Shown: positions 1 to 64,000 of the stretch, one piece after another
Layout of the letters: each line of letters begins with the position of its first letter
Numbering within the stretch: the first letter of the stretch is position 1
NCBI GenBank assembly: GCA_051294905.1
Contig: CM119372.1
Span: forward strand, 1,612,001-1,676,000
DNA: 64,000 nucleotides
Direction: 5' to 3'
Origin: Botryllus schlosseri
Taxonomy: Eukaryota
Made by a program: the position numbers and the translations under genes
The notes under the pieces: generated by a model
Seen by the model: the letters and a program-made list of their open reading frames with translations, nothing else
The model's database searches: none
What the model was told of the DNA's origin: nothing

Positions 1-345
1 ATCCAGCGCTTGAATTTAATTCACAGCAGTCTAGGGCCACTAGGTAATTCTAGCTGTCTAATTACAGTGGTTCCCAGCCTTTTTCGACTCATCGCCCCTA
101 TATACAACTTGACATATATTTATCGCCTCCCATATTTTCGGATCGGAGATAGCGGATATATGAACGGAAAATGTATACAGCTAACTCTGGCCGCTGGTAA
201 ATTGACTAAAAAGTCACAACAATGAAAGTCAGCATTCGCGGTCATCCCTGAAAATCCCGGTATTTGAAGATGTGTCGAGTTGACCTTTTTAGTCAACTTT
301 CGCGGCAGTTCCATAATAACACGTTTTTCGTGTGTATATTATGTC

Positions 346-787
346 TAGGGTTGCGTTTAAAACAAAAATCAATTTAAAACAAACATGTTTAAAACAAGGC
401 CCTAATTTAAAAGATGTTTTTTATTTGTTTTTTTTATAGTCTTGACGTCACGAATATTCAATTGTGACGTCATAGTAAAATTGACATTAACAATTGAAAA
501 TATAGGGTAAATATAGCTCCTTTGACGAAATACCTGTACTATTAATGCCGAACCGACATTTTTGAGGGTTCCAACCATCTCATATCGATATGCGTCGCCT
601 ATATCGGGTATAGTAATTGTCCGTAGGCTCATACAACAAGTTTTTTGGAAAGTATTTACACAATTATGGCATAATTTTACAACTTAAAAAAAAAAACAAT
701 TTTTTGAAGGCCTTTGTTTTAAACACTGTGTAAAACCTGTTTTAAACAAAGAGTTTTAAAACACCGTTTGTTTTAAATGCAACCCTA
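346..787. mobile_element. hAT-type MITE family B
   Basis: TAGGGTTGCGTTTAAAACAAA...TTTTAAATGCAACCCTA; TSD attatgtc/attatgtt. Homologous to 23115-23529 and about 39639-40074. Confidence 0.85.
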
Positions 788-1225
788 ATTATGTTGGTGT
801 CCGGTTGCCGGTTAGTTAAATAGATCTGACTGGACGTTCTAAGATTTTCAACTCCTGTCGCTCCTTCGTAAGTTTTCGCCATCCAATTGCCCACGTTGTT
901 ATTTTCGCCCCTGTATTTCAAAATCGCAAACTGAGGAGGGATACCGCCCACGTTTGCAACCAGTGAATTAGCTTAAATAAAGCGAAATGACGGTAATCTA
1001 ATGACTCTAATTTGTGAACGATATCTATGTTCTGATTTGAATTCTAATCTAATTCCTGCTTTTCCTGACAATTGCTATTCTCATGCACTAATATATCTGA
1101 GTTCTGGCGAATTCAGTAATCCCAATTTTAATCTAATTCGGAATAAAACTGTAGCTATAATTCTAATTCTAATCGAATTTGAAAAAGATGAAAATGGCCT
1201 ATAGTTTTCCGAATCTACCTCGCAG

Positions 1226-4200
1226 GGCCTCTTTATTTCAATCACGGGACCGACTCTTCTTTTTCTGGCCGAAAACACAAACTCGGACGTGACTCAAGTG
1301 TCTGCGATGTTCAGCGGAAGGTCGGTCGGGTGCTTAGTGGGTGCTGCATGTTTTAGCGCGGTAGTAAATCGCTTCACCAAGTTCCAGCCGCTTTTGAGTC
1401 TGGGTGAGTTATTTGTGGGGGATATATCACGTAGGTAATTCCAGAGTCGCTGAAAAATGTTTTACCCCAATACAGGTGATCAGTAACGAATTCTTTCTAC
1501 TTTTTTCAAGTACCCATGGTTTTGCGTACTTACTGAAGCGGGTATTTTTTGATCACTTTTAAGTTCCTCTGGTCTCCTAGGAGCGTACGTCATATATCCT
1601 CCAATCTCCATGGTTTCTCTGCTTCTTTGTTATGACAGTGTACACACCTTCTCAGCATGCGAGGGGCTAATACTGCGATGATTTAGTCAAATAAGTTACC
1701 GTCTATACCAGGAGCCAGTAGGTAGTCATAGCTGCATGACAGTATTGGGATGACTCGAGTCACCTTTTACGTATGACTTAACTTGACTCGAGTCACTTTA
1801 TAAAAATGACTTGACTTGACTTGACTCAGCGAAATGGGGATTGACTCGTGACTCGGAGCAAAATTTACGAGTCAATTTCAAGTCGTCAAGTAATCGGTGT
1901 CGACAAAAATAGCTGTATGCTTTACAAATGTTCTGATTGTTCTCGATACGCTGGTGTGAGGGCGAAAAATCTCATTCATTCAATGATTTTGTGTTTTACT
2001 GAACTTTCATTGTTCTATCACAAATACTTTAACCGATAATAGCTTACCTTCACAGTAGTAAAGTAACATGATAACAAGGTACATATCTCTGTTCTATTGA
2101 CTGGTCATTGACGCTAGGTAATCACGCTCATCAAATCTCTTGTATCCCATGGATATGTAGTTGGGTAATGTATCATTTCAATTCGCTTCCCGCGTTTCTA
2201 TTCTCGATTTTAGCGGATATACAATGAGGGTATACAATAGGATGGAGAATGGACCGGAGCCTGATTGGATAACCTAGTGCAGTGGTTCTCAGCCTTTTTG
2301 TCTTCGCGGACCCCTTCCGGACCGTCACGGACCCCGCGGACCCCCACGAAGCTTTAGATCAAATTTAGCTCAATTATCATGCAATCGCCATTTGACTTGT
2401 GCAAGTGATAGCTGTAGGCTTAGTTATAAAAAGCAACGAAATGACTTTTCTTGAAAATAAGATCATACTCTTCGTTCGTGTTGAAATTGGGATGACTTTT
2501 AATATTTCAAAGTAAATTCTGCAACTGCATATCCTGAAATACGGGGTGGTGTCTTGAAAATACGCGCCTTCGGTTTGATATGTACGAGTGCCGAAAATTC
2601 ATTCCCACAATTTTAGGTTATGGCGAATGTAATAATAACGCGTAACGCTTCCGACGACACATTTGGGTATGATCGCAACAAATATGGCACCAAAATGGAA
2701 AAGCGATTTTTTCAATGTACATACAACGTCAAGCCTGGTCATTTCTATCTAGCACAGGGGTGTCAAACATATGGCCCGTTGGCTGCATCCGGCTTGTCAG
2801 ACCACTTCATCCGGCCCGCGAGGCCATTCTGAGTAAATTGAAAAAAAATTAATCTCATTATCCGACAGATTTTTAACAGAAGTTGAGATTTTACTACTAA
2901 ATAATTCGACGCAAATAATCCAGCATATTTTTCACGACGAATAGGTCGGACCAACGACGCATATCCGTTGTCCAGTGACATTGTCCACTAAAACGGGCAC
3001 AGAAATATTTCAATGATATCCTCGTTACAGCCACTCTTATAGTAGGTAATAAATGTATTCAATTGGCCAATTATCGTATTTTTGCCAATTCCATTGTTTG
3101 CGAATAACGTTGTTGCTGGAATAAAGTGGGCCCACATATTCCGTGATATCAATAAAGCATTCCAGTGAAAAGCAAAGATATGGATGTCGACATAGCATAT
3201 TGAAATTATTTGACTGGTCCGGTCCGCGAGTGACTAAAACTCCACAAAACTCCATCAAACAGCAAAATGTTTGTATCAGTAGGCTATTGGCAATTTTGGG
3301 ATTAAAATGAGCCCGCACAGTACGATATTGCATCTCAGACGGCCATACTGTTGATGTGAGCTCTGGAGTTTTACTAGTAATGAAGCGAAACTGTACCACG
3401 TGATTTCCCTATTAAAAAATACAAATTAGGTTATCAAATATTTTGAGGCTTCGCGGACCCCCTGAAAATGCTTCGCGGACCCCCAGGGGTCCGCGGACCC
3501 CCGGTTGAGAACCACTAACCTAGTGGATATTCTAGCTTTTGGCTGGAGCAGGCACGGAGCCGGATCAGTACTTTTTCTGATACGGCCGGATTCGGTTCGG
3601 AGCCGGATCAGTACTTTTTACACTAAGAATATGACAGCCTTACCCTCTTCCACCCTCGAATCAGAGAGTGAATTAGAGTGACGCGTTCATGAAAATAAAC
3701 CACATGCTGAGTCCAAGTTGGCATAATTACTACAGATAAAGTTTGAGTTTTTAATGTCCTGTTTGCATTGTTTCAATCAATATTCAATACCGTGCCGTGA
3801 ATAGATGGATATTATCGGAGTTGTTTGAACCAGATCACGGTCTATTCTAGAATCCGGCCTAGGAGTCGGACCGGAGTCGGACCAGAGCTTTAAAAAACAG
3901 GATCGGAGTAGGATCATAGAATTTGTCGATCCGCTCCGCACCAGTATACAACAGTTATCTAGTTTATCAGTACTACGCATTCGTGAGCTATAAAACGCAT
4001 TCTGCATGTATATTTAGTTATTTACCTCTACACCCATACCTCGATTTTAAAGAAATGGCGACTCGATCTGAATTTCAAACATCTAGCAAAATGCAATGAC
4101 TTAATCATGCCTCGTTCTTCGAAAAGAAAACTTGACTTGAATTGTGACTTTTCTCGGGACTTGATTTGACTTGACTGATTGACTCGACTTGACTCGAGTC

Positions 4201-7200
4201 ACCGCCAAAACCGAGTGACTTGACTTGACTCCAGACACTTTTGAAAAACGATTGACTTGACTCGAGTTAAAATCTGCAATGACTTGTGACTCAAAGGTAA
4301 TGACTTGATCCCAACACTGTTGCATGGGTGTGTTACAAGCAGTCACTGATGATTGTCCAAATGCAATACTCAATTACAAGTAGATGTATCGATTTTTAAA
4401 ATACCTTAAAATACCTGAAGTAGGAGTACATGACTTAATCGTAGTGTGTGAAAACCACTGAACGAGTTTGAAAACGTAGACCGTTCCATCGCCGATCCTA
4501 CCAGAATCTTTCTGACTTGATGACGCATAATGGCCAACAGAGTGTGCAATAGATACAGATGTTCTCGCACGATAGAAACACAAACCTCCATTTCACTCAC
4601 AAAGTCGATGCAAATCTGTACAACACAACCTTCTACTTCAGTGTCAAAAATATGGTACTCCGGACCATACTCTATTGATGATGAAGTAGAAGTAGCCTTG
4701 CTTCGACGCGGCACTCCAATCCCAATGAGTGCCGATTTTTCAGCCGCCAAATCCTATCTGCTCTGCTAAATCGGCTATTGTGGACTCCGCAAAACGTTGC
4801 GTATCGGTCTTCTATTCAATTTACCACAACCAAGCAAACCAAGTTGAACATGAACGTAAATTAAGGCTTTGATTGAAATACGATGATACGATAGCGAAAT
4901 TCACAATAGTGATTGCACGTCCGATAGTCGAAGAATTGTAACAAAAACGAAGAAATTATACAGGCAGGCGATCACAGACGGCGCAAAAATTAAATCAGCC
5001 AATCAAATCAAACCGGGCAATTAGGAGTTCTCGATTAGAAAAGCGAAATACAAATGTAGGACAGTTAAATTACAAAATTCACTAAAACATGACTTGTGAG
5101 AACAAGCTTAGCAAAATCACCACTTGACTGAGCAACCCGAGTACTCCGGACACGTAACCGATTACCGTTACCGTTACAGACATGTTACTGCGTTACTGAC
5201 CACCAACACGATCACAGAGTGTGCATGCATTATTGCATTCCCGCATGGACCAATTTCGCACAGGCCGAAAGGCATATCCCCAGAGTATAGATTATGAAAT
5301 TGATCGCCCTCGAAATACGTTTCACAAGGAGATTCTAAAATTTATTCCCGGCTACGCTTCTTGGTTGTGTCTCCGATATTCAGGAACAAATGCACCAGAT
5401 GTATTATTATTTTCATTCGATCAGGACACACAGCGCACAATGCAATAATAACTGCTCGCAGTCGTCGTGGACTTTTCGCATTTCCGTTTCAGGCATTGGA
5501 CTTGGATTGAATGGAGTTGTGATGTTGATCACGCCTTTCCTCACTTCTTTGGCAGGACTTGTTGTCGTTACGACTATCGGCGGTCTAATGTTCGGATATC
5601 TCGACGCAGGTTAGTAGGCTAAGATCATTGATTTGTGAGTTCCCGCAAGATAGGACTCATTTTGCATGCAAGTGTATTTTGTATACAGGCTATTCAGCTC
5701 CATATTATTTGGTATTTTTTCAACCATGCCTATTCTGTTGCGCTTTGTGACATTATTGTGGATTGATTACGACGTCGCGGATAAGTCATTTCCACTAATG
5801 CACGTGGCTTTGTCTATACCACATGCTTCTTTTGTTGATACACGACCGATCGAGCTTTGCAACCTTCCACAGTGGATATTAGTATCGAAACTATAATTTT
5901 CCTTGATAAATGAACTCTTAATGATAATTAGAGTATAATTTCAGAGCTCCAAAAAATCGTCTGTCGCTACCCGGCTCGAATCTTTAAAATTAATAGGCCT
6001 ACTCAATTTATATTTGAGTACTCTGATCATTGTGCCCATACCTACACATGACTTTTCCATATCGAAACACCCTATACTACCCCCATACCATTGAGCTTGC
6101 TTCTATTAGAACCCGAAATTCCAATCCAATGTTGAGTTATTATGTGATCGAAATAGATAGCACGAGACGATGCATTCTGATGCTGTGGGCTGTTTTACGA
6201 AGCTACGTCGGGCAGCTTTTGCGAGATATAGCCCCCGAAGTCGCCAACTATTGAAGCAGTACTAATCGATTGCGTACTAATTGAACATTATATTCCGCAG
6301 GAATGCAAGCGGTGTATTTGAAACTTTGGGGAGAAGAAGCTTCACGTCCGTATATCCAGTCGTTTCACTTTGGATTCAGTGTTGGAGCGTTGTTGGCCCC
6401 GATTATTGGTGAGAAGAATAAAACAGTCCTCTAATCCGGTGGTTCTTAAACATTTTTGACGCGAATTCACGATGGTAAAATGCTGCGAGCCAAGTGCCCA
6501 ACCTCTTATCGCTAAATACAGAACAAATCATGGAAGAGTAACGTACAGTTTGGAGACTATAAACTGAACTCCATAGCGCAGGAATGTGCAATGCATTTGA
6601 TTTATTAGACATTCGTATGGTTGTTATTAGCGTTTGGTGTCTTTTTGCATGAGTGAGCATGCAACAAGAAATAATCTCCCGGAAATCGTTTAATGTCGGC
6701 AGCAGACAAATTTGGTTGAGGGACAAGTCGATGTTAGTTATGGTGTGAGAAATCAAGACAACGTTTGTCTGTTTACGGAGTACAAGGAGTGGCAGGATAT
6801 CCGTAATCATGACTGCAATTGCTGACAGTATCGACCTTTTGATCGTCATTCTAATACAGCTGTAAGACATCGATTTTCCGGGACTTTTGTTTCGCGATCG
6901 TTTTCGATTTTATCATCGGAAAGAAGAAGAGAAATACCAAGAATATCTGGGTAGGCGGCATTCATCCCACGGCCACGAACTTCTTCCAAATATTCCACTT
7001 ATCTCGTTCTCTTACGCGATGAAGCCGATCACAATCCATACTATAGAGTACAAAAGATCCCAAGAAATATGAAGACATACAAAACATCTATCAACGTTAC
7101 ACAGTTTCTAATACCGTCTCGCCGTAAAATGATGTGGAATAACATCATATATATGCTATCAGTCTTGCAGATCCAACAGAAAAGAGTACAATAAAGGCCA

Positions 7201-10200
7201 TATAAATTCTTCTACGTTGGTATTTCCACTGTAAAAGTTCCTTTTTTCTTCCGTAAATCACCAAACGAACTATCAAAGCAACTGTCGCCAAAGCAAGAAC
7301 GTAGGTTGTTACTCCACATGCGATGATTGGTTTGCTTATAATTGTGGTTATTGTCGTAGCCTCGCTGACGTTGGCCTCAGAATAGTTACTGGTATTTAGC
7401 ATGTTGATAGATCATGCTAACTGACTGTGTTCCAGTCTTAAATTCAATTGAATAGTATGGTTGAAACGATGAGGATTCATCATGTACAACAGTGGTTCTT
7501 AAACTTTTTAGACCGCGACCCAAATCTGACTTATAGTGGTATCTCGCGACCCAAGCAACACACACCAAAATGAATGCATTTTGGTGCCGAACAATTATAT
7601 CAATAACGAAGGGTTTGGCCAGGTGGCGAGATAGCGCAGTGGTATAATCCGCGGCTGCAACACCGATGGGTACGAGTTCGAGTCCGACCGAGGTCGACTT
7701 CCGAATTCCGATACCTAAGTGTTGGAGGTTTACCTAGACTCCTCCTCGCTACCTCATCCGCGTCAGCGGTGTCTTACAAAAGCCTAGAGGTGGGCCGTGC
7801 TATAAGTCGGCAGTTACGGAAAAATAAGAAGAATATCGGCCTGGTGTAAATGACCGTAGTAGTCGACAAACACCATGAATACCCCAAACCAAACAAACAA
7901 AAACAAACAAAAGGGTTTGGCCACCCAGCGACCGTCAATTATCGCCACCGAACTTTTTGGCACCGCACTTTGCCCAGCCGTATGTTGGCCCAACGTCATA
8001 TATTCATGTATCCAAGCGTGGGCGGGTTTTGACCTCATAAACCGGCAACCGCTCGTTGTACAACTCTACACTAGAGCGTCCCAGGTCTCCGACGGTGTTT
8101 TCCAGAGAAACCAATGTTGAAAAATTTTGTCATGAATTCAAACCAATTTGTTTAATACAAAGGTCGGCACATTTTCATGATCAAGTCATGTTGTGGTGGC
8201 GACTTCTCCGCGTGTCTCGCTTATTGGCCACGGTACCAAACTCAGTGACCTCTGATATGCCCAAACCAACTACAGTAAATCGCGCGAAAAGCGAAGATAT
8301 ATTTGTTGTTGCAATGACCTCAAACAATATTACATACATATTAAAAGACCGCTCTGGCACCTTCGCGGCCCAAAATTATACCCTTCGCGACCTATGTTTG
8401 GGTCGCGACTCACGACCCATACTTTAAGAACCACTGATGTACAAGGAGAATCCTTCGTCCGTGTTCTATTCGGAATCATGACTGGCAGTAACACAGAGAC
8501 GTTTTAGCAAATTGCGCAAATTCAGTTAACTAAGACAATACGTTATTGGTCGGAATACGCATTTGCATCTATAGTTCGATCGATTAAATTGAGATTTATC
8601 TCGCTGAGTTACTGTCAAACTAATCGTACATGGTACCATCCATGACGTTGTGTTTGTGGTATTGATGGTGTTTGTCGACTACAGTGGTCAATTGGTCATT
8701 TACACCGGGCCGATTGTCTTTATTTTAATTCCGTATTTACCGACTTGTAGCACGGCCGACTTCTGGGCTTTTTAAGATACCGCTTATGTCGATGAGAAAC
8801 CTGGATAAACCTCTAACACTTACATGGGAATTCTGGAGTCGACCTCGGTCGGATTCGAACCAGTGATGAGCATCGATCGGACGCGGATAGGATTCGCAGA
8901 ATTTTCAGACAATTGAATAGTATATTCATATTGAAATGAACCCGAATATTTTCGTCTGACACTCGTCAGGGGTAATCGTCAGCAACTAGTAAAGAATTGG
9001 AAGAACATTGTATATCAACAATCGTATCACGAAAAATGACGTCACCGACCTGAAATGAGATCTCAAATAAGAGAGCGTTCAATGCAATATTTTAAGATGG
9101 TACACGAACTCATGCAGCCCAAGCTTTGTCAAGAAACTTAAGACTAGACTACTGCTCGTCGTATGTCATGTGCAGTGCAGGTGAAGTCGTAAGCAGTGAA
9201 TTAAATTACAATGCCCGTCTAATGGCATCTATTGAAGCAACAAGAGACGTTTAAATAGGGACATGTCTTCTTAAGCAACAGAGGTGGCCTTACGCATTCA
9301 GAGAACCTCACAAAAAGAAGGGCACCTTTAGACTCAAATTACGTAGCGATCGATAACACTGGTCGACAGGATGTTTTTCTTTCTAGCCAAAATGGTTATT
9401 ATTAGGTAAATTTTCGTACGCTGATTGCAAATATTAAGTCGCTTTTTATATCACGCCAAGTTTTTTTTATAATCATAGTCTGGTATTTAAAATTTTGCAT
9501 TTTAGTACTAGAAAGAGCGTATTCTGTGAAGTATTACTCGCTGTGGGGTCATAGTTATAACCATCGTGACGTCATCAGAGGTGTTCATTGTTCAAAGGCG
9601 ATGTAAAGAACATGCATGCGCAGTACACTGAATGAAAAATAAAGCGACATTGAGGCGTTGAAGCATTGGAAAACAAAAATCTTTAACATTTGATGTGCAA
9701 AAGGCTTGGATAGAACTCCATGGACACGAAAAAGATTGTTACTTCTTCGCATGTGTTGCTTTTGGATTCAATGTCAAAAATGTGCATAAAATTCAATTCA
9801 AGTTGAATTTGCCAAAGCAGTCTGCTTTTATTGTAGGTTCCAGATTGAAAGCCAAACGTGTGCTTAGCACTGATACCACTTCTGCTTGGTATATGCATCG
9901 TGATATTGGATACACTCGCTTTTTCGCCTCCGAACCCTCTTTAGTCTGTTGTGTGGTTGTTCAAGGTCTCGTAGAGACATTAGGAATTGGGAATTGCGCC
10001 TCTTTATTTATGCATCCCCTGAGTGCCGATGAAGTTGAAGAGGGTGTATCTGTTGGACCTCAAATGAGAACACTCATCAAAAAACCACTTACTGCTTATT
10101 ACCAAGACGGGTTTGGAAAGAAATGCACGACTCTCTTTCATAGAAATTGCATCTAAATTTCTTGCCGTTTTTGAGTAAAATTTTTCATTCGATTTTGGCG

Positions 10201-13200
10201 GAAAATTGTGACCTGATGAGTGAATTCTGACAGCAAATTTGGAATTAGCATCGTTAAATTAGATAATATCTATTAAACCTGCTAAGAAGGTTATAAAAAA
10301 GTTGAAAAATGTCTAAATGTGTCTAAAAATGTCTGTGTAATGAACGATTTTACTTTAGACAGGATTTGACTCTTGAAGTGGTAAAGAATTCAAGGATAGG
10401 TATCAAAGAAAATCGAAACACGTTTGAAGGCTGGAACTTCGTCTACAGTGGACATTGTACGACACTCGACTTGAGCATATAATCAGGATAGAGGTAGCTC
10501 ATTCGCAATTGCGAGATTTAGCGGCAACTACAAAAATATTAAACCCCATATTACGCTACTCGTCACCCTCGATCGAACTACTAAAGACTCGTTCGCGTTT
10601 TCGATTTATAGAGCCAAGACAACGCTGTACGGAAATGCTTTAAGTAAACGAACATGGGGAAGTAATTCAAGGAATTGTAGTGGATAGAGTCGGTTTCAGT
10701 AGATCGCTTATTCACTATCCTTTGCATCCTATGTTCACAGCGGCTCCGTTTCTGGCGATGGCCAATGCAGAAGGAGATGCAGGGACTACATGCCCGGGCG
10801 ATATCGACGTCTTTACAACAGCCATGACGCATGCTAATGAGACTACGACTGCTATTCCACCCGGTTCGTATAATCCGACTCGTATGCAGAAGTTTCTATT
10901 ATATAGCAGGTACTGCTACGGGATCCATAACACCCTTTGGCCACTCCTGTCTCCTGTGTGCCAGGGTTGCTACCTTACTAGGGCAACTAAAAAATTTCCA
11001 GCTCTTCTAAATTGGTTTGAAATTAGAATGACTGAATTTGCGATACCGTAACTTGGAAATTGAATCAAGTTCAGCTCATATCAAATGAACGTTTGCTCTC
11101 ATAAGCACAAGAACGGCAAATGTCTGCGCAGAAAGCTTGGCTCGTTTCGCACTATACACTTCTGTAGCATTTTCAGGAAAACCGAAAATTTACTATCTTG
11201 ATAACGATTAACATTAATCAGAGCATTCGATAGCGGCCACTCGGAAAGCGTAAATCCTAGACTTGAGCGGGACCATAATGAAAATGAAGACGAATATATT
11301 ATTATATATTGTAATATTGCATTTTATTTTGTGACCTGCAATCTTGACGGGTTGCGAGCAGCGTCAGGTAATAAGCTTACCACCTTTTCTGTTCCGTTTC
11401 AGCAAATATCAATCCAATCAGTTGGGCGTTTGTGATCATTGGTGTTTACACACTCCTGATTTCAATAGTTTTGAGCGGACTGGCACTGTGCCACGTGGAA
11501 AACAAAGTGCAAACGCGCCACGTCGTGTCTACAGGTAACGTGACGAATCGAGCGTTTGTAATAAGTAGGAAGCGACCGAACATTTTGTAACTGATACACA
11601 GGGCAATTGTTTTTTACTTGTCAAAGAAAGTAATATTATGTCAAAATTATTGCTTCACGTCCAAAGTCGATTCTATTTCACAAACTGCATTTTTGTAGTG
11701 TGTTAGGGGCTAATTGTTATTAAACTTCTCATATGGTATTGTACACCTTGTAGCCTACTAGAAATAGTTAGGTGTAATTTATGTAGGCTACTCGAATTAT
11801 TCATTCATCCAAATTTGTCAAATATTCTTTTATGTCAAAAAAAGGAAAAAAAATCTATATTTAGGTCACAATTTTTCGAATTTTATGTCGCAAAATAATC
11901 GCTCTACTGTTGATCAAGACAGCGTATTACTGTCGAATCATATCGATTAAGCTTGATTGATTTTTAACATAAGTGTTATCCTTGGTGCAGAATCGAGACC
12001 GGAAGACTCCATTAAAGATTTATGGGTATTTTTTCTCCCACTTTGTGTCTATTACTTCTGCTGCGTCTCGAGCGAGATGGTCTATCAAGGCTACATTTAC
12101 TCGGTGTCACTGTGCTCATCTTTGAGATTCACTGTAAGTATATCCCTCATATCCATATCGTTCAGGAACATTGTGTATCATGTTTTTATAGGTTTACATG
12201 GTGTTTGTCGACTTGGTCTTTTACACCGGGCCGATATTCTTCATTTTTATTCCGTAACTGCTGACTTATAGCACGGTCCACTTTTAGTCTTTTTGTAAGA
12301 CACCGCTAATGAGTACGAGCCTAGATAAACCTCCAACACTTAGGTATAGGAATTCTGAAGTTGGACTCAAACCCGCAACCTATTGGTGTTGCAGCCGCGG
12401 ATTACACCACTGCGCTATCTCGCCACTGTGTATCACGTGTTGATGTACTATGTTCTTTCAATTCTCTCCTAGGTGCTGACAATTAGTCTACTCCTTACGA
12501 GTGCCATCCGAAAATATTCGGCTTTAATCCAATATAACATAATATTCAATTGCATGTTATTGTTCTATAGGCTACCTCCAGAGTCTCTTACGGAATATAT
12601 TCGAATCTGACGACACAATGGAATAGTCACATAATTATAAACCTGTTACGAGTATTGCTTTCAAAACTACATTCACTGCAGTCAAGAATCTATTAACTCA
12701 AGGACTTTTCGTGTGCCACTTATCAAGAGTTAACGGCACAATAACAAGCATATAGAATCAGATTCAAACGAAAACCAAATTGGCAAAGTATGACGTAACA
12801 ATTTAATGATAAAAAGGAACGCTAGGCAAAGTCAGCTGTACCGGTAGACATAAGCATAACAAGCGGTGAGAGAAAAGAGAAAATCAAATTATACAATACA
12901 CGGAAGGCATTAAACAGAGAAATAGCGTTACATATATTTGTGGAAAATGTTAAGAATTTATAAATTAGGGTTACCATATTTTTGTGGCACAAATTCCGGA
13001 CGTTCTTCAGCGCCCACTAGCGGATTTTAAAAAGAGGTATGAGCACATTGTCGATCAATATGACGTCACACCGGCAAAGCCTTCTCTATCGACTAGAGGT
13101 GGTTCGATCCGGTTCAGGAGTATCTGGTTGTGTGATTTAAGTTTTAACCAGGGCCGAAGCCACATTTTTTCAGCACCCTCCCGTCCCAATGAACACTGAT

Positions 13201-16200
13201 CTTGGGCCCACCGTAGGGTAATCGATGCAACTTCAGGGGACTTACTATATGCATTTGGTCGTTAAATGATTTGATCGAATTATGCCAATAATATTGGTTC
13301 TTCCATATATTACTATATAATTTTATAAAGGCAAACTACCCCCCAGGTTTAGAACCGCCATCTTCGAATAAGCATCCAAATGGCCTAAACCGATTCTATG
13401 AATATACCGTTAACTTGTAACTGCGATTACAATTGGACAATATTTGCGAGGGTGGTAGTCCCCATATCAAAACCAAAATTCGTGATCCTAAATCGCGCCT
13501 AGCGCGAAGAAAAATTTCATGTAGCATAAATCGGCCCCAAAAAAATATTGTGCAGGTTGATTTACGAAAAAATTATGAGCTTACTTCAAGCCTTCAAAAT
13601 TCTGGATATTAAGGCATACTTTAGAAATTCCTCCCAGACGTAGTTTTAATGGAGGAGTTCCGGACATGTCCGGAAAATTTCGGACGTATGGCAACCCTAG
13701 TATAGATGCTCCTTCTGTCGTCATAACTCAGGATTATAACGGCAACAGTAGGCTAACAGTAACGGTGTAACGCGGTGCACATTCAAACAAACGATGTGAA
13801 AATACACTAAATAAGTACAATGTAAGTCAGTTAGTGTATACAATTCTTTCATAGGTAAGTCAAGCGAACTGGCTGACAACCGTGTTCTGGACAGGATTTG
13901 GAATCGGTCGAGGCTCAGGCATCATTACATCGAACTTCTTCAAACCTTCAACTATTATAATCGCCGATCTAATTGGAACTACAACAATTATGGTACAGCA
14001 ATATTACGAATAGTTCTAGTTATCTTAACGAAGAAATGGTCAGTGAAGCATTACTTCTAATAGTTTTACGTCTAATAGTTCTAGTTTCGCCACTTACTCA
14101 AGTGGTTTTGCTCATGGACAACTTCCGCTTCTACTTCTAGATTTTCAGGAAAAATTACTTTTAACGCTTTGGATTTTGTGCAGTAGAAAGTATCAGTTTT
14201 GGGATCAAGTCCCTACCTTCGAGTCACGAGTCATCTCGAGTCATTGCGGATTTTGACTCGAGTCAAGTCAAGTCAATCGATTTTCAAAGGTGACTCGAGT
14301 CAAGTCAAGTCACTCGTTTTTCGGAGGTGACTCGAATCAAGTCGAGTCAAGTCAAGTCAAGTCACCAGTCAAGTCACAATTCAAGTCAAATTGAATTTTC
14401 GAAGTATGAATGATGATTCCAAGTCAATACATTTTGCTAGCTGTGTGAAAAACAAATTGATTGGTCATTTATCTTGAATCAAATAACGAATATAAAGTAA
14501 ATTATATATAAAAGTGGCTTTGTATCCCTCACGCACGCGTAGAACTACTAATAACATATAGTCAGCGAAAATAGTGGAGCGAATACGAAGCATCGAGAAG
14601 TTAAGACAAATATATATGGTTCAGTACACTACCCCTACACAACACATCCACGGGAATATAAACGCATAAACTATATTCGTTCGGTTTAAATAATACAAGA
14701 GTGTTGTTTAAGGTGAGCACTGCGCAATGTATGGACTGAGCCGTCTAAGGAACGGAGATACGATGCTATTAGATTAACTTATTGCTAGCACATTGACGCA
14801 AGCTGTGATCATTTCGTTTGCATTCAATTCATTTGTGATGGGACAATGGAGTATTAGTGAAACGTACAATCCGTGAATGACTGGTTGCTCTTACCAGTCA
14901 CACCGGCGTATCGCGAACAATTTGTACATAACAAGATACAGTGATTTAATCGACACCGTTTATTTGATGACTTGAAATTGACTCGTAAATTTTGCTCCGA
15001 GTCACGAGTCAATCCACATTTCTCAAGCGCCGAGTCAAGTCAAGTCAAGTCATTTTTACTAAGTGACTCGAGTCAAGTCAAGCCATACGAAAACGTTGAC
15101 TCGAGTCTGACTCGAGTCAAGTCTCGAGTCATCCCAACACTGGAAAGTATGTTTGGGAGATGTTAGCATCACTTTCACGGGTGGATATTTTAACAGGACG
15201 TACACTTCTACTTTATCAATTTTTCGGCAAAACTGCTTACATATTGCACATTGGATTAAGTTCTCGTTACTTTTATGAGAGGAATAGTTATAAAGCCGTG
15301 TGAAATAGCCCCTGTATCACGGAAGGTAAGTTTATCTCGGAAGACCCCTCCTTTTATATGGTCGTTTTGCGTTAGTCCAGGAATGCGCATTGCTATTTCG
15401 ATGGTAGCCACCACCGACCGACTGCTAAAAGCATGGGACTCCTCGCTCATAATATACATATTGAGACTAAGCACTTGGGTACTTTTTAGCACTTTAATTT
15501 TTGACTTTCTCTTGAAGTAGTTTCTTGGAAATCGCTACTTCCCCTTGCAATTGTGTATTAATTTACATCTACATTACATTACACACTTACGTATACGTCT
15601 ACTTGAGTACGAACACTGACTACAATACTTTGACATCTTTGCTACTCAGTTTATCTATAACTTGATCACTTCACTTGGTTTAGTTGAAGCCATTGGTGGC
15701 AATGATATATTTTCCAGTATAGAATGCTACGTGCCTTATTTAGACAACCATGAGTATTTGGGGTGAGCAAGCTCCCATATTAACGTGGATCGTCACGTTC
15801 ATACATGGATTATGTGTTGCCACGCTTTATTCAAGTGGTGAGTATGCGAAGGAATACACCATCGAGAGCGAAGTTTGTTTCAAGTTAACACGCATTTTTC
15901 TTGCAGGCGTATCTTGGGCCTCGCAAGTGACAAACATGGCGGGCACTTACATCTTTGTTTTCGCTGTCGGTGGGACCTTGGGTGCCTTTAGTATGATGCC
16001 AGCTGGAGGCGCGTTGTTCGAACAGAATCCATTTTCTGTGGTAAGAAAAAAATTTGAGTTCGTTGTTGTGTATTGTAGTGTGTTGTATATGTACCATCGG
16101 ATAATATAGTCATATTGAAGTGAACCCGAATATTTTCGGCTGTCAGGGGTAGTCAGCTACTAGCAGAGAATTGAAAAGAAAATTGCATATCAACGATCGT

Positions 16201-16829
16201 ATCACCAAATATGGAGATGATTCTTCCGAGCACTGACATTATGCGTTCCTTGCTACTGAGAAAATTACCCTTGAAACGTCGATTGATCATATGGCAGCAT
16301 ACGAAACATGTAGTACACTGATACGCACATTATTGGAAATGACACATCTGAGAAGTCGTCATCAACTCAGAGCTTTGTCACAAAGTGCAATGAAATAGGC
16401 AGACAAATATGAAGCTATATCTTTAATGTTAAGTAGAACTGGCCTTACATTTTTTGTGGTCGCCTAAAATGTAGAATTCTCTCGCCACGTCTTTCATACT
16501 GTTATGGCTCCATAGCTAGTGATAGTCAAATAGGCCTCTCGACTTAACTCGAAGGCTCGGAGACTCAGAGTCAAATCATACAGGTACACGGTTTTCCCGA
16601 ATCGAGATGTAGCCTTAGATAAGTTGGATTGATGATACTTTCGTTTCAGATGTATTTAATCACCGGATCCTGTGCCGCTAACATTGTAGCGTTCGCCATG
16701 ATGAACGTCGTCGCAGGACGGATGAGAAGAAAAAAGGAATCGATGACGAGTGGCGACCTCAGTAATAAAACGAAAGGAAATTCTAATCTGGGATTCGAAG
16801 ACGAGCATCAGACTCGCACGAAATTATGA
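1226..16829 (+). CDS. MFSD4/NaGLT1-like major facilitator superfamily transporter (5'-partial, 10 exons, 448 aa in window)
   Basis: Exons with AG/GT boundaries and consistent phase: 1226-1403 (GLFISITGPTLLFLAENTNSDVTQVSAMFSGRSVG), 5493-5609 (GLMFGYLDAG), 6301-6408 (LWGEEASRPYIQSFHFGFSVGALLAPII), 10741-10863, 11403-11534, 11991-12133, 13855-13992 (TTVFWTGFGIGRGSG), 15744-15837, 15907-16040, 16650-16829 (TGA). Total 1347 nt, open throughout. GPTLL, W-G...P...Q..HF.F..GA..AP and FW..F..GR are typical MFSD4-family motifs. No start exon is seen in the window. Confidence 0.9.
2238..3943. mobile_element. hAT-type MITE family D, nested in family C
   Basis: TSD gtatacaa on both sides; CCGGA/GGAGC repeats; homologous to 60121-60564. 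Confidence 0.75.
2280..3517. mobile_element. hAT (Charlie-like) MITE, nested in family D
   Basis: CAGTGGTTCTCAGCC...GGTTGAGAACCACTA; perfect TSD acctagtg; GCGGACCCC subterminal repeats. Confidence 0.9.
7045..7402 (-). pseudogene. Truncated, frameshifted 7TM (GPCR-like) gene fragment, antisense in a transporter intron
   Basis: ORF 7402-7145 has an N-terminus with N-x-S/T sites (NTS, NYS, NVS), a hydrophobic TM1-like segment, a basic loop (GRKKELLQWKYQRRR) and a TM2-like segment. After an (AT)n slip near 7148 another frame continues MMLFHIILRRDGIRNCVTLIDVLYVFIFLGIFCTL*, with a Cys at the start of a TM3-like helix. Confidence 0.5.
7490..8436. mobile_element. hAT (Charlie-like) MITE
   Basis: CAGTGGTTCTTAAA...TTTAAGAACCACTG; perfect TSD atgtacaa. 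Confidence 0.9.
7622..7910 (+). mobile_element. Full-length tRNA-derived SINE
   Basis: tRNA-like head (GATAGCGCAGTGG, GAGTTCGAGTC), (CAAA)n tail and 13-bp TSD aagggtttggcca. Other copies at ~8650-8862 (-), ~12184-12427 (-), ~32088-32211 (+), ~36780-36853 (+) and 63930-64000 (+). Confidence 0.9.
8911..9043 (+). repeat. Representative of a ~130-bp unclassified interspersed repeat (about 10 copies in window)
   Basis: AATTGAATAGTATATTCATATTGAAATGAACCCGAATATTTTCG.CTGACACTCGTCAGGGGTAATCGTCAGCAACTAG...CAACAATCGTATCAC. Copies near 12430 (-), 16090, 27245, 37313, 38146, 38266 (-), 38729, 41558 (-), 43530 and 48362. Confidence 0.8.
9357..10337 (+). mobile_element. Internally deleted Chapaev3-like DNA transposon
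   Basis: CACTG...GTG termini flanked by TAA on both sides. ORF 9695-10156 keeps DCYF...GFN.KN...I..NLP and EGVSVGPQMRTL, which resemble Chapaev3 transposase motifs (family assignment from memory). Confidence 0.55.
12184..12427 (-). mobile_element. tRNA-derived SINE copy
   Basis: Reverse complement of the 7622-7910 head and body. Confidence 0.8.
12966..13699. mobile_element. hAT-type MITE
   Basis: TAGGGTTACCATA...TATGGCAACCCTA inverted termini; TCCGGA subterminal repeats. Confidence 0.75.
14194..15142. mobile_element. hAT-type MITE family C
   Basis: CAGTTTTGGGAT...ATCCCAACACTG; perfect TSD gaaagtat. Confidence 0.9.
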
Positions 16830-17176
16830 GCGTGCGAAAAAGGCAGTCAAATCACCGGCATTGCTATAGTTTTGTATGTAGATTTTCCACAGGAGCGCAG
16901 TATAATATTAAGAAGTTTACGAACTATCATATGAGTATAGTAGCATTTGAGTAGCAAATGAATGATGTATGGTTGCTTAGACAGGGAATCATGGCTGACC
17001 GAAATGACAACAGTCTATCGCCATCTCGCCTATACTGTTTCGTTACAATCGAACAAATCTTACTTATGCTAAAGTAAATTCAAATTCATTATTTAAATTC
17101 AATTCAAATTATATTCAAGACTAAAATAAGACATCGGGACCTACGGGGTGTATTGATATAGGACTAAACTGTATAG

Positions 17177-18061
17177 CAGCGGTTCTTTACCGGGGTTCCC
17201 GGGAACCCCAGGGGTTAACTGGTCCAGTATCAGGGGTTCCGTTGGAGGTCAATACACACGCTCAACTCAAAACTATGATCCGAGATGATGACACGATCGT
17301 CTTTTGACCATCATTGGCACCAGGCAATTAGGCGAGATCAGTGGTCGAAATGCGATTGTTGTGGTGGTACAATTTCCACTGAATCAATGCTAGTCAGCGC
17401 TCAAGATTACAGGACCATGACCTGAAATATCGACCTCACCTACTGAAACTTTCGCTTACTTATATGTTATCCTTTCCTTTATCCAGTGTGCATGCCTCTT
17501 ATTTACATGCAGTAGGTCAAGGTGGGTGTCTGAATAGAGGACGTCGTTTCGGCACCCTGCTATCTTTTCATTATATCGTAATCTTGTGGTGTATTGATTT
17601 GATAAAAATATTAATAAAATGAGGATGCCGTGTGCAGTGACTTACGCAGGAGAGGTTGAGGTTCGAAGTCGAAGCTCCGTCCCTCTGAAATGCCAATTCG
17701 ATCTCCGAAATTTATAAGCTCCTTTGAAATTAAGCAATTGGTATCAGCCTGTTGCTTTTCTACCAAACAACACGTTGGCACTTTCCAAGATGAAGCCTCG
17801 CATTTCCAAATTGATATCTGAAAGCGAACAGCAGGAGTCACACTAATTTGTAATAAATATTAATTATGATGTTTTAGGTTTGTGAGAAAATCATGCATTA
17901 ATGATTTTGTTCTTTTAATACTCTGTTGGTACACAGTTAATTTTTGCAACAGTAATGTATGGTAGTGCATTAGATGTTTATAGTTAGATGTGTAATGTGG
18001 TGGAATTTTGTCTCTATGACTCAGATAATATCCCCAGGTTTGTAAAAGCTAAGAACCACTG
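17177..18061. mobile_element. hAT-like MITE containing a retroelement 3' tail
   Basis: CAGCGGTTCTT...AAGAACCACTG termini; the TSD is weak. Confidence 0.55.
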
Positions 18062-19915
18062 TTGTAGGATGTATTATCTTTTTCCAGTCCATTGCTAGTT
18101 AAGCCTGCATGTGAATCTCATTGTAGCTCTAGTTTGCAGAAAATATATGATGCAGTCTATGACACAACATTTTAATGGTTGAAACTGTGCAATATACACA
18201 GCGAAGCAGGTTTATATTGACATGCTACGTATACTTGTATACAATGCATATTCCAAATGATTTACTCGAAACAATAAAAGCCGGGAGAACGAAGTAGTAA
18301 AAATTAAGACTCCATTCTCTATCATTACGTCAATTGGACATTATCGCAATGGGGCCGTATATATGCATACATAGACCTACTCGCCATAAAGTTCAATCGA
18401 CATGTATTCAATTCATCAAGAAGGAATACAACATAGGCACGTTCTAATTTCTTCTAATGATTTATTTGTTGGGTTTAATACGATGACGGAGACTATAATT
18501 GGCCATCGAAATCTTTCCCGTCGTGTACCTGACGAGTCGACCTTCTAAATTAATTCATATTGAAGAAATCATTATAATCGTTGATGGGCGGTAGACGTGT
18601 AAAAGGTCATTCGCACGTCGAAAAGTAATGTATGAGCGGCGACGTCACTGAAATAGGCACAACCGGTAGTTTTACCGTCGTTACTGAGCATTCCTGTATG
18701 AGTAAGTTCCACGTGAGCGTACCATTGAAGAATGCGACTTGAATGTCTTTCCACTGTTCACAACATGCTTCGAGTGGAGCTTGTAATGTACGTTGGCCTT
18801 CGAGCGGACCAGATGTTAGTATGTCTAGTACAATGCTTCTTAAGCTGGGGTCCACGTACCGCATAGTGGTTCATGAAAGGGCACTGCACATCATCACGAA
18901 GCTACAGGATCAGATTACCATTTGGCATTGACGACGTGAGTGAGGCTGCAAAAGTGGCGCCTCCAGTAATTAATTAGCTATTTTTAGGTATGGGAAAGCC
19001 TATTTAGAGATGCGTGTGATGTGATGTGATGACCTATTTCAGTCAATGTCTCTTCCGAAACTTTTGGGGCACACGCAACTGCCAACAAAACCCGAAGAGG
19101 CCCCAGGTCCAGTAGCTAGGAAATACTTCGTATGCTGATATCTCAAAAGGAGTATTGGCTGGGTAGTAGGAGAGCGCATACTCCAGGGGGAGCTCGTATA
19201 TTTATGATCTTTGGAAAAAGGATTTTTCTGAAGTAGGAAATCCGAGTCAGGAGTCACGACGCACGGGTATCAACCTGTACGAAAAGGCACATTCAGGGAT
19301 GGGGTTATGTTATGAAAAGGGCTCGGTAATACGTGCTTGAGTTGCTATTTCAAAACTGACGAATCTAAATTATGTCAAGTCTAATGCTGAGAACGCAATG
19401 CAGACGAACAGCGCGTTTTTTCACCATAGCGCAGGTTCGAAGTCTACTAAACGGAACTTTTCAGTAAGTTATAGTGATTTTTACGAGCTAAACACGCCAA
19501 TTCTTGTGCAGAGGTATTCTGGGGGTGATATGGGATTCTGTACCCATGTATTGTATGTTGAGTATGGAGCGCAATTGTAAATCGTTTCAGAATAGACTGA
19601 GCAATATGTTTGTGAGACTGCCCGAAAGAAACCTTTAGGAATGAGAACTTGGATATCACGCTTGTGACCCTATTTAGCCACGCATAAATTGCCGCGCTGA
19701 ATAATTTTAACAGCATACTACCCTTTAATCGATTAGGAAATCATGAGACATACGAAATAATGAGGTGCGTCTGTTGCCATGATACTTTTGGGAATGAGTA
19801 GCCTACTTCTATATCGCGCTTTTGAGCTGAGTCTGACTATATCAATTGCTGAGCTGAATACTTTCAAGAAAAATACTCTTCTGACAGGTTAGCAAATCGT
19901 TAGACACACAAGATA

Positions 19916-22900
19916 ATGCGGGAGCTTGTAACTAAAGTGCTTTTCTTATACGGATTTTTCGCGGTAGCTTTCGTAGGAGCCACAGCTACCGAAGAAGATG
20001 ATGCGTCCACAAACGCTACAGTACTCGACACTAAAGAACTGCTAAAGGTACCGTTTGAGGAGGAAGCTATGGAGCGCGAGCGGAAAAACGGTCCGTTCGC
20101 GAGAAGCTCAAGTCCCCAAGAATGCGACGCAGTAGCGCCCGAACGCAGGGAGGTGTGTGACGTAACGCCGCACCAAGAGTACGCGGATATCATTCTGAAC
20201 AATTCGACATTCTGTCGGTACATGGATTGCTGCTTCGATTACACCTCTACTTTCCCGATCGAGACCGGTTATCCGCGGTGCTACAGAAAAGGTGGGATTG
20301 GGTAATGGGTCGGCTTCAGACCACGGCGAACCATTCGCTAGTAGCTCGGTGTAATAGACAACAACATCTGTCGAGATTCCTAGGGTCGCGATAATTTAGA
20401 TTTCGCGAATTCAGCAACTAATGAGCAGGGCACAAGTTCGACCGTCTCAGTGATTCGATTCTAAATTGAGTGTTACGTTTTGAGTCGGGTAAAGTATTCA
20501 TTCGAGTGTCATTCATTTCGACTTCGCAACAGTATGAAAGATGTGGAAAGTTCGAATGTGCACCCTCTATGTGACCGCAAAGAATAGTGCCAGTTCTGCA
20601 TCACATTGAAGATTATTTGGTAGCTTTGACCACACCAATTCCATTGCTTTCTGTTACAATGATGTGGGTTCACAGATATGTCGCCTCCACCAAGTTACAT
20701 AACTTCCCACTACATGATGTCGATGCTACGATGTGAGCAATCACAGTTGTTTGCAGCCTTCCACAGTGGGAAATAGTATCGAAACCAGCATAATACTCGT
20801 GAAATGAACTCTCAATGGCGTGGGCGTATAAGTATGTACTCGGAAAATCGTCTCTCACAGTTCGAATCGAAGCATCAGAATCAATACTCGATTCAGATTC
20901 GAGTGCTGGAATAGTAATATTATCAACCATAATATAATATCGATACTTCCTTTCTTCCTGAATAAATCCTAGTTAATCCGAGTTTACCGGATCACGACCT
21001 GACATATCGATCCCGCCTTCTGACAACATGCCATCGTTTTTGACACCTGTCCTTTTATATTATCTTCTTTTACTTTTCATTCAGTGTGCATGCCTCCTCT
21101 TTACATCGCCTAGGCCGACGTGGGAGTCTGATGTCGAAGACTACTCAAGGTCTTTTCGACACCTTCCTATCTTTCATTGTATCGCAGTCTTGTGATGTAT
21201 TGAAATGATGAAAATTTTGGCAATAAATTGAATTGAATTGATTTCCGCGTATTTGATTTTAACCAGTCAGTCGGTCATTTATTGATATAGATTCGAATAT
21301 ACCACAAAATTGCAATTTTATGAAAAGTTTTGAAGTTTCGATATGACTTGGAGTATTTTTCTAAATAAGATACCCATGCAGGTCCGACAAAGGATCGATG
21401 CGTCAGATTTTATCATCTCGTGGGAATATTCAGTTACAATCGCAAGTGAAATTTTTTGTGCTATGTTACTGTGTTAAACGCACCACGTGCCAGCGTATAC
21501 TGTGAATCCGGACGAATTACTATTTTCAATATCATATCAATTCCTGGTAAAATTTTCGATATCTATTTTCAGCGCTACCAAATCCTCAGGTAGCAGCGTT
21601 GCTGCAGAGAGCTCGCCAGTGCTCGGCTGTCCCAGTGGTATCCCGAAAAAGCTGTGGCTGGTACCGGGAAATAACAGAAGGCGAGTGCATCTACCGAGAC
21701 TGTTGCTGGGATCCTGCTGCGTACGGCACGACTCTACAATGCTATAAATTACCGAATCAGGTGCGTGTGTGTGCGTGTGCGAGACTCAGACTGTTTCGAT
21801 ATGTCATAATGAGAGTACAGATTACCGGCATTTACTTCAATTAATCTGAATAAAGAACTACAATTATCTAGTTGTCAAAGTTTCATTTAGGCTACGCATA
21901 TTCAATGACAAGTCAAAACATTTGAAATAAAATTTAGGTCGACACAAAAGTTTAATAAATAATATTTCCATCTGTATCGCTTCGAAGGATACTATGCCAA
22001 CACCTGTCAAGGACGACGCTTATCCGAAACCAGCTTACGGCATTTCAGAGGGAAACGCGTTGGAACAAGAACGCCAAGGTACTACTTGTGCAATTTAGGA
22101 CTAGACAGGGTCATCGAAATATGTTGTGTACATTCAAATCAATTTTCAGTGTCCTACATAACTGCTCAGTGTCAGGAAATCGACTTATATTCACCCTGCG
22201 GAACAGCCGATGTACCACTGCAGGAGTGTCAATCATTGGTAAGAGCCTTAATTGTCATCTAATTCACATCATTCTGTATAGGCTACATATTGTTTGCTGT
22301 GATGATTATGGTCTCACGTAATGGGAACATAGGGTTTATTACCGCCATATAATTCTGAGTTAGGTTCTGTTTCGTACGCCACCGTTTGGGTGTGAATACA
22401 GTCCAGTTATCTGTAAAAACTGCGTATACGGTGTAGCATTCCTACGCTCAGTTATTTCCGATAATGACCGTGCCGATTGTCTCCTAGGTAATAATAGCTT
22501 CACTAAACAATCAACGAATTATGTACCCACCATTGCAGAGCGATATTAATATTCTATAGCTGTACCGTACGATTTGAACACGACTTACATTTCGAGATGA
22601 TGATAATTCTACCTACAACAGTGGCAGTGTTGTTAACAGCAGGCTGCTGTTTCATTCAGTAAATTGACAACTGATAGCCTATAACGCGTTTTCGGATTAT
22701 GGTGCAACAGATAACGCCGCTTGATTGAAAACTCGGGACACCTTGACTACCCATCGCGCGTAACCTTTCCAACTTTATGCGTCGCGATTAACAGTATTTA
22801 ATCACACGAATAGCATTCTTCCGGATCAGCCAGCTTTATTATCCCCACCAAAAATGCGCCCCGATTGGTAGTTTAATCACATGATTTGCATTCTCCCAAA

Positions 22901-25900
22901 TCAACTGACTTTATGATCTCCGCCCTAAATTGAACCTACATGTGATTATACTCGTAAACAGTAATTGGCTCAAGTCTAGGCTTTCCCACCCGACCTAGAA
23001 CGACCTGATTTCTGGTGTGTATCCACTACACAGTACGTATCAGTCTCCTTGCTCCGTGTTACACACTTGCAGACAATAATATTAACCAATACGGCCGTGT
23101 GATTGGGCTGTGAGTAGGGTTGCTTTTAAAACAAACGGTGTTTTAAAACACTTTGATTAAAACATGGTTTTTAAACAGAGTTTTAAACAAAGGCCTTTTT
23201 GAACAAAACAAAATTGTGTTTTCTTTAAGCTGTAAAATTATGCCGTAATTGTTTAAATACATTCCAAAAAGCATAATGTACGAGCCTACAGACAATAATC
23301 ACCCGATATAACCGACGTATTTCGATATGGGATGGTTTAACCCTCAAAATAGTCGGTTCAACATTAATACTACAAATATTTCGTCAAAGGAGCTATATTC
23401 ACCCTATCTTTTCAATTGTCAATGTCGTTCCATTATTACGTCACAATTGAATATTCGTGGCGTCATGCCTAAAAATCATGTTTTAAATTAGGCCTTGTTT
23501 TAAACATCTTTGTTTTAAATGCAACCCTAGCTGTGAGTGCCAGTGGATCACCCTATTCTGAAATGAATCACAATCACGTACTAATAATTCGTACTTTACT
23601 ACCAGGGTTGCTGTTGGGTCGAGTCAAATTCCTACAACGTCAAGTGTTTCAAATCGTCACCGATCGCTAGCGGGTAAGAATAGTTTGATCCGACTTAGAT
23701 AACTAAATACTTATTGTCTAATTAGAGCGACATGTCGTTAATATAATTCAAACATAATTTGTGAAATGTGAAATTCTAAGCTCTCATCTTAATTCTAGTA
23801 TAATTAAGGTTTTTCTGGGAATGCTATGCTTGAGAAATAGCCCGAATCGATCCTGTCTTGACGGACATTTGCCTCTCTCGTGCTTACGAGAATGTTCTCC
23901 GATTTCATACCAACTGAATTTGATTCTTGTTGCATTTCCTTCTGATTCTGAATTCAATTCGTCCTAAGTTTTTTAGCGAATTAAGTTATTCATATCTAAT
24001 TTGAAAAAAAAACTGTGTAGCTATAGTTCTAAATCTAATCAAATTTGGAAATGCTTAAAAGACTTCAGTCGTGCAACTTTGTTGTAAATAGACTGATCAC
24101 TGTTCTATATTTATTACGCTTGACACTTCCCGATCAATATGCTCAATCTTTCCGCAGGAATCGGGTTTCTACGGGCTCTGAACCAATTGCGGAGACTGTT
24201 GAGATTGCTCCAGTCCCTACTAAAGTGTACGATCGATTGCCAAACCCGCAACACAAAAGACCCGTGAGTGTGAAGCCTTCTCTATTTCTCGAAAACAATA
24301 TTTGAGTTTCGACATGAAATAGGCATACATGTATGGCATACGCCACACGGGGCGTGTCGCCCACCGTAGATGGGATGATTTTACATTGACTTGTTTTTAA
24401 CATTTCTATTGCATTTCCAGGTTGAGTCCCAAACCAGAGAAGTAAAGCCGGTGAGTCATGAACAAACAGTATACATTACCGTTTTCTAGAGACTGTTGAG
24501 ATTGCTCCAGTCCCTACTAAAGTGTACGATCGATTGCCAAACCCGCAACACAAAAGACCCGTGAGTGTGAAGCCTTCTCTATTTCTCGAAAACAATATTT
24601 GAGTTTCGACATGAAATAGGCATACATGTATGGCATACGCCACACGGGGCGTGTCGCCCACCGTAGATGGGATGATTTTACATTGACTTGTTTTTAACAT
24701 TTCTATTGCATTTCCAGGTTGAGTCCCAAACCAGAGAAGTAAAGCCGGTGAGTCATGAACAAACAGTATACATTACCGTTTTCTAAACAGTCTAATTTTC
24801 CATGAGCAACAAGCAAACGCTCAATCCAAGTGAATTAATTCTGCAGCCGCACTGAAACAATGTATAAAACTTTATGAATATTTTCCCTTTCAGAAGTCAG
24901 GAATCCAGAATAAAACGCCTGATTTATCGGCGCTTACCCAGATGATGATATTTTGCGGAAAAAAGGATAAGACTCTCTGCACAATGTCAATGATGAGCAT
25001 TCTAGGTGGAGGCAATGTATGTATATTTAGTTAACTCGCGTCGATAAGGAGAGACCTTTGTCACAGTCATTTGCTGGAAGTTGTGAAGTTGTATGACATA
25101 AATTGAGTATATTAACGGCTTTCCCGACACTTCCACATGCGAAACCTGAGCATCTGACTTTATAACCGCACAATTAACGCTAACGATGACCGCATCTCAT
25201 CCCGAACCCAAACTTTAATCTAAAAATTCCAACCCTAAATTTAACCCAAATGCTTAAGTGTTACATGCTTATATATCCAGAGACTACTTTCATTCTTGTC
25301 TTTCGCTGTTAGATGAAGCCATCCACCGAAGCACCAAGCGCCCAGGAATACATGAATTATGTTCTCCGTAGAAAATCGTTCGGCGAAAGTTCATCAGGTA
25401 TCCTTTTTCAAACGTACACTTTCTATGACAATACGTGATATATGGAATGGCCTGCGAAATGCATAGATGCGAGAAAGTGAGACATAAGAATTAAAGTAGC
25501 CTGCATACATTATTTTTACAGAATATCCTTCGAAACCAACATAATAAGTACCTACATCCATGCTCGCAAATTTCTTTACTCTTAGCTTGTCAACTGATTC
25601 TCATCGGGAACGACCGTCAGTAAACACGGAGATTGCAATTCGAAATTTGCGCAATTCGAATATTGTATAAGAAGTAGATCGATGATAGATACAAGATTAT
25701 GACTTATTGCAAACTATGTGTCAAGATGATAATAACGAGACACAACCAAATTATATCTATTGCTATATAATGCAGAAATACCGATGCAGCCGAAGATACC
25801 GGGAGAGATGTATATCCAGTATTCGCCAATAGGAGATGCATACCTGGGTGAGGCTAAAATAGCCGATTTATGAAATATTATACAATATAATTAAAAACAC

Positions 25901-28900
25901 ACTGCGAAAAGGGTAAGTATTTACACCCCTGTATCATCCGTGATATACGGGTGTGAATATACACCCATGGCACACGAAACCAGATCAAATCAGACTTATG
26001 CCGCGGTATAAATCGAGTACAACATTTTAATCTAAACGATGCATGTACGAATGTACGAAGGGTGGTATGCACGCATGCAAGCGGGATTTATGACCGCGAT
26101 ATAATTCTGAGTTAGGTTCTGTTTTTGCGTACCACCCTTTTCGGTGTGAATACACTCTCTTTCCGCCAAGAGTGTACGCCTGTGCGGGCAAATTTCAATC
26201 GACTTTCATTAAAATGCTACAAACTATCAAAAACCCATCGAATGTAGCCTGATTTAACGATAACGATAATGACTTAACCTTCAGACGAACAATGTTACAA
26301 CACAACGCAGTTGAAGATGTACGCTCGCTTCCATGCACCTTGTGGGGGATTCCTCAAGTCGAAGAAAATCACAAACGAACAAGAATGCATCAACGAGAAG
26401 TGCTGCTGGTTCGATGACTATCATTCGAGTTCGTTTTCGTACAAATAATCACCCAATCTCGCAATTAAAAGCGTTATTTCGTTCTATGTTGTGTCCGACA
26501 GTTCTGCGCAAAGCTCTGAAATTGGATAACCAGAAACCCAGCATGCTAAATCACGTTTACCCGATGCTTGGAATCAATATCGCCGGTGGAGCGAATTGCA
26601 TCGAGGCTTTGTCATATCGTCAAATCTCGAAAAGTAAGAAATTTAAACCCGAATATTTTGGGCAGGGTTGTAGTGACTCGAGTCATGACTCGACTCGACT
26701 CGAGTCGCGATTTTTTGGTGACTCTACTTGACTCGAGACATTTCTTCAAATGCGTAATATGACTCGACTCGACTCGAGTCAATTTACGTGTTGACTCGAC
26801 TTAGCATGACCCGAACCAAGTCATATGAGTCGTGACCAGGACGGCCAAGACAGTTATTTCATTGTAACTTCGAAGAATAGTAAAGTTACCACATTACAGT
26901 GGTATTTCTTCTATCGGTCCTGATACTTGGAAAATAGGACCAGAAACTGATAAGACTAAGGAAAATTTTTATATTATGAATGCGAGCCATTCTTTATCAC
27001 TCGAGCAGAGTTGAAAGAGTGGGTTGAATCGGTTTGAATTGAAAACTGAGCAGTGAACAGAATGACTTGGACTCCGGTCAAAACACCATGGCTTGGACTC
27101 GACCTTCTACTGGCTGACTTGGACTCGGACTTAACTTGGCGGTGAATTGAAAATGACCAGACTTGACTTGAGTCAAAACTACAAAAGTGAGATTGACTTG
27201 TGACTCGGAACCTTGTGACTTGGTTACATCCCTTATTTTAGGCCGCCAGGGGCAATCGTCAGGAACTAGTAAAGAATGGAAAAGAACATTGTATATCAAC
27301 AATCGTATCATCAAATATGACGCCATCTGCTTGAAAATTCGAGTGATTAAGGCGAACACATGGCTCAAGCTAGATGTACATTTTTAGATAATGCACGGAT
27401 TATGCTGTACAATCTTGATTAAGCATGGGTATTAGAAATCCTTTGAGTTGTAACAAGCATATATCCATACGTGGTCTAAGTTGTCATCGTTGGTAATCAA
27501 GTAGAAGCAGAAGGAAATTTCCACTATAAGAGTACATGTAGAGATAACAATTTCCAAGATACGTCAGTAATAGGCCTACTTCAGGTTGAAGTCAGAAAGT
27601 CAGAAAAGTACTCAAATAAAAAGTTTCAAAGAGTAAATTTGATCGACAATTAGAATATGGCATAACGGATCTATTCCATTACATCGATATGAAATATCTT
27701 GGCAACTTTAGCAAACGATTTCCGTTTCAGTTGGACAAATGTCTGCACTCAATTCGTATCGCGAAGACGCGGAACATTCCTCTTCGAGTTCGCCTCAGAT
27801 GCTCAATCTCTTCCTGGATCAGGACGACCCAGTCTCGACGCTGATGTCGTCAATGATGTTGCTGTCGGATGGCTCCCTGTCGCAAATGAGTAAGTTCGTA
27901 TATAATAGGGTTGCTACTGATAGGTGCATATGTGTTGCAAAGATGGACAACTAACAAATTCTCAGCTTTTTTGTAGTTGATTGGAATTAGAATCATATAT
28001 AACCCGATTTTACCAAATTAGAATAAAACCTGAATACATAATCCAATATTAGCAATGATACTATTAATAAATATTCCAATTTTTTAGAATAGAACTTGAA
28101 CGTGTACAAATCTACATCACGCTGATTCAATAATATTTTGGTACGATTGTAGCCTAGCTTACTGCTCTTAAAAAGGAGTGCATGCTGCACCCCAGCGAAC
28201 ACCAAAATATGCTTGCGGTGCACCAGTACGCAAGAATACACGTAGTACCCTAGCGCAGAATACGTATAAACACTAAGTGGTTACTAGTTCATTGGCCCTG
28301 GCAGCCAGGTACCAGTGATGACCTTTTTATTGGCTTCATCCCAATAAGGTTGAAGAGCGCTGACCTATCCTGTATAGCCTTGCTGTTTCAAGGGGCTACG
28401 TCCTTCAGATTGTAACCTCCAGAGTTGAATAGCAGAGCTGCTATTTGTTTTCTCCATTCCAATCGCCACTAAACTTCTGAATTGATTCAGGTCGCCCGAT
28501 GCTGTATAGTATGGCTCAATCAGAGGATGATTCCCGGGTCATTCTCCCCATGGTTTTCAACAAAATCCAAGAGGACAGCACGACGGCATCGTCTGCATCT
28601 CCAGCGGTATCGTCAAGATCCAGTTTAATGGGTCAGTGAGAGAAACGGGAAGACAGAGCTCTGTTCAGTGGCCACTGGTCATACATAATATTGCAGTATA
28701 TATATTTATATTTTACAATACTGTAACCAAATCACGAGGTTTCGAGTCACAAGTCATTCTTACTTTTATATTGTTGACTCGAGTCAAGTCCGCGTCCGAG
28801 GCGGGAATCATAGTGTTTAGACTCGAATTCGTAATCAAGTGATCGTATTTCGCTGTTCAGTTTCGAGTTCAAGACAAGTTCAATCCACTTTTTACGACTC

Positions 28901-31900
28901 TGCTTAGGTGTTATCTAACGCTTCAAATTCACAATATAGTACATGTCTTCACTTTTAACGATCTCAACCCTATTTTTCCAGTCCCAATACTGATACAGGA
29001 AATACGAATACTGAATAACCGGGTCTCGAGTCATATGACTTGGTATAGTCATGCGCAATGTCATGGTCAAATTGACTCAAGTCGACTCGATTCATTCTCC
29101 GTAATTAAAATCACGATTCGAGTCAAGTCGAGTCGCCAGAAAATCACGACTTGAGTTATTACAACCCTGTGTTTATGATGCTTCAGGTATTATGCCGGCG
29201 CTTCTGATGTTAGGAGCGAAAAATAATGATGACGAGGGTGATACGAAAAATGACTTTCTTCCTTTGATCATGGCCGCCATGTCCTCAAACGGTAACGTCG
29301 GGGCGAATGCAGGTATACGATTGGCAATCTACAGATGTAGGTCTATATTAAATACGGCCCAGAAGCTTAGAATTTAAAGCACCGATTTTCATTTACCTAG
29401 CTCTAGCTAATTTCCATCCATGTATTTTTAGACTTTGGAGTACGTCAGCTGGATAGCACCCAATAATCTTATTTCACCTCTTAGGCGGTATCGACCCACT
29501 TTATTTGGCAATGCTGAGTTCTGATGGTGGGTTGAGCGATCCTCTTCTACAAATGGCAATTCTTTCCATGAGAAACCGACCGCTCGTACCGTACGGAAAC
29601 GGGAGCCAAGCTCACAATCAACAAACGTGGGGCTCAGAGGAGCCCAACTATCAAAGCGCCGGACAATCCTCGGCAGAACAGCCACAGCAAAATCAAATGA
29701 GCGGACTCATTAGTAAGTGAATACTGTTATTGGGTTTATTTCAATATGAAAATATTTTGATTGTATATTGGATTTTTAAACGGAGAGAGAAGAGTGTTTT
29801 CATTTTTGCGTTCGAAGTGTTTCAAATCGATGTTACCGATAGTAAAATGTGAGATTACAGGCTTAATCAGTTCCATGTCGGAATGACTTGATATCTTTCA
29901 TTCTAACTACACCTCAGTTTATCCTACAAACTCAACATAATTACAAATAATTGTGCTACTCGAGTGGGAGTGGGAGTAAATCAATTAACTTCTTTTCAAT
30001 TACAAATAGATATCTCGATTCCAACACGTGCTCAGAATTCTTAGACGGGAAATCGCGAACAAAAGGCTTGAAAAGTACTCAAGTATAAGTGTAGTTTCAT
30101 AAACTATATTTAGTTACTTTGTAAATTTCAAGATTTAAAGATTCAAAATTTCTAATCAAAGTCACCAGAAATGGGTAGGTCTACATGCTTCGAAAATATA
30201 TTCAGTTACTGTGACACAGCGGCTATTTCACGCGGTTCCTATGACATTTTCGCTCATAGATATGGTGCAAAGTTAACTCAAAACTACTTTCTACTTTTCA
30301 AGATCCAAAGTGTCAAGTTGTTTTGGCTGTTCAAGCAACAGTAGAAGTACTTAAAAACAAACCCCTTCAGTAAGTAGTGAAAACAAGCAAACTATACTCC
30401 AGCTCCCCGAGAAAGTAGAAGCGCGTCGCTACCAATAACATTTCGGAATAATCCATAATAAGAATATCGATTCGGCGCAACATGACCATTGATGTCGACA
30501 CAGCACGAATATACGAAACAAAACCAAAAACTTTTCACTGTTTTACAGCCGCCCTGATGATGTCAAAATTCATGGGAGACGATTCCGACAGCGGGTCCTC
30601 GTTAAAAGACTTACTCCCCATCCTCCTGTCTCAATCCCAGGCATCCGGCGGTCAGATGTCTCCAGACCTCGCATACATGATACCCGCCCTTCTCTCTGGC
30701 GACAGCGACAATTCTAACAACGCCATGATGATGCAGATGCTGGCCAGTTCCGATATGAGCAGAAACCCTCAATTGATGACATTGCTTCTCTCAAACTCAG
30801 AAGGAGAATCGGATGAATCATCTATGATGCCTATGTTGATGTACGCGCTTTCGCAACAAGACCAAGCTTCGCAAGGTGGTAAAACAGACATGATGTCATG
30901 GATGCTTCCTATGCTACTCAATCGAAAGTCTTCTGAGAACAGCACCGACTCGCTTGAGCAATTACTACCAATAATTATGTCGATGCAAACTTCAAACTCC
31001 GATTCTCAATCACTTGCAATGCCCTTGCTGCTGAACAACCCATCTATGCTGTCTGATAACCCCAGCCTTTTAGCATCACTTTTTAGTAACCCCACCGCGC
31101 CAGAACAATCACCGTCTTCATCTGGATTGCCAGTTTCAGCCATGATGTCTCTTATGTCCGGAAAACCTTTGGATCCGTTCGCTTTACTTTCAATGACGGC
31201 TAGTAATACGCAAAGACCTAATGCGTTCGGACAGGGGCCGGGTTTATACCCGTCTGCAAACAATGGAAATCGTAATATATTCGGAAATTCTCCGCAAACG
31301 AACATTCCTCGTGAAATCAGAACGAATAACTTGGTAATGAATCCCGCAGTCCAATCTGTGCTCGGATCCGAAGGTAACTCGATGGATAAGCTGCTCATCA
31401 AGCTCTTGATGAAGTCTCAACAAGGAGGATCCGATTCTACAAACTCTATCTTTGGTCAGACCCAACAATCTCAATTCATGAATCAGCCGCAAAACCCGTC
31501 CGCTAACCCACAGTTCAACCCGCCGACGAATCCGTTTCAACCATCATCGTACAATTCACTTTCGGGACAAAGCCAACAGTCTCCGTTCCCCAATATGCCT
31601 GTAAACATGCCGGGTTTCTTTCCGAATACGAACAGGCCTTCGATTAATCCGAACGCGTTCCCGAACTTCGGACAAGTTTCGAACGATGTGACGACAGGAA
31701 TTCTCGTAGCGCCGCACGATAACGAACATTCTTACAACAAGGTGAGTGGTACTAAAATTGTGTGGGCCTATAACTGCCTACGATAAGATAGTATATGGTC
31801 GACGCAGAGGTGGTCAAAGTATATACTTTGCTATTGACCTCCACCGGTAACGACCTACAAGTCTACCCATTGCTGTTCTTGTATCGAGGGATGAAACTTT

Positions 31901-32855
31901 CGACAGACCGCAATACGTTCACAATCAGTGTGCTTCGGTGACTAATTGCTAAACGATTCCAATCATCTATACTTCCATGCAATCACTTTTAAATTGCGCC
32001 TTCTAGCTGTTACATAATTGGCAAATTTAATCATTGCCAACGTCCACACCAGTATAGCACTCGCCATATCATGCGTGTGAGCGGAGTCTTATGAAGGCCT
32101 TGAAGTGGGCCGTGGTTTAAGCCGGCAGCTACGGAATAAGAATGAAGAAAATTGGCCTGGTGTTAATGACCATAGTAGTCGACAGACACCATGAATACCA
32201 CAAATAACAACAGCCAGTATAGCAAATGGACTCCTCGAATTTGCTCATCGGTATACTATAACAAATTCATCCGTTATAGCAGTACGCTCTGATCTTATTA
32301 ATATGTGTTACACCATAATATTGTCAGTAAATAGGCATTTCTTAACCTGTACAAACCCGGAGAACCCCAAATTTCCCGCCTTGTCGCAAAGCAATAATCT
32401 ACCATACTACACATCAAATACATTACTTTGTGCACACAGTGAACTGCGCCGTGTGCACCAACAACAGTGATAAAAGAGCAAAACCATAAAACACGATTTT
32501 CACATGAAGAAAAAAGACGATGATGAATGTTCATTGTCCATTGCAAATCAGTGTGACTTCTGTTGTATGAGTTCGGGTGAGTCTTGACCTCCAGCGAACT
32601 CATGAGGCTACCTCATCAAACCCATGTTGAGAATCACCGCATTAAACATAGATAAGCGTTAAGCAATAATTCTGTACGTTTGAAACAAATTTCCAGGACG
32701 AACCAGATTGCATGATTCCGCCCGGAGCCGAGGAAGAATGTCAGCTAGACGATGTTCAAAGCCCGTTGATAACCGAACATTTGTGCAAAGAAAGAAAGTG
32801 CTGCTGGAACCCCGCCTCAACAATCGCATGCTACAAATCCGCTAGTCAATCTTGA
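19916..32855 (+). CDS. Secreted multi-trefoil (5 P-type domains) protein with Met/Ser/Leu/Pro-rich low-complexity region, ~1169 aa
   Basis: Signal peptide MRELVTKVLFLYGFFAVAFVGATA. Exons: 19916-20291, 21573-21760, 21988-22078, 22150-22238, 23606-23673, 24158-24263, 24421-24450 (identical copy at 24718-24747), 24894-25016, 25313-25397, 25776-25847, 26285-26428, 26502-26633, 27731-27889, 28491-28631, 29187-29312, 29485-29712, 30549-31741, 32697-32855. Sum 3510 nt, all phases compatible. Five C-C-C-CC(W/F)-C modules, e.g. CSAVPVVSRKSCGWYREITEGECIYRDCCWDPAAYGTTLQCY and C-terminal CMIPPGAEEECQLDDVQSPLITEHLCKERKCCWNPASTIACY. Confidence 0.85.
20990..21242 (+). repeat. 3' end of a LINE/SINE (AATAAA plus (TTGAA)n tail)
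   Basis: The same tail sequence (GTGCATGCCTC...GGTGGGTGTCTGA...TCGACACCTTCCTATCTTT...ATCGCAGTCTTGTG) recurs at ~17430-17617, ~44440-44600, ~50390-50520 (-) and ~53085-53220. Confidence 0.65.
23115..23529. mobile_element. hAT-type MITE family B
   Basis: Same TIRs as 346-787, in opposite orientation; perfect TSD gctgtgag. Confidence 0.9.
24192..24785 (+). repeat. Perfect 297-bp tandem duplication
   Basis: 24192-24488 is identical to 24489-24785. Confidence 0.95.
26663..27234. mobile_element. hAT-type MITE (GACTC repeats)
   Basis: CAGGGTTGTAGTGACTCG...GGTTACATCCCTT; TSD attttggg/attttagg. An inverted copy lies at ~28716-29169. Confidence 0.75.
28716..29169. mobile_element. Inverted copy of the 26663 MITE
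   Basis: Ends TTACAACCCTG; internal reverse-complement similarity to 26663-27234. Confidence 0.7.
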
Positions 32856-33059
32856 TCGCCGCCGATTGCCGAAGTGTTAACGTGATAGGAAGCGGCAATT
32901 TAACATTGCCGTCGATGTAAGGCTGATGTAAGGCCGCGGTGGAATTTCGCCATACGTTGTTGTCATTTGCGCTGCTGGGATAGATTTCCAGTGCTCTCAA
33001 ATCATATTTATTGACCTGATCGTGCAATTGATGAATCATACCTAGTAGATATGGACAAC

Positions 33060-33380
33060 TAAGTAATTCTTTTTGTCGAATTAGACTAATCAGATCGAAA
33101 TGTCAGTAATCTAATTTGTGAAATGTTTCTATGCTCTGATTTAAAATTTCAATCGAATTTCTGGAGTTTCCTGAAATGCTACAGGAGAACTGTATAATGC
33201 GAAACGAGCCAAGCTTGATGTACAGACATTTTTCATTCTCATGCTTATGAGAATACTCTAGGATATGATTTGAAGTGAACGTGGTATTTGTTGTATATCT
33301 TTCTAATGCGGAATTGAATTAAATTTCCAAGTTTTTGCAAATTCATACTAAATCTAATCTAATTTGGAAAAGTTGAATAT
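33060..33380. repeat. Representative of an AT-rich interspersed repeat (CTAAT/AATTC-rich)
   Basis: Related segments at ~990-1190, 11005-11200 (-), 23720-24050, 39330-39615, 49820-50050 (-) and 56830-57170 (-). Confidence 0.65.
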
Positions 33381-34060
33381 ACCCTAGTGTTCAACTCTGA
33401 TATTTACATCACAGTAAATTGTGATATAAGACTGCGCGGCCCAAAATATTGATCATATTGTGCGCCACATTATGTTCCAATCGCCCGCACATGACTGACG
33501 TTTTTATGACTCCCTACCCCTACTAACTTGTATCGCAATGGATGCCAAGTCATTCATGTTAACACCCATTCGATCCATCAAAACATTCCCAGCCATTCCT
33601 TGCCAAAGCCAGCTGCGTTAATATGGTGTTACTAACCGACTCAATTGAAACAACGACTTGAGGAAGAAAATTGTAAAATTATATCTTCGCTTATTGTTAT
33701 TTTTGTTTGCATTATTTCAACACGTTATTTAAAAATACATTCATCTTAATATATATTCGTGAAGCTTTGTGGGGATTTTGCAATAGATTATAGAAGATTA
33801 TTGAGGTATGACTGTGCCTGTGTTAGAAGTAGGGATGTTGAAAACGTTCTGTTCACATCGTGTTCGTCGTAAGAACTTTGTACATCGTACTATCACGCAT
33901 TCATTTAGAACTTAGCCAGTCAAATACACGATTAAGCTGGAAAGAAATGAAAGATAAAGTTAACCTAAATGTGCACTTGGCACTACATGCCACTCATGGT
34001 GATTTGAGAAAGGTTTTAGTCATGCGTGACGACATGAGACATACCATGCATGTTCTATAC

Positions 34061-34886
34061 CAGGGGTGGGCAAGGAAATTTGTGCGGCCGTGCACGGATT
34101 TTAACTTGCGCGTGTTGGCGGACGTCGACAGGCAAATTGAATTTTCGAATTGACTCCCGAATTTTCGAGATATTTTATTTATCATGATATTTTTTTCGCG
34201 CTACGCGTGATTCAATACTATGCCTAATTTTTCGATTTCAATATAGTATAGTGCCCTTGCAATCTGAGATCCACAGTACAGATGCGAACAGCAGAGGAAA
34301 ATGATGCGCCCCATATAGCAATACCAACTTGGAATCGTGCGCTTCTCACGAAAGAAATTTGTTTCTGGTACGTTTAGATGATTCCAATATATTTCCACTA
34401 TGGCCTACCGACAATCCTGATGGGAGATCGAAAAATAACATCATGCGACAAAGTGGCTAATAACAATTGGTCCACAGGAAGATGCATCATTATGTGCCCT
34501 AAATTTCGGAGCACACTACCTCCATCAAATTCATCAGTGAATCTGATCACATGGGCTGATAAAGTATAAATATTTGACGGTAACATGTAAATCTACGAAT
34601 AATAATGACGAAATTTATTTGTTGATCTGAAAAAATTTCCTAGCTTGGCGCGACGATAACGTGTCTCAGTAATCATTCAAAACATGGCCACTCGTAATTT
34701 CGGTGTGTATAGGAAGCCGATTAGAAAGTAGATTAGTCCGGAGTTCACCGGAAATGGACATTGACAGTTTAACATGGGTATTTGGCGCCTAGTTAGTTCG
34801 TCACGGCTTATGCACGGGAATGCGGCCGTATGCTACATAAGTATTCGAAATGCGGCCGTGAATAGCAAAGAGGTTACCAACCCCTG
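34061..34886. mobile_element. hAT-type MITE
   Basis: CAGGGGTGGGCAA...TTACCAACCCCTG; TSD ttctatac/ttctgtac. Confidence 0.8.
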
Positions 34887-35639
34887 TTCTGTACGGTGAA
34901 CATTTTAATGTAATAGTGGAAAATTCCTAGTTAGCAGATACAGTGCGCACATATTTCATATAATCAGCAGAGTACAAATCCCGTATGTCTTGCACAAACT
35001 ACAATCTGGTTAGTTGACTGTCGACTAACTACTGCTTTCTGAGTAGTTTCAGTTACACATTTTATTATATTAGTTGCCAAACAACTAGTAAACCTCGTTT
35101 TGTGTGAAAGTGAATCATGATACCGGTGTCCTGTTGTGTGATGTTCTTGTAGTCATTGCGAACCCAGAGTCATCACTGCTAACGGCGGCGTGGCTAGGGG
35201 TGGGTTTTGGGCGTCGAAAGCTATCTCATTTCGAAATCGAAACCCCGTAATGAGGTGCTTCGGAAATGAATAAAAATGGTAGTGTTTTAGTTAGCGAGTT
35301 GTGGATTTATTTAGGTCATTAGTTCTAGTTCTAGTGGTGAATTTTTAAACCCCGCTTGTTTATACAAGACTGCTATCAACTTTCGTAATCCTTTCAAGTT
35401 GGTTCGCTCCTGAAACATTTGGTGCTCCAACGGTACATACATGCGGTACATACATGCGGTATATAACGCACACGTTGTTCTGTCGTTCAATATCAGATAA
35501 CAAACAAGCGGATGTCGCGAAAGATTGGAGACCCTTAAGGGTATTTATTTGAATGTCACTACTCATAAAACGAAAATGTCGACTTGTCGAAAAACGAAAA
35601 TACTGAGTCGCAAGTTATTCACAACCGCACAGAGTTCTT

Positions 35640-38600
35640 TCAGGCAGGCATTACGTATCGTCCCAGGAAAAGGATGGATTTAGTATCCTTATGCACGATG
35701 TAGAACATGAACGGGTGGTTGCAAATGAAGGTCTGGTCCAGGCTTAAACTTCTGGTCATCGCTCCGATCGTTACGGCCGCGGCTTCAGTGCCTTCTTCGT
35801 TCACATCGATGAAAGCCTTGTGCAGGATGGTCGATATGAACATGCCTTTCGTATCTGTAAGGTATAATATTTTAGTGCATGTTGCATTTTCGGAGATACA
35901 TTCATGAATTCAGTTATGTAATAATTCCACTCCTCGACACGCCGCACAGTGTACAGTGCGATACACAAGACACGATGCGATATTATGAACAGAAAGGAGG
36001 ACGTCGAAACGAAGATAAAGCGTCCACTACAATACAAGTAAAACTACCAAAATACAGACACAAGCTGCGCCAAGATTTTCAAAAGTTTCTGTGTGGGGCA
36101 CACGTAGAAATCGGTGACTATGTTGTCATTATGTCATTATTTGTATTTGAGAGCTATGATGAATTACCGATCACAATGTTTTTCTTTTAATAAAATCAAC
36201 TTCTTTCGATAGAATTGGTGTCAATCCATTTCAAATATACGACAATTGCTCTTGATTCAGGGCGAATATAAAGATCAAGACATGTTAATAAGCATATTTC
36301 TCGTTAATGCATATTGAGCAATAATTCACCGGTACAGTTAAATGATAGAATTTCCCATCTTAAATACTATTTTTCGTCGAATTACAAATTTTATATTCCA
36401 ATAACTTCGCTTCTACTGGTCGGAATTGAACCAAATTTGTTATGTTTCGTTATTGTAGGTGAACCAACAATTTAATGGTGTTGCCACTAAAATTTAATAT
36501 CAGGTTATTTTGAACAACCCTACCGTCCACCGTTATAACATCCACCTCTATCCACGGCCAACTATACATAACGATGCATGTATAGTAGATTTTAAAAAAA
36601 AAACTAATATGCAGTTGCACTGACATGTCTTTAGTAAACTACATGACTTAAATTATTTTGTCTTTGAATTACGGCATCTGCGATGGAAATCATACTTCGC
36701 CATCGGACCCGCGTAAACTGTGTCTCACTATTAGCTTGCAACAAATGTGAGCAGTGCAATAGGATTCAGCCCATCAGGAATTACTATAAAGAACATCGGC
36801 CTGGTGTAAAATGGCAGATGCAGTCAAACCACCATTAATACCAAATCAACAACATACCAGTGAAATCAATACGATCACATTAACGCGAGTGTTATCGAGA
36901 ATGGTAGTTTGCGATATCTGCAGCATAGCAAAATACATTGCGTCTTATTTTGCAATGGCGTTTTGAGTTTCGATACGTCAGCTACCGCAGCGCCGTCGGC
37001 ATTTTGAATGTAAAGCTTATTACATTCGTGATGAGTCATCATGCCCAAACCAGAGCATATGCGCGAGGAATTTATCTACGATACCCTGTTTTTATCATAT
37101 ATATAAGCACGCTAAATCCAAACAGCTGTGACCTTTCGTTGGGAATTAATTCATATCATGATATTATGCCTCGCTATAGATTTTCACGGAAATCAAAAGT
37201 CGTATTCAACATGGTACGGAATAAATCTTGAGCAAGATACGGTGTGATTGATATGATACTTTGGTTGTTAGCCGTGAATAGACTATTTTAGGTACATAAT
37301 TTCCATATACACTTGAATACTATATTGATATTGAAATAAACCCGAATATTTTCGGCTGACACTCGTCAGGGGTAATCGTCAGTAGCTAGTAGAGAATCCG
37401 AAGGAACATTGTAAACAATCGTATCACCAATTAAGATGTTACATTCATGACGTGACGAGGTTACCTGAGGTGAATGTACTCAATTTATTTTTACCCAATG
37501 TATCATCTAAAAATAGTACTGCAGTATGGGCTACGTCACATATTTCATTATTTCGACACGGCTATAGAGATGGTCAGTAACTAATTACTTTTGCAGGGTA
37601 CTCAAGTAGGTATTCGCTATTTACATTACTTACTCGAGTGCTAATATTTGACCCTACTCCCGCTACTACTTGGATAGGTTTTGTTAGTAGTTTGGGATAA
37701 ATTTGCATAACATAGGAGTGAAATTGTCGTAAAGACCACAACGATGTCTACCGTGACCACATCTGGCTATAACTGATTAGACGTCGAAGACGTCAGATAG
37801 GCAAGGAGATTAGTGGAGATTAGATCAATTAGATCCGATAGGCATTTATAGTTTTGCGTAGAGGTAATTGAGTTCTCGCAAAATAGCGAATCCTGATCGA
37901 ATATGCCTACGAAAAGTGGTTTGCAAATATACAGATCCAAATATATATAATAACGTTATATGTGTACCTTATATTGGGCTGCATATTGTGTACCCTATAT
38001 TGGGCTGCATATTGAATAGTACAAGAAACCATAACCTCATGTCGTTAACTTCTAGATAACCGATGTAATAAGGTGAATGCAGTACGGAATGTATTTTAAC
38101 TACTTTGTTTAAAGAGCTTCCTGAACGTACATAACTTCAATTAACAATCGAATAGTATATTCATATTGAAATGAACCTGAATATTTTCAGCTGACACTGG
38201 CCAGGAATAATCGTCAGCAACTAGTAGAGAATTGGCGAAAATATTGTATATCAACAATCGTATCGCGTCAGCCAAAAATATTCGGGTTCATTTTAATGTG
38301 AATATACTGTTCAATTGCATTTAGTTTGTGTGTCTATGTCAATTTATGTTAATTTAAATCAGCAGTGTGGAGTTAAAATGCCTTGTAATTCTGAGGTTTT
38401 GTACCATAAACGGGCTCGTTTAATAACGAATATCGGGTATGTCGTTATTCACATACAGTGTTCTACGGTAGTGGATTGTAAAGTCATTTTCTTAGCATCA
38501 ATTACGCCCCTACAATCATTGAAAGTTCAGCCTCAATAGGCTCGAATTTCAAGCGTGTGTCCGAGTCAGCAATCGGTAAGAAGGACGATTACGGTCGATT

Positions 38601-41154
38601 ACGACCATGATGAAGGCACGTCGATAAACATATCTCATTACGGACGCTCTGTTCGTGATATTGAACACGTGAATTCGCCTTACGACTTCAGAAATGCTTC
38701 TTGGGCATACAGAACGTCAATATACAATTCAGTAGTATATTTATATTGAAATAAACCGGAATATTTTCGGGTGACGTTGGAAATATATCACCCGCCTGTC
38801 ATATGCTCATTTGCTTAAAATTGGAATAGTAGATTCTACATTTCGTAGTTATTGCGGATATACACCGTAATCGTGGATCATTGTATTGCTTAGTGCAAGA
38901 CACACTTCTAGCGGAAAGAGTGTGTATCGTGTACCACCTCTTATAGACGGGTGTGAATAAACAACCACGGCACAGAAAACCAGAACCTTCCTCAGACTCA
39001 TACCGCGAGTACCACACTTTTCGTTTGCCACTCATGTCGGCCCTTTGGGTGTGAATTCACACTGGGTTCTCTAAGAATGCATAATTTTCATAGTAAATTT
39101 CTCATCGATAAATGTGTCCAATCAAAATAGATTTTTTTGCATTACCGATTCGCTCTCTCACTCTCACAAAGTCGCATAAATCCATATTGAATCTGTATGG
39201 CCGAGTAACCTGCATTGGTGACCGATATCCTATTGCATCGTTTTGTCATTACATCTCATTTCGTGGTAGCAAATCTTTTAGTTAAATAGACAACAACAAT
39301 GCACATTTGGACTATTTAGTCCAATCTCGTATAATTAGAGCGTAATACCAGTAAACATCTATTTTAATCTAATTTGCGAAATGCTTTCACGGTCTTATTT
39401 TCATTCTATTCTATAGTTTCTTGATTTCCTGAAAATGCCACAGTAGCACTGTATAGAGGGGAACGGGTCAAGTTTGGTGTACCCCCGTTTACCATTCTCG
39501 TGCTTATGATATGAGATGAAATTGATTTCTGTCGCATGTCGTTCGAGTTTGGAATATAATTCAATTTCCAACTTTTTACAAATTCAGCAATGAATTCGAA
39601 TCTAAATTGGAACAAAAGTGGTTAGGTGTAACTTTGATTAGGGTTGCATTTAAAACAAACGGTGTTTTAAAACACTTTGTTTAAAACATGTTTGAAACGG
39701 TGTTTTTAAACAAAAGCCTTTTAAAAAAATGTGTTTTTTTAGGTTGTAAAATTATGCCATAATTGTGTAAATACTTTTCAAAACATTTGTTGTATGAGCC
39801 TACGGACAATTACCACCGATATAGCCGACGTATATCGATATGGAATGGCTGGTACCCTCATAATATTGTCGGTTCGACAGCAATAGTACAGATACTTCGT
39901 CAAATAAGCAATATTTACCCTATATGTTCAATAGTCAATGTCAATCCACTATGACGTCATAATTTAATATTGGTGTCGTCATGGCTTTAAAAAAAATTAA
40001 AAACATGTTTTAAACAAGGGCCTTGTTTTAAACACGTTCGTTTCAAATTGATTTTTGTATTAAATGCATACTTAACTGCAATTCTAATCTAATTTTTAAA
40101 CGCTAAAACTTATGCAGTTCTTCAACAACAACAACAACAACAACAACTAGAGAAACAACCCACCTGTCATTGGGGTGAAATCGCCTCCTCCGAACAGCGA
40201 CCTCGCTCCCAGATTCTTGTAAGTGTCCGTCATCTCTTTCGTGAATTCGATCTTGAATTTGGGAATAGACACCACCACTGTTTGCATCTTCCCGTACTGA
40301 TTCAGAGCGTGCAGCACGTTGTCTGCCAGCGAGTTCTCCATATGCACCAACCCGTCTCTTTTCTTGGGTAACAGGATGATCATATAAGCCGCGTCTCCGT
40401 TGTAAGGCAGCTCTATTAAACTGAACACATCGTTACTCGCGTATTTATACATTCCCTTGTTGTTCATGAAGGTTGATTTTACTGGTGTGTTTCCATCTAC
40501 GAAGAAATCAGCCTGCATAGTGCGTCTAGGGTCGAATTGTTGTTTCCAAGAGTCTTTAAAGTAAATAGCGTTCGCCAAAACTACCTCAGTCATAGGACTT
40601 ATGCTGTTGGGCGGCAGAACATCCTTCAGTATTCCGTTTGTCTTCTGTTCAATCCATTTATTGATGATCATTCTCGAGCGTTCCGTATCGGACTTGTAGT
40701 TTAAAGTCTGTACAGTGCTGCCGTAGTACATTTCCGCCATTCTGGTGTAGTTATCCCGCATAACGAATTTAGAATCTGGAAAGATCCTGTCCGCTACTAC
40801 GAAAGAAACGTCGCGCGACTGCTTTTCTATGTACTCCCGCACCCTGCGATGCGACTCGTGGATTTCACGCACGTCCGGGTTGCAAGCGCCGTATTGTAGG
40901 AATGTCCGCAGCTCGCGTTCCGTGTGGCCGTCAGTACCGAGCATCAGCATAGCAGTAAATGAGGAGATACTGTACGGCGAAAAGATGATGTTCTGAGCCC
41001 CTTCCGCCACGAATTCTCTGTACAAAGTCATGGATAATCTATACCCAGACTTGATGACTGAGCAGTATTCTCGCCTGCGATCCTTTCCGGATGCATCCCG
41101 CGATAATGCAAGTAGCAGTAGCACAGCAAATAAAACACTTTTCTTGACCATCAT
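35640..41154 (-). CDS. Secreted serpin (serine protease inhibitor), 401 aa, two coding exons
   Basis: Exon 1 is 41154-40164 (signal peptide MMVKKSVLFAVLLLLALS, NIIFSPYSI, INKWIEQKTNG, NAIYFKDSW, IPKFKIE) with a phase-1 GT donor. Exon 2 is 35854-35640 (HKAFIDVNEEGTEAAAVTIGAMTRSL...FICNHPFMFYIVHKDTKSILFLGRYVMPA*). Total 1206 nt. The hinge motif is of inhibitory type. Confidence 0.95.
39639..40074. mobile_element. hAT-type MITE family B, degenerate right end
   Basis: Colinear with 23115-23529. Confidence 0.75.
40123..40147. repeat. (CAA)n microsatellite
   Basis: About 8 CAA units, starting 16 nt into the serpin intron. Confidence 0.9.
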
Positions 41155-44100
41155 GTCAGTTTTTTGCAATAAAACACGTATAGTCTGGCTTGTTTCAGCG
41201 AGTTATGAGGCGTGAAAGTCGTTCAGTCTATTAATATAACCCAAGGGCGGCGATGAAGCGCCTTGGGCGTTTTAATAACGGTTTCGAACACATCAAAGGG
41301 AATTGGACTGTGTAATTGAATGCGTCATATCCTGACGAAATATCGGTATAAATAGGTCACATAATAACTACTGGGGACGGTCCGGACCAAACATGGGACA
41401 ATAGTTATTTGTATTCGTATCGATGATGTCGATTACAGCATTTTGAAGTATTCGTAATGTATAACTCTCTACAAGGACAATTACTAAACTTTTCTACTTT
41501 ATGGGGACTTGAAGATACTTTTGTGGGTACAGAGCATCAGCATACAACTGATATTCCACGTCATATTTCGTGATACGATATGTCATATACAATTTTCTTT
41601 TCAATTCTCCACCAGTTGCTGACGATTACCTCTAACGAGAGTCAGCTGAAATTATTCGGGTGCATTTCAATATGAATATATTATTCAAATTTATGAGTAT
41701 TATTGACATTGACATAAACTCAGTTTTACAGGGACTACGGCGTATGCTGAACAGGGGACAGATGCATGGTATTGACAGTACAATTATCGGATTTATGAAC
41801 CTCATTGTTCATTATTACATATCCAAAATTAGCGATCCTCAAATTATATACTATTAAAATCAAATATCGAATTGCTACAACACAGCGATTGGTGATATAA
41901 GCACTAAATCGAAAGGGAGCTGTTTTTCGTGGTACTCGTAGTGGCTGCCAGAAATATCCGTGTTGTGTGGATTGCGTGTTGTGTGTTACGTTACGAGAAG
42001 CAATCATCGTTGTGGCACAATTTCGTGTTCAATTTGACTTATTATCCGATGGTGCTACTTGAACGAACTACAACGGTAATTGGTCAAATCGCCGGGGAGT
42101 GTTGTGCGGTGGATATATTTTGAAGCAATAAGAAAATGGCGGCACGTATGTTTACAATTCTGTTCTATTGTGCCGCAGCGTCATATCAACCAAAACAGCA
42201 AAATAAATGTGATTGTCAATAATCGTGATGCGTATTCCGTGTAATCGTAATCCTCCATTTCTGGAATAGATCGCGTGTTAATATTTCATATCTAAAGCCT
42301 TATACACAAATTAAAATCATCGTGCTTGGTCAGTTGGTCACTCCACTAACACCGTTGCACGATCGTTACCTACATTCAAAAGTTTTTTTTTCAAATATAG
42401 AAGCGACTGTGGGTGGTGAACTATGTACAAGGCTTCGTAAACAATAACACAAGATGCAGCTATGTAGAGACATGCACGATTCCAGTTTTTGAGATATCTG
42501 CATTGAATTATCTCTCCATATCATAGTTGGAAATTTTCCATTCAGTAACACGCTATGCCCCGGCTATACTGACGACGAATACGAATATATTATAGTAGTA
42601 ATTATCGATACACACATATTACGTGAATGAGCGATATAAAATTACCCATGATGGTGCAATGTGCCATGAACCATCCCGATGTTAATTTTGATCAACGTCA
42701 ATAACATAAATTATAATGGTGAAGAATATATAAACCGTTGTATATGATGTGTATTTTTGTCTGGAATTCTGACCCTTGATAAAAATCACGAAATGTTGGG
42801 TCAGTATATCGCACGATACGCGAGCAAGAATTTTTCAAGTTTGAAATCTGTGACATAAAATACTGTCTGGGACGGGGGTACTTTTGAGACAATTATGACT
42901 TGTCGGTTCAATATCAAGTAGAAAATATTTGCCACAAACGACTCTATTTTATATTAATTTGTCAAATAAGTCTGAATACCCTTCGATCTTCGACCCTCGA
43001 ATGGAGCGTTAGGAGTGCTGCAGCTGCGGCTCCACGCCAACTGTCAGCTCGGCGAAGTTGATTTTGGCTCAGATAGAGTCATATCGCAGTCTAGTGCAGC
43101 GAAACTTTAAAACATTCGATAATGTACAAAATAATATAAGATATATCATTGCTGTCGTTTGCAAAGTCTATTACGAATACTGCGTTATCTGACTTGATGA
43201 AATTAGTTTAAACCGCCTGGGGCCATGGAATTCCTACCGTAGTCATGATTGAATGCATGAATGTCGTGAAATTAGCCTTAATGTCCAGCAGAAGCACTTG
43301 ACTCATTCACAATGCAAATATTTGGTAGTTTCATTTCCGCGCACGATGAAAAGTCCATTGCACGAAAAAATGGCCCAAGTGCATTCTGATAAATGAATTT
43401 TAATGGGCATCAACTGCATTGGACAGTATCATGGATAGGAGCGGTTACTCCGATCCGAATCCTAAAGTTGATTTAGACTCCGATCCCTAAATCCCCGATA
43501 AGGGATGAGTAATGCTTCATGCAAATGATTAGTATATTCATGTCGAAATAAACCCGAATATTTTTGGTTGACACTCGTCAGGGGTAATCGTCAACCAATG
43601 GTAGAAAACTGAAAAGAACATTTTATATCAACAGTCGTAGCGCCAAATATGACGCCTCGGAGTCGACTTTTATCAAAATCCTCCAACCTAACGTTTGTGC
43701 CAACAGATGGAGTTCGTGTGTAATGTAAAGATAATACATTCTGCTTAATTTCAATACAAATATACTATTCGAAAGTATATTGAGGTTCTGTACCTCCACG
43801 ATTCTATCCAAGTCATGAGTATTGTATGTAAATTACAAAGCGAATATGATTGCTATTTCCGCTGAAACAAAATGAAATGTCTACATCGTGACAGCTAAAC
43901 ACGAAACTCGTTCATCACGCATGAATTCCACCCGAAAACTTGGTAAGATCTTCCTTTAGGCCACAGGCGCGCTCAACAAAAACCCCGAATTCGGTTCGCC
44001 TTTGGTCGTGCTATATTAAAACCACAGCTCTTGCTCCGATTTGGGTCCAGTCAAAATCTCTAACATCCGGCCAAGCTCCACTCTGGCTCCGATCTATGCT

Positions 44101-44796
44101 CCGCACAATTGGACTGCTACAAGTCAACGATGCAAATAGTTATGAGCCCTGTAATCGCTCCTTACGATTTTTGAGATTGACAGTATTTACTTACCGTGTC
44201 GAAATCTTGTTTTCTGCAATCTCATTTTTGTACGTTGTTATTGACCGCGGTACATTTGTTAGTAGGCCTACGCAATTTGATCATGGTGCGAAAGACCAAC
44301 AGGTGGTAAGTGAGAGATCGATTGGTATACCCGCTATACGTGGTCCGATTTCGCCTGTGCCTGGTTCTGAAACATGCTTGCATATTTTCATTGATTTAAT
44401 TTTATACTATCCTGGCGTATCTTTTATCCACCAAGCAACTGTGCATGCGTCTATCAAACTTGCATTTCCATTTTATCACTTTGTACGTACAGTCTACCGA
44501 CCATTATGCTACAATGTGGATTCGACTCATGCTCATTGCTCATATTTTCATCGCATTAGTATTTCAATCAGGTGAAATAGATGATAATTGATGGATTGAC
44601 AACTAGCAGAGCACGTCAGTACGCATTACAATGGAAACGCCGAAGTCGTTCGTATCTCATATATGCAGATGCAAGATCCTATCAGATCCCTTTCCGCAAT
44701 GGAACATAATCTGAATTATTTCTCTTTATTATATTCAAAGGCCTATAGTGCACCGCAATCGTTCATTTTCTTGATTCCCATACCGTCAGCATGCTC

Positions 44797-47700
44797 TCAT
44801 TCTCGATTCTCTTCGTCTTCGGATGGTCCTACAAAATGTGACACCTTATATAATCTTAAAATGGACCTCCGTTAGGAGTACTAGCACTATAAGTGTGCAA
44901 AATCGGTATCTGAGGCTTGTTGGGATGAACGCTAACGTTTTGCGCTGGTTAATTCTCTTGGGACTCGGCCAGCTGGCAAGGGTCGGGTATGCTTATGCCT
45001 GCCGGTTATGGAGGAATGATTCTAGCGCGCAAGCTAGTGAAAATGCCATATCAGTCAAGTAGTGGTCAGCCCACAGCATTGCCACAAAGTGCAAAGACAT
45101 ATAGGTATGACGAAAAAATACCAAACTATCTTTATGTACTGTGGAATCGGCATTTTGTTGCCAGAAGGAACATATTTAAAGTTTTCGTACCATCTATAGT
45201 CGTATATGAAGTTATAATGAGTGATACTTGAATACTAGGGATGGTGTGACCTCATGACGACACGTGGCGTCATATTGCTAATTCCAACTCTACATTTCAG
45301 TGAAGTGATGGCCTATATTGATGTACAGGTCCCCGATACCTATAGCGACGACTCGGGCCATATATTGCCACAATGCTGAAGTACATATTGACGTTTTAAA
45401 TTTCGCCAAATGCATCAACAGAGCCAATCAAATGATAAAATAATCCCATAAAATCAATATCTTCCCTCGCTTTGCCAACAATTTCGACGAGGACTTGGAA
45501 GGGAATATATGCTTATGCCTTAGCGGTCTAGGCCAGACCGGACAATGTAATCGGCGTATGAGAATTGCTACGTTGATATTGAGCAGAGTGTAAAACGGGT
45601 TTCTATACTTGCTATTGATATTAACCCATTAACAAGTTATACAGCAGTAGCCAACACCCCAATCGCATGGATTTGCTTTTTATGATGAAAGAAACATATC
45701 AAATCAAGATTGACCCCGTGGGCCTGCTATATTTTTTACATCAGACAACGATATCAACTTCATTGATTGGTTGAGTAGGCGTCATTCGCTGACTACCTAC
45801 ATGTAGTTCATTTCGCTCTTGAGGTTGTGTGATTGCGCGTCAAGCTCACAGCAGAGAGTCACTAAACATTCGAGCAAACTTTGGTAACAAAGCAAGTAAA
45901 ATTTATGAGATAGTCAAGGTGCATGCTCGTTTAGTGTTGATTTTTTCATGCTGCCAGCGCCATGCATATAGTGGCCCGCAGTTGAAATGTAATAAATTTC
46001 AACGAAAAGATGTTATAAGGAAGTGAAAATTGTAATGTATGAAAAAGGTTCACAGTGCAGAACCTACCAATGTTCGTTTGTGAACGTTAATTCTAAATTC
46101 CCGAGGTTCACATACAGAACGCGAACGTGAACCTCACGTTCACGCCATCCCTACCTATATTAGCATTACTCGTTTCAGATGAGTAACGTATAGTACAGCA
46201 ACTTAAGTTGACTCACCGCTGAAAACGGATTTTCATGATAAAGAAAACCTGCTAGTGGGACCAGCACTGATGCGCCGATAGCTGCGCCCGTGGTATAAAC
46301 GAAAACGTATTTCCCGGTCATGTTTGTCACTTCGTTGTCACTTCAGGTTCGTTTATGAACGTGAACCTCTAAATTTCAGAGGTTCACACACAGAACGCGA
46401 ACGTAAACCTCACGTTCACACCATTCCTATTGAATATTCTAATTGAAGCTAAGTATTTGAATCACTGAGGTACTCGATGTCACCCATCTCAAGAGATATT
46501 ACCAGGCCGTGTTATTTTTGGCATTTCAGGAGCCAGATGCCAAAACTGCCAAAAATAAAAATTCGAAAATAAGCAATTTTTGGCATATGCCAAAAATAAC
46601 ACGGCCTGCCAAATAGTGTATTTTGTTCATTTTGTTCATGGTGTTGTGTTAACAGGACCGCGTTACAAGCGAGAAGAGCGTTTCTGAAAGGCAGGTTTCT
46701 TAATCTGGTTCCTGCCTACCCATTAGGGGTGAAAGCATGGTGTTCTAAATGGTGTGGGCACAGCCAGATTGAACGGCTGACTGCATTTGGTTTCACGTCA
46801 TACTTTCCATTTGTCCAAAGGCAATCTTACGACCAGTTTTGACCGGCTTGTCGAGCGCTAAATTTGATGAAAGGGGTATCAATGAGAAGCTGCCGCAGTG
46901 CTAATTATTAAAATATAAATAATATTCTGCTCATGGAACTGGAACCCTCAAAATCAACCACGATTTTTGCATTGTGATCGAGTTAAACATAGTGACCTCA
47001 CAAACTGCCTGGCTATTTCTGAGCTGCATAGTCTCGTTTTGCGAGACAGTCTTGTTGCGTCAATGTTTTTAAACAAGCTAACCTTCCCAGGACTCTTCCA
47101 CGCGAGTTGGTAATATTAAAGCCACCTGAAGTGACAAAAGTCCTCCGAAAATATATCGGTAGACTGAAGGAAAAATGATAGTCGGGCTACTAAGTAGAAT
47201 GTGTTGAGAGACAACTCAGGAAACTCCTGGAAAAGGATCGGGAAGAAAATTCTTTCCGCGATGAGATCGATGCCACTGGCCAAGTGATCTCTTTTCATGG
47301 TGCATGGAAGCCGGTTCGGCCCTTCAAAGATTTTGAAGCTCTGAAAACCTTTTGTGGATGACTGGAAACATTCTTTCCCTCAACGGCTACTGTTGAAGCC
47401 GATATTTCCCAGATTCGCTGGGCGAGAAATGAATTTAGGAGAAACTTAGCTGACTTGACTTTGGATGCACTGTTACAGTGCAAACGATTTAAGTCTATTC
47501 AACAGCTGTAACAATCAGCTGTTGAGCGTGTTTGTTAGGCTTTTCATTTTTTTTCGCTTATTGGCACGGATTCCGATGGATACTGCACATTTTGTGGTTT
47601 CGTTTGATATTATTAATCTATGAAATCGTTAGGTTTTTTCTTCTTCTTATTGTTTATTGGCACTGATTATACGTGGATGCTGCACATTTTTGGTGTCTTT

Positions 47701-50700
47701 CGACAAACTAGCCCAAATAAAGCGTTTTTGTGACTAATTCGAGGCTGAAACTATCTATTTAGAGGACGATGCCAAAACTGCCAAAAATAAAAATCGAAAA
47801 ATGCCAAAAATAAGTTATTTTTGGCAGTTTTGGCATATGCCAAAAATAACACGGCCTGGATATAACTCATTAATGTGCGGTGAGGAATATAGATCGTATG
47901 TGTCGTCAAATCTACGATTTCCAGAATAATGGATCCTAAACGTTACAGCAATAAATATCGTGCATATGCCCGACCACTAGTCAACGACTTCACAGCTCAA
48001 ACGAATATTACCATACCTTGGACAACAGAGTATCTCTTCTTCGAGTAAGTAACTCCCTCCACGACATTAGTACCGTGACACTCGTAAACTCCGTAATCGG
48101 CTTTAGTGACGCCGTTCAACACCAAGGTCGATTGGCCGGAGGCTTTGATTTGATTCGGAACTTCAGCCCCTTTCAAGAACCAAGTGACATCCGGGGCCGG
48201 CGATCCGGACGCCGAGCAATCGATTTCGAAATGGGAAGCCTCCTCTACGACAGGGTCGTCCGCGGCAACGTGGATATCGTGAGGCTCAACTAAATAACGG
48301 TTTAATGTTTAGACAGGAGAACAAGAGTAAGCGAGTAGCAGAGTGGGAAGTATGAGTAGGGAATTGACTAATATATTGATATGAAATAAACCCGCATATT
48401 TTCGGCTGACACTCGTCAGGGGTAATCGTCAGCAACTATAGTAGAGAATTGAACAGAACATTGCGCATTACACATTGCACATTACTTTAATAAAGTATTG
48501 ATTCTTTTGTGGTAACTATGACAGTCGCCAACGTTAGGGAGCACAGCGTTGTACTGGCGTAAGGTTGTAAAAACGTGGTTGCTAAACTGTGTGGCATTTT
48601 TGTCTCAATATTGCATTCTTGTGGCCCGCGGCCTCTACGAAATTTGAAAAGTGGCCCGCGACCCTTTTTGACGATCACTGTCCTGAACACTGACATTTGC
48701 GGTGAATTATCAGTGGCTACACCTCCTGTCCAGCTAATCAGAGGTTTTGGGTTCGACTCCCGCTATCTGTATCTCAAAAACGTGACCGCTGGCGTGTAAA
48801 GTGCCTGCCGGTCCCAGGCCTGGGTATACTACAGTCAAGTCATTCTGCGGATCGCTATAGACACTGCACTTCAAATCCATGGATGGAAATATGTGTAGTT
48901 ATCAGATTTCCACCATAGCGCCGGGTTTAAATGAGTCAAATACACCAATCCTCACGGAGATATATCCCGGAGGTGTAGCAGGTTCTGTGTGCACCCCCTA
49001 TTTGGGATTTGTTGGGATGGTACACGCAAACAACTACACTTCTTGGATATATCTCCATAAGAATTGGTGTATTTGACTCATTTTCAACCTTTGATTTACA
49101 CTCCAATACGGTTGGAAGTACATCAGAGGAATACACCTATTTGCATTTACAGTATAAGCTATCACCCGCAACGCGTTGTCCCCCCAATTCATTGTTGGCT
49201 CTTAGCTGCAGGACGCAACTGCCACACCAAAAAATCGCTAAGAATGTGGAGTGCATGTGTATAGGCTTAGATGCGTTCCAGGATTTCACGCGAACCAACA
49301 ACAGCAACTAGCGAACAGCGCTAACACTAACCTCCCTCACAAACGTAAGAAAGTCTTTGATCACATTTCTCTGTTGCCGTTCCATCGACTGAAACAGTAT
49401 AGCAAAAGTCGTCGCCTCTGTCTTCATCTTCAACCCAGTACCTTTGTGTCCTAGAAATAACGAAGGCATGGAGAATCCGTTAACATGTACGGGAGATGTG
49501 ATACCGATGGATCAAAAATTGCAAAATGCTCTCTGGCCGATAAATGTCCGACGTCCGTCCAAGAACAACAGATCGTTTGCCTCAACACTTTGATCCAAGC
49601 TCTACCTACTGCGGATATATACATGTTTATTCGCCTTTTCCAAAAATGCTTGTGAACGTTTAGAATTACACTGAAGAATGGTGTTGAATTAAGAAAATAT
49701 GGGACTTGTGATCATGGGATTATCATAGAAAACTTTTTTCAAGTCTTTTGGGTCCCAGCGCTTCATGGGTTCCACAGCTCTTCTATGCAAGCTCTGATAG
49801 CTCGCTACACAAGTTTTCCAAATTGGATTAGAATCAGAATGACTTAATTCGAAAAAGCTTGGAAATTTAATTTAATTCCAAATTAGAAATAAATACAACA
49901 AAAATCAAGGTCAGCTCATATCAAATCAGAGTTCATTCTCAGATCTGGCTTGTTTCTGACGTTCTCAGGGGATTTTTCAGGGGAATTGAGGGCATAGAAA
50001 TCATTGACAAATTAGATTAGTACTAGATTACCGGCATTTCGTTCTAATAAGTCTAATAAGACAACTAGAGTTATTATCACAAATTTTAAACTGCTCCAGC
50101 TCCGGCTCCGGAGCTCTCTTTTATGATAAATTAGCTCCGGCCCCAAGCTCCGGAGCTGATTGATACCGCTGCTCCGGCTCCGTAAACTATCGAATGGTTC
50201 AGTCATGCAGTCAATAACTACACCGTTGCGCCAGGGGCCATCGCGCCGAACCGTTATTTTGTGTGGGTATGCACGGTTCTGACTGTAATCTTAAAATCGT
50301 GGGATCATCATCATCATTGGTTTATCAGCAATTTTTATCAGTTCAATGCGCCACAAAAATGCGATACAATGAAAAGACAGGGAAATGTTGAAGCGACTTG
50401 GAGTATAGTCTATGGAATCAGACACCCACCTTGGCCTAGGCGATGTAAAGAGGAGGCATGCACATGCACACTGAATAGAAGTAGAGAAGATAGCATAGGG
50501 GGGAAAAGCGACAAGAAATAGGGCGGCATGTCATGGGAAGCGAGATCGATAGGTCAGTCGTGGTCCGGTAATCTTGAGGATGGACTGTATTTATTGTTCA
50601 AGTGTAACTGCAACATAAGCGCATATCGCGACCAGAAATTAACTTGCTACCAAAGACCGAATGGGTTGAAATTCGATATTGATGCGCTCGTTACCAGTCC

Positions 50701-53700
50701 GTCCGGTGTCGATCAAGTTTACTGGAATATAGAAAGTTTTCCTTCACAAGAACCGAATAAACGCAGAACTATAGTGCCACTAAGAATCTGGTGTGCAGTG
50801 CATCGTGTCATTAACGAATTAAACTATATACACGCTCATTGCATGACCATTCAGGAATACGACTGTTTCCAGCAGACAAGAGTAAATGCACAGAACAGAT
50901 GACTACATACTGGAAAGCGCGCATTCAATCACTAATTTCTCAATATTATATCTAACACCATGTGGTTCGGGCATCGAATTGACTATAGCTCGCGTCGGGA
51001 AAATTGTTCGCGAACGGCGTTCTGGGATGTGTTTCTCTATTTATGTTCGCAGATCCACACATCGATCGTGCGCAGGATTGAATTCCAATTCGCAGCCACA
51101 CACAATACCACACTGTTAAATTTCGCGGTATTATTAAAAAGCTATCACCAAATAACGGGCATTTGCTCGACTAATTCAGAGAGTAGACGGCGCAATGTAT
51201 GCCGTATCTCTGCGTGCTCACTGCTCACCTCCAAATCGACATGTGCAAGTGCAGCAAGGTCACATTTATCCTTTGGCGTCGCTTCATTTAATTCAGTGTT
51301 TCTCAAACTTGTTCCCATCACGTACCACTAATTTGTTTTTTTACCACAGGGCGTACCACTAACTTGTTTTTCACTTCAGGTCGTACCTCCTGAATTACCT
51401 ATTTTACTTGACTGTACAAGTGTTTGCTGGTGATTTTGTCAGTAGTATACCGCAACATCAACGGATGGCAAGAAAGCATAATTTGATGAGATAATTGGAA
51501 CTATTTCTTATGCAGAAGCTCGCCAATCTGAGGGGGGACATTACTCACAGCACTCTTCGCGTATACCACCTAAGAAGCTCTCGTGTAGCCTACAACTGCG
51601 GTACGCGCACCACACTTTGAGAAGCACTGGCTAATTACTCATTGTCATTAGTTAATTTGCTCAGCTCACATGAGCACCAGTACCATTTTGTGAAATACTA
51701 AGTGATCAATATTTTTCGAAGTGCTCTATTGGCCATCATTGATGTGCTGATGACGAAATTGCGGGTACGACGAATAACCACGTCCCAGAGTATAGTAAGG
51801 CAAATCTCGCATACCCAGGTTTAGCGCGTTATATATGAACAATTTGTACATGGTTAGTTTGAAAAAGGTGGCGCCAACAAGGCAAAAATTCTTAAGTTAT
51901 TTGTGAATTCGGCCAGAAGTATTAGCCTAGCATTTTATAAAATACGTCGGAGCCGGAGCTACTTTTCAAACAACCGGCTCCAGCTCTTGCTCAATCAGAA
52001 TTTTTTTAGAACTCCGATAAAAATACAGGGCTCCTGCTCCGGCTCCAAAGCCCTGGTTATTATCTAGTTGTCCAATGCTGATGTATTGGTAGTTGGTACG
52101 AAGCGTATTAAGAGTTGGTAAAGTGAAGTCGTGGGTTCACACTCGCGTACAAGATACAAATTTTAACAGCATGTGAAGTTTATTCGAACTCGAATCTTTC
52201 ACGCGCTCGATCCTTGCTAGTCCGGAGTATAGACATAATGATAGAGCGGGGGTGGTCAAACTGCGGCTCTTTTTTGATTGCCATTTTGCTAGAGAGGTTT
52301 AACCAGATTATAGATTGATGCATTTTGTCACGTAATAACAATATGCGCATTGTTTCCGTGTTGTTTCTTTCCTTCTGGTTTACGTTTGTAAAATTTAGGG
52401 GATGCTCATCAGCAGTTGAAGGAACTGCTCCACACTTCTTTGACTTCATATCAACCTGAATTCAAACACCGTGTGGGGACGCAGCGAGAGCCTACATTCT
52501 AGGGATGGTGTGAACGTGAGGTTCACGTTCGTGTTCTATGTATTTGAACCTCAGTAATTTAGAGGTTCACGTTCACAAACGAGCCTTGGTAGGTTCTGCA
52601 CTGTGAACCTTTTTCATATAATACAATTTTCACGTTATTATAACATCTTTGGTTGAAATTTACTTCATTTCAACTGCGAGTCAGTCAATGCATTAGGGTG
52701 GTCCTTAAAAACGAATTTCGGAAAGTTGTTGGTCTGACGCTGCCAAAATGTTTCTTTTGGTTAAAAAACATCTTGTGTAAAATTTTATCGATATTCATTA
52801 ACGTTTAGAGGTGGCTCAAGGGATCCGAAATTCTACCCGTATCAGGTACGGAACACATATAGCCACTTTATATTTGCTAAACGCTTGAAAGTCTCGATTA
52901 CCTCGTCTGGGTATTAGCTGATCATTGGCAGGGGTGCCATGATGACAAATATCATATTATTTTGCCAAGTAAGCTCTGATTGAGGGTGTTGAGGCACATT
53001 TTTGGCGCAGGTCCGCAACAACCCTAAATGCAAACTGCAGCTGGTCCTCAATTTTTTTGTGAGATGGGCGTATTATATTATCTCTTATGTACTTCGCCTA
53101 GGCTAAGGTGGGTGTCTGATCTTAAAGGCTATTCCAAGTTGTTTCGACACCTTCCTATCTTTTCAATTTATCGCAGTCTTGTGAAACGATGAAAATATTA
53201 ATAAACCTGACTGATTGATGGGCATAAACATCCTCAATCAATGCGTGGGACGTTCTGTGTGGTCGTTGGACACAATCAATGTGAGTGTGAATCTTGTTGC
53301 AGCAATAAAACTAGACTGTCCCTTCCACTGAGCTGCCGGATATTCAAGAAAACCATCGGAAAGGCGCAAGTTTTCCTAAAATAAGTGTTGTCTGCTTTGT
53401 CAATTTAAGTCTTCTCTGGAATGTGTTTAAAGTTAATAATCACACACTCCATAATAGTTATTCTTCCGATTCAGCCTCTTTTATAGCAACAACTATCTTA
53501 TCCGTGGTGCCCTTGTCCAGATCGTCATCAAACAACGCCACGCCAATCAACCCCGAAGACGGCAACCACAGTTGCCCTACAATCTTCCTCACCGTAGCTT
53601 TAGATATGTCGACAATATTCGCACGATACTTCTGCAGCTTTAAACATTCACATTAATGTTGGCTGTTGCCCATGCTTCAACGTGGATGCGAAATAGAATA

Positions 53701-56700
53701 TGCAGACTGCAGAGTTCCCGCAAGCCTCTATGCTAGCTCGAACGAAACATCCGGACCAATTTCGCTACCCATAGATCTTGGTGCATGGCTACCGTAGTTT
53801 CAAAGTGGACGCCTCGAAAAGGGACAGCGCAAAGGCAAATAAAGGCCAAATCCAGTACTCTGTAATGATCTCTCGTCTGAGTGACTTTCACAGCTGTCTC
53901 CAATACCTTCGCCATCTCATTTATCATGCTATAGTCACAGCATCGGATGTATGATGATCAGTTAACGAGTCCTCAAATGTAGTCTGGTCAATGCGACGTC
54001 ATCTTCTTTTGAAGCAGTTGACCAAGAGAACAAAAGGAGCGGTCAAAGTTACCCGGGCTTCCGAAAAGACTGATGCAGGCCAACCATCTGCTCTAAAAGA
54101 ATGCAGGTTCTTTAGTGCCGACCGGCATCGGAATCAAAGAATATCCCTGGATCTTTTTCTTTAAATCCCCGTCTTTCAGAATAGAAAAGATAGCCTCAGC
54201 TTGTGCTTTTCATATCCTAGATAGTAACTTAAAGCTAGTAGCTGCGATTGGCCAGTATTTGTCACTAGCATAGGCAGTCCGTCAACAGCCTCCATTCCAG
54301 TGACATCTGGGATTAGTTTGCCATCCCTGTGCACAATGAGTGGAAACTGTGGGTCTAACTAATATTTAATTTCTTTGGAGATGATTCTACTATTAAAGAG
54401 GGTCAGTATTAACTTAAAAAATCTTACGGTAGAAGACTTTATTCAACTTAACGACGAAGAAATCACCAATTATTTTAAGAAACCCGCGTCTTTCAGGTGT
54501 TTTCTGGAATATTAGGGTGCTTAGAGGAAGGAGCAGCCTAGTTTCATTGCCGCAAAAACTTTCATCAGCACATTAGCTGTCACCAGCTACCAGGATGAAT
54601 GTTGCAATGCCTTAGTTGGGGATTTTTCTGTCCGAATCACGAAGGAGAATGAGTAACTGCATTTTGCATATGGAGTTTTTGGTGACCGAGGCGAAAAGGC
54701 TTCCTAACACCCTGAAGCTGACCTTACTTGGCTGCGGCAATTGCTATTGGTCATCAGGACACGCACCCCAGCCACTGACCAACTAGTAGCCACGCGACGG
54801 AATCCAGGCTGGAACGTTGGTCAGGGAGCAGCTATAGAAGTTCAAATTTGCAGCTTTATATTGCAAATGGGTATAATTTCGGATCCATTGAGTCATCTCT
54901 AAACATTACTGAATATCAATAAAATTTTACACAGGGTGTTTTTTAGCCACAAGGAACATTTTGAAAGGGTCAGACTAACAACTTTCCAAAATTTGTTTTT
55001 TGTGCTTATTCAATCAATTAATGAAATAGATATCGTTGTCTGATGTAAAAAATCTAGCAAGCGTACGGGCCTATGGAGTCCATCTCAATTTCATGTGTTT
55101 ATTGTATTATAAATACCATATCCCTGCGATTGGGGTGTTGGCTACTGCTGTATAACTTGTTAATGCAGTGGTTCCCAACCGGGGGGGAATTCCCCCCTTG
55201 GGGGGAATTTTGATATTCTTAGGGGGGAATCTGGCTTAATTTTTTTAGGGGAAATCTGGCTTTGGCATTGTATCGGAAGATACACTGGGTTCACAAGGTT
55301 TTTAGATTTATATGGTATAGAACTGTTAAGTAGAAATTAGTTCTTAACAATTGTATGTTTCTTTGGCGTATTTCAAGCTAGGTGTATGTTCAAATGCCTT
55401 CCGTATATATTACACCCCGTGATAAAGTGAGACTTACGAGACGATTTCGTTGGGTCCACGACAGCCTCTCGACCAAATTGCTATTAAGCAAGAAAACGTC
55501 AAGCCGACTTCAGCACAAGGCCGCTAGTGAAATTGTTTAACTTTTTAAGCCAACATATGAGCTAACGTGAAAAACATACCGTACCAATTCATCGATTCAA
55601 CTCAAGTCCATAGCGAGCGGACTTGGTGATTTATTTTTCGTCAGCGGCTACCCAACCGGTGAAAAACAGGTCGAATTTGACTGTATTTTACCAAAGTTTA
55701 GTGCGGTCCGCATTCGCCATACTTCGGATATATCTGAATATGTTTGGCCATTAGTTGCTCAAGATAGCGTAATGGTGAACAAGATAGCGTAATGGTGAAG
55801 CGTCCGGCTTCTTGATCGGTAGGTCGTGGGTTCGATCCCCGGCCGGGTCAGACCAAAGACCTGATTATAGTAACACTGGTATCCATGACTTCCCTACTTG
55901 GCGCTCATGCATTACTGGGATAGCCTGGAGGGGTGGTGCCTGACTTAAAAAGCCGTAAAGGCTATATCTGCACTTCCTTGTCCAGCGGCATATGCACACC
56001 ATACGCTCATGGTGTGCATATTCACAGATCGTGTGTATGTGTATCATGAGTCGGTGTATATGCCGCAAAAAACAGCAAGGACAAAAATAAACTACGTCCT
56101 TTCCTTTTCATTCAACAAGTGGTTGCGCGTTAAAAAGCACATTTTTTTAGTCACAGGCAACTTTTTCATAGGGGGGGAATTTCAGCTCAAATATATCGGC
56201 AAAGGGGGGCACGAGACGAAAAAGGTTGGGAACCACTGTGTTAATGGGATAATATCGGTAGCAAGTATAGAAACCCGTTTTACACTCTGCTCAATATTAA
56301 CATAGCAATTCTCAGACGCCGATTACATTGTCTGGCCTGGCCTAGACCGCTAAGGCATAAGCATATATTCCCTTCCAAGTCACACCATCCCTACTACATT
56401 CGTATTTTTGTGTTGTGGCTCTTTTAAAAGTAGGATTTTTTTACGTGCGGCTCGCGCATGAAGCAGGTCTGCTCACACCGTGTGACAGACTAGGAGACGA
56501 TAGTACCACACGCATACCCTACCCAACCACAATCCCTCGAATCTCATCGGCGTTTCCGAAGCTCGACCTCGCAAGCCTGTATCCTGTCTGTTCACACATT
56601 TGGCGAGCTTGACTGTACGTAGCGACTTCGGAACTCACGACGTAGTGGCTGAAGGCCCGCACAGGTGCAGCGATAGCTGGAAATAATCGGGAGGGTCGAC

Positions 56701-59700
56701 TAAATGGCCGATATCGTCACAGGCTGCCGCATGTGTTACGATGGCGCTTAGCCACATGTTGATGGCTTTACCGGCCGGTCAAATTATTCAGATGGGTGTT
56801 TGGCACACTCAAAATCTGGCTTTGTTGAACTGCTAGAATATTTTCAGCTTCTCCAAATTATATTAGAATTCAAATCACTGAATTCGCAAGAAATTGCACT
56901 AAATTCCGAATCAGACCGAAATGCAACAAAAATTAAGTCAAGCTCATATCAAAGCAGAGTTGATTCCCACAAGCATGATAATGACAATGGTCTGTACACC
57001 AATCATGGCTCGTTTCGCACGATACAGTTCTCCAGTAGTAGTTTCAGGAAAACCAGAAATTAGATTAGAATTGAAATAGAATTACAGAATTGAAACATAC
57101 CACAAAGTAGATTAAAATTATGTTACCGGCATTTCGTCGCAAATTAGTCGACTTAAACAACTAGAATTATCTAGCTGTCCAAAGTTTGGAAAGTAGGACA
57201 CACCATACATATAGCGATGAAATAGCAAATTAAACGACACGCCGACAGACTGTTTGGAGGACTCACGTATTTGACAGACATATCCGAAATGGTCTCCACA
57301 AGTGTCATCGTTCCAATACCCATTATCTACCATCATGACACAATCTTCCTGGCCTCTTGCGTCATCCGGCTGTTTCGAGTCCCTATTCATGAACAAATCG
57401 AACATGGAAGCTTCATGGCAAGTGCGATGGCATCGATGCAATGCAAGCACTCAAAAGAATTACGCTCAAAGGGGTTATGTATGTTATTAAAAGGTGCTTT
57501 CTATTCGGTACAGACTTATATACAAACTATACTGGAATTTTAAAATTCACAGCGAGAACAAGAGCACTTACTCACTTTTCAAAATTCGCAACTAGAACTA
57601 GAATTACTCACTTTTCCAAGCTCGCATCCAGATCTTGAACTAGAACTAGCCACCTTCAAAAATCAGCAACTAGCTAACTAAAACGCAATGAACTAGATTC
57701 AACTTCGAAGCAACTCATTAAGTTTATTTTATCGGAATCGGATCTGCTTTCCACCTAAACATCAGTACAAGTTTGAGATGGGAAGGGTTTCGAACGCCAA
57801 AATCCACCCCCTGACCAGGCCATTGTTACATAGCGATGACTCAGAGCTGGCAATGGCTGCAAGAACATCACACAACAGAACACCGGAATCACGATTCACG
57901 TCAAACAACGACACGTGTTTTCCAGCTGTTCGGTGACTATTTTGTTAAATGCGCAATTACAACTAGAACTAGAACTACTCACTTTTCAAGATCCGTAACT
58001 AGAACTAGAACTAGAACTACTCACTTTTCAAGATCCGTAACTAGAACTAGAATTAGATCTACTCACTTTTCAGAATCTACTACTAGAACTACTCACTTTT
58101 CAAGATCCGTAACTAGAACTAGAACTAGAACTACTCACTTTTCAAGATCCGTAACTAGAACTAGAACTAGAGCTACTCACTTTTCAGAATTCACTACTAG
58201 AACTACTCACTTTTCAAGATCCGTAACTAGAACTAGAACTAGAACTACTCACTTTTCAAGATCCGTAACTAGAACTAGAATTAGATCTACTCACTTTTCA
58301 GAATCCACTATTAGAACTACTCACTTTTCAAGATCCGTAACTAGAACTAGAACTAGAACTACTCACTTTTCAAGATCCGTAACTAGAACTAGAACTAGAG
58401 CTACTCACTTTTCAGAATTCACTACTAGAACTACTCACTTTTCAAGATCCGTAACTAGAACTAGAACTAGAACTACTCACTTTTCAAGATCCGTAACTAG
58501 AACTAGAACTAGAACTACTCACTTTTCAAGATCCGTAACTAGAACTAGAATTAGATCTACTCACTTTTCAGAATCCACTACTAGAACTACTCACTTTTCA
58601 AGATCCGTAACTAGAACTAGAACTAGAACTACTCACTTTTCAAGATCCGTAACTAGAACTAGAACTAGAGCTACTCACTTTTCAGAATCCACTACTAGAA
58701 CTACTCACTTTTCAAGATCCGTAACTAGAACTAGAACTAGAACTACTCACTTTTCAAGATCCGTAACTAGAACTAGAACTAGATCTACTCACTTTTCTGA
58801 ATTGGCAACTATCTGGAACAAAAACTGCTCAAACAAACATCCAGTAACCAGATTGGTAGTTTGTACAAGTCTGATTCGGTATGATGGAAAATCATGTATG
58901 CCGGGTAATATTTAACATAACTTACCAGTCAGCCCACTCCAATCGAGATCCGTCCAACCATTCATACGAATCTTCGGCGCCCCAATCACCCATACCAATC
59001 CAAATGCTGTCACCCCTGCACCAACATCCAATGAGCATATCCAACACAGTGGTTTTTTAATGGTGCGATTATTGTGATGTGGGATGGGTAAGGGACTGAC
59101 CGTTTTTAACGAGTTCATTAAATGTGCTACACGAAACATCATTGAAATTACATGCAACCGTCATTATTCTCGAAACTGATCCAACCAACAAGTTCGAACT
59201 CGCGCCAGAAAACTTGCGGCAGATCCTCGCACGTAAAATGGCCCATATGCTCTACGGAGAACGCCGAACAATGTTTGAAATAACAATCACGAAGGGGCAT
59301 GTGATAGACCCATTTAATGCTGCGTATGTGTATTAGGGCTGTTTAAAAATAATTTTTTCCGGATTCCAGCCATTCACTTATTAAATTGTCAGCCTAAAAA
59401 CGCTTCACACCAAATTTGGTTCAATTCTAACAAGTATAAGACTCCGCAGATTTAATTGAAATTTTAGGAAAAAGATCAGTGGATAATCCCGGAATTGTCA
59501 TCGAAAAACTCACATAACTTCGCTTCTACGGGTCGGAATTGAGTCAAATTTGTTTTGCATCGTCTTTGAAGACAGCTCAACAATTTCATGGGGTTGGTAG
59601 AAAAATTTGAATTTTTTTTTTTAATTTTCCCTAATAAATTAAAAATTTTAATTAAACTGCGGAGTCCTATACTTGTTAGAATTGAACTAAATTTGGTGTG

Positions 59701-62700
59701 CAGCGTTTTTTAGAGTAACCTGACAATTTAATAAGTGAATGGCTGGAATCCGGAAAAATAGTTATTTTTGAACAGCCCTAATGTGTATCTAACCTTGTTA
59801 AGGTGGCAACAGCGGCGTTCAAAGATTGGTATTTCGGCATCACTAGCTCCCCGTTCAACTGCATGCACCTGGCGATGGCGCCACTTTGAACGATCCAGTC
59901 GTCATGATCGTTATAATACCGCAACATCGTATCCCCGAATTGGGTTTCATCTCGCAATACTAGGTGTGAAGATATAATTGCCAAAATATCAAATACTCAG
60001 ATGGAAAATACAAAACCCTGATTTATACTATTATATAGCTGAATCTGGATCTGCGTAATACACTAATACAAGTCTCTCAATTCTACCAAATGGGCTTCAC
60101 AAATGAGATAGTCAATATACTAGTGCGGAGCGGGTCGACAAATTCTCTGGTCCGGCTCCAATCCGGTTGTTCAATTCTCTGGTCCGGCTCCGATCCGGCT
60201 CCGGTCGTATCAAGAAAAAGTACGGATCCGGCTCCAATCCGGCTCCGGCCATAAATGAAAAAGTCCGGCCAGAAATCCGTCCCTACACGGTACGGGGGTT
60301 CCGTGAATTGATAAATATGCCTCGTTTATGTTCGCACTGGCTTGCCGGTTACTTGCGTGTGGTTGGTTGGTTGGTTGGTAGTTATAGTTATAAAAGTCAT
60401 GCTTATCCATAAAGATTCTGACCGTATCAAAAAAGTAGTGATCCGGCTCCGATCCGGCTCCGGCCGTAACAGAAAAAGTACTGATCCGGCTCCGATCCGG
60501 TCTGGCTAAAATTGTAAAAATCCGGCCGGATATCCAATCCGGCTCTGGTCCATGCTCCGCACTACAATATACCCTCTATCCTGCGCCCCGTAAAGGTGAC
60601 TAGAATGTTGGCGAAGATTTTCTAGAAATATATTATCTGAAATAGAATCACGTATGACTGGAATCGCTGGTGGGTTTCTTTCCGCCGTCCCTAAATAATT
60701 TCGACAGACATTCTACCGAGTCACGTGTAGCCTTCGCCAGATGACGGTGTGATGCGCGCCAGTGTTCCAAAACTATAAATATCAAGAAATCGTGCGCCAA
60801 ACCGGTTGGTATAGTTGGTTTGACAGCGAGACCATATTTGGAGATTTCAAGAAGGACACGAGTCGCAAATGATCTTTCGCACGTCAAATTCAATGCTAAC
60901 GTACTTGCTTACACAAATAAGTGGATCGAATCACGGATAGCAAAGCTATTAATATCTGTTGATAGAAATAAATATATCCTACAAAGAATCCCAGCATGTC
61001 AAACGCTACTCATCATTCCTATAGTGCCTCGTAAATTCCAATGATTTGGGACAGACGTCCAAATGAAGCGGTCGCGAATCTGATTGGGAATCGGACTCCC
61101 GAATCATGTCCATCACGGTGCGTCATTGAATAATGAAAGTTAGTTTAAACCTAGACCCGCATCTTCAATGGTTTTCGCTGTCCTGCTGCACTTCTTTTTG
61201 AAAATCGCACAACAATAGTTTATTAGTGGCACGATGCAAACGATAGCAAACGACATAGAAAAAATATGGATCAGTCTTTTTTTGGTAACAAGTTGAATAA
61301 GATTCGTTATAGCGACCCCTGAAAAGCCTAGGCGACCCCCTTTGGGGTCGCGACTAACAGGTTGCCGACCGCTGGTGTATGACATATCTGAGTGAAGTAT
61401 ACCATCAAAACGTTCACATAACTAGAACTGATAAATTTAAGCCCCGGGAGCGTAATGATGCCCCATCATGAATATTTATGTTTCACATTATTAGAAAATG
61501 ATAATAATAACAACTCGCCTGTCACGCATTACGTAACGATGCATTACCTGAGCCCCGCACCGCACCATAAACATTGTTGCGTGGGTTATTGTATGTATTA
61601 TGATGATGACCTCGCCCTATTGAGTCCTGGTCAACACGTTCGATTCAAAAGGACAGAAAATGGCTTGTGGCTCGAAGCAGTGGTGATTGATTAAGCAACT
61701 GAATGACCGATCGTACATTGTAAAGGCGACGGATGGAACGACCTACCGATGCAACAGAAAGTTTATTCGAACTACTGTAACTCGCCCGCATGTTGCATTT
61801 GACTTTGACGCCATTTCGATTGCCAGACCAGCAGTAGTGAACAGCGACACTAATGGGTCGTTACCTGGTTCCAGTCACAGCAGGCCAAGCCGTACAGTAA
61901 TTCGACCAGCATACTTGCAAGACTATATTACAACTTGATTCGTTGCTGTAATTTATATCCTAATTCGGTTCGTTTCGTTTTCTATTATTTCTGTGATGTT
62001 TTGAGAGGGGGATGTTACGTGGGTTATTGTATGTATTATGATGAAGCTTCCCTGTAAAGCAGAGATGAGCGGATTTGAAATTTATATGTCCTAATCCAGT
62101 CCAAATCCGAGCCTTCAAATCCAAATCCTAATCCTAATCCATAATTTTTTCATATTCAAGTCCATGTCCAATCCTAATCCGATTCCAACTGGAAATTCAG
62201 AAATGATACTAATTTATGCAATGGAAGGATTCGAAAATTTTCTTTCACAACCAACGATTCACTTGATTCAAGATAACTTAGTAACCATAAGTACAATAAT
62301 AAATGATCTGAATAAAATTTTGTCGCCCCACGACATTTCAATCTCCCAGAAAATAGGTAAATCCAATCCAAATCCTAATCCGTTCCGAAAATGATGTCTA
62401 ATCCAAATCCAATCCAAATCCGACAAAATTTCACAAATCCTGTTTTTTCAAAACCTAATCCTAATCCAAGCTCATCTCTGCTGTAAAGTAGCAAGGTATG
62501 ACGTCATGTCTTACCCAACTGTGCATGACCGCATCACTCGTGCTTGGCCGCATTTTCTCTTATCTCATCTCTGGTTGATGGTAGGGCTGGGCACAATGAT
62601 TCGAGTACTCGAATCTGAATCGAGTATTAATTTTAATGATTCGAGTCGAATAGTAAATGTCGATTTTTTTCGAGTACTGAAATTATGCTCCTCGCCACTG

Positions 62701-63323
62701 AACGTTAATTTATCAACGAGAATTATAATTTCGATACTAATTATCACTGTTGAAGCCTTGAAACTTTGATTGGTCGTATCGTAGCATACGAAACATATAG
62801 TACAAAGCTAAGAGCGTTACTGAAAATAACACATTTCCGAAGTCATGATCATCCCACAACATTGTCACCAAGTGCAATGAAATCGGTATGGTCAAAAAAT
62901 ATCTTTAATGTAATGGATAACAGACATTATGTTTCTGTGGTTGCATAAAAGGTACATATTTGAACTTTGACATATCACATTCTGTTATGACGTCACAGCG
63001 AGTGATACTCGATTATTACTCGACTCGACTCGAAGCATATTACGTGATTCAGAATCGAATCACTCAGGTACTCGATTTGCCCAGCCCTAGTTGATGGCAC
63101 ATGGAGGCCACAATAAATGTACAGCGAGAAACAAACATTAGCTAGGAATTAAGAATCTGCGTCAGCTCTTGACACCTTTCCGGGAATTGAGTCCTATTTG
63201 CAGCAGCAAATATAGCCCGTTGTCGAAAATCCATCACAGATGTAAGAGTGATGTTAAATCCTCACCTGCAAAGGACGATTTCACGAGACATACCACAACA
63301 ATAGCTGAAATTATCTTCTTCAT
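44797..63323 (-). CDS. Secreted protein: two C-type lectin domains plus an Ig (I-set-like) domain, ~335 aa
   Basis: Exons (-): 63323-63266 (signal peptide MKKIISAIVVVCLVKSSFA), 59959-59794, 59015-58926 (IWIGMGD...WLDGS), 57382-57267 (QPDDARGQEDCV...WNDDTCGDHFGYVCQ), 56676-56523 (TYSQARQMCEQTGYRLA), 49450-49332 (YWVED...FCY...KCDQRLSYVCE), 48289-48017 (IDCSASGSPAPDVTWF...DYGVYECHGTN), 44828-44797 (GPSEDEENRE*). All phases compatible. The terminal exon is less certain than the rest. Confidence 0.85.
45236..46429. mobile_element. Composite non-autonomous hAT-type element (family A) with captured host fragment
   Basis: Termini TAGGGATGGTGTGA...TCACACCATTCCTA; TSD ttgaatac/ttgaatat. An internal duplicate of the right end finishes at 46153. 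Confidence 0.8.
46217..46333 (-). pseudogene. Orphan exon fragment of an MFSD4-like paralog carried inside a transposon
   Basis: Encodes EVTNMTGKYVFVYTTGAAIGASVLVPLAGFLYHENPFSA followed by GTGAGT. It aligns without gaps to exon 15907-16040 (QVTNMAGTYIFVFAVGGTLGAFSMMPAGGALFEQNPFSV then GTAAGA), 18/39 identical, with the same phase-0 donor position. Confidence 0.85.
46503..47858. mobile_element. Non-autonomous hAT element with possible decayed transposase C-terminal remnants
   Basis: CAGGCCGTGTTATTTTTGGCAT...ATGCCAAAAATAACACGGCCTG; TSD gatattac/gatataac. Minus-strand FPELS...S..FS resembles the hAT dimerisation region. Confidence 0.75.
48924..49089. repeat. Short imperfect palindrome (foldback/MITE-like)
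   Basis: ATGAGTCAAATACACCAAT...GGAGATATATCC pairs with GGATATATCTCC...ATTGGTGTATTTGACTCAT. Confidence 0.7.
50078..52035. mobile_element. hAT-type element (CTCCGGCTCC repeats) with a nested MITE at ~51294-51629
   Basis: TSD gttattat on both sides; inner element CAGTGTTTCTCAAA...TTTGAGAAGCACTG. Confidence 0.6.
52694..55000 (-). mobile_element. Decayed DNA transposon (hATm-like) with transposase pseudogene
   Basis: About 150-bp imperfect inverted repeats (52710-52840 vs 54870-55000); starts TAGGGTG. Minus-strand remnants TRDHYRVLDLAFICL...AMHQDLWVAK, KIVGQLWLPSSGLIGVALFD and LIVSNDHTER resemble the RDDYRELLEL, MHHARWMAK, HLWYLSEELV.LAFFD and VVND.AER transposase motifs. Many stops and frameshifts. 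Subfamily name is from memory. Confidence 0.65.
55166..56238. mobile_element. hAT (Charlie-like) MITE
   Basis: TIR CAGTGGTTCCCAACC...GGTTGGGAACCACTG; perfect 8-bp TSD tgttaatg. Confidence 0.9.
55757..56113 (+). mobile_element. tRNA-derived SINE (second family), with a duplicated 20-nt A-box region
   Basis: A box GATAGCGTAATGG (tandemly duplicated, 55760-55799) and B box GGTTCGATCCCC, followed by GGTCAGACCAAAGAC body. The 3' boundary is approximate. Confidence 0.7.
57958..58800. repeat. Minisatellite with a 114-bp higher-order repeat
   Basis: 42-bp and 30-bp units built from CTACTCACTTTTC and (ACTAGA)n. The 30-bp unit marker CAGAAT recurs at 58071, 58185, 58299, 58413, 58569 and 58683. Confidence 0.95.
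59334..59780. mobile_element. hAT-type foldback MITE with long TIRs
   Basis: TAGGGCTGTTTAAAAATAA...TTATTTTTGAACAGCCCTA with about 130-bp inverted arms; perfect TSD atgtgtat. Confidence 0.9.
60121..60564. mobile_element. hAT-type MITE family D
   Basis: TAGTGCGGAGC...GCTCCGCACTA; perfect TSD caatatac. Confidence 0.9.
62060..62480. mobile_element. hAT-type MITE inside the LTR
   Basis: CAGAGATGAGC...GCTCATCTCTG; perfect TSD ctgtaaag; AATCC repeats. Confidence 0.9.
62582..63089. mobile_element. hAT-type MITE inside the LTR
   Basis: TAGGGCTGGGCA...TGCCCAGCCCTA; perfect TSD gttgatgg. Confidence 0.9.
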
Positions 63324-63929
63324 TTTGAGGTTGCTCCGATAAGCGCCGTATCCCGACTTTGAAGGCTACAACTGCAAAGGGTGCCTGTATCAAAAGACGC
63401 AAGCCGAATGACTTGCATTAATTGGTTACAACAAATAAAGATGATCCGTAACGAAGCTGTGGTAAAACAGCAGGTGTGATGCCATGGATGATATGATAAC
63501 CTTGATACTATATTAATGGCAGTAATGCAATGAAAGATATGTTTGAGTCATACGAGATGCTTTTCCGTGTGGTAAGTATGTCACGCTTGATGACCATTTC
63601 AAGTAAGTTCACATCGATAGTGGCCCAAGTGCTGTAAACATGTCTGAATAAGGAATTTACAACTAATTCTGTAAATGTATCAGTGGTACACGATTCGATC
63701 GGAAACGGCATAGGCGAGGTAAGAATCGTGGTAAGATGTTCTCCTATCGGAGTTGAAATTGGTCTGAGTCAGTGTAAGTAAATGCGTTGGCTACCACGGA
63801 ATATATTCGATTTCATTCAAATTCTTAGAAAGTACGCATGTCTCGAAGACGTACAGTATCGAGAGTGATGCGATGACTAATATCAGCCATCAGGAAGGCG
63901 AATCGTTGTACGAGTACACGATTATGACA

Positions 63930-64000
63930 TGTGACGAGATAGCGCAGTGGTCTAATCCGCGGCTGCAACACCAATGGTTGCGGGTTCGAGTCCAACCAAG
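63930..64000 (+). mobile_element. tRNA-derived SINE head, cut by the window end
   Basis: Near-identical to 7622-7692. Confidence 0.8.

Follow-up and report, generated by a model that had tools for sequence, protein, structure and literature searches.

Within the window, by which we mean the entire 64,000-nucleotide stretch of Botryllus schlosseri DNA that was analyzed, we identified a gene that may encode a secreted, self-associating protein of the extracellular matrix, plausibly of the tunic or its cuticle, a reading that we place at a probability of about 0.47 from features of the predicted sequence. The gene comprises 18 exons on the forward strand and runs from an ATG at 19916 to a TGA at 32855, which are exactly the limits (19916..32855) given by the original prediction. 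Its product of 1169 amino acids contains no internal stop and has a predicted mass of 128 kDa and a pI of 4.8. The coding exons lie at 19916-20291, 21573-21760, 21988-22078, 22150-22238, 23606-23673, and 24158-24263 (exons 1-6), at 24421-24450, 24894-25016, 25313-25397, 25776-25847, 26285-26428, and 26502-26633 (exons 7-12), and at 27731-27889, 28491-28631, 29187-29312, 29485-29712, 30549-31741, and 32697-32855 (exons 13-18), and all 17 introns of the model are of the GT-AG type. When compared with the Styela clava protein XP_039266765, 12 of the 18 exons scored above all 200 shuffles; the other six (exons 3, 6, 7, 10, 13, and 16) fell short of that level and are placed by their splice signals, their reading frame, and where they fall in the global alignment. 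Scanning the introns against the same protein for missed exons revealed nothing above the shuffle level. A perfect 297-nt tandem duplication (24192..24785, forward strand) includes exon 7 together with the end of exon 6, and the model uses one copy; the duplication, which received no read coverage, may be real or an assembly artifact.

The product is conserved and is already present in databases without annotation. Exon 17, used as the query in an index-free search of 1.84 billion representatives, retrieved three proteins: two unnamed single-exon ORFs, P0001 (45% identical) and P0002 (33% identical), and the S. clava protein (LOC120342136, P0003), an 'uncharacterized protein' of 1256 amino acids and 135 kDa that is likewise a gene model, taken from a database. 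By blastp, residues 69-1165 aligned with residues 103-1255 of XP_039266765 (E 4e-141), with 376 of 1101 aligned positions identical (34%). The original prediction recognized no named protein with such an architecture, which stands insofar as the full-length match is 'uncharacterized' and falls short in having missed Ciona Epi-1. Searches for homologues using a word index, which are weak, yielded 0 of 4624 candidates for exon 17 and 0 of 181 for exon 1. A similarly weak search with Styela residues 165-570 yielded 1 of 2416, which was the query itself; only 7 of the 402 five-residue words in this query occur even in the present protein, and the search sampled 100 of them, which makes its failure to recover Epi-1 uninformative. 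The ESM Atlas provided no usable match, and scans of metagenomes produced 117 pattern matches, none of which was confirmed. XP_039266765 was not found in the supplements of PMC11988888, PMC12992692, and PMC9953650, two files of which were covered to about 4 million characters and may use other gene identifiers, and no description of the trefoil/block architecture was found in the literature searched, which covered few subscription journals.

As originally predicted, the order of parts is a hydrophobic N-terminus, three trefoils, a linker, a fourth trefoil, a Cys-free core, and a fifth trefoil. A signal peptide is predicted at residues 1 to about 25 (19916..19990) by hydropathy alone, with a peak at residues 2-26 that is the only one in the whole protein to exceed 1.5 over 19 residues; the Styela protein likewise shows a single, N-terminal peak. 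Entry into the secretory pathway is likely. Five modules with the six-Cys pattern C..C..C..CC..C were found at residues 70-122, 142-182, 226-262, 413-490, and 1122-1162, and all five show the adjacent Cys IV-V and six conserved Cys. The original prediction had proposed Pfam Trefoil (PF00088) as a check, and its curated cut-off was passed by two of the five, modules 2 (E 3e-10) and 5 (E 2e-6), with the other three scoring below it, two of them as incomplete exon pieces; the whole Styela protein matches PF00088 with an E of 3.5e-29. Trefoil 1 (20123..20284) has a long loop 2 and was assigned by its six-Cys pattern and Styela match, with a Pfam E of 0.013 that is below cut-off. Trefoil 2 (21620..21745) is the most canonical (Pfam E 3.1e-10), and its best PDB match is TFF3 (6v1c, E 5e-4). 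Trefoil 3 (22170..23650), assigned by its six-Cys pattern, is split across exons 4 and 5 and was scanned as two half-exons, the second of which gave a Pfam E of 0.031 and the other no match. Trefoil 4 (26293..26602), which spans exons 11 and 12 and matches Styela, gave a sub-threshold Trefoil score (E 0.1) when scanned without exon 12. This module contains a 39-residue insertion ahead of Cys VI that displaces the sixth Cys by 39 residues into the following exon, and both the insertion and the displacement also occur in Styela. Exon 11 is 60% identical to Styela and trefoil 4 is the best-conserved part of the protein, which suggests that this module may have a specific function. P-type trefoils are characterized by the disulfides I-V, II-IV, and III-VI; a predicted structure for the Styela linker and module 4 was of low confidence (pLDDT 42). 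Trefoil 5 (32709..32834; Pfam E 2e-6) is C-terminal and lies inside the coverage of read run X3. Among the allelic substitutions listed for exon 18, six of seven are synonymous, which suggests that the 3' part of the gene is probably under coding constraint.

The linker (exons 6-10; 24158..25847) consists of a Pro-rich stretch, a conserved Met-rich segment with two Cys in exon 8 (41% identical to Styela), and a conserved Tyr-rich segment in exon 9 (36% identical) that ends in a dibasic RR at residues 376-377. Between trefoils 4 and 5, the roughly 600 residues of low complexity noted originally are 615 residues (503-1117) that contain no Cys and consist of 16.7% Ser, 11.2% Leu, 8.9% Asn, 8.3% Met, 8.3% Pro, 7.6% Gln, and 3.4% Thr, with a net charge in the core of -26. 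The Ser content is compatible with dense O-glycosylation. This stretch begins with a Leu/Met/Ser block core (residues 503-940; 27731..31210) of hydrophobic blocks and polar net-acidic spacers, which is followed, as had been described, by an Asn/Pro/Gln/Phe-rich tract (residues 941-1117; 31211..31741) that was recognized by composition and conservation and ends in a conserved HDxEHS motif. The low-complexity part of trefoil-bearing mucins is a Thr-rich glycosylated repeat. Here Thr is scarce and reaches at most 6 per 40 residues, and no DNA-level tandem repeat was found in the coding sequence of the core, which agrees with the proposal that this core takes the place of a mucin PTS region. The label of a methionine-rich repeat core needs correction: Leu exceeds Met and, as a DNA tandem repeat is absent, 'repeat' refers here to a degenerate motif.

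About 20 short hydrophobic blocks of 7-14 residues occur in the core, compared with 24 in Styela, and they include almost no aromatic residues or Cys. All nine motifs quoted in the original prediction are present, in exons 15-17. The median block spacing is 22 here and 20, 20, and 23 in the three relatives, and when each of the four sequences was compared with 1000 shuffles, its hydropathy blockiness exceeded 1000, 1000, 983, and 1000 of them, with the weakest value, that of P0001, reached by 17 of 1000 shuffles. A pattern of hydrophobic pairs flanking a Pro, which was defined post hoc after inspection of the sequences, occurs 8 times here versus a shuffle mean of 0.46 and maximum of 4 (n=1000) and 10 times in Styela versus a shuffle mean of 0.57. 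Blocks also showed higher identity than spacers in all three pairwise comparisons (58 vs 41%, 40 vs 30%, and 37 vs 28%), and the proposed sticker-spacer layout is kept in Styela and, for exon 17, in two further records. Aligned Met residues of the core were retained at 30 of 77 positions and swapped to Leu at 23, Leu was retained at 74 of 119, and the bulk Met share was stable across the four sequences at 6-10%. Judged from these alignments, Met is an interchangeable hydrophobe in the core, and because Leu and Met swap freely between relatives, the position-specific Met redox control suggested in the original prediction is unsupported. A membrane protein was rejected, as the highest 19-residue hydropathy within the core is 1.22 and no block is long enough to cross a membrane. 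Amphipathic-helix blocks were not convincing (moment 0.27 vs 0.22 shuffled), and enrichment of Fam20C-like S-x-E was not significant in any of the four sequences. AlphaFold2, applied to exon 17 with the four-sequence alignment, placed isolated short helices on the blocks without a confident fold (pLDDT 40), a model that is weakly compatible with disorder, yet a folded helical domain would also fit. There are faint sub-threshold Pfam matches to helical-repeat families.

To evaluate transcription, we examined four of 24 listed read runs (X1, X3, X11, and X15). Pieces from X1 run through introns, which looks like DNA. For X3, which we guess to be RNA, five listed pieces fall within exons 16-18, with a depth of 4-5 on exon 17, and nothing was found on exon 1, exons 6-9, or exon 13. 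Two of these pieces end at most 2 bases from predicted splice sites and leave 84 and 46 letters unmatched, and the leftover depth in the exon-18 bin equals 45.6 bases of the second piece, which fits a joint between exons 17 and 18 that is absent from the joints listed for X3. The raw RNA runs X11 and X15, of which about 6% and 13% were examined, showed no exon 17 reads and had depth only on intronic repeats, and no read in the four runs joins the 5' and 3' halves. We conclude that the 3' part of the gene is probably transcribed, at a low or restricted level. The original prediction had asked for the model to be confirmed with RNA; of its exons, the probable RNA run X3 covers 16-18 only.

We also considered whether the trefoils could bind mucus glycans. 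TFF3 binds GlcNAc-alpha-1,4-Gal via Asp20 and Trp47, which are conserved in TFF1-3 (PMC7221086). In the TFF3 alignment, Asp20 and Trp47 precede Cys II and Cys VI, respectively, and the residues at this Asp/Asn + Trp pair in modules 1-5 are V/R, S/Q, P/K, P/N, and E/A. None of the 5 modules here, and none of the 6 in Styela, has a complete pair, and because the pair is missing from all modules, mucin cross-linking of the TFF type by the five trefoils is unlikely, although the original prediction had cited cross-linking of mucus glycans as a general role of trefoil domains.

In the matrix reading that we favor, the short blocks would bind one another weakly and multivalently, the polar net-acidic spacers would hold the chain swollen, and release into seawater would lead to a gel or dense protein phase, with the disulfide-stabilized trefoils at both ends binding partners through a surface distinct from the one that recognizes GlcNAc-alpha-1,4-Gal in vertebrates. 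The colinearity with Styela, block by block despite 34% identity, is as consistent with ordered packing as with a liquid-like phase. A bulk structural protein should reach high levels in the tissue that produces it, and the absence of exon 17 reads from X11 and X15, whose tissues are unspecified, together with the depth of only 4-5 in X3, speaks against a matrix role. A tunic location is plausible and is favored only because of an analogy to Epi-1, which was reportedly described in 1998 with three trefoils. Epi-1 of Ciona is a tunicate-specific protein of 80.8 kDa with a signal peptide and P-type trefoils and without a membrane span; it is epidermally expressed from the tailbud stage and reported to be cytosolic, and its knock-out results in a fragile, sticky cuticle, and the study deduces that the cuticle contains a hydrophobic, tightly packed component that it does not name (bioRxiv 10.1101/2024.09.30.615758). 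The same study reports that the protein part of the tunic persists after loss of cellulose synthase. We consider it unlikely that the protein represents an undescribed ascidian family whose Leu/Met blocks self-assemble into a hydrophobic, cellulose-independent cuticle phase, with non-lectin trefoil caps tying it to partners. Such a phase would be the component left unnamed in the Epi-1 study, and one of its caps, module 4, would carry the conserved, putatively helical insertion.

Alternatively, the protein could be a stolidobranch, lengthened counterpart of Epi-1 that acts inside epidermal cells to condition cuticle proteins and cellulose fiber layout and does not form matrix. A signal peptide, trefoils, and the lack of a membrane span are common to both tunicate proteins, and the trefoil of Epi-1 is encoded in its exon 12 and its C-terminus is a Pro/Phe/Gly-rich peptide with a Cys-free last 19 residues (bioRxiv 10.1101/2024.09.30.615758), which can be set beside trefoil 4 in exons 11-12 here and a loose likeness to residues 941-1117. 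However, this counterpart is rather doubtful given the 80.8 kDa of Epi-1 versus 128 and 135 kDa, the terminal trefoil in which both the Botryllus and Styela proteins end, and the index-free search with exon 17, in which the sole named protein among the three came from Styela. The text of the Epi-1 paper describes no Met/Leu-rich region, with 'methionine' occurring 0 times, a published Epi-1 primer gave 0 matches in the metagenomes, and PMC10986139 mentions neither Epi1 nor trefoil. A weak donor at exon 11, the weakest splice site of the model, raises the further alternative of two adjacent genes, in which a four-trefoil protein would stop at a TAA (26446-26448) reached after 9 codons of read-through and a separate gene would lie downstream, and the lack of reads linking the 5' and 3' halves is compatible with this arrangement. 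Nevertheless, the stop form would be without Cys VI, the downstream half would be without a signal peptide, and the colinear Styela protein, although a database model, is in frame across exon 11/12 with its sixth Cys in the equivalent of exon 12, which supports the one-gene reading of the original prediction even at this splice site and makes two genes very improbable.

A role as a mucin-like protein in the feeding net or in surface mucus, in which trefoils cross-link glycans and Ser-rich spacers are O-glycosylated, would account for the Ser (16.7%) and Pro (8.3%) of the core and for a layout resembling the frog integumentary mucins (PMC7350206). The low, dispersed Thr, the lack of a tandem repeat, and the incomplete lectin pair in every module of both species make this role quite improbable. 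The last alternative is a precursor cut at the dibasic residues 376-377 into one fragment with three trefoils and another with the core, and stored in granules, where the blocks would serve for packing. The RR occupies the same site in both species after the conserved Tyr-rich segment, expression looks restricted, and zona pellucida proteins carry trefoils, as stated in PMC7350206; the RR, however, is one dibasic pair among several, and we regard such processing as quite unlikely. A precursor of this kind would belong to a restricted cell type or stage, such as the egg coat, test cells, or larval adhesive.

Little is known about the proteins of the tunic, for which this gene provides a candidate that is conserved, open to testing, and unusual in its design of aliphatic/Met blocks. 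If the tunic reading is true, the gene offers a handle on how the cuticle is assembled and a novel plan for an underwater protein material. If the protein is instead an orthologue of Epi-1, its block core could explain mechanistically a knock-out phenotype that so far has no explanation, and if it is neither, it is another lineage-specific secreted protein already in databases.

Comparison with known systems sets the protein apart from trefoil factors and mucins. It shares the six-Cys trefoil pattern with mammalian TFF1-3, with module 2 matching TFF3 at E 5e-4 (PDB 6v1c; also 6v1d), whereas those are small peptides with a glycan-binding Asp/Asn + Trp pair that is absent here. According to PMC7350206, each TFF domain is encoded by one class 1-1 exon, and frog integumentary mucins are thought to assemble via several trefoil modules. 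The trefoils here depart from the single-exon rule, with module 2 on a phase 1-0 exon, modules 3 and 4 interrupted by introns, and modules 1 and 5 in terminal exons. Like FIM-A.1 and FIM-C.1, the protein has a signal peptide, here by hydropathy, and several trefoils around a low-complexity region, but that region consists of Thr/Pro/Ser tandem repeats in the frog mucins and of hydrophobic blocks with 3.4% Thr here. An oikosin was also considered and is disfavored, the house proteome paper (PMC3390340) having 0 occurrences of 'trefoil' in its main text. With Epi-1, the likeness extends from the hydropathy-predicted signal peptide, trefoils, and lack of a membrane span to tunicate restriction, which here reflects three matches with one named; by description, the two are set apart by size and by the terminal trefoil that Epi-1 lacks. 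The Styela protein shares the full-length order of parts, the inserted trefoil 4, the two-Cys linker segment, the RR, the block core, and the terminal trefoil, and it differs in having an extra N-terminal trefoil, for a total of six, and a core with more Gly and less Ser. Taken together, these comparisons of predicted sequences indicate that the protein is a variant among multi-trefoil secreted proteins and is neither a mucin nor a TFF-type lectin.

All seven consecutive exons from 10 to 16 of the five-trefoil gene (window 25776-29712) are in phase 1-1, which means that any of them could drop out or be duplicated in frame. As judged from these phases, in-frame skipping or duplication could provide a route to varying the length of the Cys-free core between trefoils 4 and 5. 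Introns 12 and 14 contain a high-copy, MITE-like repeat with GACTC-rich inverted arms (window 26660-27230 and 28720-29170), over which depth was very high in all four sequencing runs aligned to the window.

Upstream, a perfect 297-nt tandem duplication takes in exon 7 together with the last part of exon 6 (window 24192-24488 and 24489-24785); it would represent either a very recent duplication or an assembly artefact; no reads from the four runs covered 24192-24785. The junction of the copies features an AG, which could permit splicing of a second, in-frame copy encoding ~33 residues. Elsewhere in the linker between trefoils 3 and 4, we found two segments conserved in Styela clava XP_039266765. 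The first (window 24894-25016) features two conserved Cys, spaced eight residues apart within a Met-rich segment, which possibly form a disulfide within one chain or between chains, and the second (window 25313-25397) contains a dibasic RR, likewise conserved, that is a possible processing site.

Beyond this gene, the minus strand encodes two serpin stretches, at window 35643-35909 (Pfam E 2.7e-22) and 40150-41202 (Pfam E 7.1e-72; an uninterrupted 351-codon frame), an immunoglobulin-domain exon (48000-48308) and a C-type lectin exon (57121-57450). A long tandem-repeat stretch at 57815-58912 shows strong GC skew and an open plus-strand frame, for which the candidate translation is a Thr/Arg-rich repeat.

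Follow-up and report, generated by a model that had tools for sequence, protein, structure and literature searches.

The element at 45236-46429 of the window, i.e., of the whole 64,000-nucleotide stretch of Botryllus schlosseri DNA under analysis, is a non-autonomous hAT-type transposon with 8-bp target-site duplications (TSDs) on both outer sides. Its foreign DNA was copied, from the right end outward, out of the flank of a same-family (family-A) element which sits 76 kb upstream in the last intron of a transporter paralog, P1; the bodies of the two elements are not the same. We consider it likely that a break inside the resident element was repaired from this sibling copy and that synthesis ran on into the sibling's flank. 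The best reading of the event is transposition-independent gap filling, a route already described for single-copy animal Pack-TIRs. The locus and the features of the window which bear on it are:

45228-45235, no strand: left TSD, ttgaatac; 7/8 match to 46430-46437, 8/8 with the C variant at 46437
45236-46069, plus strand: resident family-A element, left terminus TAGGGATGGTGTGA and body; short-left form
46070-46153, plus strand: patch part 1, the terminal 84 bp of the right end, from the sibling at C2:1581.5 kb; 77/84 identical to the source
46154-46216, minus strand: patch part 2, last-intron sequence of P1 (63 nt); colinear with the source locus
46217-46337, minus strand: patch part 3, from the penultimate coding exon of P1 (121 nt out of 134); 40 codons
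46338-46344, plus strand: filler tcacttc, 7 nt, a second copy of 46327-46333; the source continues differently here
46345-46429, plus strand: outer right end, the resident element's own last 85 bp, aligned to the family consensus and followed by the TSD
46430-46437, no strand: right TSD, ttgaatat; C at 46437 in other reads
52500-56393, minus strand: cargo-free sister element of family A, oppositely oriented; it contains nested insertions and has an internal deletion
52492-52499 and 56394-56401: TSD of the sister element, ctacattc, identical on both sides
15907-16040, plus strand: exon homologous to the cargo, in the transporter gene of the window itself (paralog P3), the exons of which run from 1223 to 16805

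The patch interrupts an otherwise regular transposon. When 46070-46344 is removed in silico, 45236-46069 and 46345-46429 together equal the family consensus with no base missing or doubled. The first segment matches family copies over its full length at 82-88%. The second, all 85 nt of which align to the family, starts exactly at the base which in a normal copy comes next after 46069 and is duplicated by 46070-46153; the two copies of the right end, which finish at 46153 and 46429, are 90% identical over 62 nt in one comparison (family D3). The first-pass annotation had reported the outer TSD, the two right-end copies with foreign DNA between them and the cargo-free sister element, and all of these were found again. 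On the minus strand the cargo, 46154-46344, reads SDNEVTNMTGKYVFVYTTGAAIGASVLVPLAGFLYHENPFSA, then GTGAGT. It had been described as a stop-free exon fragment of 39 codons with this donor and about 60 nt of intron; the count is now 40 source-derived codons (46336-46217) and 63 nt of intron in total (46154-46216), with the donor at 46216-46211. The exon copy begins 13 nt past the acceptor, and the fragment therefore lacks one.

The superfamily assignment follows from the termini and the target sites. The terminal inverted repeats of hAT elements begin with YARNG and their target preference is nTnnnnAn. Both termini were found in 40 of 47 family-A copies; a perfect 8-bp TSD is present in 26 of these 40, and 32 have a TSD with at most one mismatch. 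Among the latter, T occupies position 2 in 24 and A position 7 in 27. The window element has TAGGGATGGTGTGA at both ends and fits the hAT superfamily by its 8-bp TSD, short inverted repeats and target preference; at its insertion site it is an ordinary member of the family, with family-typical 8-bp TSDs. The genome contains at least 150 scored matches to Dimer_Tnp_hAT (PF05699). Family-A elements measure roughly 0.9-1.0 kb, and their copies are 12-18% diverged from one another. Position 46437 is a C in contigs of run X5, a second sample (depth 35.8/35.8), and in part of run X1 (7.2/24.9), so the original TSD was probably a perfect TTGAATAC.

In the 495-Mb assembly the cargo has three matches only, i.e., its own locus and two neighboring segments of a single exon (95% and 93%), 76 kb upstream on the same contig; elsewhere it lies only at C2:1575942-1575984 and C2:1581371-1581520. 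The match is more than chance, and no other cargo-bearing copy is among these three genomic matches. The source is the penultimate exon of P1, a tandem NaGLT1/MFSD4-like paralog, and is colinear with all other P1 exons. The same intron comes next and then a family-A right end, with 229/247 positions identical throughout; the intron piece 46154-46212 alone gives 54/59. The source element starts 65 nt past the donor, is inverted relative to the window element and carries on its far side its own target-site copy CCTATTAG; the sibling's target-site copy adjoining 46153 was also included in the patch. The first-pass annotation had predicted just such a source: an exon nearly identical to the cargo, in an intact paralog, ideally with a family-A element or footprint about 60 nt past the donor.

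At the protein level, the cargo and P1 agree in 28/30 and 12/14 residues, the cargo and exon 15907-16040 in only 19/41 (18/39 by the earlier count), in line with the earlier claim that a paralog and not the window's own transporter supplied the fragment. A first word-based homolog search with a single exon found nothing; with a second exon as query, full-length homologs were obtained. The cargo aligns to residues 394-434, 396-436 and 404-444 of three of these (P0001-P0003), all of which carry PF07690, and patch part 3 covers residues of about 394-434 of a 494-aa homolog. The fragment thus has its homolog in the exon of a 12-TM MFS transporter that goes by the name of sodium-dependent glucose transporter 1. 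Among seven exon pieces searched against Pfam one, an exon of the window gene, gave a weak match to MFS_1 (E = 0.0017), which is below the cut-off. In Styela clava, P0003 and P0004 bear the names 'sodium-dependent glucose transporter 1C-like/1A-like', and an MFSD4 label for the cargo gene would derive from such database names ('sodium-dependent glucose transporter 1-like') and from NaGLT1, which we take to be MFSD4B.

A decayed resident gene as the origin of the exon was considered and rejected. When 19 exon pieces from P1 and P3 were compared by tblastx with both strands of 30001-64000, the only significant match was at 46214-46349; the remaining ones have E >= 0.007 and are scattered. No other paralog exon is present in this part of the window, and the refutation test set by the first-pass annotation thus leaves its reading standing on this point.

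The earlier interpretation went further and proposed that the source element had mobilised its own flank. In such a transduction by end bypass, or macrotransposition, the P1-intron element would have been cut at its left end and at an outer, second right end and moved to 45236 with the DNA in between. The proposal has several points in its favor: the cargo directly adjoins a family-A element at its source, as predicted, the TSD flanks the outer termini, both elements have a short left end, and the source is only 76 kb away, hAT elements being known to prefer linked targets. Yet we regard it as improbable. Window and source bodies are identical at 628/723 positions (86.9%), which is family background, whereas the patch agrees with its source at 250/268 (93.3%; Fisher p = 0.0047). 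The non-coding patch parts alone reach 131/143 (91.6%), which against the body gives p = 0.13 and makes the substitution argument weaker. Further, 37 of 47 other family copies compared resemble the window body more closely than the source element does, and only 2 of 52 window-private body substitutions are common to the source.

The subfamily markers point in the same direction. The source element possesses a 23-bp block and a G, the markers of one subfamily (16/18 copies each). In the window element the block is missing and the marker site is a T, as in 26/29 and 25/29 copies of the other group; these non-source states are located after 45868 and at 45969, respectively. The T/G marker is one site only, and an independent deletion of the block is conceivable because short direct repeats bound it. 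Moreover, 46003-46062 is present in the window element and missing from the source element. To the right of this segment the affinities are reversed. The inner right end shares with the source uncommon variants at 46071 (2/47 copies) and 46100 (1/47) and the state C at the polymorphic position 46102. The outer right end has the consensus state at the homologs of 46071 and 46100, and an A at that of 46102, where the consensus is T. Since all source-shared variants lie at or beyond 46071 and all discordant markers at or before 46062, a template switch would fall where the outer right end begins.

Transduction does not predict that the outer piece starts precisely where similarity to the source begins. 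It also leaves unexplained that the outer right end, rather than marking an insertion boundary, amounts to a truncated piece of 85 bp attached via filler, and that the source exon is devoid of what an outer cut should leave: in this one assembly no right end, footprint or length change exists 13 nt into the P1 exon, which has 134 nt exactly like its homolog in the window. Thus, of the overall interpretation given in the first-pass annotation the Pack-type structure, a gene fragment inside the ends of a non-autonomous hAT-type element, and the paralog source are retained, while transduction by transposition is not.

Two properties of the ends have to be read with caution. The inner right end is 92.4% identical to the source, a value which the unrelated copy L013 equals; right ends are conserved across the family. 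This weakens the evidence for kinship of the inner end and counts against our best reading. The short left end, in which about 70 bp of subterminal sequence are missing, is uncommon, and its joint presence in window and source could be a hint of their kinship. As proof of a parent-daughter relationship it was rejected: the short-left junction is present at no fewer than 91 loci (control 0) as compared to 5,599 first-look family candidates, and copies with a short left end do not resemble the window body more than those with a long one. Another short-left copy, L048, is also without the 23-bp block, like the window element.

Gap filling from a sibling copy would have proceeded as follows. A family-A element inserts at the present position and generates the TTGAATAC duplication. 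Later a break would occur within the element, 85 bp from its right terminus; alternatively, excision of the element may have been followed by its re-synthesis on the sister chromatid as far as that point. The 3' end left of the break, ending at 46069, would pair with the inverted same-family copy 76 kb away in the last intron of P1. Synthesis would then copy the last 84 bp of the sibling, continue through 63 nt of intron and enter the penultimate exon for 121 nt. Here the new strand would leave its template, slip back on TTG and re-copy 7 nt, and the far side of the break would receive the slipped end with no homology involved. This would leave the resident element intact, with 275 bp of templated patch inside it.

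The junctions agree well with such a course. As the filler DNA starts with 84 bp of a same-family copy, the first template switch was presumably guided by homology between the two transposons; if the source had already been without the 60 bp ahead of its right end, homology left of the switch would have amounted to only about 7 nt. At the second junction the 7 nt of re-copied filler stand behind a 3-nt microhomology, the shared ttg (46324-46326 and 46335-46337). Together they form a 10-nt direct repeat, ttgtcacttc, at 46324-46333 and 46335-46344, which is the short repeat the first-pass annotation had spotted at the junction. A single copy, a zero gap in the transposon and a filler with 3 nt of homology are traits of gap filling. 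Because the body is not that of the source, the transposon would have been present before the capture.

The composite may also have been patched at another site and then have transposed here as a finished product, i.e., as a Pack-hAT that has moved at least once. Both of its termini are family-like, the TSD is intact, and a single copy is compatible with such a course because cut-and-paste need leave no second copy. We nonetheless assign a low probability to it. It demands an extra step with nothing calling for one, and the closeness of patch and parent, 76 kb, is directly explained by an event at the present place. Late activity is doubtful as well, given a left end short of about 70 bp of subterminal sequence and a divergence of 12-18% among family copies. 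The locus itself does not separate patching at its present site from patching before transposition to it, and the former is favored on the grounds just given.

A third group of explanations comprises a hybrid of two neighboring elements, a plain segmental duplication and an assembly artefact; even taken together they are very improbable. According to a review (PMC13317346), a tandem-array model with complementary terminal deletions has been proposed for Pack-CACTA elements, and two right ends in the same orientation with non-transposon DNA between them resemble its product. However, the DNA between the ends is not local but consists of flank, terminus and target-site copy of a third element 76 kb away, and the element is complete after removal of the patch. 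A duplication unrelated to transposons would not begin and end in register inside transposon copies. Against an artefact stands a 141-nt short-read contig of run X1 which bridges the 46153/46154 junction with 0 differences; it is not independent support because X1 may be the assembled sample.

In run X5, contigs join both unique flanks to the element ends. The cargo is seen there in the source-type version only (one contig, depth 88.8), and such contigs cannot demonstrate absence of the patch. Reads which skip about 275-283 bases between right ends come from thousands of ordinary family copies. No patch-free allele of 45236-46429 was seen, and this we count against gap filling at this locus. 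In the RNA run X23, of which about 6 in 100 reads were sampled, no read fell on the unique part, 46197-46310. Patch and parent are about 7% diverged, and four of the six exon differences between them change the amino acid. An exon piece without acceptor, with amino-acid changes compared to its parent and in single copy, looks biologically inert, and there is no sign of movement or expression of the patch.

How do these findings relate to known systems? P-element-induced gap repair from ectopic templates in Drosophila was reportedly described by Gloor et al. (1991, Science 253:1110), and abortive gap repair yields Ds from Ac. Here as there, a transposon break would have been repaired from a homologous copy elsewhere, and copying can include non-homologous sequence. 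Unlike those experiments with active transposase, the present event is natural and old (about 7% divergence), and any part played in it by a transposase is hypothetical. In macrotransposons of the Ac/Ds type and in end-bypass transduction, the cargo is likewise the immediate flank of a transposon copy and the composite lies inside one TSD, but in the window the body is not that of the source and no second end exists at the source in this assembly. Pack-MULEs and Pack-CACTAs of plants are also non-autonomous elements with terminal inverted repeats and exon fragments. They are members of different superfamilies, often mobile and present in many copies, whereas the window element is single-copy with no evidence of post-capture movement.

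The closest relatives are the single-copy Pack-TIRs of animals. According to the survey by Tan et al. (2021, Nat Commun 12:4280, PMC8277862), these are mostly hAT (208 of 370 cases), arise by gap filling, are biased towards parents on the same chromosome and have small gaps in the transposon; end bypass figures in its introduction as a capture route for TIR elements. The window element corresponds to the Pack-TIRs of this survey in being a hAT-type element with non-transposon DNA inside, in its single-copy patch with a parent on the same chromosome, in closely spaced transposon breakpoints (here with zero loss), in a non-homologous junction with very short homology and in a TSD that would date from the earlier insertion. 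Transposon sequence lies on both sides of 46154-46337, with the parent at C2:1575942-1581520. Differences are that the filler of the window element starts in a same-family copy and runs into its flank, with duplication of the right end, and that the parent is 76 kb away, while the majority class of the survey is under 15 kb. Because the pipeline, as set out in its Methods, kept only parents unlinked to TIR transposons, cases shaped like the present one are outside the count, the TE-linked-parent class having been filtered out. This is a survey filter, not a biological definition, and the P1 exon, 65 nt from a family-A element, falls on its far side. The survey's main text makes no mention of tunicates.

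How cut-and-paste transposons capture pieces of host genes is still debated, the candidates being transduction, gap filling and hybrids of neighboring elements. At this locus every witness has survived: the element that received the patch, the donor locus, which still has its own transposon and target-site copy, the two junctions, and subfamily markers which distinguish the bodies. For this reason carrying along a flank and patching from a sibling's flank can be told apart, and the window case favors the latter. A parent adjoining a transposon is thus not sufficient for inferring transduction.

It is conceivable, although we would not presently count on it, that sibling-anchored capture of flanks is a general and so far uncounted route of exon acquisition for high-copy hAT elements. 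A break in one copy would be repaired from a nearby copy of the same family, and synthesis past its end would import neighboring DNA. The products would imitate transduction because the parent is transposon-linked. If true, many events ascribed to 'transduction' by DNA transposons would go back to repair, and the window composite, which has kept both termini, would be a Pack-hAT precursor that is still mobilisable.

As a separate observation, the segment 46030-46153 has a folding z of -4.65, and the putative break point coincides with an unpaired stretch just ahead of a large hairpin. That a hairpin-prone right end caused the break is speculation.

The element at 45236-46429, a member of the 0.9-1.0 kb family A, carries foreign DNA between two copies of its right end. 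The target-site duplication (TSD) flanks the outer termini. The layout described in the first-pass annotation, i.e., outside TSDs, two right ends and between them an exon piece with donor and intron, is confirmed in the sequence (bare positions are those of the window, C2 denotes contig CM119372.1):

45228-45235: left TSD, ttgaatac, read in sequence
45236-46429: window element, first bases TAGGGATGGTGTGA; two copies of the opposite end, finishing at 46153 and 46429
46154-46344: cargo, contents on the minus strand: 121 nt of open exon, GTGAGT donor at 46216-46211, 63 nt of intron in all
46430-46437: right TSD, ttgaatat, read in sequence

Position 46437 is C in short-read contigs of sequencing run X5 and in some of run X1; therefore the original duplication was probably a perfect TTGAATAC. 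A 141-nt contig of X1, possibly the sample that was assembled, bridges the 46153/46154 junction with 0 differences. When 46070-46344, the patch, is removed, the body 45236-46069 joins 46345-46429 as in the family consensus (...CCTACCA/AGGTTCG...) with no base lost or doubled. The 275 bp taken out are made up of the final 84 bp of a sibling element, 184 bp of the sibling's flank and 7 nt. This 7-nt filler, tcacttc (46338-46344), is a second copy of 46327-46333 behind a common TTG.

A search of the 495-Mb assembly with 45236-46153 returned 5,599 first-look candidates, 40 of which were scored and yielded 41 matches besides the window element's own; among these scored candidates full-length copies are 82-88% identical to the query. 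Both termini could be placed in 40 of 47 full-length copies examined. The 8-bp TSD is perfect in 26 of the 40 and has at most one mismatch in 32, with T at position 2 in 24/32 and A at position 7 in 27/32. The consensus forms of hAT elements used for comparison are general knowledge. Together with TAG... termini and the many hAT transposase domains that the genome encodes (150 or more scored matches), the TSDs fit a non-autonomous hAT element. The left end exists in a long form and in one about 70 bp shorter; the short form occurs at no fewer than 91 loci (control pattern, 0) and apparently arose by deletion between GTGAACCTC repeats. Copies with the short left end mostly have a 23-bp block after the homolog of position 45868 (16/18) and a G corresponding to 45969 (16/18); long-left copies mostly lack the block (26/29) and have T (25/29). 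All four combinations of left end and block are present (loci L008-L066), suggestive of repeated deletion or of exchange among copies. The sister family-A element at 52500-56393 is heavily interrupted by other repeats and contains no counterpart of 45250-45491; its inverted-repeat pairs (132 nt, 52707-52838/54869-55000; 21 nt, 55160-55180/56224-56244) may bound nested elements.

Against the whole assembly the cargo has three matches only: itself, C2:1581371-1581520 (95%) and C2:1575942-1575984 (93%). The latter two are halves of a single exon, the penultimate coding exon of a transporter paralog, P1, 76 kb upstream. There the same intron comes after the exon, and a family-A right end stands 65 nt past the donor, as had been predicted from the window alone; exon, intron and right end agree with the window at 229 of 247 positions. 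The far side of this source element holds its own target-site copy, CCTATTAG, so the flank is native at P1 and copying ran from P1 to the window. This target-site copy reads CCTATATTAG in the patch (46154-46163) and CCTATATATTAG at the source today, a small AT-repeat series with an intermediate length frozen in the patch. The expected origin from a paralog and not from the window's own transporter, P3, is borne out at the protein level: 28/30 and 12/14 residues are identical to P1 versus 19/41 to P3. The refuting condition of a decayed resident gene at this site was checked too: on neither strand of 30001-64000 could any further P1 or P3 exon be detected. The genes concerned are:

C2:1571322-1584022, plus strand: P1, every exon in order
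C2:1587748 onward, plus strand: second paralog
1223-16805, plus strand: exons of P3, the window's own gene
C2:1575985-1581370 (L005:1-5370 plus the end of L004), outside the window, minus strand: LINE in P1, 11-bp TSD TTTTCGTTTAT, (AAC)n tail

Thus at least three transporter paralogs stand in tandem. The third, P3, resembles the second (61-75% per exon, protein) more closely than it does the first (28-64%, mostly 40-52%). Full-length homologs have 494-506 residues, an MFS_1 domain and database names such as 'sodium-dependent glucose transporter 1-like'; the cargo corresponds to about residues 394-434, and the nearest named proteins to the window's are from the ascidian Styela clava. By similarity the array members appear to be NaGLT1/MFSD4-like transporters. 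The LINE, 5.4 kb and full-length, interrupts the penultimate exon of P1; it has two open frames, an upstream one of 474 aa and one of 1261 aa that encodes endonuclease, reverse transcriptase and RNase H domains. A 721-nt X5 contig crosses the insertion point uninterrupted; therefore the LINE is probably a young, polymorphic insertion disabling P1 on the assembled haplotype. The source element itself holds a nested insertion of about 1.4 kb (L005:5934-7371) whose terminal repeats have CCTAGGCC...GGTGGGTGTCTGAT-like sequence; similar motifs occur at 50405-50455 and 53082-53132.

Had the source element carried its flank along, as the first-pass annotation proposed, the window element would be its copy. 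Over 45250-46069 of the body the two are identical at 628/723 positions (86.9%), over 46070-46337 of the patch at 250/268 (93.3%; Fisher p = 0.0047), a difference which is not significant for the non-coding part of the patch alone (131/143, p = 0.13). As many as 37 of 47 other family-A copies are more similar to the window body than the source is. At 58 sites with a clear family consensus the window element differs from it: the source has 2 of the 52 in the body and 2 of the 6 in the last 92 bp, the last two being carried by 2 and 1 of 47 copies. At the polymorphic site 46102 both elements have C. The 23-bp block and the G are in the source and not in the window element, the block being flanked by short repeats such that it could be lost twice; conversely, 46003-46062 is absent from the source. 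All variants common with the source lie at or beyond 46071 and all discordant markers at or before 46062; therefore similarity to the source starts where the outer right end starts. At the source exon neither a right end nor a footprint nor a length change is found where the outer right end should have sat, and its 134 nt equal those of its paralog in the window. Both elements do possess the uncommon short left end, which could hint at kinship, although L048 is a further short-left copy that lacks the block. With a body that is no copy of the source, opposite markers, no second end at P1 and a window element that is colinear with the family consensus once unpatched, transduction is very improbable.

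What stands of the earlier interpretation is a Pack-type hAT with a paralog exon and the source as foreseen; its origin is probably templated repair, not transduction. An element already resident at this site would have broken 85 bp from its right terminus. Its left 3' end would have invaded the sibling copy 76 kb away in inverted orientation, synthesis would have passed the sibling's terminus into intron and exon, and the released strand would have slipped back, added the filler and been joined to the opposite break end. Excision followed by re-copying from the sister chromatid would be an equivalent variant, and a replicative template switch would give the same product. The right end is hairpin-rich (z = -4.65) and the break point lies directly before a large hairpin, a link that is only suggestive.

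hAT elements account for 208 of the 370 Pack-TIRs that Tan et al. 2021 (PMC8277862) report from 100 animal genomes. Single-copy cases are there attributed to transposition-independent gap filling on the grounds of same-chromosome bias, breakpoint microhomology and small gaps in the TE. The window element fits this class as described, with the difference that the first part of its filler comes from a different family-A copy, which explains both how the break found its template and the duplicated end. The words 'ectopic' and 'same family' are absent from the main text of that paper. According to its Methods, a parent was retained only if it had no association with TIR TEs, and TE-linked ones may have escaped detection; cases shaped like this one were therefore not counted. 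The tandem-array hybrid model for Pack-CACTA, as outlined in PMC13317346, does not fit: what lies between the two ends is not local DNA. The mechanism class is known and the example unusually clear; the twist is a sibling-anchored choice of template, which the survey, going by its Methods, excluded by design.

Patch and parent disagree at 18 of 268 aligned bases, and about 770 bases of the window body hold 52 private substitutions; on these counts the patching is clearly younger than the insertion, though not of recent date. The exon piece lacks an acceptor and differs from P1 at six positions, four of which change the amino acid (hand count). The patch has one genomic copy; the unique part of the cargo drew 0 reads in the single RNA run examined, which is not counted as evidence.

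Immediately to the right of the element, 46493-46608 and 47769-47868 are short palindromic MITE-like repeats of GGCCGTGTTATTTTTGGCAT/ATGCCAAAAATAACACGGCC, one arm pair enclosing about 1.3 kb. The closest recognisable gene is a 351-aa open frame on the minus strand at 40147-41202 that matches the Serpin domain strongly (E = 7e-72). Farther off, at 24143-24772 on the minus strand, two adjoining open frames share their first 95 residues and diverge only at the C-terminus; they point to a recent tandem duplication of some 330 bp.
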